Made by a program: the position numbers and the translations under genes
Part shown: positions 1 through 64,000 of the stretch, in pieces
Layout of the letters: every line of letters starts with the position of its first letter
How positions within the stretch are numbered: position 1 is the first letter of the stretch
Origin: an uncultured Flavobacterium sp.
Lineage (GTDB): Bacteria; Bacteroidota; Bacteroidia; Flavobacteriales; Flavobacteriaceae
Reading direction: 5' to 3'
Length of the DNA stretch: 64,000 bases
NCBI RefSeq assembly: GCF_963975515.1
Contig: NZ_CAXBGY010000012.1
Location: 12,467 to 76,466 of the forward strand
Notes under the pieces: generated by a model
What the model saw: only the letters and a program-made list of their open reading frames with translations
Database searches by the model: none
Told to the model about the DNA's origin: nothing

Positions 1-1
1 A

Positions 2-280
2 TTGCGTTTGGTTTTTGTAGAAAATCCTTTAGAAGAAAAGGAAATAATTAAAATGGGCGTTTCTGTTTCAAAAAAACATTTTAAAAATGCCGTTGATCGA
101 AATTATTTTAAACGTTTATTGCGCGAAACTTATCGATTAAACAAACATATTTTGACAGAAAATCTTGAAAAACCTTATGCTTTCATGTTTTTTTATCAAT
201 CGAAAGATCGTTTGACTTATCAAGAGATTAACGAGAAAACTATCCAACTTTTTCAGAAATTTGTTGAAAATGTTAAGTAA
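2..280 (+). CDS. rnpA: Ribonuclease P protein component, 5'-truncated by the window edge
   Basis: MGVSVSKKHFKNAVDRNYFKRLLRETYR matches the RnpA G-x-S-V-S-K-K...AVxRNxxKRxxRE signature. Confidence 0.93.
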   Translation: MRLVFVENPLEEKEIIKMGVSVSKKHFKNAVDRNYFKRLLRETYRLNKHILTENLEKPYAFMFFYQSKDRLTYQEINEKTIQLFQKFVENVK

Positions 281-352
281 AACCTAACTTTGGTTTACTT
301 TTTGCTCAATTATAATTATATTCGTAGTTCATTTTTACTTAATTCTCTTATT

Positions 353-1984
353 ATGAAGTCCTTTTTTAGAAAAAGAATCATTATTCCCATTATAGCTGTT
401 TCGTTTTTATTTGTTGGAGTTAGTTTCAAAGGTGATTTCTTTGAATTAGCTAAACAAATTGAAATTTTTACCAACTTATTCAAAATCGTTAATCAAAATT
501 ATGTGGATGAAACTAATCCTGGTGATTTGATGGATAAAGGAATCAAAAGTATGTTGAAAGAATTGGATCCTTACACGGTTTTCTTTAATGAACAAGATGT
601 AATTAAATTCAAAATTAACAACACAGGTGAATATACTGGAATTGGAGCTATGATTACTCGTAAAGAAGATAAAGTCATCCTTAAAGAAGTTTACAAAAAT
701 TTTCCAGCAGATAAAGCAGGATTAAAAGCTGGTGATGAAATCATTCAAATTGATGATGTATTGCTAAAAGACTTTAAAGAAGATGCTTCGCAATTGCTAA
801 AAGGAACAAAAAACACCAAAGTGAATATTGTTTATTTCCGACAAGGTAAAAAAACGAACGGAACTATTATTTTAGATGAAGTTGAATTAAAAGCGGTTCC
901 TTATTACAAATTATTAGAAGACAATATTGGTTATATAGTTTTATCAAAATTTACTGAAAAAGCGTCTTCTGATACTAAAGCTGCTTTATTAGATTTAAAA
1001 AAACAAGGAGCCACAAAAATCATTCTAGATTTAAGAGGAAATCCAGGTGGGTTATTGGGTGAAGCTGTAAATATTTGCAATTTATTTGTGCCTAAAAACG
1101 AAACAATTGTTACTACAAAATCAAAAGTAGAGAAACACAACAGTACTTATAAAACAAAAAACGAACCGGTTGATTTAGAAATTCCGTTAGCTATTATTGT
1201 GAATGGCCGAAGTGCTTCCGCTTCAGAAATTGTTGCTGGTGCTTTACAAGATTTAGACCGAGCTGTTGTTGTTGGAAATAGAAGTTTTGGAAAAGGATTA
1301 GTACAAAGACCTTTAAATTTATCTTACGGAACACAGGTAAAAGTTACAATTTCTAAATATTACACTCCTTCAGGAAGATGCATTCAGGCTTTGGATTATT
1401 CACATAAAGATGAAAACGGAAAAGCAATTCGCACAGACGAAAAAAACTATAATGCTTTTAAAACTAAAAAAGGAAGAACCGTTTATGATGGTGGAGGAAT
1501 TATGCCAGATATGGAGATTTTAGAAACAAAACCTTCAACAATTTCAAAAGCTTTAACAGCTAATGATGCCATTTTTAATTACGTGACTGAGTTTTATTAT
1601 AAAAATCAAAACAATCCAAACGCACTATTTTCTAATTCAGATTTTGATGGCTTTAAACAGTTTGTTAAGAAAAATGATTACAAAATGAACACAGAAACAG
1701 AAAAAGCGCTGGAAAACACATTAGAAGTAGCAAAAAGAGAAAATATTGATGGAAACATTCAAACGGAATACAATTTACTGAAAACCGCTATTGAAAAAAG
1801 TAACGAAAAAGAACTAGACAAAAACAAAGCAGAAATTATTATGCTTTTGAATGATGAAATTATTACTCGTTTTCAATATAAAGAAGGTTTGTATGATTAT
1901 GATACTAAAAATAATATTGAAATCAACAAAGCCAAAGCCGTTTTAAAAAATTCATCAGATTATAACAAAATATTAAAAAAATAA
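353..1984 (+). CDS. S41A carboxyl-terminal processing protease (Prc/CtpA-like) with PDZ domain
   Basis: GIGA PDZ loop, DLRGNPGGLL, SASASEIVAGALQD and SFGKGLVQ motifs. ATG at 353 (MKSFFRKR, signal-like) is preferred to the track start at 290. Confidence 0.92.
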   Translation: MKSFFRKRIIIPIIAVSFLFVGVSFKGDFFELAKQIEIFTNLFKIVNQNYVDETNPGDLMDKGIKSMLKELDPYTVFFNEQDVIKFKINNTGEYTGIGAMITRKEDKVILKEVYKNFPADKAGLKAGDEIIQIDDVLLKDFKEDASQLLKGTKNTKVNIVYFRQGKKTNGTIILDEVELKAVPYYKLLEDNIGYIVLSKFTEKASSDTKAALLDLKKQGATKIILDLRGNPGGLLGEAVNICNLFVPKNETIVTTKSKVEKHNSTYKTKNEPVDLEIPLAIIVNGRSASASEIVAGALQDLDRAVVVGNRSFGKGLVQRPLNLSYGTQVKVTISKYYTPSGRCIQALDYSHKDENGKAIRTDEKNYNAFKTKKGRTVYDGGGIMPDMEILETKPSTISKALTANDAIFNYVTEFYYKNQNNPNALFSNSDFDGFKQFVKKNDYKMNTETEKALENTLEVAKRENIDGNIQTEYNLLKTAIEKSNEKELDKNKAEIIMLLNDEIITRFQYKEGLYDYDTKNNIEINKAKAVLKNSSDYNKILKK

Positions 1985-2808
1985 TGCACTTTCTTAAATA
2001 CATTTTTCTGCTTTTTATTATGACTTCATATGCTCAAGACGATGAGGTAATACAATCTATTTATTTTGATTTTGATAAGTTCGACATACGAAAAGACCAA
2101 CAAAAAGAACTTCAAAAATTCATTAAAACTATTGATACTGCTAAGGTAGAATCTATTCAGATTTTTGGTTATTGTGATGATAGAGGAAAAGATGCTTATA
2201 ATTATGATTTATCAACAAAAAGAGCCAATACTATCAAAGATACTTTGTTGCTTAAAGGCATAAAAAACAAAATCATTGTTTCTATTGAAGGAAAAGGAAG
2301 TATTGTAATTGATGAAGATTTAGAAAGCAATGTACCCGAAATTCGTTCTAAAAACAGAAGAGTCGATGTTTTAATAAATTTTAAACCCTTACTTAAAGAA
2401 AAAAGAACAAAACCAGAAAATTATACAGTTTTAAGAAAAGATGTCATTGTTGGTGACAAAATCACATTAGACAAAGTTTTTTTTGATAGAGGAAGTAGTA
2501 GACTAACAACTTCTGCAAAAAAAGAATTAGATAAAATTGCTATAAAAATGCACCGTTTTCCAAAAATACAACTTGAAGTTCAAGGACATATTTGTTGTAC
2601 ACCTTCTTATCAAAAAGAAGCTATTGACAAAGACACCAGAAAACGCGAATTATCTGTCAACAGAGCAAAATCGGTATATAAATATCTTATTTCTAGAAGA
2701 GTTAATGAAAAAAGATTAATTTATAACGGTTACGGAAACACACAACCACTAGGAAATAGTACGGAACAAGACAGAAGAGTTGAGTTGGTGATTACTAAGA
2801 TAGAGTAA
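1984..2808 (+). CDS. OmpA-family protein with two OmpA C-terminal-like peptidoglycan-binding domains
   Basis: Signal peptide; IYFDFDK...GYCDDRG...LSTKRA...NRRV and VFFDRGS...GHICC...LSVNRA...GYGNTQP...RRVE; TAATG overlap with the upstream gene. Confidence 0.85.
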   Translation: MHFLKYIFLLFIMTSYAQDDEVIQSIYFDFDKFDIRKDQQKELQKFIKTIDTAKVESIQIFGYCDDRGKDAYNYDLSTKRANTIKDTLLLKGIKNKIIVSIEGKGSIVIDEDLESNVPEIRSKNRRVDVLINFKPLLKEKRTKPENYTVLRKDVIVGDKITLDKVFFDRGSSRLTTSAKKELDKIAIKMHRFPKIQLEVQGHICCTPSYQKEAIDKDTRKRELSVNRAKSVYKYLISRRVNEKRLIYNGYGNTQPLGNSTEQDRRVELVITKIE

Positions 2809-2834
2809 TTCAACATTAACCTTAAAAAGAATAA

Positions 2835-3299
2835 ATGAAAAAAATATACTTATTAACACTACTAGTTTCTACTTCTATATTTTCTCAAGTAAAAGAGATT
2901 AAAAGTTTTGATTTTAAAGGAAAAAAAATTGAATATACTATAATTGATTACTCTAAATATAGTGTTGCCCAATTATTTATTACCATCTATAATGACACAG
3001 CTGAAAATGCGTCCGTTGAAGAAAACGCAATTAATTGTTTAAGTGATAAAAAGAATTTATATCATACATTTTATTATTTTTTAAAAATTCCTACTGGCAT
3101 TACAGATGAAACTGAAAAAACAGAACTTTATGCAGGGTTCTTAAATCATTTGTCTATGGAACAAGATATGCAAAAGCACAATTTATTTCTAAATTTTGAC
3201 GCTGATTATACCATTACCCATCCAATGACTGATAATATTAAAAGAATAATAACAGCTATAAATTCAAATACTATTTGTGATTATTTAAGCATTAGATAA
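2835..3299 (+). CDS. Hypothetical secreted protein
   Basis: 154-aa ORF with a Sec-type signal peptide (MKKIYLLTLLVSTSIFSQ); no family recognised. Confidence 0.7.
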   Translation: MKKIYLLTLLVSTSIFSQVKEIKSFDFKGKKIEYTIIDYSKYSVAQLFITIYNDTAENASVEENAINCLSDKKNLYHTFYYFLKIPTGITDETEKTELYAGFLNHLSMEQDMQKHNLFLNFDADYTITHPMTDNIKRIITAINSNTICDYLSIR

Positions 3300-3319
3300 G
3301 CATTTATTTGATTTAATAA

Positions 3320-3763
3320 TCAACTTCTCTTCATTTGAATATGCGGAATATCATCTTCTAAATACATTTCGCTGCTTTGCACAAATTGATGAGCTTCGTA
3401 GAATTTTTTTAGATGTTCTTGAGCAGAAATTGTGATTTCACTAATGTCGTATTCTTTTTCAATAGCTTCAATGGAAACTTTCATCAAATCGTGACCCCAT
3501 TTTTTGTCGCGTACTTTTGGACTCGTAACTACTCTACCAATTGAAGCTTCGTCAAAATAATATCCTTTGTCGAATAATCTAGTGTAAGCCACAATTTCGT
3601 TTTCATAAAAACCTAAAACATGTAAAGCTTTCTCATCTTTACCATCAATGTCTTGATAGACGCAATTTTGCTCCACCACAAAGACTTCGCTTCGCAATTG
3701 TAGCAATTTATATAGTTCGTAAATAGAAAGTTCGTTAAATCGCTTTATTTGGAATATTAGCAT
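3320..3763 (-). CDS. GNAT N-acetyltransferase, ElaA-like
   Basis: LRSEVFVVEQNCVYQDIDGKD, ASIGRVV, ISAQEHLKKFY and YLEDDIPHIQM are typical ElaA motifs. Confidence 0.9.
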   Translation of the reverse strand: MLIFQIKRFNELSIYELYKLLQLRSEVFVVEQNCVYQDIDGKDEKALHVLGFYENEIVAYTRLFDKGYYFDEASIGRVVTSPKVRDKKWGHDLMKVSIEAIEKEYDISEITISAQEHLKKFYEAHQFVQSSEMYLEDDIPHIQMKRS

Positions 3764-3776
3764 CTGAGAAATGAAT

Positions 3777-3824
3777 TAAAAAAAGAGCAAAAAAACTATT
3801 TTAAAAATAAGTTGATTTGCTCTT
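3777..3824 (-). terminator. Probable intrinsic terminator after the DUF4837-like gene
   Basis: AAGAGCAAA...TTTGCTCTT imperfect hairpin, followed by a T-run on the minus strand. Confidence 0.5.
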
Positions 3825-3846
3825 CGATAGTATCTTATTAAAATTT

Positions 3847-4824
3847 TTATTTTATAAATTTTGTTGAATTGATTATTGCTTCCATTTCGAACATGTGATC
3901 TCTTTTGGCTTTTGTAGGCAAGTAAGTAAATCCTTCAACAATTAGATAACGATTGTTTTTAGTGTCTTTGATAGCATAATTTACAAAAGGTCCACCCATA
4001 AAATCGTTTTTTAAAACCCAAGTACCTTTAGCTAAATATGTAAACTTGTTGTCTAATTTTGTTTCAAACAAATAAGGTGCATAAGCTTCTTCGGTAATCA
4101 TCCATGTGTTTGGCAACATTCCATGAATATTTGCTTTTCCAATAGAATCTCTAATGTTTATTATATTTTGAACGATATCCTGATTTTTTTCTACACTTTC
4201 AATAGGCACTTCGTAAATTAAAATACTATTGTAACCTGATTGAAATTCTTTTCGTAACCAAATAAATTTATCTTTAACCGTGTCATATTCATAACCATAA
4301 CCAATGTTCATAGACACACCAAATTTGTCTTCTATCTTTTTATCATTAACCAATGATTTTTTCATTCGTTTTTGATTCTCAATAATTTCACCGTTTTTAA
4401 CCGTGCTAATTATTTCTTTAGATTTAGATTCAATAATTTTTAATAAATCTTCATTTGTTTTTCCTGATATAAAAAAAACATTTTGAGGTGCTGCGTATAA
4501 ATCTTTAGAAGCTCCAAAACCCGTTTTGTCTGCTTTTTGAACAACAATTATGTTTCTTCCTTTTTTTACAAAACCATCAAATATTTTTGTTGGATATTGA
4601 TTGATATTAAACAAAGGCTCTTCTTGAGGCAAACCGTCTACTGGTGCAGCAAATTTTTTACGCAAAGAATCTCCAATTTCTCCATTCCAAAGTGGTTCAT
4701 CAATAAAAATAGAAACGTTATTAATATTTCCTGAAGATTCAGAAAGTCCTTTGTTGTTAGAAGCTTCTTCTTTACAAGAAAATAATAAGAAGGAAAGAAA
4801 CAGAAGTAAAAAAGATCTTTTCAT
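3847..4824 (-). CDS. Lipoprotein, DUF4837-like
   Basis: Lipobox (LLFSC); GLPQEEPLF, GTW...FMGGPFVNY and KRDHMFEMEAI resemble this Bacteroidota family, which usually follows mltD. Confidence 0.75.
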   Translation of the reverse strand: MKRSFLLLFLSFLLFSCKEEASNNKGLSESSGNINNVSIFIDEPLWNGEIGDSLRKKFAAPVDGLPQEEPLFNINQYPTKIFDGFVKKGRNIIVVQKADKTGFGASKDLYAAPQNVFFISGKTNEDLLKIIESKSKEIISTVKNGEIIENQKRMKKSLVNDKKIEDKFGVSMNIGYGYEYDTVKDKFIWLRKEFQSGYNSILIYEVPIESVEKNQDIVQNIINIRDSIGKANIHGMLPNTWMITEEAYAPYLFETKLDNKFTYLAKGTWVLKNDFMGGPFVNYAIKDTKNNRYLIVEGFTYLPTKAKRDHMFEMEAIINSTKFIK

Positions 4825-4846
4825 TTGAGGTTGATTTAATAAGATT

Positions 4847-6364
4847 TTACCCGTTTATTTTTAATTTCATTCCGGGTTGAATATTATCACCACTAATATC
4901 GTTCCATTTTTTTAAATCGTCTGTAGAAACTCCAGGATATTTTTTTGCAATAGTGTATAATGAATCCCCATTTCTAACTATATAACTAGTTGTACTGGTT
5001 GATCTAGAAGTCTTTGAATTATCTTCTTTTGTGCTATAAATTTTTAATTTATTTCCAGTTTGTATTGTGGAAGACCTAAGATTATTCCATTTTTTTATTT
5101 CTGAAACAGAAACATCATATTTTTGTGCAATTAAACCAAGACTTTCTCCACGTCTTACTGAATGGTACGCTAATTTACTTTTTGTTTTGGTTTCTTTATA
5201 TTCAACGATATTTGTTTCTTCAGAATTTTCAACAATAGCATCTTGTGCTTTTTCTCCACCATTTTTTACATAATCAATGTAAGCATAAACTGCTTCTTCA
5301 TTAGAAACAAATAAACCGATTTTATCTTTTGGTAATCTTAAAAAGTGAGGTTTATCTTCGTTAAAAGGAATTATGTTTAATTTATAAATTGGGTTTAAAA
5401 ATTCTACTTGATCTTGAGGAATATCAAATAAATCCGAAACCTGTTTGAAACTCATTTCTCTTCTAACCTTAATGGTGTCAGTTTCAAAATAAGTTAAAGG
5501 TGCTTTTTTTGGTTTAATTCCCAATTCCTTTTTATATTCATAAATATACATTGTAGCTAAAAAAGCGGGTACATAATTAGCTGTTTCTCTAGGAAGATTT
5601 TTTCTAATAATCCAATAATTTTGACTTCCTCCAGAACGTCTTATGGCTTTAGAAACATTTCCTGGGCCAGCATTATATGAAGCTAAAACTAAACTCCAAT
5701 CTCCAAAAATTTTATATAAACTAGATAAATATTGGCAAGCTGCTTCAGTTGCTTTTAAGGGATCGTATCTTTCATCAACATAAGAATTGACTTCTAAGTT
5801 AAATTGTTTTCCAGTTGGATACATAAATTGCCAAAGTCCAGAAGCACCAACTCTACTTTTTGCTCTTGGATTTAAAGCTGATTCTACAATTGCTAAATAT
5901 TTAATTTCTAAAGGCACATCATATTTAGCTAAATGCTCTTCAAACATTGGAAAATAATATTCAGAAATAGCCATTAATCGTTCAAAACTATGTTTTCTGT
6001 TTTTTAAGAATGATTTAATTACATTTTCAAGTGATGTGTTATACTCAATATTAAATGGTGATTTATCATCCATTTTTTTAAGTCTTTTCTTAAGAACTTC
6101 TGTTGACATTTCGTAAGCAACAGCTTCCTCTATGTCCAAGTCAGAAACATCTTCGTACATATTATCAAAAAGCTCTTGGTTAGATAATTCTTCCATCCAT
6201 CTGCTATCTATACAAATGCTTGTACTGTGGTTAACAAATGATGCTTTTAAAGAATCTAAATAAGAAACTTTTGTAACTGTTTCTTCAATTAAATTTGCCT
6301 CTACACTTTCTTGTGCAAAGGAAATTAAAGGTAATAGTAAGAATAAAATGTTTTTGATTTTCAT
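4847..6364 (-). CDS. mltD: Lytic murein transglycosylase (SLT domain) with two C-terminal LysM domains
   Basis: LAIVESAL, GASGLWQFM, ASYNAGPGNV and ETANYVP; two LysM repeats (HSVRRGESLGLIA, YIVRNGDSLYTIA). Confidence 0.9.
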   Translation of the reverse strand: MKIKNILFLLLPLISFAQESVEANLIEETVTKVSYLDSLKASFVNHSTSICIDSRWMEELSNQELFDNMYEDVSDLDIEEAVAYEMSTEVLKKRLKKMDDKSPFNIEYNTSLENVIKSFLKNRKHSFERLMAISEYYFPMFEEHLAKYDVPLEIKYLAIVESALNPRAKSRVGASGLWQFMYPTGKQFNLEVNSYVDERYDPLKATEAACQYLSSLYKIFGDWSLVLASYNAGPGNVSKAIRRSGGSQNYWIIRKNLPRETANYVPAFLATMYIYEYKKELGIKPKKAPLTYFETDTIKVRREMSFKQVSDLFDIPQDQVEFLNPIYKLNIIPFNEDKPHFLRLPKDKIGLFVSNEEAVYAYIDYVKNGGEKAQDAIVENSEETNIVEYKETKTKSKLAYHSVRRGESLGLIAQKYDVSVSEIKKWNNLRSSTIQTGNKLKIYSTKEDNSKTSRSTSTTSYIVRNGDSLYTIAKKYPGVSTDDLKKWNDISGDNIQPGMKLKING

Positions 6365-6432
6365 CTTGCAGGAATTTGTAATTTAATAGTTTATTAATCT
6401 ATGATAACTCAAAAAAGTCAAAAATAGTATTA

Positions 6433-7620
6433 TTATTGGATAATAGCTTGAATTCCAGGTAAAGTTTTTCCTTCTAGCATTTCTAACATTGCTCCACCAC
6501 CTGTGGAAACATAGCTTACTTGATCTTCAAAACCAAATTGTTTTACTGCTGAAACTGAGTCACCACCACCAACTAGAGAAAAAGCTCCGTTTTTAGTTGC
6601 TGCAGCAATATATTCTCCAACTTTAATTGTTCCATTAGCAAAACTTGGCATTTCGAAAACACCAACTGGTCCATTCCAAAGAATCGTTTTCGATTTTAAA
6701 ATTACTTCTTCAAAAAGTTCAAGCGATTTTGGTCCAGCATCTAAACCTTGCCAACCATCAGGAATTTTAGTTACATCAATTATTTGAGTATTAGCATCGT
6801 TAGAAAAAGCATCAGCAGCAATTACATCAACTGGTAAATGTATTTGCACTCCTTTTTCTTTTGCTTTTTTTAAAATTTCTAAAGCTAAATCCATCTTATC
6901 ATCCTCACATATAGAGTTTCCAACACTTCCGCCTAAAGCTTTGATAAAAGTAAAAGTCATTCCTCCACCAATTATCATATGGTCGATTTTATCTAAAATA
7001 TTTTCGATAATTGTAATTTTCGAAGATACTTTTGAACCCCCTAAAATTGCTGTAACTGGTTTTTGAGAATCCTTAAGTACTTTATTGATGCTTTCAATTT
7101 CTTTGGCTAACAATAATCCGAAATATTTATCATTTGGAAAATAATTTGCAATTATAGTTGTTGAAGCATGCGCTCTATGTGCTGTTCCAAAAGCATCATT
7201 TACATATACATCTCCTAACGTTGATAATTTTTTTGCGAAGTCAGAATCTCCTGCTTCTTCTTCCTTATAAAACCTAAGGTTTTCTAGTAGAAGTATTTGA
7301 TTTGGTTGTAGATTGCTTGCTTTTGAGTGTGCATCGCTACCTATACAATCATCTGCAAAAAGAATTTCTCTTCCTAAAATTTCTGAAACTTTACCAATAA
7401 TATGCTTTAATGAATATTTTTCTTCCTTTCCTTTTGGTCTTCCTAAATGCGACATTAAGATTACACTTCCACCCTCATTTAAGATTTTATCAATAGTTGG
7501 TTTTGCAGCTTCAATTCGTGTTGCATCAGTTACATTAAAATTTTCGTCTAAAGGAACATTAAAATCAACTCTGATAATTGCTTTTTTTCCATTAAAGTCT
7601 AAATTATTGATTGTTTTCAT
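6433..7620 (-). CDS. pgk: Phosphoglycerate kinase
   Basis: [41 protein letters not shown] and STGGGA. Confidence 0.99.
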
Positions 7621-7666
7621 AAGAAGTTATTGTTTTCAGTTTATTGAAATTGATCTATTTTTTATA

Positions 7667-7674
7667 CAAAAATA
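7667..7674 (-). promoter_or_regulatory. Bacteroidota -7 promoter element for pgk
   Basis: TATTTTTG on the minus strand fits TAnnTTTG, about 47 nt before the start codon. Confidence 0.5.
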
Positions 7675-7702
7675 AAAAAGACTCACAAATGAGTCTTTTT
7701 TT
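7674..7702. terminator. Intrinsic terminator after the 648-aa gene
   Basis: AAAAAAGACTCA-CAAA-TGAGTCTTTTTTT hairpin with A/T tails. Confidence 0.75.
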
Positions 7703-7718
7703 AATACTAATTTAACGT

Positions 7719-9665
7719 TTACACGAGTTCGTCATCTTTAGATCTCGTGGCAACCATTTTTTGTTGGGGACAAAAAGGGTCATTATAATCTACATTCTGT
7801 TCATTACTTACTAATTGGTCAGGACTAGTGTTTACTAACATTATCCAAGTATCACCATAATATTTTCCGTTAACATTTGAATAATATAAATTTAAAGCAT
7901 TTGTCCAAGAATCATTTTTACTTACAAAAACATATCTGTAATTATTTTTTGGGTTGATAAAGAAATTAGCATCAATACCTAAACTTCTTAGTTTTGCAAC
8001 AAAACGAGTTGCATTTCTATGAACAGCAAACACATTTGCAATTACATAAAATCCACGTTGTTGATTATAAATTTCAACCATTGGTCCTGGAATTGCGGTG
8101 ATTTTTTGTTTTTGTCCATATTGATTTTGTGCAACTTGACTCAATTTTTCGCTAATCATAACTGGATCAATCATTGTTGTGTTTGAGGCAACAACATCAT
8201 TGTTCTCGGTCTTAACTTTTGGGTGACTAACTACAACTTCTTTTTTTGGAGCTAAAACAACACTGTTTGTGTTTTCTTTTGGACTGTTATCGACTTTAAC
8301 TGCAATTATTGTTTCTTTTTTGGTCGGCTCAATTGCTTTAACTTCTATTTTAGTTGTTTCAGCAACTATATTCTCTTTAGTTGGTATTTTAGTTTCTGAC
8401 TTTATTTCGTTTTTAACAATAGTTGTTGTTGTAGGTTTTGTATTGTCGGCAATAACTGTTTCTGTAACTATAGGAGTTGTAACAGATTCTTTAGTTTCTT
8501 CAGCTTCATTTGAAACAAACATAACTGGTTCTTTTTTAGCATCTTGAACCTCTACATTGAAAGCGTTAAAGAACATAAAGTATCTATCTCCTACTGTTTT
8601 AAGCTTTAAGGTTACATTATCCGTATTATTTTGAATAACAGAATTATCAGGATTTGCAATAGTTATTAAACTTGTGTCATAACCTAGGGTATTTTTACTG
8701 TTTGGGTTTCTGTCCGTAAAGTATTGGTCATTTATAATAATATTACTATTGAAAAAATTATTTTCTAATTTTAATGGTCCGCTTAATAATGTGAAAATTT
8801 CACTTAGTTGAGATTTTATTTGTAATTGGTCTCCAGCTAAATTATTATCCCCTTCTAAACCAGCACAAGCTAATTTAGCAAAAACATTTCCTTCAGGTAA
8901 AGTTTTAAATCCTGTAAATAATATTTCTGTGTCTTTATCTGTTACACCTGCAAAACCATCATATGAAGTTATGAATTTTGCTGTTTCGTTATCATCTTCA
9001 TAAACAAAAAACATTGTCCATCCACCTGAAACTCCACCTTCAACAACTCCTTGTGTTGCTTTTATGTTTGCAACTGTATATTCTCCAACAGGACTTCCAA
9101 GCTCTTTTACTAAATCGGTAATGTCAGCATAAACTGCATATGGAGCACTTTCGTCAAATCCTTTTTTATCTAAACCATCAAAAATTATATTTCCTTTTAT
9201 ATCTACATATTTAGATTCTCCAGGAAGTTTCAATTTAATTTGATCAAACTCTTCTCTATTTTTATCAAATGCTTTAAATTTGTTGCGTTTCTTTTTGATT
9301 CCACTATTGTATTTATAAGTGGCAGACCAGTATAAACCAGCGTAAACTATTTTTTTATTTTCTTCATTTTCAAGATATAATGTTGCAGCACTAGAACTAA
9401 AAGTAGACATGTCACTATCAATATCAATATAAAACATTTCAAACTCGTCATTAAGTTTGGCTGTTTTAGTTGCGTTCATGTATGGCATGTTTGGATTATT
9501 TCCATAATCTTTTCTGTTCACAATATTGTTTGCTATAACAGTCATATCGCCTTTAACATAAGACTGATATCTTACTTTAAAAGGAACGGGTAATTGACCA
9601 TAAGAAAAAGATGTTGCAAAAAGGATTGCAACCATTAACCCTAATTTTGAAATTTTGCTTAACAT
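7719..9665 (-). CDS. Exported protein: SprB-N-terminal-like domain, Thr/Glu/Lys-rich linker and SPOR-like C-terminal domain
   Basis: Residues ~24-372 align by eye with the N-terminus of the 4674-aa protein (GDMTVIANNIVNR, AGLYWSATY, GGWT, LEGDN, RNPNSxNTLGxD). C-terminal GFYVIANVFAVHRNATRFVAKLRSLG is SPOR-like. No T9SS CTD. Confidence 0.8.
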   Translation of the reverse strand: MLSKISKLGLMVAILFATSFSYGQLPVPFKVRYQSYVKGDMTVIANNIVNRKDYGNNPNMPYMNATKTAKLNDEFEMFYIDIDSDMSTFSSSAATLYLENEENKKIVYAGLYWSATYKYNSGIKKKRNKFKAFDKNREEFDQIKLKLPGESKYVDIKGNIIFDGLDKKGFDESAPYAVYADITDLVKELGSPVGEYTVANIKATQGVVEGGVSGGWTMFFVYEDDNETAKFITSYDGFAGVTDKDTEILFTGFKTLPEGNVFAKLACAGLEGDNNLAGDQLQIKSQLSEIFTLLSGPLKLENNFFNSNIIINDQYFTDRNPNSKNTLGYDTSLITIANPDNSVIQNNTDNVTLKLKTVGDRYFMFFNAFNVEVQDAKKEPVMFVSNEAEETKESVTTPIVTETVIADNTKPTTTTIVKNEIKSETKIPTKENIVAETTKIEVKAIEPTKKETIIAVKVDNSPKENTNSVVLAPKKEVVVSHPKVKTENNDVVASNTTMIDPVMISEKLSQVAQNQYGQKQKITAIPGPMVEIYNQQRGFYVIANVFAVHRNATRFVAKLRSLGIDANFFINPKNNYRYVFVSKNDSWTNALNLYYSNVNGKYYGDTWIMLVNTSPDQLVSNEQNVDYNDPFCPQQKMVATRSKDDELV

Positions 9666-9734
9666 AATACTTAGTTTTACAATTATTATACTAACGAATC
9701 ATTAACAATTATTTTTATGTACATTTACTTTTTT

Positions 9735-9864
9735 TGTTAGTAAGTGCAATCAATTTGATGATAAAAGAACTGTTTTTAAATCTTTTACTAAACTATTAAG
9801 AATAGTGATTGGTTTATCAACAATGGTAAACGACTTATTAACAATTTTTATTGTGTTATCAACA
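9735..9864. promoter_or_regulatory. Phased array of DnaA-box-like 9-mers
   Basis: TTATCAACA 9814, TTATTAACA 9835 and TTATCAACA 9856 (21-bp period); reverse-oriented variants TGTTAGTAA 9735 and TGATGATAA 9756 (also 21 bp apart). Confidence 0.6.
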
Positions 9865-9889
9865 AGATATAAAATTTAGAACTTATACA

Positions 9890-11029
9890 ATGTTTAAAAA
9901 TGTAATTGGAAATAAAAAAACGGTAGATTACTTAACTTCAAGTGTTGATAGTAGTAGACTTGCACACGCTCAGCTATTTGTTGGTCCTGAAGGAATTGGT
10001 TTGTTACAAATTGCAATATCCTATGCAAAATACATACTGTGTAATGGCAAGAATGTTGAAAACTCTGATTATGAAAACTGTCAAAACAAGGTCATTCAAC
10101 AGTCACATCCTGACATTCACTATGCGTTTCCTGTTACTTCAACCGAAAGTGTAAAAAGTCATCCTGTTAGTGATAATTTCCTAAAAGAATGGAAAGAATT
10201 CGTTAATCAACAACCTTTTGGAAGTCTTCAAGATTGGTATACACATTTGGGTGTGGAAAAAAAACAAGGGCAAATCGGGGTAGATGAGGCTTTAGAGATT
10301 GTGAAAAAGCTATCTTTAAAGTCATATGAAGGTGGTTATAAGATTATGATAATTTGGATGGCTGATAAAATGAATACAGCAACTTCTAACAAAATTCTTA
10401 AAATTTTAGAAGAGCCTCCACAAAAAACAATCTTTTTATTAATTACCGAAAATATTGAAGAAATCATCTCAACTATAACTTCTCGTTGCCAAATTATTGA
10501 GTTTAAAAAGCCTGAACAACAAGAAATTGAAGATTTATTAAAAACAAAAGGGGTTTCTGATGCTATTGCAAAGAAATATGCACATTTAGCACAAGGAGAC
10601 ATTAATAAAGCCCTAAAATTAGCCAATAATGAAAAAGATGATAGGTTATTTGAAGAGTGGTTTGTTAAATGGGTAAGATTTGCCTTTAAAGCAAAAGGAA
10701 ATGCTTCTTCTATTTTGGATTTAATTAGTTGGAGTGAAGAAGTGGCAAGCTACGGAAGAGAGGTTCAGAAGCAATTTTTACATTATTGCATTGAATTCTT
10801 TAGACAAGCTATGTTGGAGAATTACACAGCTGAAGATTTGGTCTATTTAGATGAAGGTTTAGACGGTTTTGAGTTGAAAAAATTTGCTCCATTTGTAGAT
10901 GGTGGTAACATAAATGAAATTTTTAAAGAAATTTCAGAGGCAATTTACCATATTGAACGAAATGGAAATGGTAAAATCATATTAACTGATTTATCTATTA
11001 AATTAACTCGCTTAATTCATAAAAAATAG
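9890..11029 (+). CDS. holB: DNA polymerase III subunit delta'
   Basis: RLAHAQLFVGPEG, HPDIHYAFP, KILKILEEPP and TITSRCQ; ATG 9890 preferred to the TTG at 9851. Confidence 0.9.
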   Translation: MFKNVIGNKKTVDYLTSSVDSSRLAHAQLFVGPEGIGLLQIAISYAKYILCNGKNVENSDYENCQNKVIQQSHPDIHYAFPVTSTESVKSHPVSDNFLKEWKEFVNQQPFGSLQDWYTHLGVEKKQGQIGVDEALEIVKKLSLKSYEGGYKIMIIWMADKMNTATSNKILKILEEPPQKTIFLLITENIEEIISTITSRCQIIEFKKPEQQEIEDLLKTKGVSDAIAKKYAHLAQGDINKALKLANNEKDDRLFEEWFVKWVRFAFKAKGNASSILDLISWSEEVASYGREVQKQFLHYCIEFFRQAMLENYTAEDLVYLDEGLDGFELKKFAPFVDGGNINEIFKEISEAIYHIERNGNGKIILTDLSIKLTRLIHKK

Positions 11030-11064
11030 ATTATATTGATTTACAAGTATTTAAAATAAACTAA

Positions 11065-13338
11065 TTAAAGTATTTCTTTCAAACTTGCTTTATATAACTT
11101 AAGTTCTTCCCAGGAGAACTTGTCGCCAATGGTTTCTTTTAGTTCTGATAAACTTTCTCCTTTAAAATATTTAAACAAAACTTGTAATTGTTTGATTTTT
11201 TCGGCTGAAAGCACATCTTCAATGGCAATATATTCTTGCTGAATTAACTTTGCAAAATGGCTGCTAATAGTGGTTTCTGTTAACTTTCGAATAGTTGCAA
11301 TCTCTTTGATAGTATGGTTTTCTTTCCAAAATTCTAAAGTGATTTCAATAGTTGGTTTTTTACTTTCTTTTGATTTTTTTACCTTTGGTTCGTAGTAAGA
11401 AACGTCTGGATCAACATCAAAAACACCTGGTTTTACAGTGTTCAAATCTTTGATCTTCTTAAGTTTATTCGCTTTATAAGAAAGAATTTCTTCAGAAATA
11501 AGATTTTCTTTCGAAATTTCTTTTCCAGATGCAACCATTTCAATTAACAATTTGGCTTTCATTAAGCGTTGAATTGTTTTAGTTTGAGTATCTTCTAAAT
11601 CATTCAACTCGTCGTAAAATGTTTTAACTTTCTTTATGCGTTTTATTTCATCTACCTTAAGTAACAATTCATAAACAAAATTATCTAAGTCTTTATAAAA
11701 ATAGTTGTACGCAGCTTGAAATCGTTCATTAATGTATTGAACTTCAAAGGGTTCTTTAGAGAAAATATTGTTTAATTGTTTAATAAAATTTTGAGCAGGA
11801 ACAACCAAATTATCAATTTTATTCGATTGATTTTCAGCCCATTTAGCATATTTAGATTTTGGTGATTTTGGTGCTTCTTCTTTATAGCTGAATCTGTGAT
11901 TTCTCCATTCTTGTGCTAAGTCTTGCCAATCAAAAGTTGCTTTTAGATAGTTAAATAAATAGTTTTTTGTTTCTTGTTCTAATGATTTTTGAATGTATTC
12001 ATCAGAGGCTTTTTGTTCAGCGTAAAGCATAACATCACTATCATTAGAAAGTCCATTCATTTGAATTGGAGCTAATAAAACCAAGCCTTTTAACGATCGT
12101 AAACGAGATAGTGCCACATAAGCTTGTCCTGGTTGAAAAACACGTGAAACATCTAATGCTGCTTTGTCAAACGTTAATCCTTGGCTTTTATGAACCGTTA
12201 TTGCCCAAGCTAATTTTATAGGATAATGCGTAAAGGTTCCAAGTACTTCTTCCTGAATTTCTTTAGTTGTTTCATTGACTTTATATCTTATGTTTTGCCA
12301 TTCATATCGTTCAACTTCAATGGTTTTTTTCTCTTCTGTAAACTCTACAGTTATCTCATCTTTAGACAGATACTTAATTATTCCCATTTTTCCATTAAAA
12401 TAGTTTTTCTCAAACGAAAGGTCATTTTTGATGAACATGATTTGAGCACCAACCTTTAATTCTAAATTATCTTCTACTGGATAGATTTTATCTGGAAAAT
12501 CATCTACAATTTGAGCTTTATAAGAAAAAGACTTTCCTTCTAATTCATTTAAAGCTTCAGAATTAATCGAATCTGCCTTTCTATTATGAGTCGTAAGTGT
12601 AATAAATCCTTCATTCTTTTTTAAATCAAAATCAGGATTAACAAACTGATTTAGAATACTTAAGTCAGATTTAGTTATAGTATTATTTCTTAAATTGTTT
12701 AGTACTTCAATAAATTCGCTATCTGTTTGACGATAAATTTTATCTAACTCAATGTATAAAGGTGGATTTTGCTGAACAACATGAGAATGAAAGAAAAACT
12801 TACCTTGATAGTATTTACGTAAAATATCCCATTCTTCAGGTTTTACGATTGGAGGTAATTGTAGTAAATCTCCTATAAATAAAACTTGCGCACCTCCAAA
12901 AGGAAGTTTGTTTCTTCTAACAGATTGCATCATAAAATCAATTGCATCTAGAAGATCTGCACGCAACATACTGACTTCATCAATAACTAGTAACTCAATG
13001 TTTCTGATAACATTTCGTTTAACAGCGCTCATTTTAAAATGTCTAGAAAGAGTACTTTTGGACTCAAATTTAACAGTATCTTTAAAATGTGGAGCAATTG
13101 TATCTGGAATGAATCCACCAAACGGAAGTTGAAAAAGGGAATGAATAGTAACACCACCAGCATTTAGTGCGGCAATTCCAGTAGGAGCAACAACAGCAGT
13201 GTTTTTGTGTGTTGTTTTAATAATTTCTTTTAGTAGAGTAGTTTTACCTGTTCCTGCTTTTCCAGTAAGAAAAACAGATTTATTAGTCTGATTAATAAAC
13301 TTCAAGGTATAACTTGCAACGGCTGATAATGAATTCAT
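11065..13338 (-). CDS. Pif1/RecD-like SF1B helicase with a C-terminal helix-turn-helix domain
   Basis: FLTGKAGTGKTT, APTGIAA, IDEVSM, GDLLQLPP, YRQ, AWAITVHKSQGLTFD and YVALSR; C-terminal HTH (TIKEIATIRKLTETTISSH). ATG 13338 preferred to 13377. Confidence 0.9.
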   Translation of the reverse strand: MNSLSAVASYTLKFINQTNKSVFLTGKAGTGKTTLLKEIIKTTHKNTAVVAPTGIAALNAGGVTIHSLFQLPFGGFIPDTIAPHFKDTVKFESKSTLSRHFKMSAVKRNVIRNIELLVIDEVSMLRADLLDAIDFMMQSVRRNKLPFGGAQVLFIGDLLQLPPIVKPEEWDILRKYYQGKFFFHSHVVQQNPPLYIELDKIYRQTDSEFIEVLNNLRNNTITKSDLSILNQFVNPDFDLKKNEGFITLTTHNRKADSINSEALNELEGKSFSYKAQIVDDFPDKIYPVEDNLELKVGAQIMFIKNDLSFEKNYFNGKMGIIKYLSKDEITVEFTEEKKTIEVERYEWQNIRYKVNETTKEIQEEVLGTFTHYPIKLAWAITVHKSQGLTFDKAALDVSRVFQPGQAYVALSRLRSLKGLVLLAPIQMNGLSNDSDVMLYAEQKASDEYIQKSLEQETKNYLFNYLKATFDWQDLAQEWRNHRFSYKEEAPKSPKSKYAKWAENQSNKIDNLVVPAQNFIKQLNNIFSKEPFEVQYINERFQAAYNYFYKDLDNFVYELLLKVDEIKRIKKVKTFYDELNDLEDTQTKTIQRLMKAKLLIEMVASGKEISKENLISEEILSYKANKLKKIKDLNTVKPGVFDVDPDVSYYEPKVKKSKESKKPTIEITLEFWKENHTIKEIATIRKLTETTISSHFAKLIQQEYIAIEDVLSAEKIKQLQVLFKYFKGESLSELKETIGDKFSWEELKLYKASLKEIL

Positions 13339-13382
13339 TGGCTTATATTTAACACCATAAAAGTATAAAAAAAACACAAATA

Positions 13383-13412
13383 AAAAACCCCATTAAAAAA
13401 ATAATGAGGTTT
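13383..13412 (-). terminator. Probable terminator after the OmpH-like gene
   Basis: AAAACCCCATTA...TAATGAGGTTTT hairpin with a T-run on the minus strand. Confidence 0.6.
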
Positions 13413-13431
13413 TAAATAAATTTAAAAGAAA

Positions 13432-14001
13432 TTATTTCTTAACTTCTTCTTTTTCAATAGCTTTAGTAGATTCACTTGGCTTGTATTTATCATTAAGCGT
13501 CTTAAGTATCTCATCTGTAACATCATAAGAATCTTTAGCATATAAAATACTAGGAGAAGTTAAACCTGTACCATATACATAGTCGTAGTTATTCTTTTTT
13601 CCATAATCTTTAATGTAAAGTTTAATTTCTTTTACAAGAGAATCTAATTCAGCATTACTTGCTGTTTGAATTTCTTGATACATTGATTGTTGTTTTACAT
13701 TCAATTTTTGCTCTCTTTGTTGTAATTCAGCTGCTTTTTGTTGAGCCCATTGTGGTCCTTTCGCTTGAGCTTGTCTTAATGCATTTTCATAGTCTGATTG
13801 AAATTGTTTTGCTTCTGTTTCAAGCTCACGACCCATTTCTTCGGACTTAACTTTATATTTATTTTCAATATCAATAGCTTGTTGATGTTCTTTCATTAAC
13901 TTTTCAGTATCAACATATGCGGTTTTTAGACCTGAAGTTCCTTCTTGTTTATTACAAGACAATATTGCAAATCCTAGTGCAATAAATAATAATTTTTTCA
14001 T
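13432..14001 (-). CDS. OmpH/Skp-family outer membrane chaperone, lipoprotein
   Basis: Lipobox (ILSC); KTAYVDTEKLM, coiled coil, YGKKNNYDYVYG and DVTDEILKTLN. Confidence 0.85.
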   Translation of the reverse strand: MKKLLFIALGFAILSCNKQEGTSGLKTAYVDTEKLMKEHQQAIDIENKYKVKSEEMGRELETEAKQFQSDYENALRQAQAKGPQWAQQKAAELQQREQKLNVKQQSMYQEIQTASNAELDSLVKEIKLYIKDYGKKNNYDYVYGTGLTSPSILYAKDSYDVTDEILKTLNDKYKPSESTKAIEKEEVKK

Positions 14002-14221
14002 ATTCGTTATTTCTAAATTTTGGTAAAAGTAAACAATTGAAAATAGTAATGCAAGGGTTAATTTTAAAGGTATAATAAATATCTATTCTGATTTGTTTTG
14101 GAATAAGTAATATTTATAAAAAAACATCTGTTTATTTTTACTTTAAAACAACTTCTTTTTTGAGTCAACAAAACACATCGAACGACTTAAAAAAACCCTT
14201 AAATCATCTTAAAATGGTGTT

Positions 14222-15070
14222 TTAGATGTTTTTTATGACGTAAATGTGAGATGAAAACTCTTTTTTTAATAATCCGGAGCAATTTGATAAAAAACCAAAG
14301 AAAAAGCCTTTAACAAAATTCATTTTTCCAGATTTGTATTTTTCAGACAAAAGACAAACATAAAAACTATCAAACCACATTGGTTTAACTTTTTTCAATT
14401 GTAAATCTTCTTTGTTGAATAGTTTTTGAATACTTATTTTTGAAAAATGCCATAAATGTCTTGGAACATCATAAGCAGCCCAAAATGATTTATAATGTTT
14501 TGCATCAAATGATTTATAATTTGGAACAGCTATGATAATTGTACCATTTGGTTTTAATAATCTTTTTAAAGTTTTTATTTGATTTTCTAAATCTGGAACA
14601 TGTTCTAAAACATGCCACATTGTAATTACATCAAATGAATTGTTTTCTAGTTCATCTAAAGTATTTGTAAAACTGACACCTTTTGAAATAGAAATATTTT
14701 TTGCTTTTTCGTTTGGCTCAATTCCAACACAGATCCAACCATCATTTTTAGCCTGAGTTAAAAAATCTCCAGTACCTGCACCAATATCTAATAATTTTCC
14801 TTTTTGAGAATTTTCTTTTGAAATTAATGCAACTTTGTTTTTTAAAGCATTTGTTTTTACTAAATGATATAATTTTTCAAATAAAGTTCGTTTAGAATCT
14901 GTATGAGAAATATAATCTTCACTCTCATAATAGGAGGGAAGTATATCTAAAGAAGGTTGAGGGGAAGTTTTTAACAACTGTAACTCTTCGTCTAAAAGTA
15001 AATCAAATGATTCTTTTGAAACAGTATGATCTTTAACTTTTATAAAAACATTGTTGGGAGAGAAATTCAT
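14222..15070 (-). CDS. Class I SAM-dependent methyltransferase
   Basis: LLDIGAGTG, FDVITMWHVLEHVPD, LKPNG and YDVPRHLWHFS. Confidence 0.9.
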   Translation of the reverse strand: MNFSPNNVFIKVKDHTVSKESFDLLLDEELQLLKTSPQPSLDILPSYYESEDYISHTDSKRTLFEKLYHLVKTNALKNKVALISKENSQKGKLLDIGAGTGDFLTQAKNDGWICVGIEPNEKAKNISISKGVSFTNTLDELENNSFDVITMWHVLEHVPDLENQIKTLKRLLKPNGTIIIAVPNYKSFDAKHYKSFWAAYDVPRHLWHFSKISIQKLFNKEDLQLKKVKPMWFDSFYVCLLSEKYKSGKMNFVKGFFFGFLSNCSGLLKKEFSSHIYVIKNI

Positions 15071-15122
15071 ATTTTAAAATAAAACTTAAACAAAGGTAGT
15101 AAATGTGGGGGTTAACAAAGTA

Positions 15123-15138
15123 TGTTTCACGTGAAACA
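15123..15138. promoter_or_regulatory. parS: parS site (ParB binding)
   Basis: TGTTTCACGTGAAACA, a perfect match to the canonical bacterial parS palindrome. Confidence 0.9.
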
Positions 15139-15141
15139 ATT

Positions 15142-15202
15142 AAAGATAATAGAAAAAAGAACAAAGAGAAAAGATTTCTTCTTTCATCTTGCTTCTTGCT
15201 TC
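15142..15202. repeat. Inverted pair of degenerate 7-mer arrays after mnmG
   Basis: AAAGATA-ATAGAAA-AAAGAAC-AAAGAGA followed by TCTTTCA-TCTTGCT-TCTTGCT. Confidence 0.5.
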
Positions 15203-17080
15203 TTATCTACCCATATAAATTAATAATACAGAAATATCACTTGGAGAAACTCCGCTAATTCTTGAAGCTTGTGCAATTGTCTTTGGACGAATTTTATTAA
15301 ACTTCATTTTGGCTTCTGTTGAAATTGATTTAATTTTATTAAAATCAAAATTATCTGGAATTATTGCATCTTCTAAACGATTTAGTTTATCTGCATGTAA
15401 TCTTTCTTTTTCTATATAACCTGAATATTTTACATCAATTTCTGCTTGCTCGATAATTTCTGAATCTAGTTCATTCGTATTTATATATTCAGCAACTTTT
15501 TCAAACTTAACGATGTCTTCTAAATCAATTTGAGGTCTAGAAAAAACTTTAAACATTTTATCTGGTTGCGTCATTGGACTTGAACCTTTAGATTCTAAAA
15601 TCGGATTTGCTTCTTCAGGTTTAGTACTAGTTTCTCTAAAAAACTGAACCATTGCATCTGACTTAGAAAATTTTTGCTCCATACGAATTAAACGTTCTTC
15701 AGAAGCTAATCCTAAATCAAAACCTTTAGGAGTTAATCTTGAATCTGCATTATCTTGACGAAGCAACGTTCTATACTCTGCACGAGAAGTAAACATACGA
15801 TAAGGCTCTTCTGTTCCTTTGGTAATTAAATCATCAATTAAAACTCCAATATAAGCTTCGTTGCGTTTAAGTATAAACTCATCTCTTTCTTGAACTTTTA
15901 ATGCTGCATTTATACCAGCCATTAATCCTTGAGAAGCTGCTTCTTCATATCCAGTAGTTCCATTAATTTGTCCAGCAAAATATAAACCTTCAACTAATTT
16001 AGTTTCTAACGTGTGTTTTAGTTGCGTAGGAGGGAAGTAATCATATTCAATTGCATAACCAGGTCTAAAGAATTTAACTTTTTCAAAACCTGCTACAGAA
16101 CGCAATGCTTTAAATTGAATGTCTTCTGGCAAAGAAGTAGAAAATCCATTTACATAAACTTCTACCGTATTCCATCCTTCTGGTTCAACAAATAATTGAT
16201 GCCTGTCTTTGTCTGCAAAACGATTTATTTTATCTTCAATAGACGGACAATATCTTGGGCCTATACTTTTTATTCTTCCGTTAAACATTGGACTTCTATC
16301 AAAACCTTCACGAAGATGATCGTGAACTTCAAGTGAAGTATAAGTCATGTAACATGACCTTTGATGGGTAAGTGGTTTTATACTTTGTAAATAAGAAAAT
16401 TTATGTGGTTTTTCATCACCTGGTTGTTCGACCATTTTTGAATAATCTAAAGAACGACCATCAACTCTTGGAGGAGTTCCGGTTTTCATTCTTCCCGATT
16501 CAAAACCAACTTTTACTAAATCTTCTGTAATTCCAAAAGAGGCACTTTCACCTGCACGACCACCTCCAAATTGTTTGTCACCAATATGGATTAAACCATT
16601 TAAAAAAGTACCATTTGTCAATACAACAGTTTTGGCTTTAATCTCCAAACCAAGTGAAGTTTTGATTCCGACAATTTTGTTGTTTTCGATTAACAAACCA
16701 GAAACCATCTCTTGGTAAAAATCTAAATTTGGAGTTTGCTCCAACATTAATCTCCATTCTTCAGCAAAACGCATTCTATCACTTTGCACTCTTGGAGACC
16801 ACATTGCAGGCCCTTTTGACTTATTCAACATCTTAAATTGAATGGCTGTTTTATCAGACACAATTCCAGAATAACCACCAAGCGCATCAATCTCTCTTAC
16901 AATTTGCCCTTTTGCAATTCCACCCATTGCAGGGTTACAAGACATCTGTGCGATGTTTTGAAGATTCATTGTGACAAGCAAAGTGGAGCAACCCATATTG
17001 GCAGCAGAAGCCGCGGCTTCAGAACCAGCGTGACCAGCACCAACTACAATCACATCGTATTTTTCTTGAAATATACTCAT
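15203..17080 (-). CDS. mnmG: tRNA uridine-5-carboxymethylaminomethyl(34) synthesis enzyme MnmG (GidA)
   Basis: VVGAGHAGSEAA, MSCNPAMGGIAKG, GPRYCPSIEDK, GQINGTTGYEEAA and FTSRAEYR. Confidence 0.99.
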   Translation of the reverse strand: MSIFQEKYDVIVVGAGHAGSEAAASAANMGCSTLLVTMNLQNIAQMSCNPAMGGIAKGQIVREIDALGGYSGIVSDKTAIQFKMLNKSKGPAMWSPRVQSDRMRFAEEWRLMLEQTPNLDFYQEMVSGLLIENNKIVGIKTSLGLEIKAKTVVLTNGTFLNGLIHIGDKQFGGGRAGESASFGITEDLVKVGFESGRMKTGTPPRVDGRSLDYSKMVEQPGDEKPHKFSYLQSIKPLTHQRSCYMTYTSLEVHDHLREGFDRSPMFNGRIKSIGPRYCPSIEDKINRFADKDRHQLFVEPEGWNTVEVYVNGFSTSLPEDIQFKALRSVAGFEKVKFFRPGYAIEYDYFPPTQLKHTLETKLVEGLYFAGQINGTTGYEEAASQGLMAGINAALKVQERDEFILKRNEAYIGVLIDDLITKGTEEPYRMFTSRAEYRTLLRQDNADSRLTPKGFDLGLASEERLIRMEQKFSKSDAMVQFFRETSTKPEEANPILESKGSSPMTQPDKMFKVFSRPQIDLEDIVKFEKVAEYINTNELDSEIIEQAEIDVKYSGYIEKERLHADKLNRLEDAIIPDNFDFNKIKSISTEAKMKFNKIRPKTIAQASRISGVSPSDISVLLIYMGR

Positions 17081-17096
17081 TGTTCCACGTGAAACA
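17081..17096. promoter_or_regulatory. parS: parS site abutting the mnmG start codon
   Basis: TGTTCCACGTGAAACA, the Bacillus-type consensus variant. Confidence 0.88.
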
Positions 17097-17118
17097 TTTA
17101 ATTAATATTAATAGATGA

Positions 17119-17541
17119 TTATTGTTGTTCCACGTGGAACAAAGCAATTTTCTCATCTTCTTTTTGTCGCATTATTAGTGCTTCGTTATCTGTTTTATCT
17201 TTATAGCCACAGTAGTGTAACACACCGTGAGATAATACTCTTTTGATTTCGTTTTCAAAAGGAACATTGAACTCAATTGCATTTTCAGCAACTCTTTCAG
17301 TAGATATAAAAATATCACCTTGAATTAAGTCGCCAACAGAATAATCAAAACTTATAATATCTGTATAAGTATCATGATTAAGATACTCATTGTTGATGTT
17401 TATTAAATATTCATCATCACAAAAAATGTAATTTATTTCACCTTCTGATTTGTTTTCTGATTGGACAATTCTTGATATCCAATCTTGATATATTGATTCA
17501 TCCTCTAAAAGGAAATCATTTTCATAGTTAAATGTAATCAT
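17119..17541 (-). CDS. ybeY: rRNA maturation RNase YbeY
   Basis: INNEYLNHDTYTDIISF, GDIFIS and HGVLHYCGYKD (H-x3-H-x5 zinc motif). Confidence 0.97.
   Translation of the reverse strand: MITFNYENDFLLEDESIYQDWISRIVQSENKSEGEINYIFCDDEYLININNEYLNHDTYTDIISFDYSVGDLIQGDIFISTERVAENAIEFNVPFENEIKRVLSHGVLHYCGYKDKTDNEALIMRQKEDEKIALFHVEQQ
17126..17141. promoter_or_regulatory. parS: parS site inside the 3' end of ybeY
   Basis: TGTTCCACGTGGAACA, a perfect palindrome. Confidence 0.88.
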
Positions 17542-20500
17542 TACTTCTTAAAATATTCTTTGACTTTTTGGTCGTAATTTTTTTGCAAAGGTAAACTTTG
17601 TCTGTTTAAAATCTCTATGCTTTTTATATATTCTTGTAATTCCTTTGGTAGGGTAGAAGCGTTGTTAGAAAACTTATCATCTGTTGTATTGGATTTACGC
17701 TTTTCATCTTGCCCTTGCTGCTGAATTGCATTCTCTAATTTTAATAATTCATGCTTGAGATTTAGCATCTTCTGTAAGGTTTCATTTTTAAAACCTTTAT
17801 TGATTAATTGCTTTTCAATGTCTTTCATTTGGTTTAAAACATTGTTACCGTTAATACCTTGTTGTTCTAAAGATTTCTGTAAAGCATCACGAAGTTGTTG
17901 TTGTTCTTTTAGGATTTCTAATACCTTTCCAGCATTTCCTTCTGAACCTTCTCCCTCACCATTTTCTCCCTGACCTTTTCCATCTTTCTTTCCTTCACCA
18001 AGTTTTTCGCCCGGTTTGTCTCCGGGTTTATCACCTGGCTTTTCTCCAGGTTTCAATCCTTCTTTCATCTTCTCAGAAAGACCTTCTTGTTTTTTTATTA
18101 TATCTGATAATTGTTTTCCAGGATTACCTTGTCCAGGACTTGGCATTCCTTTGCCTTTTCCTTTACCTTTTCCAGACATTTGCATATTCATATCACTTTG
18201 AACATTGCTTAAAAAATCAGCCAATTTATTAGCACTTGACAAAACATACTGTTGAAGAGAAGCTCCTCTTGAAACATTATTATCTGCTAAAGTTTCTAGT
18301 GATTGATCTAGGTTGTAATGTATTTCACCTATTTCGTTTAATACAAATTCAGAAATCATTGGGTTACGAAGAGATACCGCAAAGATACTATCATCTACAT
18401 GTTTAAACTGTAATTTAAGTTCTTGTTGTTTTTTAAGGATTTTATTCAAAGCCAAAGAACGTGATTGAGATGATTTTGTTGGTTGAATTAATGCTTCTTC
18501 ATCGTAAGAAAATGCTAAAAGATTGTCTAGAATTTGACGTAACGTTTTTGCATCTTCTTCCATTTGTTGAGATTCTCCACCTTCCATTGATGAGCTCATT
18601 TTCTGACTCATTTCTTTCATTTTCTTAGAGGCAGCTTTTTGAGATTTAGAAGCACTTGGTTTGTCGTTCTTTTTTAAATCTTCTTCAGATTTTTCTAAAT
18701 CATCTTGAACATCTTCTTGTTCATTTATATCATTTGGAATGTCCATAGGTTTTTTTAAATCCTTGTTTTCTTTATCCAATTGTTGTAACTCTTCTTTTAT
18801 TTTTTCAAATTCATCAGCTACTTTTTTCTGTTCTTCTAAATTGTTTTTATTTTCGTTAGCTAACTTATCTTCTTTTTCTGCTAACTTATTTAATTTGTCA
18901 GCAATTTGTTCAGCCTTTTTTTCAACGTAAAAACGTTTCGTTAATTCTACTAGTTGCTCTAAATTCTTAGCTTGATTTTTTGAATCTTTTTTTAATTTAT
19001 CTGCTTTTTCAAATAGTTCATCATCTTGTAATTTCTTTTGTAATTCTTCTAATTCTTTTAAAAGTTTTTCGTTTTTTTCTGATTGTTTTTGACTTTCATC
19101 TAAACGACGTAATAATTCTTTTTTAAGTTTATCTTCTTCTTTTGGATTAAAATTCTCAAGGTTTTCAGAAAGTTTTTTAGAAAATTCTTTCATCATTTCA
19201 TCCTGATTTTTTTGTTTTTTAATGAAATCTTCAATCTTTTTTTGATCTTTAAAGTCAAGATTAGCTTTCTCCTTTTTCATTTTTTGGAGTTTATCTAATT
19301 CCTTTAATTGTTTATCTTGATTATTTAATGACTTTTCTAAGCTGTTTATATTATCATTTTGATCTTTTAATAATTCATCTTGCTTTTGATCATCCGTTAA
19401 TTCGTTGTGAGAAAAAACAGAAGACTTACTTGACTTGTAATTATTCACAGCATCATTATCAAAAACTTCAAAATAGTATTCATAAACAATTCCTTGTTCT
19501 ACATTTAAACCTGTAGGAAAAGAATAAACAAATTGGTCAACCGTTTGGTGCTTTACAGCAAGTGTTCCACGTTTAACAATTTGTGGTTTTCCTTTTGGAT
19601 AATAAACTACTTGTAATTTGCTCAACCCATAATCATCTGACAATTGGCCAATAATAAAGTTCTTTTTTAGGCTTAAAGAATCAGGTGCTTTGTTTGCAGA
19701 GATAAAAGGGTATTGATCTTTAACAATATTAACTTGATAATCGAGTTTTTCAAAGTTTTTTACGTTACTATTTGATGTTACTATTTGATATTCAGTATTT
19801 TGACTAATATTTTTAGTGAAATTAAACTCTCCATTTGTTGATGAGTAAACAGATTTACTATTATTTGAAATAAAAGCAATATTAGTTGTTGCAAAAGTTG
19901 ATAATTTCCATCGAATTGAAGTTCCTTCTGGTACAATTGCATTTCCTGTTCCTTTAATAATTTCCGATTTACGTTTTAAATAAGTTGGATAGGATAAAAT
20001 CATTTCAAAATTATTGATAGTTGGAACATTAACTACTTTGAGATTGTAGCCTTTTGAATTAATAGAATTAGCTTTCAGGCTAAAATTCACATCCGAAATA
20101 ACATTATCAAACTTATATTGAAACTCTCCAGGATTCGTATTTTCCAATAAATATTCTTCATCACCAATTATAAGCGAAACATTTTCAGGTATAACATTAC
20201 CAACAGTCTTTACTTGTAAAGTAAAATCTTTGTTTTGTTGAGTGACTAAATCTTTATTCAAAACTACAAATTGAAAAGGAGCTGGTGGAACATATTTTGT
20301 ATTGTAATTAACAACTCTGTCCATTCCTTGTGAAATCACTTTTGAATTTCCAGACACAAAAAACAAAGCCAATAAAAAAATTGGAACTATCGCATAAGGC
20401 AAAAATTTCTTGTTCTTATTAAAATTTATCGCATTAGAGAAAGGAATTGGGCTTAAAGTTTCGGCTTTGTGATTGATAGAAGCTAAAAGTAATTCCGAAT

Positions 20501-20858
20501 TCTCGTTCTGATTTGATAATTGTAGAAAATTGGTCAATTTATCGCTCACCTCACTAAAGTGATTACCTATAATTACAGAAGCTTGTTCATAATTAATTCC
20601 TTTTTGAAGTTTAAATAATTTAAACAATGGAAAAAATATAAATCGAACTAATAAGAAAATTTGAACAGCAACGAACAACCAAAATAAAATCGTTCTTCCT
20701 GAAGATGGTAACCAAAGGAAATATTCAACTAAAATGGTAAAAAGAAAATATAGTAAACCTAAACCAACAAAAAGAATAACTCCTTTTATTAGTTCATTGG
20801 TATAAAACCTTTTGATAAAGGCCTCTAATTTCTCAAAAATGATAGTTTTTGTTTCCAA
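17541..20858 (-). CDS. Large membrane-anchored coiled-coil protein, DUF4175-like
   Basis: TTG start; three N-terminal TM segments, a beta-rich region (DDYGL...YYFEVFDNDAVN), a long K/E/Q coiled coil and a G/K/E-rich low-complexity tail. Confidence 0.75.
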   Translation of the reverse strand: METKTIIFEKLEAFIKRFYTNELIKGVILFVGLGLLYFLFTILVEYFLWLPSSGRTILFWLFVAVQIFLLVRFIFFPLFKLFKLQKGINYEQASVIIGNHFSEVSDKLTNFLQLSNQNENSELLLASINHKAETLSPIPFSNAINFNKNKKFLPYAIVPIFLLALFFVSGNSKVISQGMDRVVNYNTKYVPPAPFQFVVLNKDLVTQQNKDFTLQVKTVGNVIPENVSLIIGDEEYLLENTNPGEFQYKFDNVISDVNFSLKANSINSKGYNLKVVNVPTINNFEMILSYPTYLKRKSEIIKGTGNAIVPEGTSIRWKLSTFATTNIAFISNNSKSVYSSTNGEFNFTKNISQNTEYQIVTSNSNVKNFEKLDYQVNIVKDQYPFISANKAPDSLSLKKNFIIGQLSDDYGLSKLQVVYYPKGKPQIVKRGTLAVKHQTVDQFVYSFPTGLNVEQGIVYEYYFEVFDNDAVNNYKSSKSSVFSHNELTDDQKQDELLKDQNDNINSLEKSLNNQDKQLKELDKLQKMKKEKANLDFKDQKKIEDFIKKQKNQDEMMKEFSKKLSENLENFNPKEEDKLKKELLRRLDESQKQSEKNEKLLKELEELQKKLQDDELFEKADKLKKDSKNQAKNLEQLVELTKRFYVEKKAEQIADKLNKLAEKEDKLANENKNNLEEQKKVADEFEKIKEELQQLDKENKDLKKPMDIPNDINEQEDVQDDLEKSEEDLKKNDKPSASKSQKAASKKMKEMSQKMSSSMEGGESQQMEEDAKTLRQILDNLLAFSYDEEALIQPTKSSQSRSLALNKILKKQQELKLQFKHVDDSIFAVSLRNPMISEFVLNEIGEIHYNLDQSLETLADNNVSRGASLQQYVLSSANKLADFLSNVQSDMNMQMSGKGKGKGKGMPSPGQGNPGKQLSDIIKKQEGLSEKMKEGLKPGEKPGDKPGDKPGEKLGEGKKDGKGQGENGEGEGSEGNAGKVLEILKEQQQLRDALQKSLEQQGINGNNVLNQMKDIEKQLINKGFKNETLQKMLNLKHELLKLENAIQQQGQDEKRKSNTTDDKFSNNASTLPKELQEYIKSIEILNRQSLPLQKNYDQKVKEYFKK
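19563..19578. promoter_or_regulatory. Possible degenerate parS
   Basis: TGTTCCACGTTTAACA, 14/16 match to the neighbouring parS sites; lies inside a CDS. Confidence 0.35.
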
Positions 20859-21009
20859 ATTGTTCGTAATCTGTTAATAACCGATAAAATTACAATATAA
20901 AAAGTAATTAGTCAAAAGTAAATAGTGATTAGCAAAACTTTAACTTGATATTATGTTGATAAGTAGCAGATTTTCTAAAATCTAAATTCTTACTTCTAAA
21001 TTCAAATTG

Positions 21010-21017
21010 TATCTTTG
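21010..21017 (+). promoter_or_regulatory. -7 promoter element for gltX
   Basis: TATCTTTG fits TAnnTTTG, 17 nt before the ATG. Confidence 0.7.
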
Positions 21018-21034
21018 CAACAAATTAGAAAAAA

Positions 21035-22537
21035 ATGTCAAAACCAGTTAGAGTACGATTTGCTCCAAGTCCAACAGGAGGATTACATATTGGTGGTGTG
21101 AGAACCGCTTTATTTAATTATTTATTTGCTAAAAAAAATAACGGAACATTCTATTTAAGAGTAGAAGACACCGATCAAACTAGATTTGTTGAAGGAGCTG
21201 AAGCCTATATTTTAGAAGCTCTAGAGTGGTTAGGAATTTCTCCAGATGAAACAGTTGGAAAAAATGAAAAATTTGGACCATATCGTCAAAGTGAACGTAA
21301 AGGAATTTATAAAGAATATGCGGATCAATTGATTGAAAATGGATGGGCATATTATGCTTTTGACACGTCTGAATCATTAGATGCACACAGAAAACAACAC
21401 GAAGCTGAAGGAAAAACATTCATTTACAATTGGCATAATCGTGAAAAATTAGATACTTCTTTAGTTCTTTCAAAAGAAGAAACTCTTCAAAGAATTGAAA
21501 ATGGTGATGCTTTTGTAATTCGTTTTAAAACTCCAGTGAATGAGATTTTAGAATTGAAAGACATCATACGTGGTGATATAAAGTTTGATACCAATTTATT
21601 AGATGATAAAGTTTTATTCAAAAGTGATGGAATGCCAACGTATCATTTAGCGAATATTGTCGATGATCATTTGATGGAAACTTCTCATGTAATTCGTGGT
21701 GAAGAATGGTTACCAAGTATGCCATTGCACAGTTTATTATACAGAGCCTTTGGTTGGGAAGCCCCTGAATTTGCACATTTACCTTTAATTCTAAAACCAG
21801 TTGGAAACGGAAAATTAAGTAAGCGTGATGGTGATAAATTAGGATTTCCAGTATTTCCATTGGCTTGGAAAACGGCAGAAGGAACATCAATGGGTTATAG
21901 AGAGCAAGGATTTTTTCCTGAAGCAGTTCTTAACTTTTTAGCATTATTAGGTTGGAATGATGGAACAGATAAAGAATTATATTCCTTAGAAGAATTAGTT
22001 GAAGTTTTTGATTTAAGCCGAATTCACAAAGCAGGAGCGAAGTTTGATCCAGAGAAGAATAAATGGTTTAATCATCAATATTTAATAGGCAAAAGTGATA
22101 AGGCATTAGCTATAAGTTTTTCAAAAGATTTAGAAGAACGAGGAGTTATTACTTCTTTAGATTTGGAAAGAGTTGTTGGATTGGTAAAAGAAAGAGCTAA
22201 TTTCGTGAATGAACTTTGGGATTTATCAGATTATTTCTTTGAAGCACCAACATCTTATGATGAAAAAGCATCCAAAAATTGGAAAGAAGAAACTCCGGCT
22301 TTAATGGAAAAAGTAATTGTTGAATTGAATAACATTTCAGATTTCACTTCTCAAAACATTGAAACTTTATTAAAAGAGTGGATGACCACTAATGAAATAG
22401 GAATGGGAAAAGTAATGCAACCTTTACGATTAAGTTTGGTTGGAGCTTTAAAAGGACCACATTTATTTGACATCATTGAAATGATTGGAAAAGAAGAAAG
22501 TATAAAACGTATTGAGAAAGCGATACAAACCTTATAA
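21035..22537 (+). CDS. gltX: Glutamate--tRNA ligase
   Basis: RVRFAPSPTGGLHIGG, RVEDTDQ, IRGEEW and KLSKR. Confidence 0.99.
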   Translation: MSKPVRVRFAPSPTGGLHIGGVRTALFNYLFAKKNNGTFYLRVEDTDQTRFVEGAEAYILEALEWLGISPDETVGKNEKFGPYRQSERKGIYKEYADQLIENGWAYYAFDTSESLDAHRKQHEAEGKTFIYNWHNREKLDTSLVLSKEETLQRIENGDAFVIRFKTPVNEILELKDIIRGDIKFDTNLLDDKVLFKSDGMPTYHLANIVDDHLMETSHVIRGEEWLPSMPLHSLLYRAFGWEAPEFAHLPLILKPVGNGKLSKRDGDKLGFPVFPLAWKTAEGTSMGYREQGFFPEAVLNFLALLGWNDGTDKELYSLEELVEVFDLSRIHKAGAKFDPEKNKWFNHQYLIGKSDKALAISFSKDLEERGVITSLDLERVVGLVKERANFVNELWDLSDYFFEAPTSYDEKASKNWKEETPALMEKVIVELNNISDFTSQNIETLLKEWMTTNEIGMGKVMQPLRLSLVGALKGPHLFDIIEMIGKEESIKRIEKAIQTL

Positions 22538-22544
22538 AAAAGTT

Positions 22545-22572
22545 AATCCCGAAAGTTTCGGGATTTTTTTTT
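22545..22572 (+). terminator. Intrinsic terminator after gltX
   Basis: AATCCCGAA...TTCGGGATT followed by a long T-run. Confidence 0.85.
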
Positions 22573-22630
22573 GTAACTTTTCACAACTTTGAGCGTATAA
22601 TTAACATAACCAATTTAAAAAATTCAAACT

Positions 22631-23578
22631 ATGATCGGAATTTACATTATCATTTTTTTAGCAGTAGTGATTTTATTTTCATCCTTTTTTACTGTAAAAC
22701 AGCAAACATCTGCTGTTATTGAGCGTTTTGGTAAATATGCAAGTACTCGTACTTCAGGTTTACAATTAAAATTACCCATTATAGATAGAGTTGCAGGAAG
22801 AGTAAATCTTCGTATTCAACAATTAGATGTAATGATTGAAACGAAAACTAAAGATAACGTATTCGTTAAACTAAAAGTTTCAGTACAATTTAAAGTATTA
22901 CAAGAAAGTGTTTACGAAGCTTTTTATAAATTAGAATATCCACATGATCAAATTACTTCTTATGTATTTGACGTAGTTCGTGCCGAAGTACCAAAATTAA
23001 AATTAGATGATGTTTTTGAACGTAAAGATGATGTAGCGGTTGCCGTAAAAAGAGAATTAAACGGTGCAATGTCAGGTTATGGATATGATATTATCAACAC
23101 TTTGATTACAGATATTGATCCAGATATTCAAGTTAAGAATGCTATGAACAGAATTAATGCTGCTGATAGAGAAAAAACAGCTGCAGAATATGAAGCTGAA
23201 GCAGGAAGAATTAGAATTGTAGCTAAAGCAAAAGCTGAAGCTGAAAGTAAAAGACTTCAAGGTCAAGGAATTGCTGACCAACGTAGAGAGATTGCACGTG
23301 GATTAGTTGAATCTGTAGATGTATTGAACAGAGTTGGAATTAATTCTCAAGAAGCTTCTGCTTTAATTGTAGTTACACAACATTATGACACTTTACAAGC
23401 AATTGGTGCTGATTCAAATAGTAATTTAATCTTATTACCAAATTCACCACAAGCTGGAAGTGAAATGTTAAATAACATGGTTGCAAGTTTTACAGCAAGT
23501 AATCAAGTTGGTGAATCTATGAAAAGAGCAAATTCTACAAAAAGAAAAAAAGCTGAAGATTCAGAAAATAAAGAATAG
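22631..23578 (+). CDS. SPFH/band 7 domain membrane protein
   Basis: N-terminal TM; VIERFGKY, ETKTKDNVFV, ITSYVFDVVRAEVP, ITDIDPD and AEAESKRLQGQGIADQR. Confidence 0.95.
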   Translation: MIGIYIIIFLAVVILFSSFFTVKQQTSAVIERFGKYASTRTSGLQLKLPIIDRVAGRVNLRIQQLDVMIETKTKDNVFVKLKVSVQFKVLQESVYEAFYKLEYPHDQITSYVFDVVRAEVPKLKLDDVFERKDDVAVAVKRELNGAMSGYGYDIINTLITDIDPDIQVKNAMNRINAADREKTAAEYEAEAGRIRIVAKAKAEAESKRLQGQGIADQRREIARGLVESVDVLNRVGINSQEASALIVVTQHYDTLQAIGADSNSNLILLPNSPQAGSEMLNNMVASFTASNQVGESMKRANSTKRKKAEDSENKE

Positions 23579-23613
23579 ATTTTAGTTTTCCACTTTGGTG
23601 GAAACCAAATTAC

Positions 23614-23650
23614 AAAAAAGACTGCTTTTTAAAAAAAGTGGTCTTTTTTT
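23614..23650 (+). terminator. Intrinsic terminator after the SPFH gene
   Basis: AAAAAAGACTGCTTTTT-AA-AAAAAGTGGTCTTTTTTT. Confidence 0.75.
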
Positions 23651-23917
23651 CATTTTACAAAGATTATTATCCTAAAACAGTTAAAATTAAAATATGGTTT
23701 GAAAAACTGAGGCCTTTTAAGCCAAAACGCATTTAAAAAACGCTGTTAAACGATTTTTACCACACGCATGAACTAACATTAAACAATTCTTAAAGTGCGT
23801 TAAAATTAACTTATGAAAGTCGTTTTTTAATGATTTACTTATGATTCTTTTATTTTTAATAGATTTTGTTTATAGTTAAAATAATTGCGGAAAATTATAA
23901 TTTTCTTACAAAACAAA

Positions 23918-23956
23918 AATTCCAAACTCAAGATTCTGAATCTTGAGTTTGGAATT
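23918..23956. terminator. 39-bp palindrome, probable glnS terminator
   Basis: AATTCCAAACTCAAGATTC-T-GAATCTTGAGTTTGGAATT (19-bp perfect arms), with a T-rich tail on the minus strand. Confidence 0.7.
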
Positions 23957-23966
23957 AATTAAATGA

Positions 23967-23991
23967 GATTCTGAATCAAGTTCAGAATAAC
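23967..23991. repeat. REP-like palindrome
   Basis: GATTCTGAATCAAGTTCAGAATAAC, one mismatch to the copy at 49488. Confidence 0.75.
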
Positions 23992-24039
23992 AGAAAAATG
24001 TAGAATGAAATTGAAAAGATTTCCGTTTTAACGGAAATT

Positions 24040-25719
24040 TTATTGATTGCTAATTTTTGCCCAAGTATCTCTTAATCCAACCGTTTTGTTAAAAACTAAT
24101 TTATCAGCTTTTGAGTCTCTGTCTACACAGAAATATCCTAAACGTTGGAATTGATAATGTTCTAATTCTTTGGCATTTACTAATGAAGGTTCTACATAAC
24201 CAGTAATAATTTCTAATGAATTTGGGTTTATGTATTCTTTAAAATCAACTTCTTTGTCTCCATCAGGATTTTCGTGAGTAAATAACCTATCATATACTCT
24301 AACTTCTGCTTCAACAGCGTGTTTTGTAGAAACCCAATGAATCGTTCCTTTTACTTTTCTTTGACTAGCTTCCGAACCACTTCCTGATCTAGAATCTTCG
24401 TCATAAGTACAATGAATTTCTGTTATATTTCCGTCAGCATCTTTTACAACTGACTCACCTTTAATGATATATGCATTTTTAAGACGAACTTCTGTTCCTA
24501 ATGTTAAACGGAAAAATTTCTTGTGAGCTTCTTCTTGAAAATCTTCTCTTTCGATATATAATTCTTTAGAAAAAGGTAAACTTCTATATGTCATTACCTC
24601 TTCTTCTTGGTTGTTTTCTGCTTCAACCCATTCTTCTTTTCCGTCAGGATAATTGGTAATTATCAACTTCACAGGATTCAAAACAGCCATTACTCTTGGA
24701 GCAATTTTATTTAAATCTTCACGAACGTAAAACTCTAGTAATGAAACATCTATAAGGTTATCACGTTTAGCAATTCCGATTGCATTTGCGAAATTTGTTA
24801 TAGCAGCTGGTGTATATCCACGTCTTCTCATTCCAGAAATGGTTGACATTCTAGGATCATCCCAACCTGTTACATGATTTTCAGTAACTAATTGCGCTAA
24901 TTTTCTTTTACTAACAACTGTATGAGAAAGATTTCTTCTTGCAAATTCTCGTTGTTTTGGTCTTACTTTAGTTTCATCATAAATTTGGTTTAAGAACCAA
25001 TCATATAATTCTCTATGTGGTAAAAATTCTAATGTACAGAAAGAATGCGAAATTTGTTCGATATAATCACTTTCACCGTGAGCCCAATCATACATTGGAT
25101 AAATGCACCATTTACTTCCAGTTCTGTGATGTTCTTTGTGTAAAATTCTATAAATTAAAGGATCACGCATTAACATGTTAGTTGCGTTCATGCTTATTTT
25201 TGCACGTAAAACATGAGTTCCTTCTGGAAATTCACCATTTTTCATACGTTCAAATAAGTCTAAATTTTCTTCAACTGAACGATTTCTGAAAGGAGAATCT
25301 GTACCAAATTGAGTTGGAGTTCCTTTTTGAATAGCCATATCTTCAGAAGATTGACTATCAACATAAGCTTTACCATTTTTGATTAACTCGATGGTCCAAT
25401 CATATAATTGCTGAAAATAATCTGATGCATAACACTCTTTATCCCATTGGAAGCCAAGCCATTCTACATCTTTTTTGATTGCGTCTACAAATTCTTGTTC
25501 TTCTTTTGCAGGGTTTGTATCATCAAAACGAAGGTTAACAGGGGCTTTATAATCTAATCCTAATCCAAAATTTAGACAAATAGAACTTGCATGACCAATA
25601 TGTAAATAGCCGTTTGGTTCTGGGGGAAAACGAAAACGTAATTTATCATTTGATAAACCGTTTTTTAAGTCTTCATTAATAATTTGTTCTATGAAGTTTA
25701 ATGATTTTTGTTCTGACAT
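24040..25719 (-). CDS. glnS: Glutamine--tRNA ligase
   Basis: RFPPEPNGYLHIGH, RFDDTNPAKE, VVSKRKL, GWDDPRM and QFQRLGYF. Confidence 0.98.
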   Translation of the reverse strand: MSEQKSLNFIEQIINEDLKNGLSNDKLRFRFPPEPNGYLHIGHASSICLNFGLGLDYKAPVNLRFDDTNPAKEEQEFVDAIKKDVEWLGFQWDKECYASDYFQQLYDWTIELIKNGKAYVDSQSSEDMAIQKGTPTQFGTDSPFRNRSVEENLDLFERMKNGEFPEGTHVLRAKISMNATNMLMRDPLIYRILHKEHHRTGSKWCIYPMYDWAHGESDYIEQISHSFCTLEFLPHRELYDWFLNQIYDETKVRPKQREFARRNLSHTVVSKRKLAQLVTENHVTGWDDPRMSTISGMRRRGYTPAAITNFANAIGIAKRDNLIDVSLLEFYVREDLNKIAPRVMAVLNPVKLIITNYPDGKEEWVEAENNQEEEVMTYRSLPFSKELYIEREDFQEEAHKKFFRLTLGTEVRLKNAYIIKGESVVKDADGNITEIHCTYDEDSRSGSGSEASQRKVKGTIHWVSTKHAVEAEVRVYDRLFTHENPDGDKEVDFKEYINPNSLEIITGYVEPSLVNAKELEHYQFQRLGYFCVDRDSKADKLVFNKTVGLRDTWAKISNQ

Positions 25720-25859
25720 TTCAGTATATTTTTAGCAAAAATAGCTAAAATTATTAAGGCTAAAAATTGAATTTATATATTAAATAGTTTTAGTACGGTT
25801 TAACAATTTAAAAAAGGTGGTTTTACCGTATAAAAGGGTGTTTTAATCGATTTTAACGG

Positions 25860-25918
25860 TTATCAACAATAAATGTTTATAAAAAAAACTTGGTTGTTAA
25901 TAAAATTTTATATATTTG
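25860..25918 (+). promoter_or_regulatory. sprC-operon promoter with DnaA-box-like 9-mers
   Basis: TTATCAACA 25860; TGTTTATAA 25874 and TGTTAATAA 25895 (21 bp apart); -7 element TATATTTG at 25911-25918. Confidence 0.65.
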
Positions 25919-25960
25919 TAATAGTAATATTCGGACACTTATATTAAATTAAAAATCAAT

Positions 25961-28150
25961 ATGTTACAAAAGTTAATAGCCCCGTTAGCTTTGTTGAACA
26001 AAAAAGTTTTTTTAACAATAGCCTTGTTAATAAGTTGTATTATTGCCACTGCGCAAATTACAATAAACACACCTACATTGGGATTTACTCAAGTATGTGC
26101 TTCAACAACTTTTAACAATTACAATCTTAGTTTTTCTTTTTCTCCTGCTTCTAATTTAGGAACAGGAAATGTATTTTCTATAGAATTATCTAATGCAGCT
26201 GGTAGTTTTGCTTCACCCACGGTATTAACAACTTCTTCGGCAATAACTTCTCCCGTAAACGTGTCTTTTCCTTTTCCAACTAATGTTAATGGAACAAATT
26301 ATAGAATTCGTATAAAAAGTTCTTCACCTGTAAGTACCAGTCCCTCAAGTCCGGCTTTTTCAGCAAATTATGCTGTTTATAATCAACCTTTCACTATTAA
26401 CAATAACGTTTTTAATCAATCTATATGTAGTACCTCTACTTATAGTTTAACTATTGATAGTGGCCCAAATAGTCCTTTAAATTTTTCTCAATTAATATAT
26501 GTTTGGGAAAAAGATGGAGTTGTTTTGTCGGGCCAAACAGGTCCAAGTTTACCTGTAACAACAGCAGGTAGTTATTTTGTTAGCGTAAATTATGGAACAT
26601 GTAATTACAACTCTTATTCTAATGCTGTTGCAATTACTGTAATTCCATCGGAAACATTGACCATAAACTCTCAAGGCAATGCAACAAATATTTGTCCTAC
26701 AACTGGTTTATTATTATCAAGTATGATTGCTAGTTCTGGGTATACATATCAATGGTATTTAAACAATGTGTCAATAAGCAGTGCAACTAGTGCGACTTAT
26801 ACCGCAACACAAGCGGGTAATTATTCATTAATAGCTTCAAATTCAGCATGTGTTATTAATTCAAATATTTTAGTACTAACAGAAAATAGTTTTGCTCTTT
26901 CATTAGATTCAGGGGCTGAAGTTAACTTGTTACCTGGTCAAAATAAAACATTAACTTGTACAACCAATGCTTCAAACCCAACATATATTTGGTATAGAAA
27001 CAATGTTGAGTTAACAGGACAAGTAGGTAATTCTTTATCGGTAACTCAAACTGGAACTTATAAAGTGAAAGTGAAACAAAATACAGGCTGTATTCTTGAA
27101 AAAGAAGTTTCAACATTAGTTTCTCCATATACCTCTTATAACTTAACAATAATTCACGACGCAGACTATACGAGTTGTGAAAACCTTACAGAAACTTTAA
27201 CTGTTCAAGATTTTGAAGCGAGTTCTAATTTAATAACAGTTGCTGTACCATCAAACATTGGTGTAACTTATATATGGTATAAAAATAATGTTGCGATAAT
27301 CGGAGCTAATTCGCCTAGTTATACAATAGCTAATTATACAGATAATGGTAATTATCGTGTAGAAGCAAAATTTACTGATGGACAAATCGTTTCTTCTAAT
27401 GCTTTAGATGTTAAGTTAAAAATTGACGAGACTATAAATTTAACAACTGATGGTATTTTGTGTACTACTAATTCTAGTGTTACAATTACTTCTTCTATTA
27501 CAGATGCTGTTTTTACTTATCAATGGTTTATGGATGGAGATGCTACAGTTTTAGGAACAAATACAAGCTATAACGCAACAGTGGTTGGTGATTATTATTT
27601 AAAAATATCTCTTTTTGGATGTGAATTAAATTCAGATTTAATAGCTGTATCAACCATCGATGAAGGTCAATTAATAACAAATTATGATGAAGACATTTAC
27701 ATTAATGAAGGTGAAGAAATAACAATTATTGCTTCTGGAGTAGATTCTTATGAATGGTTTATTGATGGTGTTTTAGAAAATTCAACAAACGAAATTATTG
27801 TAAATCAAGAAATTACGATTCAGCTAATAGCACAACTTAATGGCTGTGAAATTATTAGAAATTTTACTGTCTTAATTCAGCCTAAAGTTTTTAGTGCTAT
27901 AATTCCAAACACGATAACTCCAAATAATGATGGTAAAAACGATACTTGGATAATTACTGAAGAATTGGCTTATCAAAATAACGTTGAGATTGTAATATTT
28001 TCATCTAATCAACAGATTGTTTATAGTACAAAAGATTATCAAAATAATTGGCCATTAGATTCAATTTCAAAAAACAATAAAATTTTTTATTACAAAATAA
28101 TACGAGATAATTCTACCATATATCAAGGTACGATATCAGTAATACAATAA
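25961..28150 (+). CDS. sprC: T9SS type B cargo with Ig-like domains, SprC-like
   Basis: Signal peptide; Ig-like repeats (YQWYLN, YIWYRN, YIWYKN); type B CTD IPNTITPNNDGKNDTW; position before a PorP-family gene and sprB. Confidence 0.72.
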   Translation: MLQKLIAPLALLNKKVFLTIALLISCIIATAQITINTPTLGFTQVCASTTFNNYNLSFSFSPASNLGTGNVFSIELSNAAGSFASPTVLTTSSAITSPVNVSFPFPTNVNGTNYRIRIKSSSPVSTSPSSPAFSANYAVYNQPFTINNNVFNQSICSTSTYSLTIDSGPNSPLNFSQLIYVWEKDGVVLSGQTGPSLPVTTAGSYFVSVNYGTCNYNSYSNAVAITVIPSETLTINSQGNATNICPTTGLLLSSMIASSGYTYQWYLNNVSISSATSATYTATQAGNYSLIASNSACVINSNILVLTENSFALSLDSGAEVNLLPGQNKTLTCTTNASNPTYIWYRNNVELTGQVGNSLSVTQTGTYKVKVKQNTGCILEKEVSTLVSPYTSYNLTIIHDADYTSCENLTETLTVQDFEASSNLITVAVPSNIGVTYIWYKNNVAIIGANSPSYTIANYTDNGNYRVEAKFTDGQIVSSNALDVKLKIDETINLTTDGILCTTNSSVTITSSITDAVFTYQWFMDGDATVLGTNTSYNATVVGDYYLKISLFGCELNSDLIAVSTIDEGQLITNYDEDIYINEGEEITIIASGVDSYEWFIDGVLENSTNEIIVNQEITIQLIAQLNGCEIIRNFTVLIQPKVFSAIIPNTITPNNDGKNDTWIITEELAYQNNVEIVIFSSNQQIVYSTKDYQNNWPLDSISKNNKIFYYKIIRDNSTIYQGTISVIQ

Positions 28151-28152
28151 GA

Positions 28153-29541
28153 ATGAATAGACACAAATTTCTTTTTATTATAGGGCTTGTCTTAAGCTGT
28201 GTTATAACTAATGCTCAAACTGATAGCAGTGATGAGTTTATAATGCCGTCTCAGACATTTATGCGTTTTAATAGAAATTTAGTTAACCCAACGTTATCAA
28301 TATTTAATAGTTATAAATCAGAATATGTAGCTTATCATAGAAACCAATGGTTTGATTATGATGAATCACCAAAAACATACATGGTAAATTACTCTGGAAA
28401 CGATTATGAAAATACTGGTTATGGATTAGGAATATATCAACAAGAGGTTGGTGTTTGGAAAAGCATTGGGGCTATTGCAAATTATGCAAAAGGTGTGCGT
28501 TTAAACGATGAAACTATATTGTCTTTAGGGTTTAATGTAGTCTTTTTTAATTCGGGTTTAAACAGAGGTAAAATAATAACTGGTGAAGCAGATCCGTATT
28601 TGGAACAATATGATAATACAAGTATGTTGATGCTAAATCCTGGATTATCTATCCAAGTTGGAAAGTTTAATTTTGGTGTTTATGGAGATAATTTAGTGGA
28701 TTATAATTTCAAATTAGGCGAAATGCAAACCAAATTTGGTGAAAAAACTATCTCAAGTCATTTGTCGTATATGTACTCTTTGGAGAATGCTTCAAATTTA
28801 TTTGAAAACAGTAGTTTAACCTTTTTAGGAAGAGGAAAATATATTGCCATGGAAGACTTTGATTATTCTGGTGGAATATTATATAATGTTCCAAGAGCTG
28901 GTTGGGTTCAAGGTTCTTATAGTGATTATTATGGGGTTTCGGGTGGTTTAGGAATAAACATCTCACAAAAAATTGCTGTAGGTTATAATTACGAAAAAGG
29001 ATTAGGTAAAGAAATTACAAATTTAGGAGCTACTCATGAAATATTTTTAGCCCTTACATTAGATAGCAATGAAGAATTCTCAGCATATGCTAAAAAACCA
29101 AAAATTAATAAACAAGAAGAAGCCGATAGACTTAAAAATCAAACCTTAGAACAAGAAGAAATTGACAGGTTTAAACAAAATATTTATAATCAAACTATTG
29201 TAGAAACGAACAATACAATTGTTAAAAAACTAGAAGAGTTTGTTTTGAATGCAGAGAACGACAACATTAATTATTTACTACTCCCAGAGAAAAACACTGG
29301 AGTTAAGAAAGGATATTATGTGATTGCTACTATTTATAAAGATAAAAATAAAGCGTCGAAATTTATAAGTGAGTTAAAGAAAAAAGGATTAAACAAAAGT
29401 GGATCATTTAAAACATCTGGCAATCAATGGAACTATGTTTACATAGAACGTTTTGAAAGTTATGAAGCAGCCAAAAAAGCATATCAAACAAAATTCAACA
29501 ATAAGTACCCCGAAACTATGTGGATTTTACCAATACTATAA
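28153..29541 (+). CDS. sprD: PorP/SprF-family T9SS membrane protein with a SPOR-like C-terminal extension, SprD-like
   Basis: NLVNPT, YHRNQW...SPKTY and VGYNYE...GATHEI barrel motifs; tail KGYYVIATIYKDKNKASKFISELKKKG. Confidence 0.72.
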   Translation: MNRHKFLFIIGLVLSCVITNAQTDSSDEFIMPSQTFMRFNRNLVNPTLSIFNSYKSEYVAYHRNQWFDYDESPKTYMVNYSGNDYENTGYGLGIYQQEVGVWKSIGAIANYAKGVRLNDETILSLGFNVVFFNSGLNRGKIITGEADPYLEQYDNTSMLMLNPGLSIQVGKFNFGVYGDNLVDYNFKLGEMQTKFGEKTISSHLSYMYSLENASNLFENSSLTFLGRGKYIAMEDFDYSGGILYNVPRAGWVQGSYSDYYGVSGGLGINISQKIAVGYNYEKGLGKEITNLGATHEIFLALTLDSNEEFSAYAKKPKINKQEEADRLKNQTLEQEEIDRFKQNIYNQTIVETNNTIVKKLEEFVLNAENDNINYLLLPEKNTGVKKGYYVIATIYKDKNKASKFISELKKKGLNKSGSFKTSGNQWNYVYIERFESYEAAKKAYQTKFNNKYPETMWILPIL

Positions 29542-29544
29542 CCT

Positions 29545-32500
29545 ATGAGAAAAATTACCCTATCTCAAAAATTTGTTGCTATTCTAATTTTAACATTAGG
29601 AACAATTACGTCATCAGCACAAATTAAAAACCCTTTTGATGTTCGATTTCAAACAACTGTAAGAGGAGATTTAACCATGATCTCTAACAATATTGTTAAT
29701 AGAAGTCCAAACCCAAATACGGCCTATAATACAACTGGAGGTTCATCTATCTATAATGATGAAACTAATATGCAGTTTATTGATATTGATGGTTCAACTC
29801 AAACATTTAATTCGAGTAGTGCTAATTTGACAGTTCCAGATGCAACATGTTCAAAGATCGTTCATGCTGGATTGTATTGGTCAGCAACTTATAGATATAA
29901 TATAGGTAACGACCCTTCTAGTGGACGTGCAACAGATTGGAATCAAGTAAAATTTAGAGTACCTGGTGGTGCTTATGTAAATGTGATTGCTGATGAAGTT
30001 TTATATGATGGTTTTGCTGATCCTATTCAAACAAATGTTACGCATGGTCCTTATGGTTGTTTTGCAGATGTTACTGCCTTAGTGTCTGGATTAGCCAATC
30101 CAAATGGAACCTATTTCGTCGGAAATATTAGAGTTAGTACAAATGGTAATAGTAGCGGTTCATTTTCAATACAAGGTGGAGTAGCTGGTGGATGGACTTT
30201 AGTAATCGTATACGAAAACATTAATTTACCCGGTAAAAAAATTACAACTTTTGATGGATATGCTGTTGTGGCTTCAAATGCTGGAAATTTAGATATTCCT
30301 GTTTCTGGATTTTCGACATTGCCTGCTCCATTTCCAGTAAGAGCAAAACTTGGAATTTCTACTTTAGAAGGAGATAATAGAGTTATAGGTGATCAATTAA
30401 GAATTAAAGCAAATTCAATAGCTGGTTTTACAAACCTAACAAATACACCTTTACCTGCCGCAGCAGTAACAAATAATTATTTTAATTCTTCAATTACCTT
30501 AAATGGCGCCTTTTTTAATGCCAGAAATCCAAATAGTTTAAACACCCTAGGTTGGGATGCTCACTTAAATAGAGTTAATAATCCTGGAAATAGCGTAATC
30601 CCTAATAATGAGACTGGTGTAACCTTAAGGGCGGTTTCAAGTGGTGATAAATATGATGTGTTTTTTACTTCTTTTGATGTTGAAATTATTGAACCTCAAA
30701 TTCCTTTATTAAAACAAGTTGAAGATATATCTGGTAATAATGTAAACGGTCAAACCTTAACCTTAGGACAAGAAATTTTTTATACCTTAACTTTTCAGAA
30801 TACTGGAAATGATAATGCGCTGAATTTTACCCTTACTGATATATTGCCAACAAACGCAATATTTCCAGCAAATGGAACTATTCAGCCTGGAGATTTAATT
30901 TTACCACCGGGAGTTACTTATGTTTTTAACCCAACAACAAATCAATTTACATTTTCTATACCAAATAATTTAGTTGAAATAGGAGATCCAGCTTATACAA
31001 TAAAAATTAAGGTTAAGTTACCTTTAAATTGTGAAGATTTTAGAGATGCTTGTACTAATCAAATAATTAACCAAGCCTATGTTTCTTATAATGGAGAATT
31101 AAATACTCAAGTTATTACAGATAACCCTAGTTTCAATGGATATGACAATTGTAATTATCCAACTCCAGGAACAACAAATTTTATAGCAAATATTGATGAT
31201 TGTATTTTTACAAGAACAGAAATTTTATGTGGTAACACTTTAGAATTAACAGGAGCTGATGGTTACGACACTTATTTGTGGCAAGATTCATCGGGAAATA
31301 CAATTGGAAATACACAAACAATAACTGTAAATGCTACAGGAACCTATACTGTGTTTTTATCTATTCCACCACCTTGTGTTTCAATATATGAGACAGTAAA
31401 TGTTGTAGATTTTAACAATGCCATAAGTTCAAACCCAGCAATTCCTTATGCAAATGTTGTAGAAACATGTCCTAATGATGGTTCACAGTTACCAAAAATA
31501 TTTTTATGTGGGTTAAATGATAGTGTCTTAATTCAATCCGGAGTAAATAATGCTATTAGTATACAATGGCAACAACTAGTTCCTGGAAGTTGTGCTCCAG
31601 TTGGAATTAGTAACTGTGCCAATACTAATAATAGTTGTACATGGAATACGGTTGGAACAGGTCCAAATTTTAATGTAACAACAGCTGGTGAATATCAGGT
31701 TATTTTTAACTATCAAAATGGTTGTTTTAGAAAATTCTATTTTAATGTTTTTCAAAACACATTAAATCCTGATATAGTAACGTCAAATATTATTTGTACA
31801 ACACCTGGTTCAATTACAATAAACAATATTCCTTCTACTTACGAATTTAGTTTATCTCCTACTGGTCCGTTTTCATCAAACAATGTAATTCCGATAACTA
31901 CTGCAGGAAATTATACTGTATACATTCAACAAACAGGAGTAACAGGAGGATGTCTTTTTGAGTTTCCAAATATTAATATCTTAAATCAAATTTTAGATGT
32001 TGATGTGATTGTTACAGATAAACTTTGTAATGATGGTTTTGGAAGTATTAGGGTACAAACGAATGGAGTAGAACCACAATATTATTTTCAGATATCTCAA
32101 GGAGCAACAATAATATCAACATTTGGTCCTTCAACAGATAATGATCATTTATTTTCTAATTTAAATCCTGGAACTTATACCGTAACAGCAACAACAGACG
32201 ATGGTTGTACATATACTGAACAAGTTACTATACAAGATTTATCAGATTTAGCCGTAAGTGCAGCAGTAACACAAAATATTAGTTGTGTAAATGGTCAAGT
32301 AACTTTAACACCATCTGGTGGTTTAGCTCCATACAATTATGCTGTTTATAGTTACAATGGAGTTCCAGTAGTATCAGGAAACTATGCTTATCAAACCTAC
32401 GAAATATTTGAGTATAATATAACTCAAATTGGAACTTATCAATATATAATTGTTGATAGTAATAATTGTACTTCGTTATCAAATATAGTAACAGTAGCAG

Positions 32501-35500
32501 CTGAACCAACAGTAACAATTACCGAAACTCATACAAACGTAACATGTAATGGGTTGAATAATGGTACAGCTACTATTTCCGCTTTACCTACAAATGGATA
32601 TGCCATAACTTATAGTATTGATGGAGGAATTAATTATCAAAATTCAAATGTTTTTACTGGATTAGCTCCTGGAACTTATACAATTGATATAAAATACACT
32701 AAACCAACACACGAATGTGATTATACAATTAACGTTACAATTACACAACCTACTCCTATAACGGGTCAATCACAAGTAACCCAACAATTAACATGTGTAG
32801 CAACAGGAACTATTCAAGCCTTTAATGTAACTGGTGGAACAGCTCCTTATCAATACAGTATTAATGGTATCACTTTTCAAAATGGTGCTTCTTTTCCTAA
32901 TCTTTCTGCAGGAACTTACGTAATTACTATTAGAGATTTTAATAACTGTACTACAACTACAACTCCAATAACTTTAGTTCAACCTCTTGCTGCAACAGAT
33001 TTAACGTTTACAGCTTCAAGTGTAACTTGTCCTACTTTAACAAGTAATGTTACAGCAACTATTGTGGGTGGAACTGCTCCTTTTGTAGTTCAAATAACAG
33101 CTCCTTCAACTATTGCTGCAACTTCTATTGCTGGAAACGTTGCTACTTTTAATAACTTAGCGGTAGGTTCATATACATTCAATGTAACAGATGCTAATGG
33201 ATGTATGTATCAAGAAAACTTTACAATTAACCCAATTACTTTTATTAATGTTACTGGAAATTTAGTTTCTAATGTTATTTGTTTCGGTGCTTCTAATGGT
33301 GCTGTTTCTTATAATGTAACTGGTTTTAACACTACTTATTCTTATACCGTAAATAGTGGAACAGCTGTTACTAATCAAACTAGTAATACAATAAATTTAA
33401 ATAGTTTAGCTGCTGGTAATTATGCTATAACAGTTACTGATAACAGTACAAACTGTCAAAGTACTGTAAGTGTAACTGTAGCTCAACCTAGTTCTCCTTT
33501 AGCACTTAATGCAACTACAAACCCAATAACTTGTATTGCTAATGGAACTATAAATGCAGCTGCTTCAGGTGGTTGGGGTTCTTATTCTTATACTTTAACA
33601 CAACCTAATGCTGCAACTGTTGGTCCACAAAGTAGTGGTGTATTCACAAATCAAACACAAACAGGTACTTATACTATTTCGGTTACTGACGGAAATGGAT
33701 GTATAGTAACTAGTACGGCAACTTTAAGCCCTACTGTTAATCCAACACTAACTATAAGTCCTACTTCAACATTATGTTATAATGCAACAACGGGTTCAAC
33801 TGTTATATTAACAGCAGCTAGTGGTGTTGCTCCTTATCAATATAGTTCTGGTGGTGCATTTCAATCAAGTAATACTTTTGCTGGATTAACTCCTGGAAAT
33901 TATACGTTCACAGTTAGAGATAGTTATGGTTGTACGGCAACTGTTACGCAAACTATTACTCCTGCTTTATTAGCACAAACTACCATAACTAAAACATTAG
34001 ATTGTAGTGCTTCACCAAATGCTGTAATTACAGTAAATGTAAATGGTGGAACAACGCCATACCAATACCAAGTTAATTTTAATGGTGGTGGATTCGGTGC
34101 TTTAAATCCAATTGTAGGATCTTCTTTTACTTATTCAACAGCAATTGCAGGTACTTATCAATTCTTAATAACGGGTGCTACTGGTTGTACTTACACTACT
34201 AGTATTATCACTATCAATCCAATTACAAATCCAGATATTACTTCTATTACACCAACACAACAAAATTTATGTAATGGAGATACCAATGGTGCAATACAAG
34301 TAAATATTGACAACACTCAAGGAACTTCTCCTTTTCAATACAGTATCAATGGCGGAACAACTTATCAAAGTTCAAACATATTTACTGGACTTGCTGCCGG
34401 AACCTATACCGTAATTGTAAGAGACTCTAAACTTTGTACAGATACCGAAAGTATTACTCTTGTACAGCCAGCCATACTTGCAGGTCAATCACAAGTAACC
34501 CAACAATTAACATGTGTAGCAACAGGAACTATTCAAGCCTTTAATGTAACTGGTGGAACAGCTCCTTATCAATACAGTATTAATGGTATCACTTTTCAAA
34601 ATGGTGCTTCTTTTCCTAATCTTTCTGCAGGAACTTACGTAATTACTATTAGAGATTTTAATAACTGTACTACAACTACAACTCCAATAACTTTAGTTCA
34701 ACCTCTTGCTGCAACAGATTTAACGTTTACAGCTTCAAGTGTAACTTGTCCTACTTTAACAAGTAATGTTACAGCAACTATTGTGGGTGGAACTGCTCCT
34801 TTTGTAGTTCAAATAACAGCTCCTTCAACTATTGCTGCAACTTCTATTGCTGGAAACGTTGCTACTTTTAATAACTTAGCGGTAGGTTCATATACATTCA
34901 ATGTAACAGATGCTAATGGATGTATGTATCAAGAAAACTTTACAATTAACCCAATTACTTTTATTAATGTTACTGGAAATTTAGTTTCTAATGTTATTTG
35001 TTTCGGTGCTTCTAATGGTGCTGTTTCTTATAATGTAACTGGTTTTAACACTACTTATTCTTATACCGTAAATAGTGGAACAGCTGTTACTAATCAAACT
35101 AGTAATACAATAAATTTAAATAGTTTAGCTGCTGGTAATTATGCTATAACAGTTACTGATAACAGTACAAACTGTCAAAGTACTGTAAGTGTAACTGTAG
35201 CTCAACCTAGTTCTCCTTTAGCACTTAATGCAACTACAAACCCAATAACTTGTATTGCTAATGGAACTATAAATGCAGCTGCTTCAGGTGGTTGGGGTTC
35301 TTATTCTTATACTTTAACACAACCTAATGCTGCAACTGTTGGTCCACAAAGTAGTGGTGTATTCACAAATCAAACACAAACAGGTACTTATACTATTTCG
35401 GTTACTGACGGAAATGGATGTATAGTAACTAGTACGGCAACTTTAAGCCCTACTGTTAATCCAACACTAACTATAAGTCCTACTTCAACATTATGTTATA

Positions 35501-38500
35501 ATGCAACAACGGGTTCAACTGTTATATTAACAGCAGCTAGTGGTGTTGCTCCTTATCAATATAGTTCTGGTGGTGCATTTCAATCAAGTAATACTTTTGC
35601 TGGATTAACTCCTGGAAATTATACGTTCACAGTTAGAGATAGTTATGGTTGTACGGCAACTGTTACGCAAACTATTACTCCTGCTTTATTAGCACAAACT
35701 ACCATAACTAAAACATTAGATTGTAGTGCTTCACCAAATGCTGTAATTACAGTAAATGTAAATGGTGGAACAACGCCATACCAATACCAAGTTAATTTTA
35801 ATGGTGGTGGATTCGGTGCTTTAAATCCAATTGTAGGATCTTCTTTTACTTATTCAACAGCAATTGCAGGTACTTATCAATTCTTAATAACGGGTGCTAC
35901 TGGTTGTACTTACACTACTAGTATTATCACTATCAATCCAATTACAAATCCAGATATTACTTCTATTACACCAACACAACAAAATTTATGTAATGGAGAT
36001 ACCAATGGTGCAATACAAGTAAATATTGACAACACTCAAGGAACTTCTCCTTTTCAATACAGTATCAATGGCGGAACAACTTATCAAAGTTCAAACATAT
36101 TTACTGGACTTGCTGCCGGAACCTATACCGTAATTGTAAGAGACTCTAAACTTTGTACAGATACCGAAAGTATTACTCTTGTACAGCCAGACGCCATAAC
36201 CTTTGATATTTCAATAACAGAAATAACTTGTAATAATCCAGGTGGAACAAGTTATGGTGAAGTAATTTTTGAAAATATAACTGGAGGAACACAACCGTAT
36301 ACTTATTATTTGAGTAGTAATTTTGGCTATGCAGATAGTTATTCAACAACAACAAACGAAGATCATACATTTGTAATATTAAACTTTGGAATATATACTG
36401 CTGAGGTAATAGATTCAAATGGTTGTTCTATTGTAAAAAGTAATATTATTATTGCTTCACCACCAGATGACTTAGATATCGATATTTCTACAGCAACAGC
36501 TGATTGTATAAGTGGTGGAACTGCAATAATAACTGTTTCCTCTTTAGTAAGTAGTGGTTCTTATGAATTTGGAATACTAGAAACTAATACCTTACCTTAT
36601 ACAACATCTTGGCAATTAGCAGATGCTGGTACTCCAGAAACTTCAACTTTTACAGGTTTAACACCTGGAGTAACTTATACATTTGTAGTTCATGATTTAA
36701 TTACACTTTGTTATTATTTTGAAACAGCTAATGGTCCAATTCCAACTCCTTCTAATTTAACAACTGTAATAGATGTTGTTCAAAATGTAACTTGTACAGG
36801 AAGTGGAAATGGAAATATATCATTTACGTTTGACAATTATAATGCTCTAACTACATCTGTAGATTATGAAATATTCAATGCTCAATCAAATTTAACTACT
36901 GGATTGATAGGAAATAGCCTAACACCTGGTGGACCAATAAATGTTCTAAATTTTGGTATATTACCTCCAGGAACCTATTATATATTATTAACAGAAAACG
37001 GAACAGGAAGTGCAAATGGTTGTACTTCTGCAACTCCAAACTTTACAATTACTCAATCTACTAACCAATTAATTGGAACAGCTACTTTAGTTAAAAACGA
37101 TAACTGTAATTTAAATGCTGGAATTGTTACCGCGACTGGTCAGTTTGGAACAGCTCCATATCAATATCAAATTGTGTTAAGTACAGATCCTGCTCCAACG
37201 GTTGGAACTTGGACTGGAACCCCTACAAATACTTTCAATGTTGAAAATGGTTCTTATATTGTTTATGTAAAAGATGCTAATAACTGTATAGCAGCTAGTA
37301 ATATAGTTGTTGTTGGACTTGATCCTTCGCCAGAAATTACTTTAGCAATAGATGATGCCTGTGCAAACGAAGGAAGTTTTGTAATTAATGGTATCAGAAC
37401 TGTGGATGGAATTGCTCCTTATACTATAACAGTGGATGGAAATACTCCTTACACTGAAAATGCAGCCAACTTTACTATTTCAAACTTATTATCAGGTAGT
37501 CATACTGTAACTATTACCGATGCTAATGGTTGTACATATTCACAAACTATCCTTATAGATCAAATTATTAATGGAAATGCAATTGTTACTGTTCAACCTA
37601 GTTGTGCTAATAATGATGGTGAAATTCAAGCTACTGCAACTAACGGAAGTACAAATTATTCTTTTGAGTTACAAACAACAGCTGGTGTTAACGTAGCCGG
37701 TCCAAACACAACTGGTTTATTTACTGGATTAGGTTTTGGAAACTATAATGTAATTATTTCTGATGCTACTTTAGGATGTGATATTACTATTCCTTTATCT
37801 TTAGAACAACCTGCTCCTGTTTCATTCACTACAACACATGAAAATGTAAGCTGTAATGGAGCGACTGATGGAAGTATTTCTATTGCTTTAGACGCAACAA
37901 ATATTGATACTCCTTATACGTATTCATTATTTGATGGTACAACAACTGTAACTCAAAATAGTCCGATTTTTACAGGTTTAGCTGCTGGAAACTATACCGT
38001 AACCGTAACTTCTTCTAAAAACTGTACTGATTCTCAAATTATAAATGTTACCCAGCCAAATCCTTTAGCTTTAGCTCTAACAGGTGGCGATTTTGCTTGT
38101 AATAGTAATAACACAGTAAGTGTTGTTACAGTAACAGCAAACGTAGCTTTAGGAACAGGAACTGCTCCTTATTTGTATAGTATAGATGGTACAAATTATC
38201 AAACAACTAATACTTTTGATATAGTAGATAATGGAACTATTCAAAATATAACCATAACAGTTCAAGATTTTAATGGTTGTACAATTAATGAATCTATAAC
38301 TATTAACCCTTTACCAACTATTACTAATGTTGCTGTTACTCAGAATACAGCTTTAACGTGTGCAAATAATGAAGAAGTTTTAATAACTGTAACTGGTGGT
38401 TCAGGAAACTATACTTATCAATTGTTACCAAATGGAGCAATTGTTGGACCTACTTCAAGTAATACAGCTACCTTCTCTCTTACTACTGCAGGAACATATA

Positions 38501-41500
38501 CTTTTGAAATAATTGATACCGTAACAGGTTGTAGTACTATTACTGTTCCTTACACAATTAATCCTCTACCTGTTTTAACCGTTGTAGCTGATAATACTAA
38601 TGCTGTAAATTGTTATGGTGAAACTAATGGTTCTTTCGATATAACAGTTAGTGGTTATTCAGGAAACTATAACTACAATATTTATGATGAAACAAATACA
38701 ATTGTAGCTTCTGGAAGTAATAATACCACAACAAATCCTTTAACTTTAACTTTAACTAGTTTAGGAGCTGGAAATTATTCGGTTCAAATAATTGCTACAC
38801 AAACTCCTTTCTGTGAAACTATTTCCAATGTAATCACAATTGGATCACCTGTTGGTCCACTTGGTGTAAATGTAACAGCTACAAACGATAACTGTAATTT
38901 AAATGCTGGAATTGTTACCGCGACTGGTCAGTTTGGAACAGCTCCATATCAATATCAAATTGTGTTAAGTACAGATCCTGCTCCAACGGTTGGAACTTGG
39001 ACTGGAACCCCTACAAATACTTTCAATGTTGAAAATGGTTCTTATATTGTTTATGTAAAAGATGCTAATAACTGTATAGCAGCTAGTAATATAGTTGTTG
39101 TTGGACTTGATCCTTCGCCAGAAATTACTTTAGCAATAGATGATGCCTGTGCAAACGAAGGAAGTTTTGTAATTAATGGTATCAGAACTGTGGATGGAAT
39201 TGCTCCTTATACTATAACAGTGGATGGAAATACTCCTTACACTGAAAATGCAGCCAACTTTACTATTTCAAACTTATTATCAGGTAGTCATACTGTAACT
39301 ATTACCGATGCTAATGGTTGTACATATTCACAAACTATCCTTATAGATCAAATTATTAATGGAAATGCAATTGTTACTGTTCAACCTAGTTGTGCTAATA
39401 ATGATGGTGAAATTCAAGCTACTGCAACTAACGGAAGTACAAATTATTCTTTTGAGTTACAAACAACAGCTGGTGTTAACGTAGCCGGTCCAAACACAAC
39501 TGGTTTATTTACTGGATTAGGTTTTGGAAACTATAATGTAATTATTTCTGATGCTACTTTAGGATGTGATATTACTATTCCTTTATCTTTAGAACAACCT
39601 GCTCCTGTTTCATTCACTACAACACATGAAAATGTAAGCTGTAATGGAGCGACTGATGGAAGTATTTCTATTGCTTTAGACGCAACAAATATTGATACTC
39701 CTTATACGTATTCATTATTTGATGGTACAACAACTGTAACTCAAAATAGTCCGATTTTTACAGGTTTAGCTGCTGGAAACTATACCGTAACCGTAACTTC
39801 TTCTAAAAACTGTACTGATTCTCAAATTATAAATGTTACCCAGCCAAATCCTTTAGCTTTAGCTCTAACAGGTGGCGATTTTGCTTGTAATAGTAATAAC
39901 ACAGTAAGTGTTGTTACAGTAACAGCAAACGTAGCTTTAGGAACAGGAACTGCTCCTTATTTGTATAGTATAGATGGTACAAATTATCAAACAACTAATA
40001 CTTTTGATATAGTAGATAATGGAACTATTCAAAATATAACCATAACAGTTCAAGATTTTAATGGTTGTACAATTAATGAATCTATAACTATTAACCCTTT
40101 ACCAACTATTACTAATGTTGCTGTTACTCAGAATACAGCTTTAACGTGTGCAAATAATGAAGAAGTTTTAATAACTGTAACTGGTGGTTCAGGAAACTAT
40201 ACTTATCAATTGTTACCAAATGGAGCAATTGTTGGACCTACTTCAAGTAATACAGCTACCTTCTCTCTTACTACTGCAGGAACATATACTTTTGAAATAA
40301 TTGATACCGTAACAGGTTGTAGTACTATTACTGTTCCTTACACAATTAATCCTCTACCTGTTTTAACCGTTGTAGCTGATAATACTAATGCTGTAAATTG
40401 TTATGGTGAAACTAATGGTTCTTTCGATATAACAGTTAGTGGTTATTCAGGAAACTATAACTACAATATTTATGATGAAACAAATACAATTGTAGCTTCT
40501 GGAAGTAATAATACCACAACAAATCCTTTAACTTTAACGGGTCTTGGTGCTGGAAACTATTCTGTACAAATAATTGCTACACAAACTCCTTTCTGTGAAA
40601 CTATTTCCAATGTAATTAATATATATTCTCCGCCAAACCCATTAACATTGGTTGTTCAACAAACTTCTGATGTGACTTGTAATATTCCTGGTTTAGGAAC
40701 AATAACTGCACAAGCAAATGGTGGAAACGGAACATATGAATATCAATTAGTAAATACAACTACTAGTACAACTATACAAGCATTTGGAGCCAATAATACA
40801 TTTACTGGTTTAGATGCAGGTACTTATGAAGTTACAGTTAGAGATATTAATTTATGTGAAGTTTCTCAGACTATAATCCTTATTGCACCAACAGCAATTA
40901 ATGCTACTTATGTTGTTACAAATGCTAATTTATTATGTTATAATAATACAAATGCAAGTGTTACAATAACAGCAACAGGAGGTCAAGGAAGTTACCAATA
41001 CACATTGACTGAATCTGATGGTGATATTTATGGACCTCAGATTGAAAATGTGTTTAGTGGTTTAGGCGCAGGCACTTATACTATAAGTATTAATGATGGA
41101 TGGAATTGTGATTTTACTGCATTGCCATTTACAATTACACAACCAACAAAAATTGAGGCGACTTTAAGTGTTCAAAGTACATTAACTTGTGATAACGATG
41201 CTGAATTAATCATTAATGCATCAGGTGGAACACCACCTTATATGTATAGTGCAGATGGAATAACCTTTAATTCAACAAATACATTCTTTGTTGGTCCTGG
41301 AACATATCAATATTATGTTACTGATGCAAACGGTTGTACTGCAACACAGACAAATGAAGTGACAATTTCTCCAATCCCATCATTAACTGTAACTATTAAT
41401 GCTTCAAATACTGCTATTCAATGTAACGGAGATATGAATGCTTCTATTACTGTAAATGCAACGGGCGGATTAGGAAATTATAATTATACTTTATTAAATA

Positions 41501-43569
41501 GTACTACAATGGCAATTATCACTGGTCCACAAACTAGTAATGTTTTTAGTCCATTAGGTGCTGGATCATATATTGTAAGTGTTAATAGTGTTGATTGTGA
41601 TCAAAACTCAAATACGGTTATTATTACACAACCTTTAAACCCACTTAACATTACTAATTTTACAGTAATACCTGCAACTTGTAATGGAACAGCAAATGGA
41701 AGTATAACATTTAACCCAACTGGAGGAACACCTCCTTATCAATATGCAATTACAAATCATTTAGATCAATTTTTTGATACAAATACTTTTATTGGTTTAG
41801 GTGTGGGTACATATTCAGTAGTTGTTCAAGATACTAACGGTTGTTTTGAAACAATCAATGTTCAAATGACAGAACCTGCTCCTTTAGTCGCGTCTTCTGT
41901 TAATACGTTTGAAGTATGTGAAGGAAGTAATAATGGAACTGCAACTTTAACCATAACTGGTGGAACTGCTCCTTATTATACAAGTTTAGATGATGATACA
42001 CCAACTAGTTTTGTACAAGGGCAATTAATTTTTAATAACTTAGATAGCACGGTTGATCATACTATATTTGTGCATGATGCTAATGACTGTCAGACAACAG
42101 TTTATATTCCTGTTGGAAATCCTATTACATTGACACCAACTGCTACTGTAACTTATGCTTGTACAACTACGACTACCTTACAAAACAATACAGTAACAGT
42201 TAATGTTGAAGCTTCTAATGTTGGTCAAGTTCAGTATTCATTAGATAATCAAACAAATTATCAAACAAACAATGTCTATACTAATTTAAATAATGGTACA
42301 CATACTATTTATGTAATGCATACAAATGGTTGTGTTAAAACAGTAACAGTAAACATTACAAACTGGAGTCCAGTTACTGAAACTCATACTCAAGTTAATG
42401 TATTATGTAATAGTGCAACAACTGGTAGTATAACAGTGAATGGAAATGGTGGAAACGGAACATATCAATATGCAATTTCTCCAGCATTTACTTACGGAAC
42501 GGCAAATACATTCAACAATTTAACTGTTGGAACATATACTGTAAAAGTAAAAGATGGTAATAACTGTGAAATTGAAACACAACTAATAACAATAACTCAA
42601 CCAACAGTATTAAATGCAATTGTATCTGATTTTGAACAAGATGTTTGTCAAGGAGATAATGCAGGATATATACAAGTAACTGCTAGTGGTGGAGTTGGTC
42701 CTTATATGGCAAGTTTTAATAACACAACTAATTATCAAGCAGTAAATGCTTCTAATATTGTAGACTATTTTGGTTTAGCTGGTGGAGCAACATATACTAT
42801 TTATATAAAAGATGTTAATGGTTGTGTCACTTCTGTTCAACAAACTTTAGATCCAGCAGTTGATTTAGATCCAAACGCTGTTGTAGTTTATGATTGTTTA
42901 GATAACCAATCAACAAATACTGTAACAATTTCAGTCGATGCAATCTATCAAAACGATGTTGTTTATTCGATTGATGGAGTTAATTTCCAATTAAGTAACA
43001 CGTTTACAAATGTTGCTGCTGGTAACTACACTGCATATGTTGAACATTCTAACGGTTGTTTTAACAGTAATGAAACTTTTACAGTTGATCAAATTGATGC
43101 GGTTAGTTTAATTGTAACTGAAACAGGATTAAATGAAATAACAGCAGTTGCTTCTGGTGGTGTTCCTCCTTATTCGTATGTGTTTAATGGAACAAACACA
43201 GGATCAAACAATGTATTTATCTTTAATCAAACAGGAAATCAATATGTATCTGCTTATGATGCAAATGGTTGTGAAGCTAATTTTACAATTCCAACAACAT
43301 TCTACCCTATAGAAATTCCAAACTTCTTTACACCTGATGGAAATGGATTTAACGATTATTGGTCACCTAAAAATGTAGATAACTATACTAATATTGAAAG
43401 TTTAATTTTCGATAGATACGGTAGAGAAATCATACGATTAAAATTAGGAGAATCTTGGAACGGAACTTATGACTCTATTGATTTACCATCTGGTGATTAC
43501 TGGTATTTGGTAAATGTAAATGACGGAACAGGAAGAACATTCACGGGTAACTTCACTCTTTATAGATAA
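29545..43569 (+). CDS. sprB: Giant gliding-motility surface adhesin (4674 aa), T9SS type B cargo
   Basis: Signal peptide, N-terminal domain, DUF11-like segment (GQEIFYTLTFQNTG), dozens of SprB repeats (C...G.I....GG..PY.Y) and type B CTD IPNFFTPDGNGFNDYW...FTGNFTLYR; followed by a PorP/SprF gene. Confidence 0.9.
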   Translation: MRKITLSQKFVAILILTLGTITSSAQIKNPFDVRFQTTVRGDLTMISNNIVNRSPNPNTAYNTTGGSSIYNDETNMQFIDIDGSTQTFNSSSANLTVPDATCSKIVHAGLYWSATYRYNIGNDPSSGRATDWNQVKFRVPGGAYVNVIADEVLYDGFADPIQTNVTHGPYGCFADVTALVSGLANPNGTYFVGNIRVSTNGNSSGSFSIQGGVAGGWTLVIVYENINLPGKKITTFDGYAVVASNAGNLDIPVSGFSTLPAPFPVRAKLGISTLEGDNRVIGDQLRIKANSIAGFTNLTNTPLPAAAVTNNYFNSSITLNGAFFNARNPNSLNTLGWDAHLNRVNNPGNSVIPNNETGVTLRAVSSGDKYDVFFTSFDVEIIEPQIPLLKQVEDISGNNVNGQTLTLGQEIFYTLTFQNTGNDNALNFTLTDILPTNAIFPANGTIQPGDLILPPGVTYVFNPTTNQFTFSIPNNLVEIGDPAYTIKIKVKLPLNCEDFRDACTNQIINQAYVSYNGELNTQVITDNPSFNGYDNCNYPTPGTTNFIANIDDCIFTRTEILCGNTLELTGADGYDTYLWQDSSGNTIGNTQTITVNATGTYTVFLSIPPPCVSIYETVNVVDFNNAISSNPAIPYANVVETCPNDGSQLPKIFLCGLNDSVLIQSGVNNAISIQWQQLVPGSCAPVGISNCANTNNSCTWNTVGTGPNFNVTTAGEYQVIFNYQNGCFRKFYFNVFQNTLNPDIVTSNIICTTPGSITINNIPSTYEFSLSPTGPFSSNNVIPITTAGNYTVYIQQTGVTGGCLFEFPNINILNQILDVDVIVTDKLCNDGFGSIRVQTNGVEPQYYFQISQGATIISTFGPSTDNDHLFSNLNPGTYTVTATTDDGCTYTEQVTIQDLSDLAVSAAVTQNISCVNGQVTLTPSGGLAPYNYAVYSYNGVPVVSGNYAYQTYEIFEYNITQIGTYQYIIVDSNNCTSLSNIVTVAAEPTVTITETHTNVTCNGLNNGTATISALPTNGYAITYSIDGGINYQNSNVFTGLAPGTYTIDIKYTKPTHECDYTINVTITQPTPITGQSQVTQQLTCVATGTIQAFNVTGGTAPYQYSINGITFQNGASFPNLSAGTYVITIRDFNNCTTTTTPITLVQPLAATDLTFTASSVTCPTLTSNVTATIVGGTAPFVVQITAPSTIAATSIAGNVATFNNLAVGSYTFNVTDANGCMYQENFTINPITFINVTGNLVSNVICFGASNGAVSYNVTGFNTTYSYTVNSGTAVTNQTSNTINLNSLAAGNYAITVTDNSTNCQSTVSVTVAQPSSPLALNATTNPITCIANGTINAAASGGWGSYSYTLTQPNAATVGPQSSGVFTNQTQTGTYTISVTDGNGCIVTSTATLSPTVNPTLTISPTSTLCYNATTGSTVILTAASGVAPYQYSSGGAFQSSNTFAGLTPGNYTFTVRDSYGCTATVTQTITPALLAQTTITKTLDCSASPNAVITVNVNGGTTPYQYQVNFNGGGFGALNPIVGSSFTYSTAIAGTYQFLITGATGCTYTTSIITINPITNPDITSITPTQQNLCNGDTNGAIQVNIDNTQGTSPFQYSINGGTTYQSSNIFTGLAAGTYTVIVRDSKLCTDTESITLVQPAILAGQSQVTQQLTCVATGTIQAFNVTGGTAPYQYSINGITFQNGASFPNLSAGTYVITIRDFNNCTTTTTPITLVQPLAATDLTFTASSVTCPTLTSNVTATIVGGTAPFVVQITAPSTIAATSIAGNVATFNNLAVGSYTFNVTDANGCMYQENFTINPITFINVTGNLVSNVICFGASNGAVSYNVTGFNTTYSYTVNSGTAVTNQTSNTINLNSLAAGNYAITVTDNSTNCQSTVSVTVAQPSSPLALNATTNPITCIANGTINAAASGGWGSYSYTLTQPNAATVGPQSSGVFTNQTQTGTYTISVTDGNGCIVTSTATLSPTVNPTLTISPTSTLCYNATTGSTVILTAASGVAPYQYSSGGAFQSSNTFAGLTPGNYTFTVRDSYGCTATVTQTITPALLAQTTITKTLDCSASPNAVITVNVNGGTTPYQYQVNFNGGGFGALNPIVGSSFTYSTAIAGTYQFLITGATGCTYTTSIITINPITNPDITSITPTQQNLCNGDTNGAIQVNIDNTQGTSPFQYSINGGTTYQSSNIFTGLAAGTYTVIVRDSKLCTDTESITLVQPDAITFDISITEITCNNPGGTSYGEVIFENITGGTQPYTYYLSSNFGYADSYSTTTNEDHTFVILNFGIYTAEVIDSNGCSIVKSNIIIASPPDDLDIDISTATADCISGGTAIITVSSLVSSGSYEFGILETNTLPYTTSWQLADAGTPETSTFTGLTPGVTYTFVVHDLITLCYYFETANGPIPTPSNLTTVIDVVQNVTCTGSGNGNISFTFDNYNALTTSVDYEIFNAQSNLTTGLIGNSLTPGGPINVLNFGILPPGTYYILLTENGTGSANGCTSATPNFTITQSTNQLIGTATLVKNDNCNLNAGIVTATGQFGTAPYQYQIVLSTDPAPTVGTWTGTPTNTFNVENGSYIVYVKDANNCIAASNIVVVGLDPSPEITLAIDDACANEGSFVINGIRTVDGIAPYTITVDGNTPYTENAANFTISNLLSGSHTVTITDANGCTYSQTILIDQIINGNAIVTVQPSCANNDGEIQATATNGSTNYSFELQTTAGVNVAGPNTTGLFTGLGFGNYNVIISDATLGCDITIPLSLEQPAPVSFTTTHENVSCNGATDGSISIALDATNIDTPYTYSLFDGTTTVTQNSPIFTGLAAGNYTVTVTSSKNCTDSQIINVTQPNPLALALTGGDFACNSNNTVSVVTVTANVALGTGTAPYLYSIDGTNYQTTNTFDIVDNGTIQNITITVQDFNGCTINESITINPLPTITNVAVTQNTALTCANNEEVLITVTGGSGNYTYQLLPNGAIVGPTSSNTATFSLTTAGTYTFEIIDTVTGCSTITVPYTINPLPVLTVVADNTNAVNCYGETNGSFDITVSGYSGNYNYNIYDETNTIVASGSNNTTTNPLTLTLTSLGAGNYSVQIIATQTPFCETISNVITIGSPVGPLGVNVTATNDNCNLNAGIVTATGQFGTAPYQYQIVLSTDPAPTVGTWTGTPTNTFNVENGSYIVYVKDANNCIAASNIVVVGLDPSPEITLAIDDACANEGSFVINGIRTVDGIAPYTITVDGNTPYTENAANFTISNLLSGSHTVTITDANGCTYSQTILIDQIINGNAIVTVQPSCANNDGEIQATATNGSTNYSFELQTTAGVNVAGPNTTGLFTGLGFGNYNVIISDATLGCDITIPLSLEQPAPVSFTTTHENVSCNGATDGSISIALDATNIDTPYTYSLFDGTTTVTQNSPIFTGLAAGNYTVTVTSSKNCTDSQIINVTQPNPLALALTGGDFACNSNNTVSVVTVTANVALGTGTAPYLYSIDGTNYQTTNTFDIVDNGTIQNITITVQDFNGCTINESITINPLPTITNVAVTQNTALTCANNEEVLITVTGGSGNYTYQLLPNGAIVGPTSSNTATFSLTTAGTYTFEIIDTVTGCSTITVPYTINPLPVLTVVADNTNAVNCYGETNGSFDITVSGYSGNYNYNIYDETNTIVASGSNNTTTNPLTLTGLGAGNYSVQIIATQTPFCETISNVINIYSPPNPLTLVVQQTSDVTCNIPGLGTITAQANGGNGTYEYQLVNTTTSTTIQAFGANNTFTGLDAGTYEVTVRDINLCEVSQTIILIAPTAINATYVVTNANLLCYNNTNASVTITATGGQGSYQYTLTESDGDIYGPQIENVFSGLGAGTYTISINDGWNCDFTALPFTITQPTKIEATLSVQSTLTCDNDAELIINASGGTPPYMYSADGITFNSTNTFFVGPGTYQYYVTDANGCTATQTNEVTISPIPSLTVTINASNTAIQCNGDMNASITVNATGGLGNYNYTLLNSTTMAIITGPQTSNVFSPLGAGSYIVSVNSVDCDQNSNTVIITQPLNPLNITNFTVIPATCNGTANGSITFNPTGGTPPYQYAITNHLDQFFDTNTFIGLGVGTYSVVVQDTNGCFETINVQMTEPAPLVASSVNTFEVCEGSNNGTATLTITGGTAPYYTSLDDDTPTSFVQGQLIFNNLDSTVDHTIFVHDANDCQTTVYIPVGNPITLTPTATVTYACTTTTTLQNNTVTVNVEASNVGQVQYSLDNQTNYQTNNVYTNLNNGTHTIYVMHTNGCVKTVTVNITNWSPVTETHTQVNVLCNSATTGSITVNGNGGNGTYQYAISPAFTYGTANTFNNLTVGTYTVKVKDGNNCEIETQLITITQPTVLNAIVSDFEQDVCQGDNAGYIQVTASGGVGPYMASFNNTTNYQAVNASNIVDYFGLAGGATYTIYIKDVNGCVTSVQQTLDPAVDLDPNAVVVYDCLDNQSTNTVTISVDAIYQNDVVYSIDGVNFQLSNTFTNVAAGNYTAYVEHSNGCFNSNETFTVDQIDAVSLIVTETGLNEITAVASGGVPPYSYVFNGTNTGSNNVFIFNQTGNQYVSAYDANGCEANFTIPTTFYPIEIPNFFTPDGNGFNDYWSPKNVDNYTNIESLIFDRYGREIIRLKLGESWNGTYDSIDLPSGDYWYLVNVNDGTGRTFTGNFTLYR
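32764..36190. repeat. Tandem duplication A inside sprB: 32764-34471 and 34483-36190
   Basis: Two 1708-nt copies, offset 1719 nt (573 codons); no mismatch found in a line-by-line comparison. Confidence 0.97.
37095..40538. repeat. Tandem duplication B inside sprB: 37095-38750 and 38883-40538
   Basis: Two 1656-nt copies, offset 1788 nt (596 codons), no mismatch found; an extra identical 50-nt patch at 38785-38834 and 40567-40616. Confidence 0.97.
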
Positions 43570-43575
43570 TATAAA

Positions 43576-44529
43576 ATGAAAAATATTTTTAAAATTTTAG
43601 TTAGTTTAATCATGGTTAACTCTTTTGCACAAGAGTTAACCATACCAACTTACACACAATATTTAGGAGATAATCCTTATGTTATTTCTCCTGCTTATGC
43701 CGGAATTGGAGATAATATCAAAATTAGGGTAAACGGTTTAACACAATGGGTTGGATTAAAAGATGCTCCAGATAATCAATCATTGGCTGTTGATGGTCGT
43801 TTAGGTCAACGTTCTGGAATTGGTGCTTTTATTTACAATGACAAAAACGGAAACACTTTTCAAAAAGGTGGAAAAATATCCTTTGCACATCACTTAATTC
43901 TTGATTATTATGAAAACAGATACATATCATTTGGTATGTCTTTTATAATGAATCAGTTTTATATTGATAGAACGCAATTTGATCCTTCTTACGATCCTAT
44001 TGTAACAAACAATAGAGATTTAAACAATTATAATATTGATGTAGGATTTTTATACAGACAACAAGGTTTTTATTTAGCGGCAAATGTTTCTAATTTATTA
44101 AACAAAAACACCGATAAGTTCTTAATAAAGGAACCAAATATATTACGTAATTTTTCTGCTTACACGGGTTATAAAATAAAGTCAAGCAATAATAGTGATG
44201 TAGAATATGAACCATCAATCTTTTATCAATATTATCAAAGTGATAAACGTTCGAGTACAGATGTGAATGTAAAGGTTCGTTTTATGGATTATGAAGATTA
44301 TTATTGGGTAGGAATTTCGTATCGTTTCTTAAATGATCAATTATTTCAACCTTTAAATATTGGTCCAATGGCTGGATTAAAAAAGAATAATTTTTACTTT
44401 GCTTATTCGTACCAATATACAACAAATGCACTTTCTGCTTTTAATTCTGGAACACATATGGTAACTTTGGGCTATGATATTTTCCAAGGATTAAGTAATT
44501 GTCCTTGTACAAGTAATGAAATAGACTAA
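43576..44529 (+). CDS. sprF: PorP/SprF-family T9SS membrane protein
   Basis: YLGDNPYVISPAYAG, QWVGLKDAP, EPSIFYQ, YWVGISYR and SGTHMVTLGY; directly after sprB. Confidence 0.88.
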   Translation: MKNIFKILVSLIMVNSFAQELTIPTYTQYLGDNPYVISPAYAGIGDNIKIRVNGLTQWVGLKDAPDNQSLAVDGRLGQRSGIGAFIYNDKNGNTFQKGGKISFAHHLILDYYENRYISFGMSFIMNQFYIDRTQFDPSYDPIVTNNRDLNNYNIDVGFLYRQQGFYLAANVSNLLNKNTDKFLIKEPNILRNFSAYTGYKIKSSNNSDVEYEPSIFYQYYQSDKRSSTDVNVKVRFMDYEDYYWVGISYRFLNDQLFQPLNIGPMAGLKKNNFYFAYSYQYTTNALSAFNSGTHMVTLGYDIFQGLSNCPCTSNEID

Positions 44530-44530
44530 A

Positions 44531-44890
44531 ATGGGAACCATTAAATTAAAAAACATCCGAACATTTTCTTTTCACGGATGCCTAGAAGAAGAAGGAAAAA
44601 TAGGGAGTGACTACGTAGTAGATTTAGAAGTTAAATCAGACCTCAGAAAATCAGCTTTAAGCGACGATTTAGAAGATACTGTGGATTATGTTCATTTAAA
44701 CAAAATAGTTGTTGAGGAAATGGCTATACGTTCTAAATTGCTCGAACATGTAGCTCATAGAGTTATTGTTAGAACATTTAAAGAAGTTCCTTCTATATCA
44801 CGTATCAAAATTGCTGTTTCAAAAATAAATCCTCCAATTGGTGGTGATGTGGCTAAAGTAACTATTGAAATGGAAGAATTTAGAAATTAA
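44531..44890 (+). CDS. folB: Dihydroneopterin aldolase
   Basis: FHGCLEEEGKIG, DTVDYV, LLEHVA and SKINPPIGG. Confidence 0.95.
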   Translation: MGTIKLKNIRTFSFHGCLEEEGKIGSDYVVDLEVKSDLRKSALSDDLEDTVDYVHLNKIVVEEMAIRSKLLEHVAHRVIVRTFKEVPSISRIKIAVSKINPPIGGDVAKVTIEMEEFRN

Positions 44891-46809
44891 TCTTTCATTT
44901 TATATTTTCTTTTTTCATACAAATTACTTGAAGCTACAATGTGTGCTAATGCATCTTTTGCAAACTCTTTATCCAATTCAACTGGTGTGAAAATGGAATC
45001 TTTTTCCACTTTAAATTGCAATGGTGCTGCATTTGGATTAATAATAATTACGTCATTATCAACCTTAAAAGCATACGTTTCATTAAACATCATTATTGTT
45101 CTACCCTTTGTATTTGCAGGAAGTGTCATAAGATTTCTTCCAGGCATTGGTGATTTAGATGTGATTCCAGATAAAGCTAAAACCGTTGAAGGAATGTCAA
45201 TTTGACTTGCCATTTTATCATAAGTTGTTCCATTTTTAACATTTGGAGCAATGATTAGTCCAGGTATTTTAAACTTATGAATTGGTACTAAAGCTTTTCC
45301 AAAAGTTCTAGTATTATGATCAGCAATTACAACGAAAATTGTATTTTTAAAATAAGCTTCTTTTTTAGCTAATTCAAAGAATTTTCCAATTGAATAATCA
45401 GCATACTTCATAGCGTTGTTTACAGTATTTTTCTCTTTATCATATAATTTAATTCTTCCATCAGGAAATTCATAAGGTTTATGATTTGATGTTGAAAACA
45501 TTAACGAAAAGAAAGGTTTGTCACCTAAAGAAGTAAAATATTCATTTGCTTTTACGGCTAAATCTTCGTCTGAATAACCCCAAACTCCTTTAAATGCGTA
45601 TTTATTTCCATCGTTATCTAAATCTGTTTCATCAATAATATTATTAAAACCATTTCCATTAAAGAAAGAAGCCATATTATCAAAGTTTGATAAACCACCA
45701 TAAATGAAGCTTGTATCATACTTATGTTTTCCAAAAGCTTCAGCTAAACTATAAAAACCTTGTTGTGAATTACTTAATTTAACAACACTTTCAGCAGGAT
45801 TAGGTAAAAAACCAGTTACAACTGATTCAATTCCTCTAATGCTTCTGGTTCCTGAACTATATAATTTTGTAAACAAAAGTCCTTCTTTAGTTAACTTATC
45901 AAATTCTGGTGTTAAAGGCAAACCACCTAAAGAGCCAACGAATTCTGCTCCTAAACTTTCTTGTAAAAAGATAACAACATTATATTTTGGTGCAATAGAA
46001 TCAGGTTTTTGAATGTGTAAAAAAGGTATTTCATCATCAATAAATTCGGTTACATCCATGTATTTTTTTACTCTGTTGTAAGCTTCAAATTCATCCATTT
46101 TACCATATTTGTCTGTATTTCCTTCATTTTTTAAAGAATAAGCAGCAAAAGCAACGGTATAAAGTGAATTTAAACCCAATGAGTTTGTCATTTGATCCGT
46201 TGAAAATATAGCATTACTAGCGTTTATTGGACGAAGAGTCGTTAAACTAGAACGTGCTCCAAAAAACAAAAAGAAAGCTAAAACAGGAAATAAGATAAGT
46301 TTTATTTTATAAGAAGTTGCAACAGTATAAAACAATTTCTTTCCAAATTTAAAAGCAAAAAATAAAGCAACAATTACTAAAATAACAGTTACTATCATTG
46401 ATGGTAAGTAACTTTTAACTAACGTTCCTAAGACTTCTTTTGGGTATATTAAGTAATCTAAAAATAAACGATTTGGTCTAGTATCATATTCATGAATGAA
46501 ATTTAAGGTTGATAATTCCATAAAAAAGAACAGAAATAAAAACAGAATAAAATATATATTCAAGAATTTATTAAAATATTTTAGAATTGAATCTGGTAAA
46601 AGACTTATTAAAGCAGCTGGTAAAACCGATAAATAACACAACATAATTAAATCAAAACGAAGTCCTATGGTAAAGATTCTCCAGTAATCTTCAATTAAAG
46701 TCACTCTATCTTTAAACACAAAAAATAAAATTAACCTGCTTAAAGTTGTTATAATCAATCCAATAAGAAAGAAATTAAAAAGAGGTTTTAGGTAGCTAAG
46801 TTTTTTCAT
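44887..46809 (-). CDS. LTA synthase-family (sulfatase fold) membrane protein
   Basis: Five N-terminal TM segments; NVVIFLQESLG, SGTRSIRG, STSNHKPY, YADYSIG and ADH motifs. Confidence 0.88.
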   Translation of the reverse strand: MKKLSYLKPLFNFFLIGLIITTLSRLILFFVFKDRVTLIEDYWRIFTIGLRFDLIMLCYLSVLPAALISLLPDSILKYFNKFLNIYFILFLFLFFFMELSTLNFIHEYDTRPNRLFLDYLIYPKEVLGTLVKSYLPSMIVTVILVIVALFFAFKFGKKLFYTVATSYKIKLILFPVLAFFLFFGARSSLTTLRPINASNAIFSTDQMTNSLGLNSLYTVAFAAYSLKNEGNTDKYGKMDEFEAYNRVKKYMDVTEFIDDEIPFLHIQKPDSIAPKYNVVIFLQESLGAEFVGSLGGLPLTPEFDKLTKEGLLFTKLYSSGTRSIRGIESVVTGFLPNPAESVVKLSNSQQGFYSLAEAFGKHKYDTSFIYGGLSNFDNMASFFNGNGFNNIIDETDLDNDGNKYAFKGVWGYSDEDLAVKANEYFTSLGDKPFFSLMFSTSNHKPYEFPDGRIKLYDKEKNTVNNAMKYADYSIGKFFELAKKEAYFKNTIFVVIADHNTRTFGKALVPIHKFKIPGLIIAPNVKNGTTYDKMASQIDIPSTVLALSGITSKSPMPGRNLMTLPANTKGRTIMMFNETYAFKVDNDVIIINPNAAPLQFKVEKDSIFTPVELDKEFAKDALAHIVASSNLYEKRKYKMKD

Positions 46810-46897
46810 TTTTGTTCTAATTCAATAAATTAAGCCACAAAAGTAATAGAAATTATATCATTACTATTTTTTAAAAATTAAAATTTACTAAATTTTC

Positions 46898-46927
46898 TTG
46901 TGTTAGTCCAAAATATATGTAAATTTG
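46898..46927 (+). promoter_or_regulatory. Bacteroidota promoter for tRNA-Cys
   Basis: TTG (46898-46900), 19-nt spacer, TAAATTTG (46920-46927). Confidence 0.8.
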
Positions 46928-46939
46928 CATTTCTAATTT

Positions 46940-47010
46940 GGCGTTGTGGCCGAGCGGCTAGGCACCGGTCTGCAAAACCGTTTACCCCGGTTCGAATCCG
47001 GGCGATGCCT
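46940..47010 (+). tRNA. tRNA-Cys (GCA)
   Basis: Cloverleaf: GGCGTTG/CGATGCC acceptor stem, anticodon loop CTGCAAA, T-arm CCCGG-TTCGAAT-CCGGG; CCA not encoded. Confidence 0.97.
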
Positions 47011-47012
47011 CT

Positions 47013-47043
47013 AAAACCTTCAAGGAAACTTGGAGGTTTTTTT
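47013..47043. terminator. Bidirectional terminator between tRNA-Cys and the LysE-like gene
   Basis: AAAACCTTCAAG-GAAA-CTTGGAGGTTTT followed by TTT. Confidence 0.8.
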
Positions 47044-47063
47044 ATTTATAAATTAAATAGAAT

Positions 47064-47750
47064 TTACCCTTTTAATTTTTCAATTTTATCTTGTAGTTTT
47101 TCTTTCTCTTTTGGAAAGAAGCCTTGTAGCATAAAAAAGACTCCGAAAATTATAATTACTATACTGATAACACGTTTTATCTTGTAAATATTTTGTGGTG
47201 TAAGTTTGTTTTTCAATTGTTTTGCTAAGATAATTTTTGCTACATCAAACAATAAATAGAAAAATAAAATAGCAGCAAAAAACCATGAAATTCGTTCGGT
47301 TTGCATTTCCATTTGTGGTCCGTAAGTAATGATGATCATTAACCAAAAACCTAGAACTCCAATATTAATAAAATTCAATAAAAAGCCTTTAAAGAATAAG
47401 GCAAAATAATTATTTTTAGGAATGTTATCATTGTCAACTTCCTGATCTTTTTGTTTGATGAATTTCTTTTTTAATAATATATAAGAAATCAAACCATAAG
47501 TAACCATAATTAATCCACCAACAATAAACAATGTTGGGTTATCTTTTAATTGTTCTAAAAGTTGATTAGTACTTAAGTAAGCAATAAGTATAAAAATAAT
47601 ATCGCCAAAAACGATTCCTAAATCTAAAGTAAAAGCGGCTCTAAAACCTTTTGTAATAGAAGTTTCTAACAAAACAAAAAAACCTGGACCAATTGAAAAC
47701 GCCAATAAAAGTCCCCAAGGAATTGCAGTAAGTATATCTTGTAAATGCAA
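47064..47750 (-). CDS. LysE-family translocator
   Basis: TTG start; AFSIGPGFFVLLETSITKGFRAA and FFKGFLLNFIN; six TM segments. Confidence 0.9.
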   Translation of the reverse strand: MHLQDILTAIPWGLLLAFSIGPGFFVLLETSITKGFRAAFTLDLGIVFGDIIFILIAYLSTNQLLEQLKDNPTLFIVGGLIMVTYGLISYILLKKKFIKQKDQEVDNDNIPKNNYFALFFKGFLLNFINIGVLGFWLMIIITYGPQMEMQTERISWFFAAILFFYLLFDVAKIILAKQLKNKLTPQNIYKIKRVISIVIIIFGVFFMLQGFFPKEKEKLQDKIEKLKG

Positions 47751-47753
47751 GTT

Positions 47754-48460
47754 TTAGTGATTAGTGATTAGTAAATAGTGATTAGATACTAACGATAATA
47801 ATTACGAAGTTACTAAAAATGAAATAAAATCATTTAGTTATTCTAAAAAACTATTTTCTTATACATTCCATAAAAAAGTTTCCACAAACCATTAAACTTC
47901 TTCCTTCTTCTGTTTTTTTACCTAATTCTGTAAAATATAGTTTATCATTTTTTAAATAAATGCGCCAAATAGTTTTATTATCAAATGTAAATTCTTCATA
48001 ATTATAATTTAAAAAATCATCTAATGATAATTCTAACTTTGAATTTTTTAAATATTCATTTAAAGAAGAATCTTTATCATAGAATTTAAAAAAAATTAAA
48101 GAATCTTTAATATTAATTAAACCTAATTTATCATTAGAAGTACCCCAATTAGAACCTGAAGAATTTATTTCCCAATTACCTGAAATATCGTTTAATAGTT
48201 GTAATTTTATTACTCTGTTTAAAGAATCTAATTTTTTATAAGCTAAACTACCTAAATCATTAGTTTTATTTTCCAAATAAGCATTCTTAAAAGAACTAAA
48301 AGCATTTATATTGTCTTTAAAATTTAAACAAAGATTAGCATGATTAATCCAATTAATTTGAATTGAATCATTTTTAATATCTTGACTAAAAGTAGAAATT
48401 GTAAAGAATAATATTAAAACTAAATACTTCATTTATAAAAAAACTAATTACTAATCACTT
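47754..48460. repeat. Inverted 7-mer arrays (47754-47788 and 48443-48460) bracketing an orphan ORF
   Basis: TTAGTGA-type units; 47763-47779 matches the reverse complement of 48443-48459 at 16/17 nt. Confidence 0.65.
47851..48432 (-). CDS. Hypothetical secreted protein
   Basis: 193 aa with a signal peptide; very AT-rich; ISGNWEI may start a lipocalin-like beta domain. Confidence 0.65.
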   Translation of the reverse strand: MKYLVLILFFTISTFSQDIKNDSIQINWINHANLCLNFKDNINAFSSFKNAYLENKTNDLGSLAYKKLDSLNRVIKLQLLNDISGNWEINSSGSNWGTSNDKLGLINIKDSLIFFKFYDKDSSLNEYLKNSKLELSLDDFLNYNYEEFTFDNKTIWRIYLKNDKLYFTELGKKTEEGRSLMVCGNFFMECIRK

Positions 48461-48462
48461 CT

Positions 48463-49128
48463 CTATTTAGCTTCACGAATGGTTCCACCAGCAACAACCT
48501 TTTGATTAATTTGTCTTGGTTTTCCATAAATTGTGATGTTTCCACCAGCTCTTACTTTTGCATCCACTAAATTGGTTGCATAAATATCAGCTTCACCACC
48601 AGCATTTACAGTGATTGTAGTTTGTTCTGTTTCTAAAGATTTAGCGTTATAAATTGCACCCGAATTTACTAACAAATCTTGATTTTTAGCTTTACCAGTT
48701 ACATTTATAATTGCTCCAGAAGTTCCTTTTACGTTAAGTTTATCAACATCAAGTGTTAGTTTAATTTCAGCACCTTCTTTGGCAATGATATCAAAAATTG
48801 TGGTTTTAAAAGTTTCAGAAGAAGATATTCTTGAACCTTCATTCGCTTCAACAGCTTCAATATTTTTGTAATATAAAGTCACCGAAATATCTTCTCCACC
48901 CATTGTTTGTGAAAAAGGCATTCTTATTTTTAATTCACCATTTTTATTAACGGTTTCCACACTTTCAGCTTCATTACCGTTAATTGTAATTCTATTTTCG
49001 GTTGATTTTATTAATAAAACATCTAATTTATCAAAAGAAGTTACTTTAGTAAAATCTCCTAAGGTTCTTTCAACTTGTGAAAAAGCTGCTGTTGATAGTA
49101 ATAGAAATGTAAATGCTAATTTTTTCAT
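48463..49128 (-). CDS. DUF2807 / head GIN domain protein
   Basis: Signal peptide; RTLGDFTKVTSFD, NGELKI and repeated beta-helix-like units (VEANEGSRI, AGGEADIYA, VRAGGNITIYGKP). Confidence 0.8.
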   Translation of the reverse strand: MKKLAFTFLLLSTAAFSQVERTLGDFTKVTSFDKLDVLLIKSTENRITINGNEAESVETVNKNGELKIRMPFSQTMGGEDISVTLYYKNIEAVEANEGSRISSSETFKTTIFDIIAKEGAEIKLTLDVDKLNVKGTSGAIINVTGKAKNQDLLVNSGAIYNAKSLETEQTTITVNAGGEADIYATNLVDAKVRAGGNITIYGKPRQINQKVVAGGTIREAK

Positions 49129-49400
49129 GATATTAAATTTAAAAATATTGTTAGACTAAATATAAATAATCCTGCTTCAAGTATATTTAAGTTCATTCTA
49201 TCATAAATAAATTTTCTAAAAATAAAATCTAGAAACAAAAGAAGTAAACTAAATAAAAAGAATAAATAAGCAAAACCTCTAGCGTAACCATGATAATCTA
49301 GTCTATTTACACTTGAAAAAAATAATATAATTGAAATAATAATTAATAATATTCCAATTATATTAAAAACAGATATTTTACTTTTTATGAAATTATTCAT
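49125..49400 (-). CDS. Small hypothetical membrane protein (about 3 TM segments)
   Basis: 91-aa hydrophobic ORF whose stop overlaps the next start (ATGA). Confidence 0.6.
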   Translation of the reverse strand: MNNFIKSKISVFNIIGILLIIISIILFFSSVNRLDYHGYARGFAYLFFLFSLLLLFLDFIFRKFIYDRMNLNILEAGLFIFSLTIFLNLIS

Positions 49401-49450
49401 TTTTAAAACAAATCAAAAACTGTTCCTTTTTAGAAATAAACGTGAACTTT

Positions 49451-49512
49451 GTCAAGCTGGACTCGATTCAGCTTCTAAAATAAATGTGATTCTGAATCAA
49501 GTTCAGAATGAC
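49451..49512. repeat. Inverted pair of REP-like palindromes (BIME-like)
   Basis: GTCAAGCTGGACTCGATTCAGCTTC (49451-49475) and GATTCTGAATCAAGTTCAGAATGAC (49488-49512), with outward GTCA/TGAC ends. Confidence 0.75.
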
Positions 49513-49566
49513 AAGGTTTAAATAAATATAGTTAACCACAAACAAAGACTAATCACTAGTAACTAA

Positions 49567-51744
49567 TTACTCTTTCTTTCTTAAATAAGTAAAATCAAGT
49601 TGTTTCTTAACTAAATCTGCGTTTTTAACTTTAACGTAAACTTCGTCTCCTAATTGTATGATGTTTTTAGAAACTTCACCAACTAGTGCATATTGTTTAT
49701 CATCAAATGTGTAATAATCATCTTTAATTTCTCTAATTCTACACATTCCTTCACATTTATTTTCAATGATTTCAACGTAAATTCCCCATTCAGTAGCACC
49801 AGAAACAACACCTAAGAATTCTTCATCTTTATGATCTTGCATGTATTTCACTTGCATGTATTTGATAGAATCCCTTTCGGCTTGTGTTGCTAAATATTCC
49901 ATATTACTAGAATGTTCACATTTTACTTCATAATCTTCTGCTGAAGCACTTTTTCCACCATCTAAATAATATTGAAGTAATCTATGTACCATTACATCAG
50001 GATAACGTCTAATTGGTGATGTAAAATGACTGTAGTAATCAAATGCTAAACCATAATGACCAATATTCTCCGTTGAATATTTAGCCTTACTCATCGTTCT
50101 AATTGCCAAAGTGTCAATTAAATTTTGTTCTTTTTTACCATTAACATCTTGCATTAATTGATTTAAAGATTTAGAAACATCTTTTTTATTTCGTAAATCT
50201 AATTTGTAACCAAATTTAGAAATCAAGGCTTGAAGATTTAATAATTTATCTTCATTTGGTTCATCGTGAATTCTATAAACGAATGTTTTCTTTTGTTTTC
50301 CAATGAATTCTGCTACTTTTCTATTCGCTAAAAGCATGAATTCTTCAATTAAATGATTAGCATCTTTTGAAACTTTAAAGAAAACTCCAACAGGTTCAGC
50401 TTCTTCATTCAAATTGAATTTTACTTCTACTTTATCAAACGAAATGGCACCAGCTTGCATTCTTTTTTTACGAAGAATTTTGGCTAATTCATCTAATTTT
50501 AAAGTTGCTTCAACTATTGGTTCTGGAACTTGATATGATTCTCCAGTTATAGAAATATCAGCTGGAATTATATCTGACTTAGTTTCAATAATACTTTGTG
50601 CTTCTTCATAAGCAAATCGTTGATCTGAATAAGTTACAGTTCTTCCAAACCAAGAATCAACTATTTCAGCTTTATTATTCAATTGAAAGACTGCTGAAAA
50701 TGTATATTTCTCTTCATGAGGACGAAGTGAACAAGCAAAATTAGATAAAACTTCAGGTAACATTGGTACAACTCTATCTACTAAATATACTGAAGTTGCT
50801 CTGCTATAAGCTTCATCATCTAAAATAGTTCCTTCTTTTAAATAATGCGAAACATCAGCAATGTGAATTCCAATTTCGTAATTTCCGTTATCTAAAACTT
50901 CAAATGATAATGCATCATCAAAATCTTTAGCATCTTTTGGATCAATAGTAAAAGTTAGCGTTTTTCGCATATCTCTTCTTTTATCAATCTCATCTTGCGT
51001 TATAGAAGTATCTATTTTTTTTGCGTATGCTTCTACTTCAATTGGAAAATCATAAGGCAAACCATATTCCGCTAAAATTGCGTGAATTTCAGTGTCATGT
51101 TCTCCAGGTTTTCCTAAAACTTTAGTTACTCTTCCAAAAGGGGAATCAGCTTTCTTTGGCCAATCTTCCATGGTTACTAAAACGACATCACCTTGTTCTG
51201 CTTCACCAATTTTATCTTTTGGAATAAAAATATCAGTGTACATTTTATTGTTAGCTGTTGTAACGAAAGCAAAGTTTTTTTGAATATCAATAACTCCAAC
51301 AAAATCAACTTTATCTCTTTCTAAAATTTCTAAAACTTCAGCTTCTGGTTTACGAGAACTTCTTCTGTTATAAACATAAACTTTTACTTTATCTTTATCT
51401 AAAGCGTGATTTAAGTTTTGGAAAGGAATGTATACATCTTCTTCCAATTCATCACATACAAAATAACCTGATTTTCTGGTTGTCATATCGACTGTACCTT
51501 CGTAATATTCAGATTTTGCAATGATTTTGAATTTTCCTTTTTCTGGTTCTTCGATTTTTCCTTTTTGTTTTAAACGATTTAAATCTTTTATAATTTCGTT
51601 TCTACTTTTGGTATCATCTAAATTTAATGCAGCAGCAATTTGCTTGTAATTAAATGTTTTGTTAGCATCTTTTGCTATAATTTTTAATATTTGTGCAGTA
51701 AAATCTTTTTCGTTACTGCCATACTTTTTAACCTTCTTTGTCAT
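49567..51744 (-). CDS. rnr: Ribonuclease R
   Basis: N-terminal HTH and cold-shock domains, FTIDPKDAKDFDDA, HFTSPIRRYPD and C-terminal S1. Confidence 0.97.
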   Translation of the reverse strand: MTKKVKKYGSNEKDFTAQILKIIAKDANKTFNYKQIAAALNLDDTKSRNEIIKDLNRLKQKGKIEEPEKGKFKIIAKSEYYEGTVDMTTRKSGYFVCDELEEDVYIPFQNLNHALDKDKVKVYVYNRRSSRKPEAEVLEILERDKVDFVGVIDIQKNFAFVTTANNKMYTDIFIPKDKIGEAEQGDVVLVTMEDWPKKADSPFGRVTKVLGKPGEHDTEIHAILAEYGLPYDFPIEVEAYAKKIDTSITQDEIDKRRDMRKTLTFTIDPKDAKDFDDALSFEVLDNGNYEIGIHIADVSHYLKEGTILDDEAYSRATSVYLVDRVVPMLPEVLSNFACSLRPHEEKYTFSAVFQLNNKAEIVDSWFGRTVTYSDQRFAYEEAQSIIETKSDIIPADISITGESYQVPEPIVEATLKLDELAKILRKKRMQAGAISFDKVEVKFNLNEEAEPVGVFFKVSKDANHLIEEFMLLANRKVAEFIGKQKKTFVYRIHDEPNEDKLLNLQALISKFGYKLDLRNKKDVSKSLNQLMQDVNGKKEQNLIDTLAIRTMSKAKYSTENIGHYGLAFDYYSHFTSPIRRYPDVMVHRLLQYYLDGGKSASAEDYEVKCEHSSNMEYLATQAERDSIKYMQVKYMQDHKDEEFLGVVSGATEWGIYVEIIENKCEGMCRIREIKDDYYTFDDKQYALVGEVSKNIIQLGDEVYVKVKNADLVKKQLDFTYLRKKE

Positions 51745-52471
51745 ATTCTTTTTCTTAATAAAGTTTAAAAGTACGAATTAGTATTAAGATTATAGAATTA
51801 AGTATTAAGATTTATTATAATGATAACATTTTTAATTTTTAGTTATCTTTAAAATTCAAAGTTTAATTTTAAAATTTAGAAGTTTTCAACATATATTAAA
51901 AACAACAAAAATATTTTTAATTAATTTTAAATTAATGGTGGTTATGATAGCTTGTTAATAGTTACTATAAAATTTTAAAAAACACATTGGATTTTTAGTT
52001 TGTATAATTTATACACATTAATTAACAATGTTATGAAATTGTAAAGTCCTAAATTTGAACTTATTTTTAGTTTTTATTAACAGTTGTTAACAACCAAAAA
52101 AAGGTAATTTTCCTTGATAAGTTTTTTTAAAATTTATGTTGATAAGTGTGTTTTTAATGCTTATAAATTTTCAAAAAATAATCGAAACTTTAATAGGATT
52201 TTAAAATGCAGTTTTGGATTAGATAAAATATCTATACAATGCTAAAAAACTTCTAAAAAACTATCTTAATTTATTAACAATTGATGTTAAATTAACATTA
52301 ACTGATTATCAAGTAGTTGTAAAATTCTATTAACAATGCTTTTTTTGATAATTTTAATTAACTGTAAATCAGTAATCTATAAAAAAAAGTAAGAAAAGAT
52401 GTTTTCTATTTACTTTATAATTCTGCTTTAACTAACTTTGTATCAAACATACACACTAAAAATAATACTAA
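51745..52471. other. 727-bp AT-rich divergent intergenic region rich in DnaA-box-like 9-mers; oriC candidate
   Basis: TTATACACA 52009, TTATTAACA 52074 and 52271, TGTTGATAA 52137, plus near matches at 51953, 52085, 52158, 52306 and 52327. Confidence 0.45.
52433..52440 (+). promoter_or_regulatory. -7 promoter element for rpiB
   Basis: TAACTTTG, 31 nt before the ATG. Confidence 0.65.
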
Positions 52472-52903
52472 ATGAAAATTTCAATCGGAAACGACCATGC
52501 TGGTCCAGATTATAAAAAGGCAATTGTAGCTTATTTAGAAGAAAAAAGACATACAATTATTAACCATGGAACAGATACTTTTGATAGTGTTGATTATCCA
52601 GACTTTGGACATGAAGTTGCTTATGATGTACAAATGAAAAAAGCCGATTTTGGAATTGTAATTTGTGGTTCAGGAAATGGAATTGCAATGACTGCAAATA
52701 AACATCAAGATGTTCGTGCTGCTTTATGTTGGATTAAAGAAATTGCTGAATTAGCTCGTCAACATAATGATGCTAATGTAATAAGTATTCCGGCAAGATA
52801 TACTTCAATTCCACAAGCTGTTGCAATGGTTGAAACTTTTTTAACTACAGAATTTGAAGGCGGAAGACATGCTAATAGAGTAAATAAAATTGCTTGTAAA
52901 TAA
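52472..52903 (+). CDS. rpiB: Ribose-5-phosphate isomerase B
   Basis: IGNDHAG, VDYPD, ICGSGNG, ARQHNDANV and FEGGRHANRV. Confidence 0.97.
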   Translation: MKISIGNDHAGPDYKKAIVAYLEEKRHTIINHGTDTFDSVDYPDFGHEVAYDVQMKKADFGIVICGSGNGIAMTANKHQDVRAALCWIKEIAELARQHNDANVISIPARYTSIPQAVAMVETFLTTEFEGGRHANRVNKIACK

Positions 52904-52917
52904 TAATTTAGATATTC

Positions 52918-53017
52918 GGATTTTCAGATTAAAGATTTTCAGATGTAATTTTTAAAAATAACGTTTAGTACTATCTTACTTTTTCTGAACATCTAATGTC
53001 TGAAAATCTGAAAATCC
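52918..53017. repeat. Inverted 7-8-mer arrays between rpiB and the CDF gene
   Basis: GGATTTTCAGATTAAAGATTTTCAGATG (52918-52945) and CATCTAATGTCTGAAAATCTGAAAATCC (52990-53017). Confidence 0.65.
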
Positions 53018-53023
53018 AAAATA

Positions 53024-53926
53024 ATGAGTCACAACCACATTCATAAACATCAAGTACAAGGAAAAAACTTATTGTATTCCATTTTATTGAATGTGGTTAT
53101 TACGGTTGCACAAGTTATAGGTGGAATAATTTCAGGAAGTTTAGCGTTACTTTCAGATGCATTACATAATTTTTCGGATGTTATATCCTTAGTTATCAGT
53201 TATGTTGCTCATAAATTATCAAGAAGAAAGGCATCTTATGAACAAACTTTTGGGTTAAAACGTGCTGAACTAATTGCAGCTTTCGTAAATGCTTTGTCTT
53301 TAATTGTTGTGGCAATTTATTTGGTTTATGAAGCTATTTCTCGCTTTTTTCATCCACATGATATTCAACCAACAATAGTTATTTGGTTAGCAGCACTTGG
53401 AATTTTAGTCAATGGTTTTTCTGTTTTATTGCTAAAAAAAGACGCTGATCACAACCTAAATATGAAATCGGCTTATTTACATTTATTAACAGATATGTTA
53501 GCATCTGTTGCAGTTTTGATTGGAGGAGTTTTAATGTATTATTTTCAAATTTATTGGATAGATAGTGTTTTAACTTTGATAATAGCAATTTACTTAATCA
53601 TTGTTGGAGCTGATTTATTATTAAAAGCCACCAAAATGTTAATGCTTTTTACACCAGAAGAAATTGATATAAAAGAAATTGTAAAAACAGTCAATCAAAT
53701 AAAAGGTGTAAAATTATTGCATCACGTTCATGTTTGGCATTTAAATGAAGAAGAATTACATTTAGAAGCACATTTAGATTGTTCAGAAGATATAAAGTTG
53801 AGCGAATTCAACGATATGTTACATCAAATAGAGAAAGTGTTGTTTGAAAAATTTCATATTAATCACGTAAATATCCAACCAGAATTTCAAAAAGAAGATC
53901 CAAAAGAAATAATTGTGCAGGATTAA
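53024..53926 (+). CDS. Cation diffusion facilitator (CzcD/ZitB-like) transporter
   Basis: His-rich N-terminus, SLALLSDALHNFSD, NMKSAYLHLLTD and HHVHVW. Confidence 0.95.
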   Translation: MSHNHIHKHQVQGKNLLYSILLNVVITVAQVIGGIISGSLALLSDALHNFSDVISLVISYVAHKLSRRKASYEQTFGLKRAELIAAFVNALSLIVVAIYLVYEAISRFFHPHDIQPTIVIWLAALGILVNGFSVLLLKKDADHNLNMKSAYLHLLTDMLASVAVLIGGVLMYYFQIYWIDSVLTLIIAIYLIIVGADLLLKATKMLMLFTPEEIDIKEIVKTVNQIKGVKLLHHVHVWHLNEEELHLEAHLDCSEDIKLSEFNDMLHQIEKVLFEKFHINHVNIQPEFQKEDPKEIIVQD

Positions 53927-53976
53927 TTTTTATATTCAAATAAAAAAGCTACATTTCTTTACAATTAAAATAGAAA

Positions 53977-55029
53977 ATGAGCGGAGAAAAACCACAGTTA
54001 AAAAAACAATATTATCCCATAAATTCTAACCTAAGAAGTTATTTAGAAAAGTATAAAAGACTAACCAAAACCAGAGTTTTTTATGATGATTTGTTACGTT
54101 TTCAAGGAGGTATATCTGTTTTTGATAAAGAAGACAAAGATACTTTATGGGTTAGAGTTTACTACAACGAATTTGAAAAGTACGAACTAGATAAGAGTCT
54201 AAAAAAAGTATATACACTATTACATTCAGATGGAGATGAAAGTAGTATAGAGTATTTAAATGTTGATTATATTGATTTTTGCACCTTTGGAAACTCAAAA
54301 CCATTTCGAGTAAAAATCAGAAATATTCTAAACGACAATTACACACATTTTTACATAAAACAAGCAGATGCTTCAAGAATTTTTGGTTTAGAAATTGAAC
54401 ATATTATTTCACCAAATAGCATTAACTTTTTAGTTTTTGAAAACACACTTATAGAAGAACACATTGTTGGAATTCCAGGAGATGTTTTTTTAGAAGAAAA
54501 CTTAAAAGAATGTAATGAACATGAGAAAACTCAAATAGCAAAAGAGTTTGTAAAATTCAATGAGCGTTGTATGATTGGCCTTTTAGGAGATATGCGTTCT
54601 TATAATTTTGTGGTTATTCCGATTTATGATTTTGACCAACGAATTTTTAGAATTAGAGCCATCGATTTTGACCAACAAAGTTATGAAGGAAGTTTTAAAC
54701 TTTACAAACCTCACTTATTTAAAGAAAATTTTAAGTTTTCAGAATTAGTTCAAAATAAATTGAATCCTAAATCAATTACACAATATCAAATAGAAGAACG
54801 TTCAATTATTGTAAAAAGGTTAATTGATACAAAAGCAAGATTAAGACGATTAATTGAAGCTATGAAATCGACAAAGCTAGCACCAATTGAACATATTCAG
54901 CAACTACAAGAAGAAATTTATGAAGTGACTCTAGATATGGATTTCAAAAAAGCCAATTCAATGGGAGAAATTGTTCAAGCAGCTTTAAATTTTATGATCA
55001 GAAATTATAAGGTAGAAGACAATAATTAA
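53977..55029 (+). CDS. Hypothetical protein with putative atypical-kinase (HipA/PI3-4K-like) motifs
   Basis: G105-NSKP, FYIK128, LEIE, GD205-MRSY-N210 and ID230-FD in kinase-like order. Confidence 0.6.
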   Translation: MSGEKPQLKKQYYPINSNLRSYLEKYKRLTKTRVFYDDLLRFQGGISVFDKEDKDTLWVRVYYNEFEKYELDKSLKKVYTLLHSDGDESSIEYLNVDYIDFCTFGNSKPFRVKIRNILNDNYTHFYIKQADASRIFGLEIEHIISPNSINFLVFENTLIEEHIVGIPGDVFLEENLKECNEHEKTQIAKEFVKFNERCMIGLLGDMRSYNFVVIPIYDFDQRIFRIRAIDFDQQSYEGSFKLYKPHLFKENFKFSELVQNKLNPKSITQYQIEERSIIVKRLIDTKARLRRLIEAMKSTKLAPIEHIQQLQEEIYEVTLDMDFKKANSMGEIVQAALNFMIRNYKVEDNN

Positions 55030-55030
55030 T

Positions 55031-55747
55031 TTGAGAAAAACACTATTCATACTTTGTACGTTAGGAATTATTTCTTGTAAAAAAGAAGTAAAAGAACCTA
55101 TTGAAAAAATTCAAGAACAAAAAAAAACTCAAATAGATTCAATTCTTAAACAAACTGAAACTATTGAAACTAACAAAAACAGTTCTGAAACAACTATAAA
55201 AGACACTTCATTTGTTAACATACAAACTTTAAGTTCTTACTTCGTTTTAGATTTAAAATACGCTACAACAGATAATTTTTTAAAACAAAAAGTATATGAT
55301 TGTCCCGAATGTTTTTTAAGAATTAGTACTGCAAAAGCTTTGGTAAAAGCCAATAAAGAATTTATTAAAAAAGGTTTCCGTATAAAATTATATGATTGTT
55401 ATCGACCATTAGATGTCCAAAAAAAAATGTGGAAAATTTTACCAGGAACAAATTATGTAGCAAATCCCAAGAAAGGATCAAAGCATAATCGTGGAGCTGC
55501 AGTTGATTTAACTTTAGTAGATTCTTTAGGAAATGAATTAGACATGGGAACAAAATTTGATTTTTTTGGTCCAGAAGCACATCATACGTATACAAAACAT
55601 TCAAAGCAAGTTTTAGCGAATCGAAAATTACTTAAAGAAACCTTAGCAAAATATAATTTTAAAAGCATTTATAACGAATGGTGGCATTATGAATTTCGTC
55701 CAGAAAGATACTCTACAGTCTCTAATTTTAAATGGAAATGCGAATAA
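55031..55747 (+). CDS. M15D D-Ala-D-Ala dipeptidase (VanX/DdpX-like), lipoprotein
   Basis: TTG start, lipobox IISC; DLKYAT, YDCYRP, SKHNRGAAVDLTL and EWWHY. Confidence 0.92.
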   Translation: MRKTLFILCTLGIISCKKEVKEPIEKIQEQKKTQIDSILKQTETIETNKNSSETTIKDTSFVNIQTLSSYFVLDLKYATTDNFLKQKVYDCPECFLRISTAKALVKANKEFIKKGFRIKLYDCYRPLDVQKKMWKILPGTNYVANPKKGSKHNRGAAVDLTLVDSLGNELDMGTKFDFFGPEAHHTYTKHSKQVLANRKLLKETLAKYNFKSIYNEWWHYEFRPERYSTVSNFKWKCE

Positions 55748-55765
55748 TATTTAACTTTACTGACT

Positions 55766-56584
55766 ATGCAAACAATTGATAAAGCCTTAATTAAAAGTAT
55801 TTATAAAAAGAGAAACGAAAACTCCCATAAAGGAAATTATGGTCATTCTTTATTAATTGCAGGAAGTAAAAATAAAATGGGAGCAGCTTTGATAGCTTCA
55901 AAAGCCTGTTTGCGTTCTGGAACAGGTTTACTAACCGTTTCAATTCCTGAAGAAGAAAGAAATACGCTAAATACTTTTTTACCAGAAGCAATGCTTTCTT
56001 TTAGAGATAACCTCATAGATTTTTCATTGTTTGATGTTGTTGGAATCGGACCAGGTTTAGAACAAAATGAAGCGGCTCAAAAATTAGTTTATTCTGTTTT
56101 TTTAAAAGCAAAATCTTTAGTTATTGATGCAGATGCTTTAAATATTTTAGCCCAAAATCAAGATTGGTTTAGTCAGTTACCCAAAAACTCAGTTTTAACA
56201 CCACATCCAAAAGAGTTTGATAGATTATTTGGAAATCATGATTCTGAAGAAGAGCGAAGAACAACAGCTATAGTTAAAGCAAAAGAATTCAATTGTATAC
56301 TAGTTTTAAAAGGACACAAAACGTTTATAACAAACGGAATAGATTCTTTTGAAAACACAACAGGAAATTCAGGCCTAGCAAAAGGTGGTTCTGGTGATGC
56401 TTTAACTGGAATGATAACTGCATTTTTAGCACAAAATTATACATGTTTAGAAGCAAGCGTTTTAGGAGTTTACCTTCATGGATTAGCAGCAGACATTACC
56501 TTAGAATCACAAAGTGAAGAAAGTATGTTAATAACAGATGTTATTGAAAACATAGGACTTGCTTTTCAAAAAATTCAAGAATAA
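55766..56584 (+). CDS. nnrD: NAD(P)H-hydrate dehydratase (stand-alone YjeF C-terminal domain)
   Basis: SHKGNYG, IGPGL, VIDADAL, LTPHPKEF and LAKGGSGDALTG. Confidence 0.93.
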   Translation: MQTIDKALIKSIYKKRNENSHKGNYGHSLLIAGSKNKMGAALIASKACLRSGTGLLTVSIPEEERNTLNTFLPEAMLSFRDNLIDFSLFDVVGIGPGLEQNEAAQKLVYSVFLKAKSLVIDADALNILAQNQDWFSQLPKNSVLTPHPKEFDRLFGNHDSEEERRTTAIVKAKEFNCILVLKGHKTFITNGIDSFENTTGNSGLAKGGSGDALTGMITAFLAQNYTCLEASVLGVYLHGLAADITLESQSEESMLITDVIENIGLAFQKIQE

Positions 56585-56675
56585 AATTCAAGAATAAACT
56601 TCATATAAATTCATCACTATTTTTAGTAAACTGAAGTAATTTGCATAAATTGCACCTTAGAAATATAACACCTAA

Positions 56676-58799
56676 ATGAACCAAATTCAATTTATAAAAA
56701 CAGTTGTAAACACTGTTGATAAAAACATAGAAGCCACTTTAAAATTACTTTCAGAAGATTGTACAATTCCCTTTATTTCGCGTTACCGAAAAGATACAAC
56801 CGGAAATTTAGATGAGGTTCAAATTGAAAATATTGCCAAACTTTCAAAGCAATATGACGAAATCGTAAAACGAAAAGATTCCATTCTAAAAACAATTGAA
56901 GAACAAGGTCAATTAACTTCAGAACTAAAATCAAAAATCCAAAACAGTTTCGATTTACAAGAAATTGAAGATTTGTATTTGCCTTATAAAAAGAAGAAAA
57001 AAACCAAAGCTGATGTAGCTCGTGAAAACGGATTAGAACCTTTGGCAAAAATCATAATGGCTCAAAACAATGACGAAATTGACTTTGAAGCTTCAAAATA
57101 CATTTCAAAAAATGTTGTAAACGAAGATGAAGCCTTACAAGGTGCAAGAGACATTATTGCCGAATGGATAAACGAAAATGTTTTTGTCAGAAAGAATCTT
57201 CGTCGATTGTTTCAAAGAAAAGCTACTGTAACTACAAAAGTGGTTAAGAAGAAAGCTGAAGAAGAAGATGCTCAAAAATTCAAACAATATTTTGATTGGT
57301 CAGAACCAATTTCAAAAGCACCTTCACATAGATTATTAGCCATGCTTCGTGCTGTAAATGAAGGTTTCATAAAACTAAAAGTTGAGGTTGATAATGATGA
57401 AGCTATAGATTTCATTGAAGAAAACACCTTAAAAGGTAGAAATGAATCTACAGAACAAGTCAAAATTGCTATAAAAGACAGTTACAAACGTCTATTAGAA
57501 CCAGCAATTTCAAACGAAACTCTGCAAGAAGCAAAAACTAAAGCCGATGAAAAAGCCATTGAAGTTTTTGCTGGTAATTTAGGGCAATTATTATTAGCAC
57601 CACCTTTAGGTGAAAAACGAATTTTAGCGATTGATCCAGGTTTTAGAAGTGGTTGTAAAATTGTTTGTTTGGATGAAAAAGGAGATTTGTTATATAACGA
57701 AACCATTTATCCACACGCACCACAAAACGAAAGCGGAATGGCAATGAAGAAAATCCGTTCCATGGTAAACGCTTACAATGTTGAAGCCATTTCTATTGGA
57801 AACGGAACAGCAAGTCGTGAAACCGAATTTTTTATCAAAAAAATTGCTTTTGACAAACCCGTTCAAGTATTTGTAGTTTCAGAAGCTGGAGCATCAGTTT
57901 ATTCAGCATCAAAAATTGCTCGTGAAGAATTTCCAAATTTTGATGTAACCGTTCGTGGTTCAGTTTCTATTGGAAGAAGATTGTCAGATCCTTTAGCTGA
58001 ATTAGTAAAAATCGACGCAAAATCCATTGGAGTTGGTCAATACCAACACGATGTCGACCAAACCAAATTAAAAGAAGAATTAGACAATACTGTTGTTCGA
58101 TGTGTGAATTCTGTTGGAATAAACATCAACACAGCTAGTAAATCTCTATTAAGTTACGTCTCTGGAATTGGAGAAAAAATGGCAGAAAACATTGTAGCTT
58201 ATCGTTCAGAAAACGGTCCTTTTGAAGACCGAAAACAAATCAAAAAAGTACCAAGATTAGGAGAAAAAGCTTATCAACAAGCCGCAGCATTTATCAGAAT
58301 AAAAGACGGAAAAAACCCTTTAGACAATTCAGCGGTTCATCCAGAAGCTTATAAAATTGTGGAAAAAATGGCAAAAGATTTGAAAATTTCGGTTGAAGAT
58401 TTAATCGGAAATAAAGAAAAAATAAGCCAAATAAAATTAGAGAACTACATCACTGCTGAAATAGGAATTTTAGGATTAAAAGACATCGTAAAAGAACTAG
58501 AAAAACCAGGATTAGATCCAAGAAAATCAGCCAAAGTATTCGAATTTGATCCAAACGTAAAAACCATAAAAGACTTAAGAACTGGAATGATTTTACCAGG
58601 AATTGTTAATAACATAACAGCTTTCGGTTGTTTCGTAGATGTTGGAATCAAAGAAAGTGGTTTGGTTCACATTTCGCAACTAAAAGAAGGCTTTGTTTCT
58701 GATGTAAATGAAGTAGTAAAACTACACCAACACGTTCAAATAAAAGTCGTTGAGGTTGATGAAGCTAGGAAAAGGATTCAATTGACGATGATTTTGTAA
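56676..58799 (+). CDS. tex: Tex-family RNA-binding transcription accessory protein
   Basis: TIPFISRYRKDTTG, IDPGFRSGCK, SEAGASVYSAS, IGVGQYQHDV and C-terminal S1. Confidence 0.95.
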   Translation: MNQIQFIKTVVNTVDKNIEATLKLLSEDCTIPFISRYRKDTTGNLDEVQIENIAKLSKQYDEIVKRKDSILKTIEEQGQLTSELKSKIQNSFDLQEIEDLYLPYKKKKKTKADVARENGLEPLAKIIMAQNNDEIDFEASKYISKNVVNEDEALQGARDIIAEWINENVFVRKNLRRLFQRKATVTTKVVKKKAEEEDAQKFKQYFDWSEPISKAPSHRLLAMLRAVNEGFIKLKVEVDNDEAIDFIEENTLKGRNESTEQVKIAIKDSYKRLLEPAISNETLQEAKTKADEKAIEVFAGNLGQLLLAPPLGEKRILAIDPGFRSGCKIVCLDEKGDLLYNETIYPHAPQNESGMAMKKIRSMVNAYNVEAISIGNGTASRETEFFIKKIAFDKPVQVFVVSEAGASVYSASKIAREEFPNFDVTVRGSVSIGRRLSDPLAELVKIDAKSIGVGQYQHDVDQTKLKEELDNTVVRCVNSVGININTASKSLLSYVSGIGEKMAENIVAYRSENGPFEDRKQIKKVPRLGEKAYQQAAAFIRIKDGKNPLDNSAVHPEAYKIVEKMAKDLKISVEDLIGNKEKISQIKLENYITAEIGILGLKDIVKELEKPGLDPRKSAKVFEFDPNVKTIKDLRTGMILPGIVNNITAFGCFVDVGIKESGLVHISQLKEGFVSDVNEVVKLHQHVQIKVVEVDEARKRIQLTMIL

Positions 58800-58806
58800 A
58801 ACACAA

Positions 58807-58850
58807 AAAATCCCAAACTCCAACTTATAAAAATTGGAATTTGGGATTTT
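58807..58850. terminator. Bidirectional terminator between tex and tatA
   Basis: AAAATCCCAAACTCCAA...TTGGAATTTGGGATTTT. Confidence 0.8.
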
Positions 58851-58873
58851 ATTTTTTTAAATTTTAAAAAAGC

Positions 58874-59077
58874 TTACTCTTTTGTAGTAGTTTCGTCTTT
58901 TTTAGAATCTTTATTTTCTTCTTCTTTCATAGCGTTCTTAAATTCTTTAACGCCACCACCAAGACCTTTCATTAATTCAGGAATTTTTTTACCACCAAAA
59001 AGTAATAATATGATAACCACAACTAAGATTATTTGTGGAGCACCAATTACACCTAAAAATATAGATAATGTATTCAT
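58874..59077 (-). CDS. tatA: Twin-arginine translocase TatA/TatE subunit
   Basis: [37 protein letters not shown]. Confidence 0.95.
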
Positions 59078-59097
59078 TTTTTTAAGATTTAATACTG

Positions 59098-59105
59098 CAA
59101 AGATA
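59098..59105 (-). promoter_or_regulatory. -7 promoter element for tatA
   Basis: TATCTTTG on the minus strand, 20 nt before the ATG. Confidence 0.7.
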
Positions 59106-59179
59106 AAAAGAAAATAACAAATGCTACTTTTTTAACGAATAATTATCCATAAGCTAATCTCTTAACAAAGCATAATTCT

Positions 59180-59187
59180 TATATTTG
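59180..59187 (+). promoter_or_regulatory. -7 promoter element for the M23 gene
   Basis: TATATTTG, 19 nt before the ATG. Confidence 0.7.
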
Positions 59188-59206
59188 TAAAACAAACGGT
59201 TAAAAA

Positions 59207-60076
59207 ATGTCCAAAAAAAGAATCAAAAGACAACTATTAAAAAATAAATTATTCAACAAACGAAGACTTGTAATTCTTAACGAAGACACGTTTGAAGAAA
59301 CATTTTCATTAAAATTAAACTTAATGAATGTCTTTGTTGGAGCAACACTTTCAGCTATATTTTTAATTTCAATAACTACATACATAATTGCGTTTACACC
59401 ACTTCGCGAATATATTCCAGGATATGCATCTACCAAATTAAAACAAGACGCAATTGTTCTAGCCATCAAATCAGATTCTCTTCAAAACAATGTAGAATTA
59501 AATAACAAATACATTGCTTCTATAAAAAAAGTACTAATTGGAGAATTAGAATATGCCAAATTAAATAAAGATTCTCTTCAAAATAACAACATCGTTAAAC
59601 CAGAAGATTTTGATGTAAAAACCACCAAAGAGGAACAAGAATTAAGAGATCAAGTAGCAATTGAAGACAAATACAATGTGTTTGATAACGCAAAAGCAAA
59701 AGTCAATTTTGTATTATTTCCACCAACAAACGGAAAAATCATTAAAAAATACAATCCAGTTGCTAAAAACTATGGAATCGAAATTGCCGTAGCAAAAGAC
59801 ACACCCATTAAAGCGGTTGCATCAGGAACAATTTTGTTTGCTGATTGGACACCAAATTATGGCTATGTTGTGATTATTAAACACAAAGACGAACTGATAT
59901 CAGTATATAAAAATATAGCATTTTTAACAAAATCCGTACGAGATAATGTTCGTTCTGGAGAAGTTATTGGTCAAGCCGGAAGCACCGAATTTCAAAACAA
60001 CAGCAACAATTTCTATTTTGAACTTTGGAAAGAAGGTTTTCCTATAAATCCAACGCAATTTATTAATTTTCAGTAA
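59207..60076 (+). CDS. M23-family peptidase-like protein, possibly catalytically inactive
   Basis: N-terminal TM and coiled coil; C-terminal M23 fold (PIKAVASG, GYVVIIKH, VRSGEVIG, PINP). The expected HxxxD and HxH zinc ligands read NYGIE and NFY. Confidence 0.8.
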   Translation: MSKKRIKRQLLKNKLFNKRRLVILNEDTFEETFSLKLNLMNVFVGATLSAIFLISITTYIIAFTPLREYIPGYASTKLKQDAIVLAIKSDSLQNNVELNNKYIASIKKVLIGELEYAKLNKDSLQNNNIVKPEDFDVKTTKEEQELRDQVAIEDKYNVFDNAKAKVNFVLFPPTNGKIIKKYNPVAKNYGIEIAVAKDTPIKAVASGTILFADWTPNYGYVVIIKHKDELISVYKNIAFLTKSVRDNVRSGEVIGQAGSTEFQNNSNNFYFELWKEGFPINPTQFINFQ

Positions 60077-60082
60077 TGTTTT

Positions 60083-60228
60083 TAGGAGCTATTTCCAGCC
60101 ATCCATTACAAGTTTTTTGCAAAAAACATGTTTTTGTAAGTTATAAAAAGAGCTTCCTTTGGTCGCTTTTTTACAACCACAAAAACTACATTTTTTCACA
60201 AAAAAGCTATTCATTCATGTCTGGGCTA
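60083..60228. ncRNA. Structured intergenic element, possibly a Flavo-1-type RNA motif (probably read on the minus strand)
   Basis: Ends pair (CCAGCCAT with ATGTCTGG, AGC with GCT); internal hairpins GTTTTTTGCAAAAAAC and AAAAAGAGC...GCTTTTTT. The family name is recalled, not searched. Confidence 0.4.
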
Positions 60229-60239
60229 ATTCACAAACT

Positions 60240-61727
60240 ATGAGTATAAAAAGTTTCGCAGCAAAAATATTTGCCAAAAGCATACATTCAAAAACTCAAA
60301 AATGGGCTTCAAATCCAGTTGAAACCCAGCAAAAAGTTTTTTTAGACTTAATTCAACAAGCTTCCGAAACCGAATTCGGAAAAGACCATAATTTTTCACA
60401 AATAAAATCACATCAAGACTTTGTAAAGAAAGTTCCAGTAAGAGATTATGAAGGTTTAAAAACCTATGTTGATAAAGTTGTAAAAGGTGAAACAGACATT
60501 CTTTGGAAAGGAAAACCTTTATATTTTGCCAAAACATCAGGAACAACTTCTGGGGCCAAATATATTCCATTGACAAAAGAATCAATGCCCTTTCATATTC
60601 AAGCGGCTCGAAATGCTATTTTAAGCTACATTCACGAAACAGGTAAAGCCGATTTTGTTGACGGAAAAATGATTTTCTTACAAGGAAGTCCAACTTTAGA
60701 AGACAAAAACGGAGTCATGTTAGGTCGTTTATCCGGAATTGTAGCTCATTTTGTACCCGCTTATCTACAAAAAAACAGAATGCCAAGTTGGGAAACCAAT
60801 TGCATAGAAGATTGGGAAACTAAAGTCAACGCAATTGTAGAAGAAACCATAAACGAAGACATGGCAGTCATTTCCGGAATTCCATCTTGGGTACAAATGT
60901 ATTTTGAAAAACTAAAAGAAAAAGCGAATAAACCGGTTGGAGAAATATTTAAAAACTTCAATTTATTCATTTATGGAGGCGTAAATTACGAACCATATAG
61001 AGCCAAATTCGAAAATTTAATCGGTCGAAAAGTCGATTCAATTGAATTATTTCCCGCTTCAGAAGGCTTTTTTGCTTATCAAGATTCCCAAACAGAAAAA
61101 GGAATGCTTTTGTTATTAAATTCAGGTATTTTCTATGAATTTATAAAAGCCAACGAATTTCATAACGAAAACGCAAAAAGACATACAATAGGAGAAGTCG
61201 AATTAGGTATAAACTACGTTCTAATCATTTCCACAAATGCTGGACTTTGGGCTTACAATATTGGTGACACAGTTCAATTTACAAATTTAAAACCTTATAG
61301 AATAATAGTTTCTGGAAGAATAAAACATTTTATTTCAGCTTTTGGAGAACACGTAATTGCAAAAGAAGTTGAAAGTGCTTTGCAAGAAGCCACAGAAAAC
61401 ACAGAAGTTCGTGTAAACGAATTCACGGTTGCGCCACAAATAAATCCAAATTCAGGTTTACCTTATCACGAATGGTTTATAGAATTTCAAAACGAACCCA
61501 ATAATTTAGAAGAATTTGCGTTAAAAATCGATAACGCTATGCGAAAACAAAACGTTTATTATGACGATTTAATTGTAGGCAAAGTTTTGAGAACATTAGT
61601 CGTTTCTAAAGTACCAAAAAATGGTTTTCAAGACTATATGAAATCGATTGGAAAATTGGGAGGACAAAACAAACTACCAAGATTAAGTGATAATAGAACA
61701 ATTGCAGATAAGTTAGGAAGAGAATAG
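60240..61727 (+). CDS. GH3 auxin-responsive-promoter family protein (adenylating ligase fold)
   Basis: FAKTSGTTSGAKYIP, YPASEG-like FPASEGF, YNIGDTV and GGQNKLPRL; ATG 60240 preferred to 60159. Confidence 0.9.
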   Translation: MSIKSFAAKIFAKSIHSKTQKWASNPVETQQKVFLDLIQQASETEFGKDHNFSQIKSHQDFVKKVPVRDYEGLKTYVDKVVKGETDILWKGKPLYFAKTSGTTSGAKYIPLTKESMPFHIQAARNAILSYIHETGKADFVDGKMIFLQGSPTLEDKNGVMLGRLSGIVAHFVPAYLQKNRMPSWETNCIEDWETKVNAIVEETINEDMAVISGIPSWVQMYFEKLKEKANKPVGEIFKNFNLFIYGGVNYEPYRAKFENLIGRKVDSIELFPASEGFFAYQDSQTEKGMLLLLNSGIFYEFIKANEFHNENAKRHTIGEVELGINYVLIISTNAGLWAYNIGDTVQFTNLKPYRIIVSGRIKHFISAFGEHVIAKEVESALQEATENTEVRVNEFTVAPQINPNSGLPYHEWFIEFQNEPNNLEEFALKIDNAMRKQNVYYDDLIVGKVLRTLVVSKVPKNGFQDYMKSIGKLGGQNKLPRLSDNRTIADKLGRE

Positions 61728-61734
61728 AAAAAAG

Positions 61735-62607
61735 ATGAAAGAAAAAAGATTATTATTTTTACTATTACTAACAACACTTCCCCTCTCAGCACAAATAAAA
61801 GGAGTTGTTTTGGATAGTATTTCGGGCAAACCTATTGCTTATGCAGCCGTTATATACGAAAATTCAAGAATTGGAGTAAATACAGATGAAAAAGGAAATT
61901 TTATTTTACCTCAAAAAGATTCATTAAACATAATTCATGTTTCTAATTTGGGTTATTTTGATAAAAAAATATCCAAAAATTCAAATTTAATTATAAAACT
62001 TGCTCCAAAAACTTATGAATTAAATGAGGTTGTTGTTATTGGAAAGCTTAACACTCAAGAATTAGTTTTAGGTGAATTAAAAAAAGATGGAACATCATAT
62101 GGAAATGGAGGAACATCTCATATGTGGGGACGTTTTTTTAAATTTGAAAAGGAAAACAAAACATTTCAGTTTATTAAAGAAATTAAATTTATAACAAGAT
62201 CAAGAGTTAAAAATTCAAAAATAAAACTTCGAATATTCACAATTGACTCATTAAAAGAAATTGAAACAAATATTTTAGAAGATGAAATAATAATAACTTG
62301 TAAAAAAGGAAAGCAACTACAAACAATTGACTTAACAAGTTATAAATTAGTTTTTCCAAAAGAAGGCTTAATGATTGCTTTTGAAAGTTTAGTTATAGAA
62401 GAAAATAAGTTTGAATATAAATATACAATGGAAGGAAAAAAAGGCAGGTTTGAAGGAGTTACTTATGAACCTCACATTGTTGGATATTTCGATTCAGAAC
62501 CTAATGTATATTTAATTAAAAATAACAAAGCATCATTATTTAATTTTCAACCAAAAGGTTATAAAACGTATCATAATATAAGTTTACAATTAACCTTAAC
62601 TAATTAA
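61735..62607 (+). CDS. Secreted protein with a carboxypeptidase-regulatory-like N-terminal domain
   Basis: IKGVVLDSISGKPIAYAAV...GVNTDEKGNF...LGY...LNEVVV. Confidence 0.8.
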   Translation: MKEKRLLFLLLLTTLPLSAQIKGVVLDSISGKPIAYAAVIYENSRIGVNTDEKGNFILPQKDSLNIIHVSNLGYFDKKISKNSNLIIKLAPKTYELNEVVVIGKLNTQELVLGELKKDGTSYGNGGTSHMWGRFFKFEKENKTFQFIKEIKFITRSRVKNSKIKLRIFTIDSLKEIETNILEDEIIITCKKGKQLQTIDLTSYKLVFPKEGLMIAFESLVIEENKFEYKYTMEGKKGRFEGVTYEPHIVGYFDSEPNVYLIKNNKASLFNFQPKGYKTYHNISLQLTLTN

Positions 62608-62640
62608 AAAATTCGACAATATTTTCAATTTAAATCACAA

Positions 62641-63516
62641 ATGAAAAAAATCATTCTTTTATTACTAACCACATTTTCCCTTTCAGCACAAGTAAAAGGT
62701 GTTGTTTTAGATAGTATTTCTGGAAAACCAGTTGCTTATGTTGGAGTATTTACTTCAAAACCAGAATTTAATTTTTCTACAGATAAAAAAGGAAAATTTA
62801 AAGCAGAAAACTTAACCAAACAAGATACGTTATGGTTTTTTACAACAGGTTATGAAGAAAAGAAAATTACGGTTGAAAATTTAGATAAAAAAATTCTTTT
62901 AAAACCAAACGCTAATACTCAGGAAACGGAAAATATTGATTTATATAATCAAAAAAAACAATGGATAGATTTTCAAACCAATAATAATTCACATTCAGCT
63001 TCATCATATGCAGCAACATCTTTAAAAGCGTATTTTATAGAGGGAATTAGCAATCAAAAAAATAAATTATTTTTAGATAATTTAAGTCTATCAACATTAA
63101 ATTTTTCTGAAAAATCTAACATTTTTAAAATAAGGTTTTTCAAAACGGATTCACTTAAAAACATAGGAGAGGAATATAATATTGATCCTTTAATAATAAA
63201 TGTAAAATCTTCAGATAGTGATGGAGTGAATAATATCATTAAAAACTTTATACAAACACATGATATAAATATTTTAGATAGAAAAATTGAAATTCCAGAG
63301 AATGGCTTTTTTATTGCAATTGAAGTTATAAACATCAAAAAAAACAGATATACAATGGATCATAATGGTACAAAAGTCATAAGTATTTCTCCTTCTATTA
63401 AAACAACAAAGTTAGAAACCAAAGTTTATCAGTACAATAAAGGTAAATGGAAAGCAACAGATAAAATGAATAATTATCCTGACTTTAAAATATCAATAGC
63501 AACTACACAAAACTAA
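62641..63516 (+). CDS. Paralogous secreted protein with a carboxypeptidase-regulatory-like N-terminal domain
   Basis: VKGVVLDSISGKPVAYVGV...STDKKGKF...TGY. Confidence 0.8.
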   Translation: MKKIILLLLTTFSLSAQVKGVVLDSISGKPVAYVGVFTSKPEFNFSTDKKGKFKAENLTKQDTLWFFTTGYEEKKITVENLDKKILLKPNANTQETENIDLYNQKKQWIDFQTNNNSHSASSYAATSLKAYFIEGISNQKNKLFLDNLSLSTLNFSEKSNIFKIRFFKTDSLKNIGEEYNIDPLIINVKSSDSDGVNNIIKNFIQTHDINILDRKIEIPENGFFIAIEVINIKKNRYTMDHNGTKVISISPSIKTTKLETKVYQYNKGKWKATDKMNNYPDFKISIATTQN

Positions 63517-63522
63517 AAATAG

Positions 63523-63530
63523 TATATTTG
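63523..63530 (+). promoter_or_regulatory. -7 promoter element for the last ORF
   Basis: TATATTTG, 19 nt before ATG 63550. Confidence 0.7.
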
Positions 63531-63549
63531 CAGGTTAGAAAAACAGATT

Positions 63550-64000
63550 ATGAAAGAAATTAAAAACATATCACGTTCAAGAGCACAGGAATCATCTGCT
63601 GCCATTGAGCGTTTATACATAAGTATGCGTCACCTTTTTAACAGAGGTTTTTATAAGCCAATGGGAGTTTCTGGAGAAACTTTGCGTGAAGCATTATTAT
63701 CATTACGTCCAGAAATTTATGGAAGTATTGCAGAAGAAAAAGTAGAATTAAGCGGATTATTATACGTTATTGAAAGACTTCCAGTAGGAATAGAGCAATG
63801 TCGTTTTATTAACTTAACTTCAGATGAAGGGTATTCAAATTCGCATTTTAAAGCCATTGTTCCTCCAAAAAGAAGAAGAAATTGTTACAGAATTGATGAC
63901 GAACAAATGAACGTGGAAATTACACGTGGTCGTTCTGATATTTATGATATTTTAACGCATTTGACATTTATTTTCATCGAATCACACAAAATTAAAGACC
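63550..64000 (+). CDS. Hypothetical protein, 3'-truncated by the window edge and absent from the ORF track; possibly DUF6909-like
   Basis: Open frame MKEIKNISRSRAQESSAAIERLYISMRHLFNRGFYKPMGVSGETLRE... runs to the end of the window; family name is recalled only. Confidence 0.75.
   Translation, partial: MKEIKNISRSRAQESSAAIERLYISMRHLFNRGFYKPMGVSGETLREALLSLRPEIYGSIAEEKVELSGLLYVIERLPVGIEQCRFINLTSDEGYSNSHFKAIVPPKRRRNCYRIDDEQMNVEITRGRSDIYDILTHLTFIFIESHKIKD

What the first reader, a model, noticed from the sequence alone, without database searches (positions are those of the whole stretch)
7719..9665. SprB head domain reused in a SPOR-tailed protein with no T9SS signal
Seen: about 350 aa align motif-for-motif with the N-terminal domain of the SprB-like adhesin 20 kb away (KIVYAGLYWSATY vs KIVHAGLYWSATY; LEGDNNLAGDQLQIK vs LEGDNRVIGDQLRIK; RNPNSKNTLGYD vs RNPNSLNTLGWD). 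A T/E/K-rich linker and a SPOR-like domain resembling the SprD tail follow, and there is no type A or B CTD. Known: SPOR domains bind denuded peptidoglycan, and surface SprB needs a CTD. Inference: the adhesin head domain also acts in the periplasm, tethered to the wall, perhaps as part of the gliding track. It may correspond to one of the F. johnsoniae rem genes; I could not verify this.
Basis: partly seen in the sequence, partly recalled or inferred. Interest (0 to 1): 0.65.

Follow-up and report, generated by a model that had tools for sequence, protein, structure and literature searches.

The report
Wall-tethered paralog of gliding-adhesin head
This gene encodes an exported protein that joins a copy of the tip domain of the giant gliding adhesin SprB to a cell-wall-binding (SPOR-type) tail with no secretion tag; it belongs to an old, conserved, unstudied family of Flavobacteriaceae that probably stays in the periplasm.

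Summary
ORF 7719-9665 (-) encodes 648 aa: a Sec signal peptide, a 355-aa head 42% identical (E 4e-80) to the N-terminus of the 4674-aa SprB-like adhesin 20 kb away, a 120-aa T/V/E/K-rich disordered linker, and a diverged SPOR domain. That SPOR domain's closest relative in this genome is the tail of the SprD-like barrel encoded just before sprB. There is no T9SS C-terminal domain. In 221 homologs at most 46 residues follow the SPOR core.

The fusion is not recent and it is not a Rem protein. It is the positional ortholog of a gene kept between pgk and holB in several Flavobacteriaceae genera. In a tree of 71 heads, the SPOR-tailed proteins separate from the giant adhesins on one branch (support 96). 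The family occurs in about 13 of 101 genera sampled. It is absent from 20 large Flavobacterium genomes that do carry giants.

The head models with high confidence (pLDDT 92) as two beta-sandwiches with no close solved relative. In every other architecture found, it sits at the N-terminus of a T9SS-tagged surface protein.

The most likely reading is a periplasmic, peptidoglycan-tethered ligand-binding module. A role in the gliding track is unsupported. Function remains untested.

The parts
9597..9665 (-). Sec signal peptide, aa 1-23 (MLSKISKLGLMVAILFATSFSYG|Q); signal peptidase I type with Gln at +1 and no lipobox
   Evidence: Read from the sequence. Diverse homologs have the same ...[A/S/G]|Q ending and no lipobox.
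8532..9596 (-). SprB-type head domain, aa 24-378; two beta-sandwiches
   Evidence: 42% identity, E 4e-80, to the SprB-like N-terminus. The head-only AF2 model has pLDDT 91.8 and pTM 0.92. The best Foldseek PDB match has TM <=0.27. 53 positions are >=90% conserved in both short and giant proteins.
8166..8531 (-). Disordered T/V/E/K-rich linker, aa 379-500
   Evidence: pLDDT <50 over 379-498. Composition. Linker length across the family is 42-377 aa, median 137.
8058..8165 (-). Predicted helix (aa 501-516) and the lead-in to the SPOR domain (aa 517-536)
   Evidence: AF2 secondary structure.
7830..8057 (-). Diverged SPOR domain, aa 537-612, of the SprD-tail type
   Evidence: Pfam SPOR 14.6-18.5 bits, below the cut-off of 21. 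The positional ortholog scores 28.2 bits. 16 of 24 diverse tails hit SPOR, best E 3.5e-8. The model has beta-alpha-beta-beta-alpha-beta topology. 28% identity, E 1e-8, to the SprD-like tail.
7719..7829 (-). Non-conserved 36-aa C-terminal extension plus the stop codon; too short for a T9SS CTD
   Evidence: pLDDT <50. No CTD hit. Across the family 0-46 residues follow the SPOR core.
7674..7701 (-). Terminator-like hairpin (12-bp stem plus T run) between this gene and pgk
29545..30687 (+). Paralogous head domain at the N-terminus of the SprB-like adhesin (aa 1-381)
29305..29529 (+). Paralogous SPOR tail of the SprD-like PorP/SprF barrel protein (aa 385-459); it ends just upstream of the sprB start codon
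   Evidence: Pfam SPOR 29.3 bits and 33.8 bits in the genome search. Aligned to the target tail.

Best explanation
The protein is exported by Sec and its signal peptide is cut, leaving Gln at +1. It has no T9SS C-terminal domain, no lipobox and no barrel, so it most likely stays soluble in the periplasm. Its SPOR-type tail, the same subtype that ends the SprD-like outer-membrane barrel, docks it on peptidoglycan glycan strands. A flexible linker of about 120 residues lets the N-terminal head range over tens of nanometres. The head is a two-beta-sandwich module that elsewhere forms the N-terminal domain of T9SS-secreted surface proteins. It keeps the polar and acidic residues conserved in those proteins, so it probably binds the same kind of ligand, possibly a glycan and possibly with Ca2+.

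Shown here: the domain composition, the homologies, the absence of a CTD across the family, the age of the family and its conserved genomic position.

Inferred: the periplasmic location, peptidoglycan binding, ligand binding by the head, and the idea that the head is the distal tip of the surface proteins.

The family is an old accessory paralog, not a core gliding component.
For: Architecture and homology. The own genome holds only three matches to the protein: itself, the SprB head and the SprD tail.

SPOR identity at the family level: the positional ortholog scores 28.2 bits against a cut-off of 21; 16 of 24 tails hit SPOR; some orthologs carry a precomputed PF05036 hit; the model has beta-alpha-beta-beta-alpha-beta topology.

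No CTD: there are no hits, and at most 46 residues follow the SPOR core in 221 homologs. Every other architecture found for the head carries a type A or type B CTD: P0342, P0311, P0297 and the giants.

Signal peptides with no lipobox.

The head is always N-terminal, at residues ~22-400, in the best 150 of 2610 representative hits.

53 head positions are conserved in both classes, among them N72, D83, S91, S92, D181, E271, D273, D279, R319, N325 and D330.

Age and conservation: the tree splits shorts from giants with support 96, and the gene order DUF4837, LysM/SLT, pgk, X, holB is conserved across genera.
Against: The target's own SPOR score is below Pfam's cut-off. A profile of the tails finds no solved SPOR structure by sequence.

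The Gln that contacts the glycan in characterised SPOR domains (HMM position 8; PMC6895207) is Ile542 here, by ungapped projection of the Pfam match. The genome's other, above-threshold SPOR protein also lacks this Gln, so the substitution is not decisive.

The head's ligand is unknown, and Foldseek gives only weak, generic two-jelly-roll matches.

A route to the surface that does not use a CTD cannot be excluded by sequence.
Confidence: 0.5

Rival explanations
1. It is a periplasmic accessory of the SprB/SprD gliding-adhesin system. For example, it could be a wall-fixed dock that binds the same partner as the SprB head, or one that works with the SprD tail.
For: Its two domains have their only paralogs in this genome on either side of the sprD|sprB gene junction. 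In several Flavobacterium genomes the gene lies 7-24 kb from the giant's start. 9-10 of about 13 genera with the short protein also have a giant with this head.
Against: It is absent from about 88 of 101 genera, although 71 of the 101 have giants with this head. It is absent from 20 of 20 large Flavobacterium genomes that carry giants. G178, 99% complete, has the short protein but no SprB repeat. Its conserved neighbours are pgk and holB, not gliding genes. Co-occurrence with GldJ is uninformative because GldJ is present in 20 of 20 genomes that lack the head.
Confidence: 0.15
2. It reaches the cell surface, the medium or outer-membrane vesicles by a route that needs no CTD. There it acts as a free or loosely bound adhesin or lectin, and the SPOR-like tail binds something other than the cell's own wall.
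For: In every other architecture found, the head is on a surface protein. The key SPOR Gln is replaced.
Against: There is no CTD anywhere in the family, no lipobox and no barrel. Orthologs pass Pfam's SPOR cut-off. The SprD-type tail belongs on the periplasmic side, because the C-tail of the related barrel SprF bonds to periplasmic GldK (PMC12635249).
Confidence: 0.12
3. The head is an enzyme rather than a binding module, acting on a glycan or a peptide. The SPOR tail would take it to denuded, septal peptidoglycan, as in RlpA or CwlC.
For: The weak fold matches include two-sandwich enzymes, PNGase F and PHM. There are many invariant Asp, Glu, Arg and Asn residues. A LysM/SLT lytic transglycosylase is a conserved neighbour two genes away.
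Against: TM-scores are <=0.27 with high rmsd, so the resemblance is generic. The same head caps giant adhesins, where an enzyme is unexpected. A terminator separates the gene from pgk and the transglycosylase gene.
Confidence: 0.08
4. It is a decaying remnant or a chance chimera with no function.
For: None found beyond the patchy distribution.
Against: The frame is intact. There are hundreds of homologs: 624 and 665 hits in the two searches. Synteny is conserved across genera. Residues are strongly conserved in both domains. The AF2 model is of high confidence.
Confidence: 0.02

Closest known systems
SprB gliding adhesin (F. johnsoniae) and SprB-like giants: N-terminal domain
   Same: Homologous head of about 355 aa placed directly after the signal peptide. 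Identity is 42-56% to Flavobacterium giants, and 53 positions are conserved in both classes.
   Different: The target has no SprB repeats, no type B CTD and no adjacent SprF-type partner. It is 648 aa rather than thousands. Its heads form a separate old clade.
SprD-like PorP/SprF barrel with a C-terminal SPOR domain (window 28153-29541)
   Same: The same linker-plus-SPOR tail subtype: 28% identity to the window's own SprD tail and 46-53% to SprD tails of other Flavobacterium species. The linker homology extends over aa ~400-620 in some genomes.
   Different: The N-terminal part is a soluble beta-sandwich head instead of an outer-membrane barrel.
SPOR-domain envelope proteins of the type 'functional domain, long flexible linker, SPOR' (FtsN, DamX, DedD, RlpA; CwlC)
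   Same: A C-terminal SPOR domain follows a long disordered linker, and the SPOR fold topology is present. Such domains bind denuded glycan strands (PMC6895207).
   Different: The target has no membrane anchor or lipid anchor. Its passenger domain is unrelated to those proteins. The conserved glycan-contacting Gln is replaced by Ile/Val/Leu. The target scores below Pfam's cut-off.
Small T9SS surface proteins with the same head (P0342, P0311, P0297)
   Same: The same N-terminal head.
   Different: Those proteins continue with DUF11/DUF7619-like Ig domains and end in a type A or type B CTD. The target ends in SPOR.

Membership tests
SPOR domain (Pfam PF05036) | Match to the family HMM at or above the gathering score (21 bits) | tested here: inconclusive
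   The target scores 14.6 bits as a whole protein and 18.5 bits for the tail alone, both below the cut-off. The positional ortholog L031 (524 aa) scores 28.2 bits over HMM positions 3-75. P0241 scores 30.4 bits. 16 of 24 diverse tails hit at E<=0.1.
SPOR domain (Pfam PF05036) | Beta-alpha-beta-beta-alpha-beta (RNP-like) fold | tested here: met
   In the AF2 full-length model the elements are E538-546, H549-561, E567-571, E576-584, H587-599 and E607-611, at pLDDT about 66-83. No structural superposition on a solved SPOR domain could be run.
SPOR domain (Pfam PF05036) | Conserved glycan-contacting Gln at HMM position 8 and Phe at position 12 (PMC6895207) | tested here: not met
   By ungapped projection of the Pfam match (537-579 against HMM 3-47), position 8 is Ile542 and position 12 is Phe546. 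Across the family position 8 is V/I/L. The genome's other, above-threshold SPOR protein also has Val there.
SPOR domain (Pfam PF05036) | Binds denuded peptidoglycan or localises to the septum | not testable with these tools
   This needs sacculus binding assays or localisation experiments.
T9SS cargo (type A CTD TIGR04183/PF18962; type B CTD TIGR04131/PF13585) | A C-terminal sorting domain of about 70-100 aa | tested here: not met
   There is no hit at E<=1. Only 36 residues follow the SPOR domain, and 0-46 do so in 221 homologs. Positive controls are detected by the same libraries.
SprB adhesin family | Arrays of SprB repeats (PF13573) plus a type B CTD | tested here: not met
   The target has neither. 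Only the N-terminal head is shared.
RemF/RemG/RemH/RemI of F. johnsoniae | Paralogs of SprC, SprD, SprB and SprF (from memory of Rhodes et al. 2011; the paper is not held) | tested here: not met
   The target has no CTD, no PorP/SprF barrel and no SprB repeats. No short head-bearing ORF was found in 20 large (5-6 Mb) Flavobacterium genomes. F. johnsoniae itself could not be addressed by name.
Bacterial lipoproteins | Lipobox Cys at the signal-peptide cleavage site | tested here: not met
   There is no lipobox in 221 homologs, and the signal peptides end ...[A/S/G]|Q.

The most novel reading that the evidence does not exclude
The head shared with SprB and the tail shared with SprD would mark this protein as a so far unseen periplasmic, wall-fixed partner of the gliding-adhesin system. 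It might be a peptidoglycan-bound dock that recognises what SprB-type heads recognise, holding or guiding adhesin heads before export. Alternatively it might give the moving track a fixed point on the wall. On this reading SprB-type heads bind an envelope component of the cell itself rather than only external surfaces.
Probability: 0.08. Interest if true: 0.8.

Novelty: new variant of a known kind. Interest (0 to 1): 0.45.

Why it matters
The N-terminal domain of SprB-like giants has no Pfam or NCBIfam model and no solved relative, and its ligand is unknown. This family offers the same domain as a small, soluble protein of about 350 residues that models with high confidence. That gives a practical way to ask what the head of a gliding adhesin binds.

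It is also a clean natural contrast. Every other head-bearing architecture examined here carries a T9SS tag, while this one carries a wall-binding tail instead. It adds to a recurring pattern in Bacteroidota of SPOR tails serving as wall anchors on envelope proteins, as in the SprD-like barrel in this window.

If the periplasmic location is right, the head has a function inside the envelope that current gliding models do not include.

Tried and rejected
1. Recent chimera made from the sprD|sprB junction. This was suggested because loci L010-L027 turned out to be SprD-tail/SprB-head junctions that are more similar to the target (52-56% and 46-53%) than the window's own copies. I rejected it after adding giants from other genera, when shorts and giants separated cleanly, and after finding cross-genus synteny.

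2. Operon with pgk and the LysM/SLT transglycosylase. A strong terminator-like hairpin follows the stop codon, so co-transcription is unlikely.

3. Functional inference from the fold. Two Foldseek PDB searches gave only TM <=0.27 matches to double-jelly-roll capsid proteins, Cry toxins, PNGase F and PHM. I treat these as generic.

4. Sequence-profile searches of the PDB found nothing useful, either with the whole family or with the tail.

5. Co-occurrence with gliding. GldJ is present in 14 of 14 genomes with the protein, but also in 20 of 20 genomes without any head, so this is uninformative.

6. Literature. No paper combines SprB, SPOR and gliding. SPOR with type IX secretion gives nothing relevant. 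The two Rhodes 2011 papers are not held.

Full report
**What is there**

ORF 7719-9665 on the minus strand encodes 648 aa. Its parts are:
- a Sec signal peptide ending SYG|Q
- a head, aa 24-378
- a linker, aa 379-500 (16% T, 15% V, 13% E, 13% K)
- a short helix, aa 501-516
- a SPOR-like domain, aa 537-612
- a 36-aa non-conserved end

That large ORF has 25 SprB repeats and a type B CTD. It sits in an operon of four genes:
- a sprC-like gene (729 aa, type B CTD)
- a sprD-like gene (462 aa, PorP/SprF barrel plus SPOR)
- the sprB-like gene
- a sprF-like gene (317 aa)

The target's tail aligns with the SprD-like SPOR tail at 28% identity, E 1e-8. A search of the whole genome with the target finds only three places: the target itself, the SprB head, and the SprD tail.

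**Is the tail a SPOR domain?**

For the target itself Pfam SPOR is sub-threshold: 14.6 bits for the full protein and 18.5 bits for the tail alone, against a cut-off of 21. At the family level the assignment holds:
- The positional ortholog from another genus scores 28.2 bits over almost the whole model.
- Another relative scores 30.4 bits.
- 16 of 24 diverse tails hit SPOR, best E 3.5e-8.
- Several orthologs carry a precomputed PF05036 hit, and NCBI names some of them 'SPOR domain-containing protein'.
- The AF2 model gives the expected beta-alpha-beta-beta-alpha-beta order at moderate confidence.

There are two caveats. First, a profile of the tails finds no solved SPOR structure by sequence. 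Second, the Gln that contacts the glycan in characterised SPOR domains (HMM position 8; Alcorlo et al. 2019, PMC6895207) corresponds to Ile542 here, and to V/I/L across the family. The Phe at position 12 is kept. The genome's other, above-threshold SPOR protein also lacks that Gln, so this does not argue strongly against wall binding.

**No secretion tag**

No type A or type B CTD model hits the target at E<=1. The same libraries detect CTDs in SprB and SprC of this window and in other proteins that carry the head. In 221 homologs with both head and tail, the number of residues after the SPOR core has a median of 7 and a maximum of 46. This is too few for a CTD. Signal peptides across the family end ...[A/S/G]|Q, with no lipobox.

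**The head**

Modelled alone with 60 sequences, the head gives pLDDT 91.8 and pTM 0.92. It is an all-beta structure of two sandwiches. Foldseek against the PDB finds nothing better than TM 0.27. The matches are double-jelly-roll capsid proteins, Cry toxins, PNGase F and PHM. The resemblance is generic, and the domain has no close solved relative. It also has no Pfam or NCBIfam model.

An exhaustive phmmer search finds 2610 representative proteins at E<=0.001, and 478 at E<=1e-30. In all of the best 150 the domain lies at residues ~22-400, directly after the signal peptide. Three architectures were seen:
- head plus many SprB repeats plus a type B CTD (the giants)
- head plus DUF11/DUF7619-like Ig domains plus a type A or type B CTD (750-970 aa)
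- head plus linker plus one or two SPOR domains with no CTD (470-1010 aa)

53 of 354 head positions are >=90% conserved with the same residue in both short and giant proteins. Many are Asp, Asn, Glu, Ser or Arg. This suggests a shared binding or metal site, but that is an inference.

**Age and distribution**

Close relatives (F. gelidilacus, F. ponti and MAGs; 84-93% identity) keep the whole neighbourhood.

Loci L010-L027 are not orthologs. They are sprD|sprB gene junctions whose SprD tails (46-53%) and SprB heads (52-56%) both match the target.

In other genera the gene order DUF4837 protein, LysM/SLT transglycosylase, pgk, [head+SPOR, ~520 aa], holB is conserved. A second head+SPOR paralog of ~590-610 aa lies a few genes further on. 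Named members come from Olleya, Psychroserpens, Lacinutrix, Formosa and Gelidibacter. Their annotations are 'hypothetical', 'SPOR domain-containing', 'Adhesin SprB' or 'DedD'.

A tree of 71 heads puts all 43 SPOR-tailed proteins on one side of a single branch and all 28 giants on the other, with SH-aLRT 96. This fits one old origin.

In 101 genus representatives with all candidates scored:
- the head occurs in 71
- ORFs of head+SPOR size occur in about 13
- 3-4 of those 13 lack a giant with this head

G178, 99% complete, has the short protein but no SprB repeat at all. Within Flavobacterium only about 15 of 151 species have the short protein. None of 20 large 5-6 Mb genomes has it, although 19 have giants. 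Outside Flavobacteriaceae only weak matches to the head were seen, on longer proteins.

**How it most likely works**

The protein is Sec-exported, has its signal peptide cut, and has no CTD, lipid anchor or barrel. A soluble periplasmic location follows, as an inference. The tail is of the same subtype as the C-terminus of the SprD-like barrel. The C-tail of the related barrel SprF is periplasmic, where it forms a disulfide with GldK (PMC12635249). The SprD-type tail should therefore work on the periplasmic side, where peptidoglycan is the expected ligand. A flexible linker, 42-377 aa across the family, then presents the head.

This is the 'functional domain, long linker, SPOR' plan of known SPOR proteins, but with a new passenger domain. 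What the head binds is unknown. I give this reading about 0.5.

**The gliding-track idea**

The link to gliding rests on homology and on loose linkage to the operon: 20 kb here, and 7-24 kb in some other species. Against it:
- the family is missing from most flavobacteria that carry giants
- it can occur without SprB repeats
- its conserved neighbours are housekeeping genes
- a terminator-like hairpin separates it even from pgk

GldJ co-occurrence (14 of 14) means nothing, because GldJ is also present in 20 of 20 genomes without any head. I give a specific gliding role about 0.15.

Orthology to RemF-RemI is not supported. The architectures differ, and the large Flavobacterium genomes lack the family. 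The identity of the Rem proteins is from memory, because the paper is not held.

**Limits**

- The tail could not be superposed on a solved SPOR domain.
- F. johnsoniae could not be searched by name.
- The prevalence figures rest on ORF length classes, not on domain-by-domain annotation of every hit.

**Verdict**

This is a real, intact and conserved gene. It belongs to an unstudied Flavobacteriaceae family: a known kind of protein (SPOR-tethered envelope protein) carrying the otherwise surface-only SprB-type head. Interest is moderate.

Noticed in passing
window 28153-29541 (+): The SprD-like protein is a PorP/SprF-family barrel (aa 35-300) joined by a linker to a SPOR domain (aa 386-444). 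In other genera the protein encoded just before the giant carries two tandem SPOR copies (G151, G354, G362, G198).
   Followed up: partly
L031 10235-12004 (-), L032 6410-8245 (+), L033 9740-11455 (-): Other genera carry a second head+SPOR paralog of 570-611 aa between a diacylglycerol-kinase-like gene and mnmG, a few kb from the pgk-adjacent copy. It forms its own clade in the head tree.
   Followed up: partly
proteins P0342, P0311, P0297: The same head also caps small (750-970 aa) T9SS proteins with DUF11/DUF7619-like Ig domains and either a type A or a type B CTD. The head is therefore not specific to SprB-repeat giants.
   Followed up: partly
homologs P0074, P0081, P0106, P0119 and others; G094, G014, G092, G127: 15 of 221 homologs carry two tandem SPOR-type tails.
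   Followed up: no
window 3847-7620 (-): The genes for a DUF4837 protein, a LysM+SLT lytic transglycosylase and pgk keep the same order and strand next to the head+SPOR gene in several genera.
   Followed up: partly
window 9666-9850: The 185-bp divergent spacer between this gene and holB must hold this gene's promoter. An earlier first-reader note (e1-5234483) reports TTATYAACA boxes at a 21-bp period here. I did not examine this.
   Followed up: no
G000 contig C2 26977-27189 (locus L058, ORF 1489-2427 -): The genome's third SPOR protein (312 aa) passes Pfam's cut-off at 31 bits, yet has Val where most SPOR domains have the glycan-contacting Gln. This hints that Bacteroidota SPOR domains often differ at this site.
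   Followed up: no
window 11065-13377 (-): A 770-aa PIF1-like helicase with a C-terminal HTH_40 domain lies beside holB in this genus. It is not at that position in the other genera examined.
   Followed up: no

Follow-up and report, generated by a model that had tools for sequence, protein, structure and literature searches.

A phased array of predicted DnaA boxes in the spacer between holB and a SprB-head paralog of an uncultured Flavobacterium

The short spacer that separates holB from a divergently oriented SprB-head paralog carries an array of 9-bp boxes of the type TTATYAACA, and the array is non-random. With moderate confidence, we read it as a cooperative array of predicted DnaA sites that would control holB and titrate DnaA near oriC. 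Judged from comparative sequence evidence, it would most likely couple both holB and the availability of free DnaA to replication initiation. The window analyzed here is a stretch of 64,000 nucleotides (contig C12:12467-76466) from a genome of 3.19 Mb with 30% GC, distributed over 22 contigs and 91% coding. Positions are those of the window unless a contig is named, and the features are collected in Table 1.

The first-pass annotation had described three boxes at an exact 21-bp period and an opposed pair, all in the divergent spacer, and each of these sites was recovered. On the + strand, TTATCAACA (9814-9822), TTATTAACA (9835-9843) and again TTATCAACA (9856-9864) follow one another at exactly 21 bp, each with an A directly 3' of it, while TGTTAGTAA (9735-9743) and TGATGATAA (9756-9764) are found on the - strand, 21 bp apart and with one mismatch each. 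All five boxes lie inside the 224 bp between the ORF of the SprB-head paralog (7719-9665, -) and the ATG of holB at 9890, the last one (b3) ending 25 bp before this ATG. We have found two sites beyond those of the earlier note. One is a degenerate fourth box in phase with the others (b0), within a block invariant across a clade of four species; the other is a copy of the b2 unit (9693-9720), 136 bp from that unit and 35-45 bp from the ATG of the 648-aa ORF. A repeat search returned three 30-nt copies at 21-bp spacing from 9794 (family D1). The b-boxes are oriented towards holB and the opposed boxes towards the 648-aa ORF, and the mirror pairs o1/b2 and o2/b1 have their symmetry centre at position 9789.5. 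Three exact and four weaker boxes are thereby gathered within 166 bp of intergenic DNA, outside oriC and beside a replication gene. The Rfam scan of the spacer gave no match (the best, Staphylococcus-1, reached 21.7 bits against a threshold of 87.7), and a sigma-70 promoter scan gave no more matches than in shuffled sequence, the sigma-70 model not being applicable to Bacteroidetes.

Table 1. Features of the holB spacer, its flanking genes and the probable replication origin, in window coordinates.
Feature	Position	Strand	Remarks
Box b1, TTATCAACA followed by A	9814..9823	+	In the four-species clade position 3 alone varies, A to G
Box b2, TTATTAACA followed by A, 21 bp past b1	9835..9844	+	Clade variation at position 3 alone
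Box b3, TTATCAACA followed by A, 21 bp past b2	9856..9865	+	Positions 3 and 5 variable in the clade
In-phase fourth box b0, CTATTAAGA, 21 bp 5' of b1	9793..9801	+	Degenerate, two mismatches, weak
28-nt copy of the b2 unit, 82% identical	9693..9720	+	Repeat family D2; carries TCATTAACA at 9699-9707
Opposed box o1, TTACTAACA, one mismatch	9735..9743	-	With its flanks mirrors b2 (inverted repeat I3, 12 nt at 92%)
Opposed box o2, TTATCATCA, one mismatch, 21 bp from o1	9756..9764	-	Mirrors b1 (inverted repeat I4, 11 nt at 91%)
Invariant 29-nt block (four species), at the symmetry centre of the divergent box sets	9774..9802		From the map of variable columns
holB, DNA polymerase III delta-prime, clamp loader	9890..11029	+	Pfam PF13177 DNA_pol3_delta2, E 2.7e-41
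648-aa SprB-head paralog, divergent neighbour	7719..9665	-	Residues ~5-380 match giant SprB-like N-termini
rnr-rpiB spacer, probable oriC, 727 bp, AT-rich	51745..52471		GC-skew minimum and conserved boxes

In the whole genome, 266 exact boxes were counted, which is about the expectation from composition. The window holds 22 of them against 5.96 expected, a number reached by no shuffle. Under random placement, 0.044 pairs at 19-22 bp on one strand and 1.4e-5 triples with equal spacing would be expected over the genome. The genome-wide spacing scan that had been proposed as a check bore the phasing out: once position 3 is relaxed, 7 pairs fall into the 19-22-bp range of periods, all of them intergenic, versus 0 for the reversed motif. 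Exact boxes are also found more often between genes than the reversed control (59/266 versus 37/334, P = 3e-4), and the densest cluster of sites with one mismatch or less in the genome is the holB spacer itself, with 7 in 250 bp. The opposed pair is weaker than the exact triple, since one-mismatch sites occur about twice per kb; for a 21-bp pair of such boxes, the expectation in this spacer is approximately 4e-4. The boxes of the array are separated by stretches of 11-12 nt that are unrelated to each other, and the units have only the 10-mers in common, so the boxes are not the product of a recent tandem duplication.

The 648-aa ORF has no match in Pfam or NCBIfam. Its first ~380 aa match the head regions of giant SprB-like proteins, among them the 4674-aa ORF of the window, and on account of this N-terminal match the label of SprB-head paralog, already given by the earlier note, holds. 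Array and synteny are common only to three close species (G239, G043 and G094), where the ORF is 94, 92 and 86% identical, respectively. Conservation in relatives, another of the proposed checks, is split: the array is kept in this four-species clade and is missing at holB in 23 other species of the genus, which makes it a clade-specific gain. Across the four genomes, 19.6% of the spacer columns are variable, compared with 44-51% at third codon positions. Inside the boxes, variation is confined to position 3 (A, G or T) and position 5 (C or T). The most variable stretch of the spacer comes after b1, and the sequence following b2, TTTTTATTGTG, is invariant. In other phyla, too, position 3 is where accepted DnaA boxes diverge (TTATCCACA, TTTTCCACA, TTGTCCACA).

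In the 23 other species, holB has a canonical TAnnTTTG promoter, with the -7 element TATCTTTG placed 4-5 nt before the ATG. The clade is devoid of this genus-wide promoter (TTTTAG...TATCTTTG plus ATG; window 9866-9889 compared with L003-L026) and has kept a remnant of it, a AAAATTTAG piece that now stands 11 nt from the holB ATG. No convincing TAnnTTTG -7 element could be assigned for either holB or the 648-aa ORF. From these alignments we infer that the array replaced the ancestral holB promoter in the clade.

Plotted along contig C12, the cumulative GC skew forms a V whose lowest point, at 64219 (window 51753), falls in the 727-bp spacer flanked by rnr (RNase R, -) and rpiB (+). Eight species of the genus, with rpiB proteins 75-80% identical, can be aligned over this spacer, which contains more than 10 boxes of the TTATYAACA type as well as two AT-rich direct repeats of ~20 bp beside rnr. 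Its conserved repeated element is TTATYAACA with close variants (TGTTRATAA, CTATTAACA, TTGTCAACA). The canonical box TTATACACA is not conserved there in the relatives aligned, and a single conserved site, GTTTTGGATTAC, is canonical-like, with 7/9 positions. We consider the rnr-rpiB spacer the probable oriC. The dnaA gene is on another contig (C15), and in Bacteroidetes oriC is usually far from dnaA (PMC4755523). To be the repeated conserved element of the origin is the usual origin criterion, so the TTATYAACA boxes are most likely the predicted DnaA boxes of this lineage. They match the canonical TTATNCACA at 8/9 positions, the difference being C to A at position 6, in agreement with the single mismatch pointed out by the first-pass annotation.

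The holB array is 42 kb from the probable oriC. That the array could itself be an origin, one of the options raised earlier, finds no place here: the skew minimum is at window 51753 and not at 9.8 kb, the conserved box-rich spacer is at 51.7-52.5 kb, and an array with no GC-skew switch that is missing from 23 species of the genus was rejected as chromosomal origin. The parS palindrome (TGTTNCACGTGAAACA, up to one mismatch) occurs three times, at 15123-15138, 17081-17096 and 17126-17141, where chance would give none, and these sites mark the origin-proximal domain.

Phased boxes are also found at other genes within the order. Searching 41 relatives for two boxes 1-31 bp apart, with the reversed motif as control, we obtained 52 pairs versus 22, with peaks at 20-21 bp (20 pairs) and 12-13 bp (12 pairs). 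The 20-21-bp pairs are located in the fmt-hup spacer, ~105 bp upstream of hup (HU), in 15 genomes from six Flavobacteriales families: this genome (C15:42608-42636), eight other species of the genus, and G366, G027, G029, G034, G035 and G038 (relatives at L090-L103, L158-L160 and L179). In these hup pairs the boxes are invariant and the sequence between them is free. Between the accA terminator and dnaB, four genomes (G016, G019, G021 and G237) have an array made of a box, a variant box 21 bp on and, after 14-15 bp, another box; G022 has a box pair, and this genome a degenerate one, TTGTTAACA followed 20 bp on by TTACTAACA, the same variant that forms o1 (C16:~44090-44120). The dnaB promoters show a TAnnTTAG variant of the -7 element and appear almost leaderless (C16:~44090-44120; L089, L092, L098-L100). 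The 12-13-bp pairs are in the divergent spacer of dprA and an HU-CCDC81/SPOR gene.

Three boxes at 19-23-bp periods were likewise searched for in 301 genomes of the genus, and 8 such triples were found versus 1 in the reversed control. Four of them are the holB clade, and the remaining intergenic ones are upstream of dnaG in G308 and of dnaB in G237. The triples of G122 and G151 were set aside as a coding coincidence, as they fall within the coding sequence of waaA (INN..FINN..LLT). At hup, dnaB and dnaG, as at holB, it is the strand running into the downstream gene that reads 5'-TTATYAACA-3'. No clear boxes are present upstream of either dnaA or dnaG in this genome.

Over 61 Bacteroidota genomes, TTATYAACA pairs number 27 versus 8 in the control and canonical TTATYCACA pairs 28 versus 2. 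Canonical pairs are absent from the seven Flavobacteriales genomes sampled and from G344 (family f20). In families f32 and f24 they show the same 20-22-bp phasing, as in TTATTCACA-N11-TTATCCACA. Those of f32 (TTATTCACA-N11/13-TTATCCACA) lie upstream of gyrB and parA (L168, L171, L172, L174), and none is beside HU or dnaB; in f24, similar pairs at contig ends come before an apparent rRNA-operon promoter. Upstream of parA, G344 carries a YAACA pair. We do not claim strict site orthology at parA, as the direction of the pair is opposite in f32 and f20. This genome has a palindromic double box, TTGTTAACAA, at C3:212439-212448, 62 bp upstream of parA (soj).

The spelling of the box goes along with residues of DnaA itself. 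Domain IV of the DnaA of this genome (C15; L001 925-2514), aligned to E. coli 1J1V, keeps R399, D433, H434 and H439, and has Ala in place of P423 and T435. Among 55 genomes, the lineages with only YAACA boxes have Ala423 and Ala435 (f1, f4, f5, f6, f11, f12 and f15) or Ser423 and Ala435 (f20), while the other lineages have Lys423 with Ser or Thr435 and use YCACA or both. The Flavobacteriales families without Ala435 (f7, f10 and f14) are also without exact YAACA pairs. Counted as YAACA/canonical, the pairs are 12/0 with Ala435 versus 15/28 with Ser/Thr435 (Fisher P = 4e-5, for genomes that are not phylogenetically independent). The helix that recognizes TnCACA starts with residue 435, and in E. 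coli the T435M substitution eliminates binding to the box (PMC5742627). This residue is not the sole determinant, since both box types are found in Ser435 lineages. We regard this tracking of DnaA recognition residues by box spelling as the strongest argument for DnaA being the probable reader of the boxes.

Several characterized systems offer points of comparison. In Thermoanaerobacter tengcongensis, the DnaA-box consensus is TTATCNACA, to which the box of the array is equal, and DnaA shifts an oligonucleotide containing TGTTGATAA; TTATCAACA is a genuine DnaA box there (PMC1888806; for the oriC oligonucleotides, PMC2887958). At least two neighboring boxes are needed by that protein, which is cooperative across gaps of 3 bp and 25 bp (PMC1888806). 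The organism belongs to another phylum, however, and position 6 is free there, whereas it is fixed as A here. Bacillus subtilis also has intergenic clusters of DnaA boxes outside oriC and near the origin, some of which regulate neighboring genes and which together restrain initiation (PMC3245932); those boxes are canonical and irregularly spaced, unlike the head-to-tail boxes with A at position 6 and strict 21-bp phasing described here.

ChIP-seq in E. coli presents DnaA as a transcription factor at genes of replication, nucleotide synthesis and repair, acting through same-orientation box pairs, for which a gap of 2-3 bp is needed and one extra base pair disrupts binding (PMC11317965). The pairs at 12-13 bp in the dprA spacer resemble this double box with its 2-3-bp gap (PMC11317965). 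The holB array shares the common orientation, but it does not have the short gap. Its boxes are 12 bp apart, and the gaps at holB, hup and dnaB are 11-12 bp (20-21-bp period), one turn more than the 11-12-bp period of E. coli. Given that the 20-21-bp period recurs at hup and dnaB, the binding mode, if the protein is DnaA, differs from that of E. coli.

A clamp-loader subunit is also encoded by dnaX. Borrelia burgdorferi DnaA is reported to help coordinate expression of the dnaX-ebfC operon (PMC9879097); the subunit, the organism and the site architecture are different from ours. The datA and DARS loci of E. coli are, like the array, non-origin clusters of boxes in a defined orientation, and they govern the availability or the nucleotide state of DnaA; they need IHF or Fis sites and have a specific box geometry (PMC5742627), whereas the holB array overlaps a promoter region.

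The earlier note had offered a cooperative DnaA array for holB control and/or titration as one possibility, and this is the reading now favored by the oriC boxes, the pairs at hup and dnaB, their canonical counterparts and the co-variation with domain IV. DnaA would bind b1-b3 cooperatively, together with the weaker b0, o1, o2 and 9699 sites. As 21 bp correspond to two helical turns, the bound molecules would lie on one face of the DNA and would be able to cooperate. Their occupancy, probably in the ATP form, would modulate holB transcription, and at high occupancy the core promoter of holB would be occluded. Repression by promoter occlusion is slightly preferred over activation, because only 25 bp separate the end of b3 from the ATG and the canonical -7 element is gone, but the sign of regulation is a guess since no canonical Bacteroidetes -7 element is assignable for holB. 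The two weak opposed boxes would mirror the array towards the divergent gene. Located 42 kb from oriC, the array would also add to origin-proximal titration of DnaA, a process described for E. coli and B. subtilis (PMC12371093; PMC3245932). What speaks against DnaA is the 12-bp gap, which would mean a binding mode other than the one known in E. coli. Further points on this side are the restriction of the array to one clade, the lack of clear boxes upstream of this genome's dnaA and dnaG, the use of both box types in Ser435 lineages, the phased pair near a LytTR regulator gene, and the boxes at adhesin and surface-protein genes.

More tentatively, the boxes could reflect a shift in DnaA specificity (C to A at position 6, via Ala423/Ala435) combined with a two-turn regulon that includes SprB-type adhesin genes and with a bidirectional holB/SprB-head switch, a proposal that we find possible and rather doubtful. 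In such a regulon, hup, dnaB, dprA, holB and dnaG as well as SprB-type gliding-adhesin genes would be under DnaA, and the mirrored box sets would act as a bidirectional switch coupling holB and the SprB-head paralog to the replication cycle.

Boxes do occur near surface-protein genes. The SprB-head paralogs of G110 and G274 (L071, L073) have two exact TGTTAATAAC boxes each, at most 330 bp upstream and at conserved positions, and further boxes are found upstream of a sprC-like operon and glnS (25860-25903), of gltX and of several giant surface-protein genes. Those at adhesin genes could be a consequence of the origin proximity of the sprB locus, chance occurrences in long AT-rich spacers, or real control. 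Elsewhere in the genome, four TGTTAATAAC boxes are located between convergent ORFs at C15:46108-46209; just downstream there is a -7-like element, TACATTTG, followed ~130 nt further by a strong terminator hairpin, and this may be a small RNA or peptide gene under TTATYAACA-type boxes. A phased pair, TTATTAACA-N11-TTGTTAACA, was found at C6:121164-121192 (L104), 140 bp 5' of a regulator of 328 aa with receiver and LytTR domains, with a third box after the glyS terminator. A pair of TGTTAATAA boxes with a 22-bp period (C5:174537-174567) lies just 3' of a gene of the gyrase/topoisomerase IV subunit A family (PF00521), ~1 kb from the cumulative GC-skew maximum of contig C5, possibly the terminus region.

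Other explanations of the array have to be weighed against cooperative control of holB by DnaA. datA promotes DnaA-ATP hydrolysis and DARS promotes nucleotide exchange, and an array that binds DnaA with no promoter role, as a pure titration site or as an element of this kind copied early near oriC, is in our opinion unlikely, though less so than the alternatives that follow. It would account well for the genome's densest cluster of sites with one mismatch or less (7 in 250 bp), for the position 42 kb from oriC in a window with 22 boxes versus 6 expected, and for the mirror symmetry of the opposed box sets, which recalls DARS and oriC sub-complexes; accumulation of boxes near the origin and DnaA-box clusters of B. 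subtilis are known too (PMC12371093; PMC3245932). On the other hand, the array abuts the start codon of holB in place of the canonical promoter, the equivalent phased arrays elsewhere are always in promoter regions of replication genes, and a core element of the DnaA cycle would be expected to be widespread and not limited to a small clade. We give still less credit to another widely conserved, CtrA-like regulator that would occupy oriC and control both replication and surface adhesin genes, which we consider improbable. The two-turn phasing, unusual for DnaA, would suit it, as would the boxes upstream of the SprB-head paralogs of G110 and G274, the sprC-like operon, giant surface proteins, gltX, glnS and prfC. 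Nonetheless, oriC would then be left without a repeated DnaA box, one conserved site reaching 7/9 of the canonical positions; no candidate protein is known; the box type co-varies with the recognition residues of DnaA itself; and canonical DnaA boxes are phased alike in other families.

The binding sites of AgrA, ComE and PlnC are 9-bp direct repeats with 12-bp spacers, and a 21-bp period is classic for LytTR-family response regulators, a family also named in the first-pass annotation. The array has the identical period, the GTTNAT core of LytTR sites can be read in the reverse complement, TGTTRATAA, and the gene of a LytTR response regulator (C6:121332) has one phased pair 140 bp upstream. 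The resemblance is in geometry only, with no link to oriC, and co-occurrence tells against it: G034 keeps the hup pair in a genome without any LytTR domain, while the C6 regulator (L104) has no orthologue in 16 other genera and is also missing in G016, G021 and G022, which keep the hup and dnaB arrays. Such a regulator would also leave the oriC boxes, the 12-13-bp pairs and the canonical-box counterparts unexplained. We consider this reading largely refuted and its probability very low. Equally hard to credit is the view that the array has no function and is left over from an ancient 21-bp tandem duplication in AT-rich spacer DNA. The spacer is indeed AT-rich throughout, and 136 bp from the b2 unit there is a 28-nt copy of it, but the spacers between units of the array are unrelated and their likeness stops at the 10-mers, the boxes persist across four species among which 44-51% of synonymous-site columns are variable, and the phasing is met again, independently, at hup, dnaB and dnaG.

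Clusters of DnaA boxes and promoters controlled by DnaA are well known in Proteobacteria and Firmicutes. To our knowledge, the control of replication has hardly been studied in Bacteroidota, where origins are still predicted with the E. coli box, and the wider pattern of box and phasing in Flavobacteriales has not been described. The comparisons reported here lead to four testable statements: that the DnaA box of Flavobacteriales is TTATYAACA; that this spelling co-varies with two residues of the DnaA recognition surface; that DnaA boxes of the phylum often form same-orientation pairs or arrays two helical turns apart, unlike the 2-3-bp gap of E. coli; and that they serve a small conserved regulon (hup, dnaB and dprA) with lineage-specific recruits such as holB. 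If confirmed, they would improve the prediction of origins and regulons for a large phylum and would offer structural studies of DnaA domain IV a naturally occurring switch in specificity.

What the first reader, a model, noticed from the sequence alone, without database searches (positions are those of the whole stretch)
32764..36190. Identical in-frame 1.7-kb tandem duplication of seven SprB modules
Seen: the copies at 32764-34471 and 34483-36190 show no mismatch by eye, even at synonymous sites. They are separated by a unique 11-nt linker; the period is 573 codons and covers seven Cys-initiated modules. Known: long identical direct repeats are RecA substrates. Inference: recombination would add or remove 573 aa without a frameshift, tuning filament length within a population. 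An assembly or polishing artefact is the main alternative.
Basis: partly seen in the sequence, partly recalled or inferred. Interest (0 to 1): 0.7.

Follow-up and report, generated by a model that had tools for sequence, protein, structure and literature searches.

The report
Duplicated seven-domain blocks in adhesin gene
A giant surface adhesin gene of a marine Flavobacterium carries two in-frame tandem duplications of seven-domain blocks; these are old, are kept near-identical by gene conversion and have been lost repeatedly in related lineages, but their "perfect" identity here is largely a by-product of short-read assembly.

Summary
Window 32764-34471 and 34483-36190 are identical (0/1708 mismatches), with a period of 1719 nt (573 codons, seven Cys-pair modules). 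They lie in a 4674-aa SprB-repeat, T9SS type-B-CTD adhesin gene (29545-43569) that is followed by its PorP/SprF partner.

A second seven-module duplication lies at 37095-38737 / 38883-40525.

The genome is a k=55 de Bruijn draft without rRNA, probably a MAG. An independent Tara assembly of the same population differs from it at only four sites in 20 kb, and each difference appears in both copies. Both copies were therefore emitted from one graph edge, so the perfect identity and the copy number of exactly two are not established.

The duplications themselves are real:
- Four species-level lineages carry both, with homologous junctions.
- In two lineages the B copies are mosaic, with 60-80% patches next to 100% tracts, and B1/B2 orthology holds across species.
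- In a 92%-identical relative, block A is a stand-alone repeat contig with the same boundaries, while B is single.
- Other relatives, including one at 90% identity, have one copy of each.

Best reading: old duplications homogenised by gene conversion and repeatedly lost. This gives length variants of the Periscope-protein type.

The parts
29545..43569 (+). Gene for a 4674-aa SprB-repeat adhesin. It has a signal-peptide-like N-terminus, an N-terminal ~1070-aa head region (DUF11-type repeat), about 45 Cys-pair modules and a C-terminal T9SS type-B sorting domain.
   Evidence: ORF list and translation. Pfam SprB repeat E=2e-132 with 19 stretches, and CHU_C at aa 4589-4670. TIGR04131 E=8e-24.
32764..34471 (+). 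Block A, copy 1 core (1708 nt). With the linker it forms a unit of 1719 nt, 573 aa and seven modules.
34472..34482 (+). A1/A2 junction, CCATACTTGCA, inside the codons for P-AILA-G. It is unlike either flank. Junctions of the same type (x-[IVL]-L-[AVI]) occur in three other lineages.
34483..36190 (+). Block A, copy 2 core (1708 nt), identical to copy 1 in this assembly.
   Evidence: Mirrored assembly difference at 34404/36123.
37095..38737 (+). Block B, copy 1 core (1643 nt, perfect). The unit is 1788 nt, 596 aa and seven modules.
38738..38876 (+). Mosaic 3' edge of B1 (a 6-nt indel plus 8 mismatches, then 50 identical nt) followed by the unique B1/B2 junction, which encodes ...GSPVGPLGVNVT|ATNDNC.
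   Evidence: A homologous junction is present in L021 and L022.
38883..40525 (+). Block B, copy 2 core (1643 nt), identical to the copy 1 core in this assembly.
   Evidence: Mirrored differences at 38596/40384, 38634/40422 and 38646/40434.
43576..44529 (+). Cognate PorP/SprF-family outer-membrane protein (317 aa), the presumed anchor and secretion partner of the adhesin.
   Evidence: TIGR03519 E=1e-59 and PF11751 E=1e-70. The synteny is conserved in all orthologous loci.
25961..29541 (+). Upstream pair in the same orientation: a 729-aa Ig-like protein with a type-B CTD, and a 462-aa PorP/SprF protein with a SPOR tail.
   Evidence: Conserved upstream of every orthologue.

Best explanation
The gene encodes a giant cell-surface adhesin built from SprB repeats. 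It is secreted by the type IX system and held by the PorP/SprF protein encoded next to it. Two separate seven-module blocks (A, 573 aa; B, 596 aa) each stand as a head-to-tail pair. Both duplications arose before the present species-level lineages of this marine Flavobacterium clade split. Since then, homologous recombination between the copies (gene conversion or unequal crossing-over) has kept each pair nearly identical within a genome while the pairs diverged about 25% between genomes. This is concerted evolution. The same recombination deletes a copy in frame, and that has happened repeatedly, so the relatives carry A2B2, A(>=2)B1 or A1B1 versions. These differ by 573 and/or about 596 aa in an otherwise collinear protein. 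Shown here: the duplication, its frame, its presence in other lineages, the mosaic tracts and the scatter of states on the tree. Inferred: RecA-type recombination as the agent, a consequence for the reach or length of the adhesin, and selection for keeping the long form. In this assembly the exact 100% identity and the count of two are imposed by the assembler. The real copies probably differ at one or more sites in A and at three or more sites in B.
For: Geometry and family. Assembly type: contig ends overlap by exactly 55 nt and the assembly holds no 16S. The Tara metaSPAdes scaffold L019 differs from the window at only 8 nt in 20,025. These are 4 sites, each mirrored in both copies, with no difference in unique sequence (P about 0.002 by chance). 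Orthologues with identical synteny: L020, L021 and L022 carry both duplications at the same places. The A copies are 100% identical within each of 4 lineages but only about 72-75% identical between lineages, and they cluster by genome. The B copies in L021 and L022 are mosaics, with 60-80% identity over the first ~480 nt and then 100% tracts with sharp edges. In the diverged part B1 groups with B1 and B2 with B2 across the two species, and the AU test rejects grouping by genome with p=3e-50. The B junction peptide SPVGPLGV(N/T)VTATNDNC is shared by the window, L021 and L022, and the A junction is of one type in all four lineages. G239 (92% nt identity) has block A as a separate 1710-nt contig with 95-nt overlaps to both flanking contigs, at the same boundaries, and a single contiguous B. 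G043 (90% identity), L023, L024 (close to F. ponti), L025-27, L028 and G019 are contiguous single-copy forms. At least 3 state changes are needed for each block on the trees of the unique gene parts.
Against: No reads could be examined, so copy number, heterogeneity and true inter-copy identity in this population are unmeasured. For block A, the case for a single old origin rests on identical boundaries and on a 4-residue junction motif. In L021 and L022 the junction equals the left flank, which a fresh unequal crossover would also give. The deep branches of the gene trees are unresolved, and the gene shows recombination between lineages (the mid segment of G239 is 83% identical against 88-92% for its flanks). 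That could mimic some tree signals: L025 groups with B1 of L021/L022, which could reflect an imported segment and not age. The groups for the AU tests were named after the tree had been seen. All two-copy forms with identical cores come from graph assemblers that can write one edge twice.
Confidence: 0.65

Rival explanations
1. Young, lineage-specific duplication. Block A was duplicated recently in this lineage, and separately in the others, at a recombination-prone module boundary. The copies are identical simply because there has been no time to diverge, and no concerted evolution is involved.
For: There are zero mismatches in 1708 nt. The copies cluster by genome in every lineage. In L021 and L022 the junction is identical to the left flank, as a fresh unequal crossover between module 0 and module 7 would give.
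Against: The same block with the same boundaries is repeated in five lineages (window, G239, L020, L021, L022). In the window the 11-nt junction matches neither flank (3/11), so it is not a fresh product. The sister block B demonstrably predates a speciation and is homogenised in tracts. A 1-codon difference in unit length between lineages is present in both copies of each lineage (period 1719 against 1722).
Confidence: 0.12
2. The tandem repeat is real, but the assembly misstates it. The population carries more than two copies of A, or a mixture of one-, two- and three-copy cells, and the contig shows only the shortest walk through a loop in the assembly graph.
For: This is a k=55 de Bruijn assembly in which a 1.7-kb perfect repeat cannot be spanned by reads. 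The mirrored differences between two assemblies show that both copies were written from one edge. G239's assembler left the block unresolved as a separate contig.
Against: Three further assemblies of other lineages also give two copies. For B in L021 and L022 the diverged 5' parts define exactly two distinct copies. No orthologue of three-copy length appears among the close homologues.
Confidence: 0.18
3. Misassembly. There is only one copy of block A, and the second copy and the linker are assembler artefacts.
For: It is a draft short-read assembly, and the copies are suspiciously perfect.
Against: The junction is a specific in-frame sequence absent elsewhere, so it must exist in reads. It recurs in an independent assembly (L019) and, in diverged form, in three other lineages. 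In G239 the block ends at graph branch points on both sides. Unitig-type assemblers gave unbroken single-copy genes for other lineages, so breaks and loops are not a general artefact of this gene.
Confidence: 0.03

Closest known systems
Periscope Proteins (Whelan et al. 2021, PMC8201768): SasG, Rib, Sgo_0707, CdrA, Esp
   Same: A surface protein in which tandem, highly identical DNA repeats encode folded domains. Repeat number differs between close relatives. Intragenic homologous recombination is proposed as the cause and length change as the effect.
   Different: Here the repeated unit is a cassette of seven different domains (1.7 kb), not a single domain. The copy number seen is only 1 or 2. 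There are two independent cassettes in one gene. The protein is a Bacteroidota T9SS type-B cargo, and neither 'SprB' nor 'Bacteroidetes' occurs in the main text of that paper (its supplementary dataset was not checked). Variation is shown between species-level lineages, not strains, and without long reads.
SprB of Flavobacterium johnsoniae and other type-B-CTD cargo with a cognate PorP/SprF protein (PMC9143113)
   Same: SprB repeats, a type-B C-terminal sorting domain and an adjacent PorP/SprF-family gene.
   Different: It is 4674 aa, against about 6500 aa (669 kDa) for SprB. The best matches to Flavobacterium proteins of about 7000 aa are only 36-37% identical in the searched region. The upstream genes are an Ig-like type-B cargo and a PorP-SPOR protein. 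Orthology to sprB, and a role in gliding, were not tested.
Concerted evolution of tandem paralogues by gene conversion (for example bacterial rRNA operons and tuf genes; from general knowledge)
   Same: Paralogues within a genome are more alike than orthologues are. The tracts are mosaic with sharp edges. The duplication is older than the speciation.
   Different: Here it acts inside a single reading frame, on 1.7-kb multi-domain cassettes, and is coupled to recurrent in-frame loss.

Membership tests
SprB-repeat T9SS type-B-CTD adhesin (SprB-like) | Multiple Pfam SprB repeats (PF13573) | tested here: met
   E=2e-132 with 19 stretches in the whole protein. There are 5 stretches in unit A and 4 in unit B.
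SprB-repeat T9SS type-B-CTD adhesin (SprB-like) | C-terminal type-B sorting domain (TIGR04131 / PF13585) | tested here: met
   TIGR04131 scores 83.6 bits against a cut-off of 35. CHU_C matches aa 4589-4670.
SprB-repeat T9SS type-B-CTD adhesin (SprB-like) | Adjacent cognate PorP/SprF-family gene | tested here: met
   The gene at 43576-44529 matches TIGR03519 at 202 bits against a cut-off of 90.6. This layout is conserved in all orthologous loci.
SprB-repeat T9SS type-B-CTD adhesin (SprB-like) | Orthology to F. johnsoniae sprB and a role as the mobile gliding adhesin | not tested
   Only distant similarity (36-37%) to large Flavobacterium proteins was seen. No functional data are available.
Periscope Proteins | Tandem repeats with very high DNA identity that encode folded domains of a surface protein | tested here: met
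   Identity is 100% over 1708 nt and over 1643 nt in the assembly. The true value is probably 99.6% or more, given the mirrored sites.
Periscope Proteins | Repeat-number variation among strains or close relatives | tested here: met
   The states A2B2, A>=2B1 and A1B1 occur among lineages that are 90-92% identical in this gene, and again in two other clades. Variation between strains or within a population was not tested.
Periscope Proteins | Repeat numbers verified with reads that span the array | not testable with these tools
All assemblies used are short-read graph assemblies.
Periscope Proteins | Rod-like stalk that sets the projection distance of a distal functional domain | not tested
   No structure was computed. 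Rod shape is inferred from the regular Cys-pair modules with short linkers.
Concerted evolution by gene conversion | Paralogues within a genome are more alike than orthologues between genomes | tested here: met
   A1 and A2 are sisters in each of 4 genomes with 100/100 support, while the identity between lineages is about 72-75% at the protein level.
Concerted evolution by gene conversion | The duplication predates the split of the lineages compared | tested here: met
   For B, the B1/B2 orthology between L021 and L022 and the shared junction peptide in the window, L021 and L022 show it. For A the evidence is only identical boundaries and the junction type, which is weaker.
Concerted evolution by gene conversion | Mosaic of converted and unconverted tracts with sharp borders | tested here: met
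   The B profiles of L021 and L022 jump from 60-68% to 100% within one 60-nt bin. The window's B has a diverged patch at 38738-38784.

The most novel reading that the evidence does not exclude
Marine Flavobacterium populations may use two independent seven-domain cassettes in one T9SS adhesin as a recombinational length switch. This would give up to four length morphs (A1B1, A2B1, A1B2, A2B2; 3505-4674 aa) that interconvert by RecA-dependent deletion and re-expansion on ecological time scales and are sorted by selection. It would be a Periscope-type mechanism, so far described mainly in pathogens, operating at cassette scale in free-living Bacteroidota. Concerted evolution would keep the switch substrate intact over species-level divergence.
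Probability: 0.3. Interest if true: 0.55.

Novelty: new member of a known kind. Interest (0 to 1): 0.4.

Why it matters
Copy-number change of near-identical intragenic repeats is a recognised way for bacteria to alter how far surface adhesins reach. It has been documented mostly with long reads in clinical Gram-positive and proteobacterial strains. This locus extends the pattern to a T9SS SprB-type adhesin of marine Flavobacterium. The unit here is a seven-domain cassette, and the comparison across species separates old duplication plus gene conversion from recent duplication. There is also a practical lesson: in MAGs from de Bruijn assemblers, 'perfect' kilobase tandem repeats carry no information about true identity or copy number, and mirrored differences between independent assemblies reveal this.

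Tried and rejected
Depth, allele balance and spanning reads remain untested.
2. Exact and back-translated searches for the A junction in metagenome contigs found nothing.
3. A search for a junction contig in G239 found none. The junction edge would be about 200 nt and was probably filtered out, so the tandem arrangement in G239 is inferred from branch points only.
4. Coupling of the two duplications. All first-sampled lineages were A2B2 or A1B1, which suggested either assembler collapse or selection on total length. I dropped this after G239 proved to have A repeated and B single, and because unitig-type assemblers (MEGAHIT, Logan) gave unbroken single-copy genes.
5. A seven-module super-repeat throughout the protein. 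Self-similarity offsets show only a weak excess at 7 and 14 modules, which is not convincing.
6. I suspected that contig C21 (5.4 kb, with 55-nt overlaps to three contigs) was a collapsed rRNA operon. It is protein-coding with no Rfam match, and the assembly simply lacks 16S.
7. The tree of the mid segment between A and B is unresolved and so gives no support for the idea that B1 of L021/L022 was imported from an L025-like donor.
Full report
**1. Observation**

- Window 32764-34471 and 34483-36190 are identical, with 0 mismatches in 1708 nt.
- The period is 1719 nt, or 573 codons.
- The two copies are separated by the 11-nt CCATACTTGCA, and the period-1719 identity stops exactly at those borders.

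Both copies lie in frame in one ORF, 29545-43569 (+), which encodes 4674 aa. The unit contains 14 cysteines in seven regular pairs, with gaps of about 55 and about 26 residues, so it holds seven modules. Five of them reach significance for the Pfam SprB repeat.

A whole-genome self-comparison found only two repeats longer than 400 nt at 95% identity or more. They are this one and a second one in the same gene.

**2. The gene and its setting**

The protein has the following features:
- 19 significant SprB-repeat stretches (E=2e-132);
- a DUF11-type repeat in its N-terminal ~1070 aa;
- a C-terminal type-B T9SS sorting domain (TIGR04131 at 83.6 bits; CHU_C at aa 4589-4670).

The next gene, 43576-44529, is a PorP/SprF-family protein. 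Upstream lie an Ig-like type-B cargo (25961-28150) and a PorP/SprF protein with a SPOR tail (28153-29541).

Type-B cargo proteins are thought to be anchored by their cognate PorP-like protein, as shown for SprB-SprF (PMC9143113). I therefore treat this protein as a SprB-like surface adhesin. Orthology to sprB and a role in gliding were not tested.

A near-identical single-copy orthologue cluster contains a protein of Flavobacterium ponti (WP_379737280.1), which places the clade in Flavobacterium.

**3. A second duplication**

- The segment 37095-38737 equals 38883-40525, a perfect match over 1643 nt, with a period of 1788 nt (596 aa). This unit is also seven modules long.
- It is followed by a diverged patch at 38738-38784 (a 6-nt indel plus 8 mismatches), then 50 identical nt, then a unique junction.
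- Another first-stage note (e1-5234487) had flagged this repeat separately.

**4. What the assembly can and cannot tell**

The genome has 22 contigs and 3.19 Mb, and no 16S rRNA was found. Several contig ends overlap by exactly 55 nt. That is the signature of a de Bruijn assembler with a final k of 55, and probably of a MAG. With such an assembler a 1.7-kb perfect tandem repeat is a loop in the graph, and the contig writes the same edge twice.

Direct evidence comes from scaffold L019, from a Tara metaSPAdes assembly (ERZ2783045), which carries the same locus.
- Over 20,025 nt it differs from the window at only 8 positions.
- These 8 positions are 4 sites, each changed in both copies: 34404/36123, 38596/40384, 38634/40422 and 38646/40434.
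- There is no difference in the unique sequence.
- The chance that 4 of 4 variable sites fall in the repeat cores is about 0.002.

The simplest reading is that these sites differ between the two copies, or are polymorphic within them. Each assembler then collapsed the resulting bubble one way and wrote the result twice.

Three consequences follow:
- The perfect identity, including at synonymous sites, is not evidence about the DNA.
- The true copies probably differ at 1 or more sites in A and 3 or more sites in B.
- The copy number is at least two but is not fixed.

The 50-nt identical stretch at 38785-38834 is shorter than k, which fits this picture.

**5. The duplication itself is real**

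The junction is a specific in-frame sequence that recurs in the independent assembly L019.

The orthologous genes all share the same neighbours: Ig/CHU_C gene, PorP-SPOR gene, giant gene, PorP gene, folB. Their states are as follows.

| Lineage | Source | State |
|---|---|---|
| Window | this MAG | A2B2 |
| L020 | JGI metagenome | A2B2, same positions |
| L021 | GCA_964643105 | A2B2, same positions |
| L022 | SPAdes contig in ENA | A2B2, same positions |
| G239 | 92% nt identity to the window | A repeated (two or more copies), B single |
| G043 | 90% nt identity, contiguous | A1B1 |
| L023 | Logan | A1B1 |
| L024 | metaSPAdes; same 90% cluster as the F. ponti protein | A1B1 |
| L025-27 | JGI | A1B1 |
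| L028 | MEGAHIT | A1B1 |
| G019 | more distant congener | A1B1 |

- In L021 the two B copies are only 92% identical, and in L022 only 86%. No assembler loop can produce that.
- In G239, block A is a separate 1710-nt contig whose two ends overlap the flanking contigs by exactly 95 nt. The block is therefore bounded by graph branch points at the same positions as in the window, within 2 nt.
- Unitig-style assemblers cannot run through a branch point. The unbroken single-copy genes they produced are therefore real, at least for the majority genotype in those samples.

**6. Age and mechanism**

*Block A.* In all four lineages the A core is 100% identical within the genome but only about 72-75% identical between lineages at the protein level. 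A1 and A2 are sisters in every genome.

*Block B.*
- In L021 the first ~480 nt of B1 and B2 are 60-80% identical, and the next ~1260 nt are 100% identical.
- In L022 there are two diverged patches separated by a 100% tract.
- The transitions occur within one 60-nt bin.
- In the diverged part, B1 of L021 groups with B1 of L022, and B2 with B2 (supports 100/99 and 97/99).
- Forcing the copies of one genome together costs 106 log-likelihood units (AU p=3e-50). Forcing all four copies together gives p=2.5e-6. The groups were named after the tree had been seen.
- In the homogenised tract, L021 and L022 differ from each other by about 7-27% per 60-nt bin while each is internally identical.

So the B duplication predates that speciation and has been homogenised afterwards in each lineage.

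*Junctions.*
- The B junction peptide is shared by the window (GSPVGPLGVNVTATNDNC), L021 (GSPAGALDVTVTATNDNC) and L022 (GSPVGPLGVTVTATNDNC). It is not a chimera of the flanks.
- The A junction is AILA in the window, PVLV in L020, ALLV in L021 and DVLI in L022. The ancestral left flank in single-copy forms is of the type T-P-[IL]-x.
- In the window, the 11-nt A junction matches each flank at only 3 of 11 positions.

A junction that has diverged this far next to 1708 identical bases is hard to reconcile with a fresh duplication. It is what old copies with conversion confined to the homologous core would look like.

*Expected divergence.* Suppose the A duplication was already present in the ancestor of the window and G239, as the identical boundaries suggest. 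Then about 8% divergence between these lineages predicts on the order of a hundred differences between unconverted copies. At most a few are seen.

**7. Gain and loss**

- On trees of the unique N-terminal and C-terminal parts of the gene, the states need at least 3 changes for A and 3 for B.
- The C-terminal tree separates a clade of single-copy forms only (L024, L025, L028) from a clade that contains all duplicated forms. That fits one origin followed by losses in L023, G043 and, for B, G239.
- The N-terminal tree differs in detail, and deep nodes are unresolved. The mid segment shows mosaicism between lineages. Polarity is therefore an inference from the shared junctions.
- Deletion by recombination between direct repeats removes exactly one unit in frame. 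This is geometry plus general knowledge of RecA-dependent tandem-repeat instability. It was not measured here.

**8. Comparison with what is known**

The closest concept is the Periscope Protein class (PMC8201768). These are surface proteins whose tandem, highly identical repeats change in number by intragenic recombination and so change the length of the stalk.

This locus shares the high repeat identity and the copy-number differences between close relatives. It differs in four ways:
- the unit is a cassette of seven different domains;
- there are two cassettes in one gene;
- copy numbers are low;
- the protein is a T9SS cargo of a free-living marine bacteroidote.

Neither 'SprB' nor 'Bacteroidetes' occurs in the main text of that paper. 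No paper on gene conversion or cassette duplication in SprB-type proteins turned up.

I class it as a new member of a known kind.

**9. Verdict**

The in-frame gain and loss is borne out by comparison between lineages.
- The 'identity even at synonymous sites' is imposed by the assembler, and the identity that is real reflects homogenisation of an old duplication, not a recent origin.
- Tuning within a population and an effect on filament length remain untested.
- Interest is moderate (0.4). The comparative case for concerted evolution and recurrent loss in a giant adhesin is clean, and it carries a useful warning about repeats in MAGs, but the principle is well established.

Noticed in passing
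window 37095-38737 / 38883-40525: There is a second seven-module in-frame tandem duplication in the same gene (1643 nt perfect, period 1788 nt), with a diverged patch and a 6-nt indel at 38738-38784. In other lineages it is mosaic, and it gives the best evidence for gene conversion.
   Followed up: yes
window 34404/36123, 38596/40384, 38634/40422, 38646/40434 versus L019: These are the only differences between two assemblies of the same population over 20 kb, and each is mirrored in both repeat copies. They are probably hidden differences between the copies. One is non-synonymous (T/A at aa 3018 and 3614).
   Followed up: partly
window 25961-29541: A second cargo-anchor pair lies directly upstream: a 729-aa Ig-like protein with a type-B CTD, plus a PorP/SprF protein with a C-terminal SPOR domain. 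The pair is conserved in every orthologous locus.
   Followed up: partly
L018 (G019:C1) 5225-16459, minus strand: The congener orthologue (3745 aa) has single A and B blocks, about 240 extra residues in the C-terminal module region, and strong self-similarity at a three-module offset. Module number therefore also varies elsewhere in the gene.
   Followed up: partly
L032 (G239:C2) about 105-985 in gene orientation, matching window 36200-37080: The segment between blocks A and B is only 83% identical to the window in G239, although the flanking parts are 88-92% identical. This suggests recombination between lineages within the gene.
   Followed up: no
G000 contigs C21 (5431 nt), C7, C14, C1; whole assembly: C21 overlaps three other contigs by exactly 55 nt. 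It is protein-coding (ORFs of 1274 and 406 aa) and not rRNA, so it may be a repeated or strain-variable segment. No 16S rRNA gene is present in the assembly.
   Followed up: partly
orthologues L024 and G019 (whole proteins): Self-similarity shows a weak excess at offsets of 7 and 14 modules, a hint of an older seven-module super-repeat. It is not convincing.
   Followed up: partly

Follow-up and report, generated by a model that had tools for sequence, protein, structure and literature searches.

Within the window, by which we mean the whole 64,000-nt stretch of DNA analyzed, lies a gene of a marine Flavobacterium that encodes a giant surface adhesin with a repeated cassette in its stalk (Table 1). 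The protein has a head of ~750 aa and 45 HMM-defined Ig-like modules with two cysteines each, and its C-terminal sorting domain is of T9SS type B (TIGR04131 at aa 4589-4674; 80.7 bits, cut-off 35). Pfam SprB (PF13573) matches it in 25 stretches (E = 2e-132) and CHU_C matches it too, while the head belongs to a large family of its own, with 2773 matches. Neighboring stalk modules share only 20-45% of their amino acids. A two-module model, whose mean pLDDT of only 66.7 lets it inform on fold class alone, shows an all-beta fold that looks like tandem Ig/FN3 domains, for example those of SiiE and OSCAR. The order of genes around the adhesin is identical at all orthologous loci, and the product of the downstream PorP/SprF-family gene is likely the cognate outer-membrane partner of the adhesin.

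SprB-type filaments drive gliding and adhesion in Bacteroidota. To our knowledge, almost nothing has been described of how their huge stalks are built, and a literature search for cassette repeats, gene conversion or super-repeats in SprB found no paper. SprB itself is the mobile gliding-motility adhesin of Flavobacterium johnsoniae, encoded in the sprCDBF operon (PMC9870892, PMC12635249). The adhesin described here is likened to the F. johnsoniae protein (6497 aa) by domains and layout: both have SprB repeats, a type-B C-terminal domain and a PorP/SprF-family gene directly downstream in a comparable operon, and the gene described here is the only one with SprB repeats in its genome. In contrast to the F. 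johnsoniae locus, the upstream genes here encode an Ig/CHU_C protein and a PorP-SPOR protein.

Table 1. Features of the adhesin locus, in window coordinates
Feature	Position	Strand	Remarks
Ig-domain protein with T9SS CHU_C domain, 729 aa	25961..28150	+	upstream of adhesin
PorP/SprF-family protein with SPOR domain, 462 aa	28153..29541	+	upstream of adhesin
SprB-repeat T9SS type-B adhesin gene, 4674 aa	29545..43569	+	ORF
Block 1, modules 5-11 and 12-18	32764..36190	+	period 1719 nt, 1708 identical nt
Paired site between L024 and the window, block 1	34404/36123	+	same pattern as block 2 sites
Central modules 19-21, between the blocks	36202..37077	+	atypically long: 92, 96, 104 aa
Block 2 copy a, modules 22-28	37095..38834	+	self-match, module map
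Paired sites between L024 and the window, block 2	38596/40384, 38634/40422, 38646/40434	+	partners at +1788
TTAACT x3 slip site, copy a	38740..38757	+	copy b has two units only
Diverged patch, apparently unconverted, copy a	38751..38784	+	partner 40539-40566 in copy b
50-nt identical tract past the patch	38785..38834 (= 40567-40616)	+	exact match, offset 1782 nt
Junction linker M between the copies	38835..38882	+	48 nt, contains ITIGSPVGPLGVNVTAT
Block 2 copy b, modules 29-35	38883..40616	+	self-match, module map
PorP/SprF-family protein, 317 aa	43576..44529	+	TIGR03519, 202 bits

Two duplicated blocks and the mosaic edge of block 2

Tandem Repeats Finder, which covers periods up to 500 nt, found no repeats in that range; longer periods were found with an offset scan written in Python. 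In block 2, an exact self-match at an offset of 1788 nt joins 37095-38750 to 38883-40538 (1656 nt). Its period of 596 codons is exactly seven two-cysteine modules, as the first-pass annotation had claimed, and the positions of the first cysteines agree (2521...3023 in copy a, 3117...3619 in copy b). Block 1, whose first copy spans 32764-34471, likewise repeats seven modules (5-11 vs 12-18). Each of the four close genomes has it with perfect identity over a tract about as long as its period, and in none of the four does it show a mosaic; for this block alone, loss and later re-duplication is conceivable. The two blocks had been taken to be unrelated, which proved incorrect: both are windows, circularly permuted, on a single ancient lattice of seven modules.

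The long match in block 2 ends at a slip site, at which copy b reads TTAACTTTAACG and copy a carries a 6-nt insertion that adds two residues, Thr-Leu. This extra pair is confined to copy a and is absent from all seven orthologous or paralogous sequences compared. In the patch that follows, the copies differ at 8 of 28 aligned nt, and seven of these differences are at synonymous sites. Six of them fall between TTAGGAGCTGGAAATTATTCGGTT (38761-38784) and CTTGGTGCTGGAAACTATTCTGTA (40543-40566) and are synonymous throughout; just before, ACT AGT in copy a against ACG GGT in copy b accounts for one synonymous and one Ser/Gly change. The patch of copy b is the version found in the single-copy orthologues P0003, P0006 and P0011, and that of copy a is the odd one out. 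Thus, the slip with its two extra residues, the ~30-nt stretch encoding nearly the same peptide in different codons, and the 50 identical nt beyond it are all as first described. The earlier view that the patch is hard to blame on an assembler also stands, since each version is tied to different unique flanks and that of copy b matches single-copy orthologues. We read the 50-nt tract as the probable product of conversion that was separate or discontinuous.

The linker between the copies is old. In M, the left half is related to the right flank (R) of the duplication and the right half to the left one (L), but M is diverged from both and equals neither. The identical tract, at 1740 nt, also falls short of the 1788-nt period. 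As a recent simple duplication would give an exact R/L hybrid, M is not a recent hybrid. Moreover, M is orthologous in our sequence, P0007 and P0008, with synonymous divergence at the level seen between species, and partly so in P0004. At both the junction and the patch, divergence of ~25-50% directly abuts perfect identity.

Copies in relatives and the limits set by assembly

Most of the assemblies compared were made from short metagenome reads, among them at least two of the two-copy assemblies and the scaffold used for comparison, L024; in short-read assemblies a collapsed repeat gets written twice. L024 is a second assembly of the same population, and it differs from the window at 8 sites in 17,025 nt, all in repeats and always in both copies (Table 1). 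At these paired sites the real copies probably differ, each assembler having collapsed the difference, and the 1656 identical nt are an upper bound and the two copies a lower bound. The claimed 1656-nt identity is therefore exact in the window's assembly but probably inflated by short-read repeat collapse: identity of the interior is partly imposed by assembly, and the copy number is a minimum. In genes of this kind, short-read genomes and MAGs will show too few copies and too few differences between copies, and a perfect internal repeat seen there should be taken for biology only once long reads bear it out.

The strain comparison was done through protein clusters and their contigs; a DNA search of 40 species-representative relatives returned nothing above ~72% identity. 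Copies within a genome are 100% identical, compared to 73-75% DNA identity when a given module is aligned between species. The pairs 22/29 and 23/30 of P0007 and P0008 reach only 70-73% identity in DNA beside modules 24-26 at 100%, and modules 27/34 of P0007 are 71% identical. The copies are thus mosaics, and a-type and b-type copies form separate trans-species clades (support 93/99). The exact tracts measure 1656+50 nt in our sequence, 113+84+46+1463+53 in P0004, 1299 in P0008 and 713+125 in P0007, and in this exact-match comparison their end points differ from lineage to lineage. Both duplications are also present in the distant homologues P0012, P0013, P0016 and P0017, with copies 42-58% identical in amino acids. 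The proposal that an older duplication is being homogenized in patches is supported by the shared linker, the diverged copy pairs of P0007 and P0008 next to perfect ones, and the lineage-specific tracts. We also note that the 70-73% identity of those copy pairs is as low as that between species (~74%).

The length of the adhesin varies as well. In a tree of the head domain, short and long forms are sisters (our sequence and P0011; P0004 and P0005), and repeat number differs between such sisters (P0004, 4675 aa; P0005, 3486 aa). Short (~3510 aa) and long (~4672 aa) forms each recur in several independent assemblies. Assembly collapse could underlie some of the short forms, for example P0011, which has a coverage of 3.8x. 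We rejected collapse as the source of all ~3510-aa forms, which recur on unbranched contigs in many samples, and simple collapse is ruled out for P0003 by a b-type module 23 that adjoins an L-type linker.

The seven-module period and the history of the stalk

With position-based profiles built from single-copy proteins only, the best partner of a module lay at a multiple of seven for 13 of 29 modules (3.3 expected; P=0.0003). A profile comparison placed 14 of 31 best partners at multiples of seven, a count reached in none of 20,000 permutations. Identity matrices of modules from single sequences were too noisy: period 7 reached P<0.01 for just 2 of the 12 proteins. In a complete genome of the same genus, duplications of seven modules have periods of 1788 and 1734 nt. 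The first-pass annotation had suggested a structural super-repeat in the stalk; this is supported in part, as an evolutionary periodicity. Unit sizes in diverse homologues are not arbitrary, with 50 of 63 segmental-duplication runs at offsets of 7, 14 or 21 modules, although three-module duplication units also occur.

We consider it likely that block 2 is an ancient tandem cassette of seven modules (22-28/29-35) that is homogenized by intragenic recombination, which also adds and deletes cassettes. The cassette would have arisen by unequal crossing-over between inter-module linkers, leaving M as the hybrid junction linker. Gene conversion of the non-reciprocal kind, perhaps combined with cycles of unequal crossing-over, would then have repeatedly overwritten one copy, and such overwriting would explain why the cassette interior is near-identical while the junction and edges keep old divergence. 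The mosaic right edge would mark where conversion tracts stop: the patch may be a remnant of the old paralogue that later gained the TTAACT slippage insertion, the 50-nt tract may stem from a separate or patchy event, and upstream of the patch there are probably a few more differences, collapsed by the assembler. We infer that the same recombination removes and adds whole cassettes, giving the short and long forms of close relatives. Seven would be an inherited period: if the whole stalk descends from a seven-module unit, the nearest recombination-competent homologue of any module would lie seven modules off.

A simple tandem duplication that took place recently and in this lineage alone, with an odd edge made by later point mutation and slippage, would account for an interior that is 100% identical over 1656 nt, and the TTAACT slip is plausible as a recent event. 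We nevertheless regard it as highly improbable, given the diverged junction and patch that abut perfect identity, a junction common to species 26% diverged in DNA, and the old diverged copy pairs in P0007 and P0008. We give equally little credence to an assembly artefact, in which strain variants of one real cassette in a metagenome were threaded as a tandem repeat. The source does look metagenome-assembled, a locus identical to that of the window is found on a Tara metagenome scaffold, and repeats collapse in such assemblies. However, in M the end of module 28 is joined to where module 22 begins, which allelic variation cannot produce; the same architecture occurs in at least five independent assemblies from different sources, some with copies differing over hundreds of nt; and the complete genome of the same genus carries duplications of this kind.

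Alternatively, each lineage may have duplicated its modules anew and repeatedly at shared hot-spot boundaries, through residual homology seven modules apart and with no long-term retention of two copies. Modules 4 and 11 have a common GQSxxxQxLTC tail at the edge of block 1, this block is perfectly identical over about one period in all four close genomes, and short forms interleave with long forms on the tree. For block 2, in contrast, M is orthologous across lineages and the a-type and b-type paralogues are trans-specific, and distant relatives have diverged copies of both blocks, which together make recurrent duplication a rather unlikely account.

An ancient cassette kept alike by conversion has parallels in the concerted evolution of tandem paralogues in the CEACAM family (PMC7042247) and the FLO adhesins (PMC3512402). 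As in those families, paralogues are closer than orthologues, mosaic tracts, going by exact matches, have lineage-specific ends, and edges escape homogenization; here, in contrast, multi-domain cassettes would exchange sequence within a single bacterial open reading frame, and the frame must hold. The titin A-band has super-repeats of 7 and 11 Ig/FN3 domains (PMC10665226). As in titin, domain i is closest to i+7 over several periods and growth was by duplication of a multi-domain unit; the titin period fits a structural partner, the thick filament, so the resemblance here is an analogy only.

The adhesin also resembles Periscope Proteins, bacterial surface stalks of variable length such as SasG, Aap, Rib, Sgo_0707 and SiiE-type BIg arrays (PMC8201768, PMC9704523), which we compared using the definition in PMC9704523. 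Shared features are a single-chain, surface-anchored adhesin with a head and a tandem Ig-like stalk (the fold here coming from a model of moderate confidence), repeats that short reads cannot resolve, and a length that varies among close relatives, here as judged from assemblies, with homologous recombination as the proposed cause. Near-identity of the repeats in DNA is matched in part only: the cassettes are up to 100% identical over 1.6-1.7 kb, a figure partly imposed by assembly, and adjacent modules are far less alike. Unlike in Periscope Proteins, the recombining unit is not one domain but seven different modules (~580-596 aa), adjacent modules are 20-45% identical, two separate cassettes surround a central three-module piece, and export and anchoring are predicted to use a T9SS type-B C-terminal domain and PorP/SprF rather than a sortase or autotransporter. 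Identical adjacent domains are thought to risk misfolding (PMC9704523). A building plan of a seven-module super-repeat with two cassette arrays of changing copy number would let stalk length shift in ~580-aa steps while adjacent domains remain dissimilar. The seven-domain repeat thus suggests, at the level of sequence, how such filaments change length, and we predict that natural short and long alleles yield filaments differing in length.

We also considered that the seven-module period is structural, as a higher-order repeat of the rod or a register with a partner, with insertions and deletions only in seven-module steps and the arrays flanking modules 19-21 selected to grow and shrink together. 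If true, the family would provide T9SS surface filaments with a natural length ruler that can be adjusted genetically, but we think this unlikely. The two arrays are balanced (N1=N2) by anchor counts in 116 nearest homologues, and the remaining 2 were set as balanced by inspecting weak anchors. As a general rule, N1=N2 was rejected: arm sizes correlate at r=0.5 among 40 diverse representatives with a recognizable center, and a fold-back hairpin reading is weak because arm balance fails in diverse homologues. Clear exceptions are P0138 (~2:3), P0149 (~2:1) and G050 (~8.1 vs 6.5 units).

Cassette copies and their junction in the adhesin gene

All of the duplicated sequence lies within a single open reading frame (29545-43569, plus strand; 4674 aa), which is flanked on either side by PorP/SprF-family genes and is the only SprB-repeat gene in this genome (3.19 Mb, 22 contigs). 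Pfam finds 25 SprB repeats in the protein, which ends in a type-B T9SS sorting domain (CHU_C/TIGR04131). Based on cysteine spacing and a module HMM, the stalk consists of 45 two-cysteine modules of 76-104 aa each; an AlphaFold model of two modules, of moderate confidence (pLDDT 66.7), is all-beta, like tandem Ig/FN3 domains (SiiE, OSCAR).

We recovered every element listed in the first-pass annotation (the identical tracts, slip, diverged patch and period) at its reported position, and the module map likewise bore out seven modules in each of two duplications: modules 5-11 and 12-18 in block 1 (offset 1719 nt, 1708 identical nt), and modules 22-28 (copy a) and 29-35 (copy b) in block 2 (period 596 codons). 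Just ahead of the diverged patch there are one synonymous and one Ser/Gly change. We also note that three unusually long modules (92, 96 and 104 aa), 19-21 at 36202-37077, separate the two cassette arrays; they are highly conserved throughout the family and provide the best positional anchor.

Block 2 features in the window and phase classes of the stalk modules
Feature	Position or extent	Strand	Description
Identical tract	37095-38750	+	1656 identical nt, offset 1788
TTAACT x3	38740-38757	+	copy b has x2
Diverged patch	24 nt	+	after the TTAACT slip; six differences, all synonymous
Second identical tract	50 nt	+	past the patch; offset 1782
Linker M	38835-38882	+	48 nt, between the block 2 copies
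Phase classes 1-4	modules		{1,8,22,36,43}, {2,9,23,37,44}, {3,10,24,38,45}, {4,11,25,39}
Phase classes 5-7	modules		{5,19,26,40}, {6,20,27,41}, {7,21,28,42}

After a clean, recent tandem duplication, the stretch of identity should equal or exceed the period. The block 2 identical tract (1740 nt) is shorter than the period (1788 nt), and linker M matches neither the left (L) nor the right (R) flank. It is related to R in its left half (ITIGSPVGPLGV vs INIYSPPNPLTL) and to L in its right half (TAT---NDN vs TATLVKNDN), with divergence in both. This pattern fits the remnant of an old unequal crossover between linkers; such an event, long ago, would have left M as a hybrid junction. Moreover, M is orthologous in the window's adhesin and in the long forms P0007, P0008 and, partly, P0004 from other lineages, with synonymous divergence in DNA at the ordinary between-species level. 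The sequence comparisons thus give good support to block 2 as an old duplication undergoing homogenization.

Probable homogenization across lineages and the limits of assembled identity

P0004, P0007 and P0008 (head identity 78-81%) carry both duplications in the same places. Across these lineages and that of the window, cassette modules show 73-75% DNA identity, while inside each of these genomes most module pairs are 100% identical. Some pairs are mosaic: pairs 22/29 and 23/30 are just 70-73% identical in P0007 and P0008, as is pair 27/34 in P0007 (71%). In trees, copies a of P0007 and P0008 group with the single-copy ortholog P0006, and their copies b form a separate clade (93/99 support for both). 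Exact tracts are lineage-specific (1656+50 nt in the window, 113+84+46+1463+53 nt in P0004, 713+125 nt in P0007 and 1299 nt in P0008), and their right-hand boundaries fall at different codons in different lineages. The patch in copy b is the version found in the single-copy orthologs; the comparison identifies that in copy a, which alone carries the two-residue slip, as a remnant of the other paralog. Among distant relatives, P0012, P0013, P0016 and P0017 have both duplications with copies 42-58% identical in amino acids, and P0018 and the P0065 group have three copies. The proposal that an older duplication is being homogenized in patches by gene conversion is well supported by these comparative data: the shared M, the mosaic pairs, the trans-species paralogs and the lineage-specific tracts. 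Gene conversion is well known to drive concerted evolution (e.g., PMC7042247).

The extent of identity requires more caution. We compared the window with a 594-kb Tara Oceans scaffold (L024), a second assembly of its population, and found identity across 17,025 nt except at eight positions, every one inside the repeats and paired across copies (34404/36123, 38596/40384, 38634/40422 and 38646/40434). Similarly, two JGI assemblies of the P0004 population show seven paired differences and none elsewhere. By our own estimate, chance would rarely (P about 0.002) give the distribution seen for the window, with no differences in ~13.6 kb of unique sequence vs four in ~3.4 kb of unit sequence. Rapid, true co-conversion may produce such pairs, as may strain variation, but the most economical explanation is true differences between the copies at these positions, with each short-read assembly collapsing the repeat, retaining a single branch and writing it out twice. 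In block 2, all three sites fall within 51 nt, 105-155 nt left of the patch, and would thus make one graph bubble. Given their position, the mosaic edge of the real copies probably begins at or before 38596. The paired differences suggest that inter-copy differences were collapsed and that the genome of the window was assembled from a metagenome. Thus, the 1656 identical nt hold for the assembly, but are an upper bound on the true identity of the copies, and the count of two copies reflects the assembler's minimal traversal.

Seven-module periodicity

With recent copies merged into 31 module types, the best profile partner lay at a multiple-of-seven offset for 14 of 31 modules (3.6 expected; none of 20,000 permutations reached 14). 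For a control, we rebuilt position-based profiles with 40 single-copy proteins as the sole input; 13 of 29 modules then had such a partner (P = 0.0003), and no other period showed enrichment. By the phase classes (see table), block 2 is exactly one unit of an ancient seven-module lattice, which block 1 (5-11) follows from phase 5. Thus, the two blocks, initially called unrelated, are distant, circularly permuted relatives.

Duplication units in homologs do not have arbitrary module counts. Among the 120 nearest homologs, segmental duplications have only two periods, seven modules (both blocks) and three (a C-terminal array of types 41-43). A diverse set of 90 representatives, clustered at <=50% identity, yields 63 duplication runs; 50 have offsets of 7, 14 or 21, most others have 3 or 6, and one is a single-module array. 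The suggested super-repeat is thus supported as an evolutionary periodicity in sequence; since all seven-module events occur on one inherited lattice, they are not independent votes for a structural period. We favor a reading in which unequal recombination and conversion act in seven-module register because any module's nearest DNA homolog sits seven modules away.

Complete genomes of the genus contain related arrays. In G008 (one contig, C1), an 8251-aa homolog (ORF from about 2990416; L026-L028) has at least 85 modules and one seven-module duplication per arm (~94% identical; periods 1788 and 1734 nt). In G050 (C1:5195001-5255000, minus strand; L029-L031), a frameshifted homologous giant gene, split into eight ORFs of 613-3697 aa, has ~8.1 copies of a 1717-1719-nt cassette followed directly by ~6.5 copies of a 1798-1802-nt cassette; the break reflects either a pseudogene or long-read indel errors.

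Conceptually, this adhesin comes closest to the Periscope Proteins (PMC8201768; PMC9704523), from which it differs mainly in recombining by seven-domain cassettes. The seven- and eleven-domain super-repeats of titin (PMC10665226) offer an analogy only. Our literature search turned up no paper on SprB-type adhesins that describes cassette repeats, conversion or a super-repeat. A cassette might have the side benefit of changing length without making identical domains neighbors (cf. PMC9704523).

We also observed a period of three in modules 40-45 (window ~41680-43140), in which 40, 41 and 42 resemble 43, 44 and 45, respectively. The P0019-P0059 group (3744-4226 aa) carries 2-5 copies of this three-module unit through amplification, accounting for the ~240-aa steps in length among these homologs. 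A classic single-module tandem array (7-8 modules, 77-84% identity) occurs in the distant P0216 (4020 aa), the sole case in the 90 representatives.

Length forms and copy-number balance

Head-domain homologs come in two size forms, of about 3510 and about 4672 aa, and removal of one copy of each block from the window's protein gives the shorter (4674-573-596 = 3505). The forms interleave on the head-domain tree (the window's adhesin with P0011, P0004 with P0005, P0007 and P0008 with P0006 and P0009), requiring at least eight state changes, and both recur among independent assemblies. Because junction M is shared, the long form is probably ancestral in this clade; short forms would then be deletions through recombination between near-identical cassettes.

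In each of the nearest homologs (P0003-P0121), block 1 has as many copies as block 2 (together at 32764-40616 in the window; 1:1, n = 46; 2:2, n = 67; 3:3, n = 5), with two proteins assigned by inspection of weak anchors, and the joint state changes at least eight times on the head-domain tree. This equality could reflect selective pressure on overall length or a constraint imposed by the architecture around modules 19-21. The rule is looser in more diverse relatives (r = 0.5), with clear exceptions.
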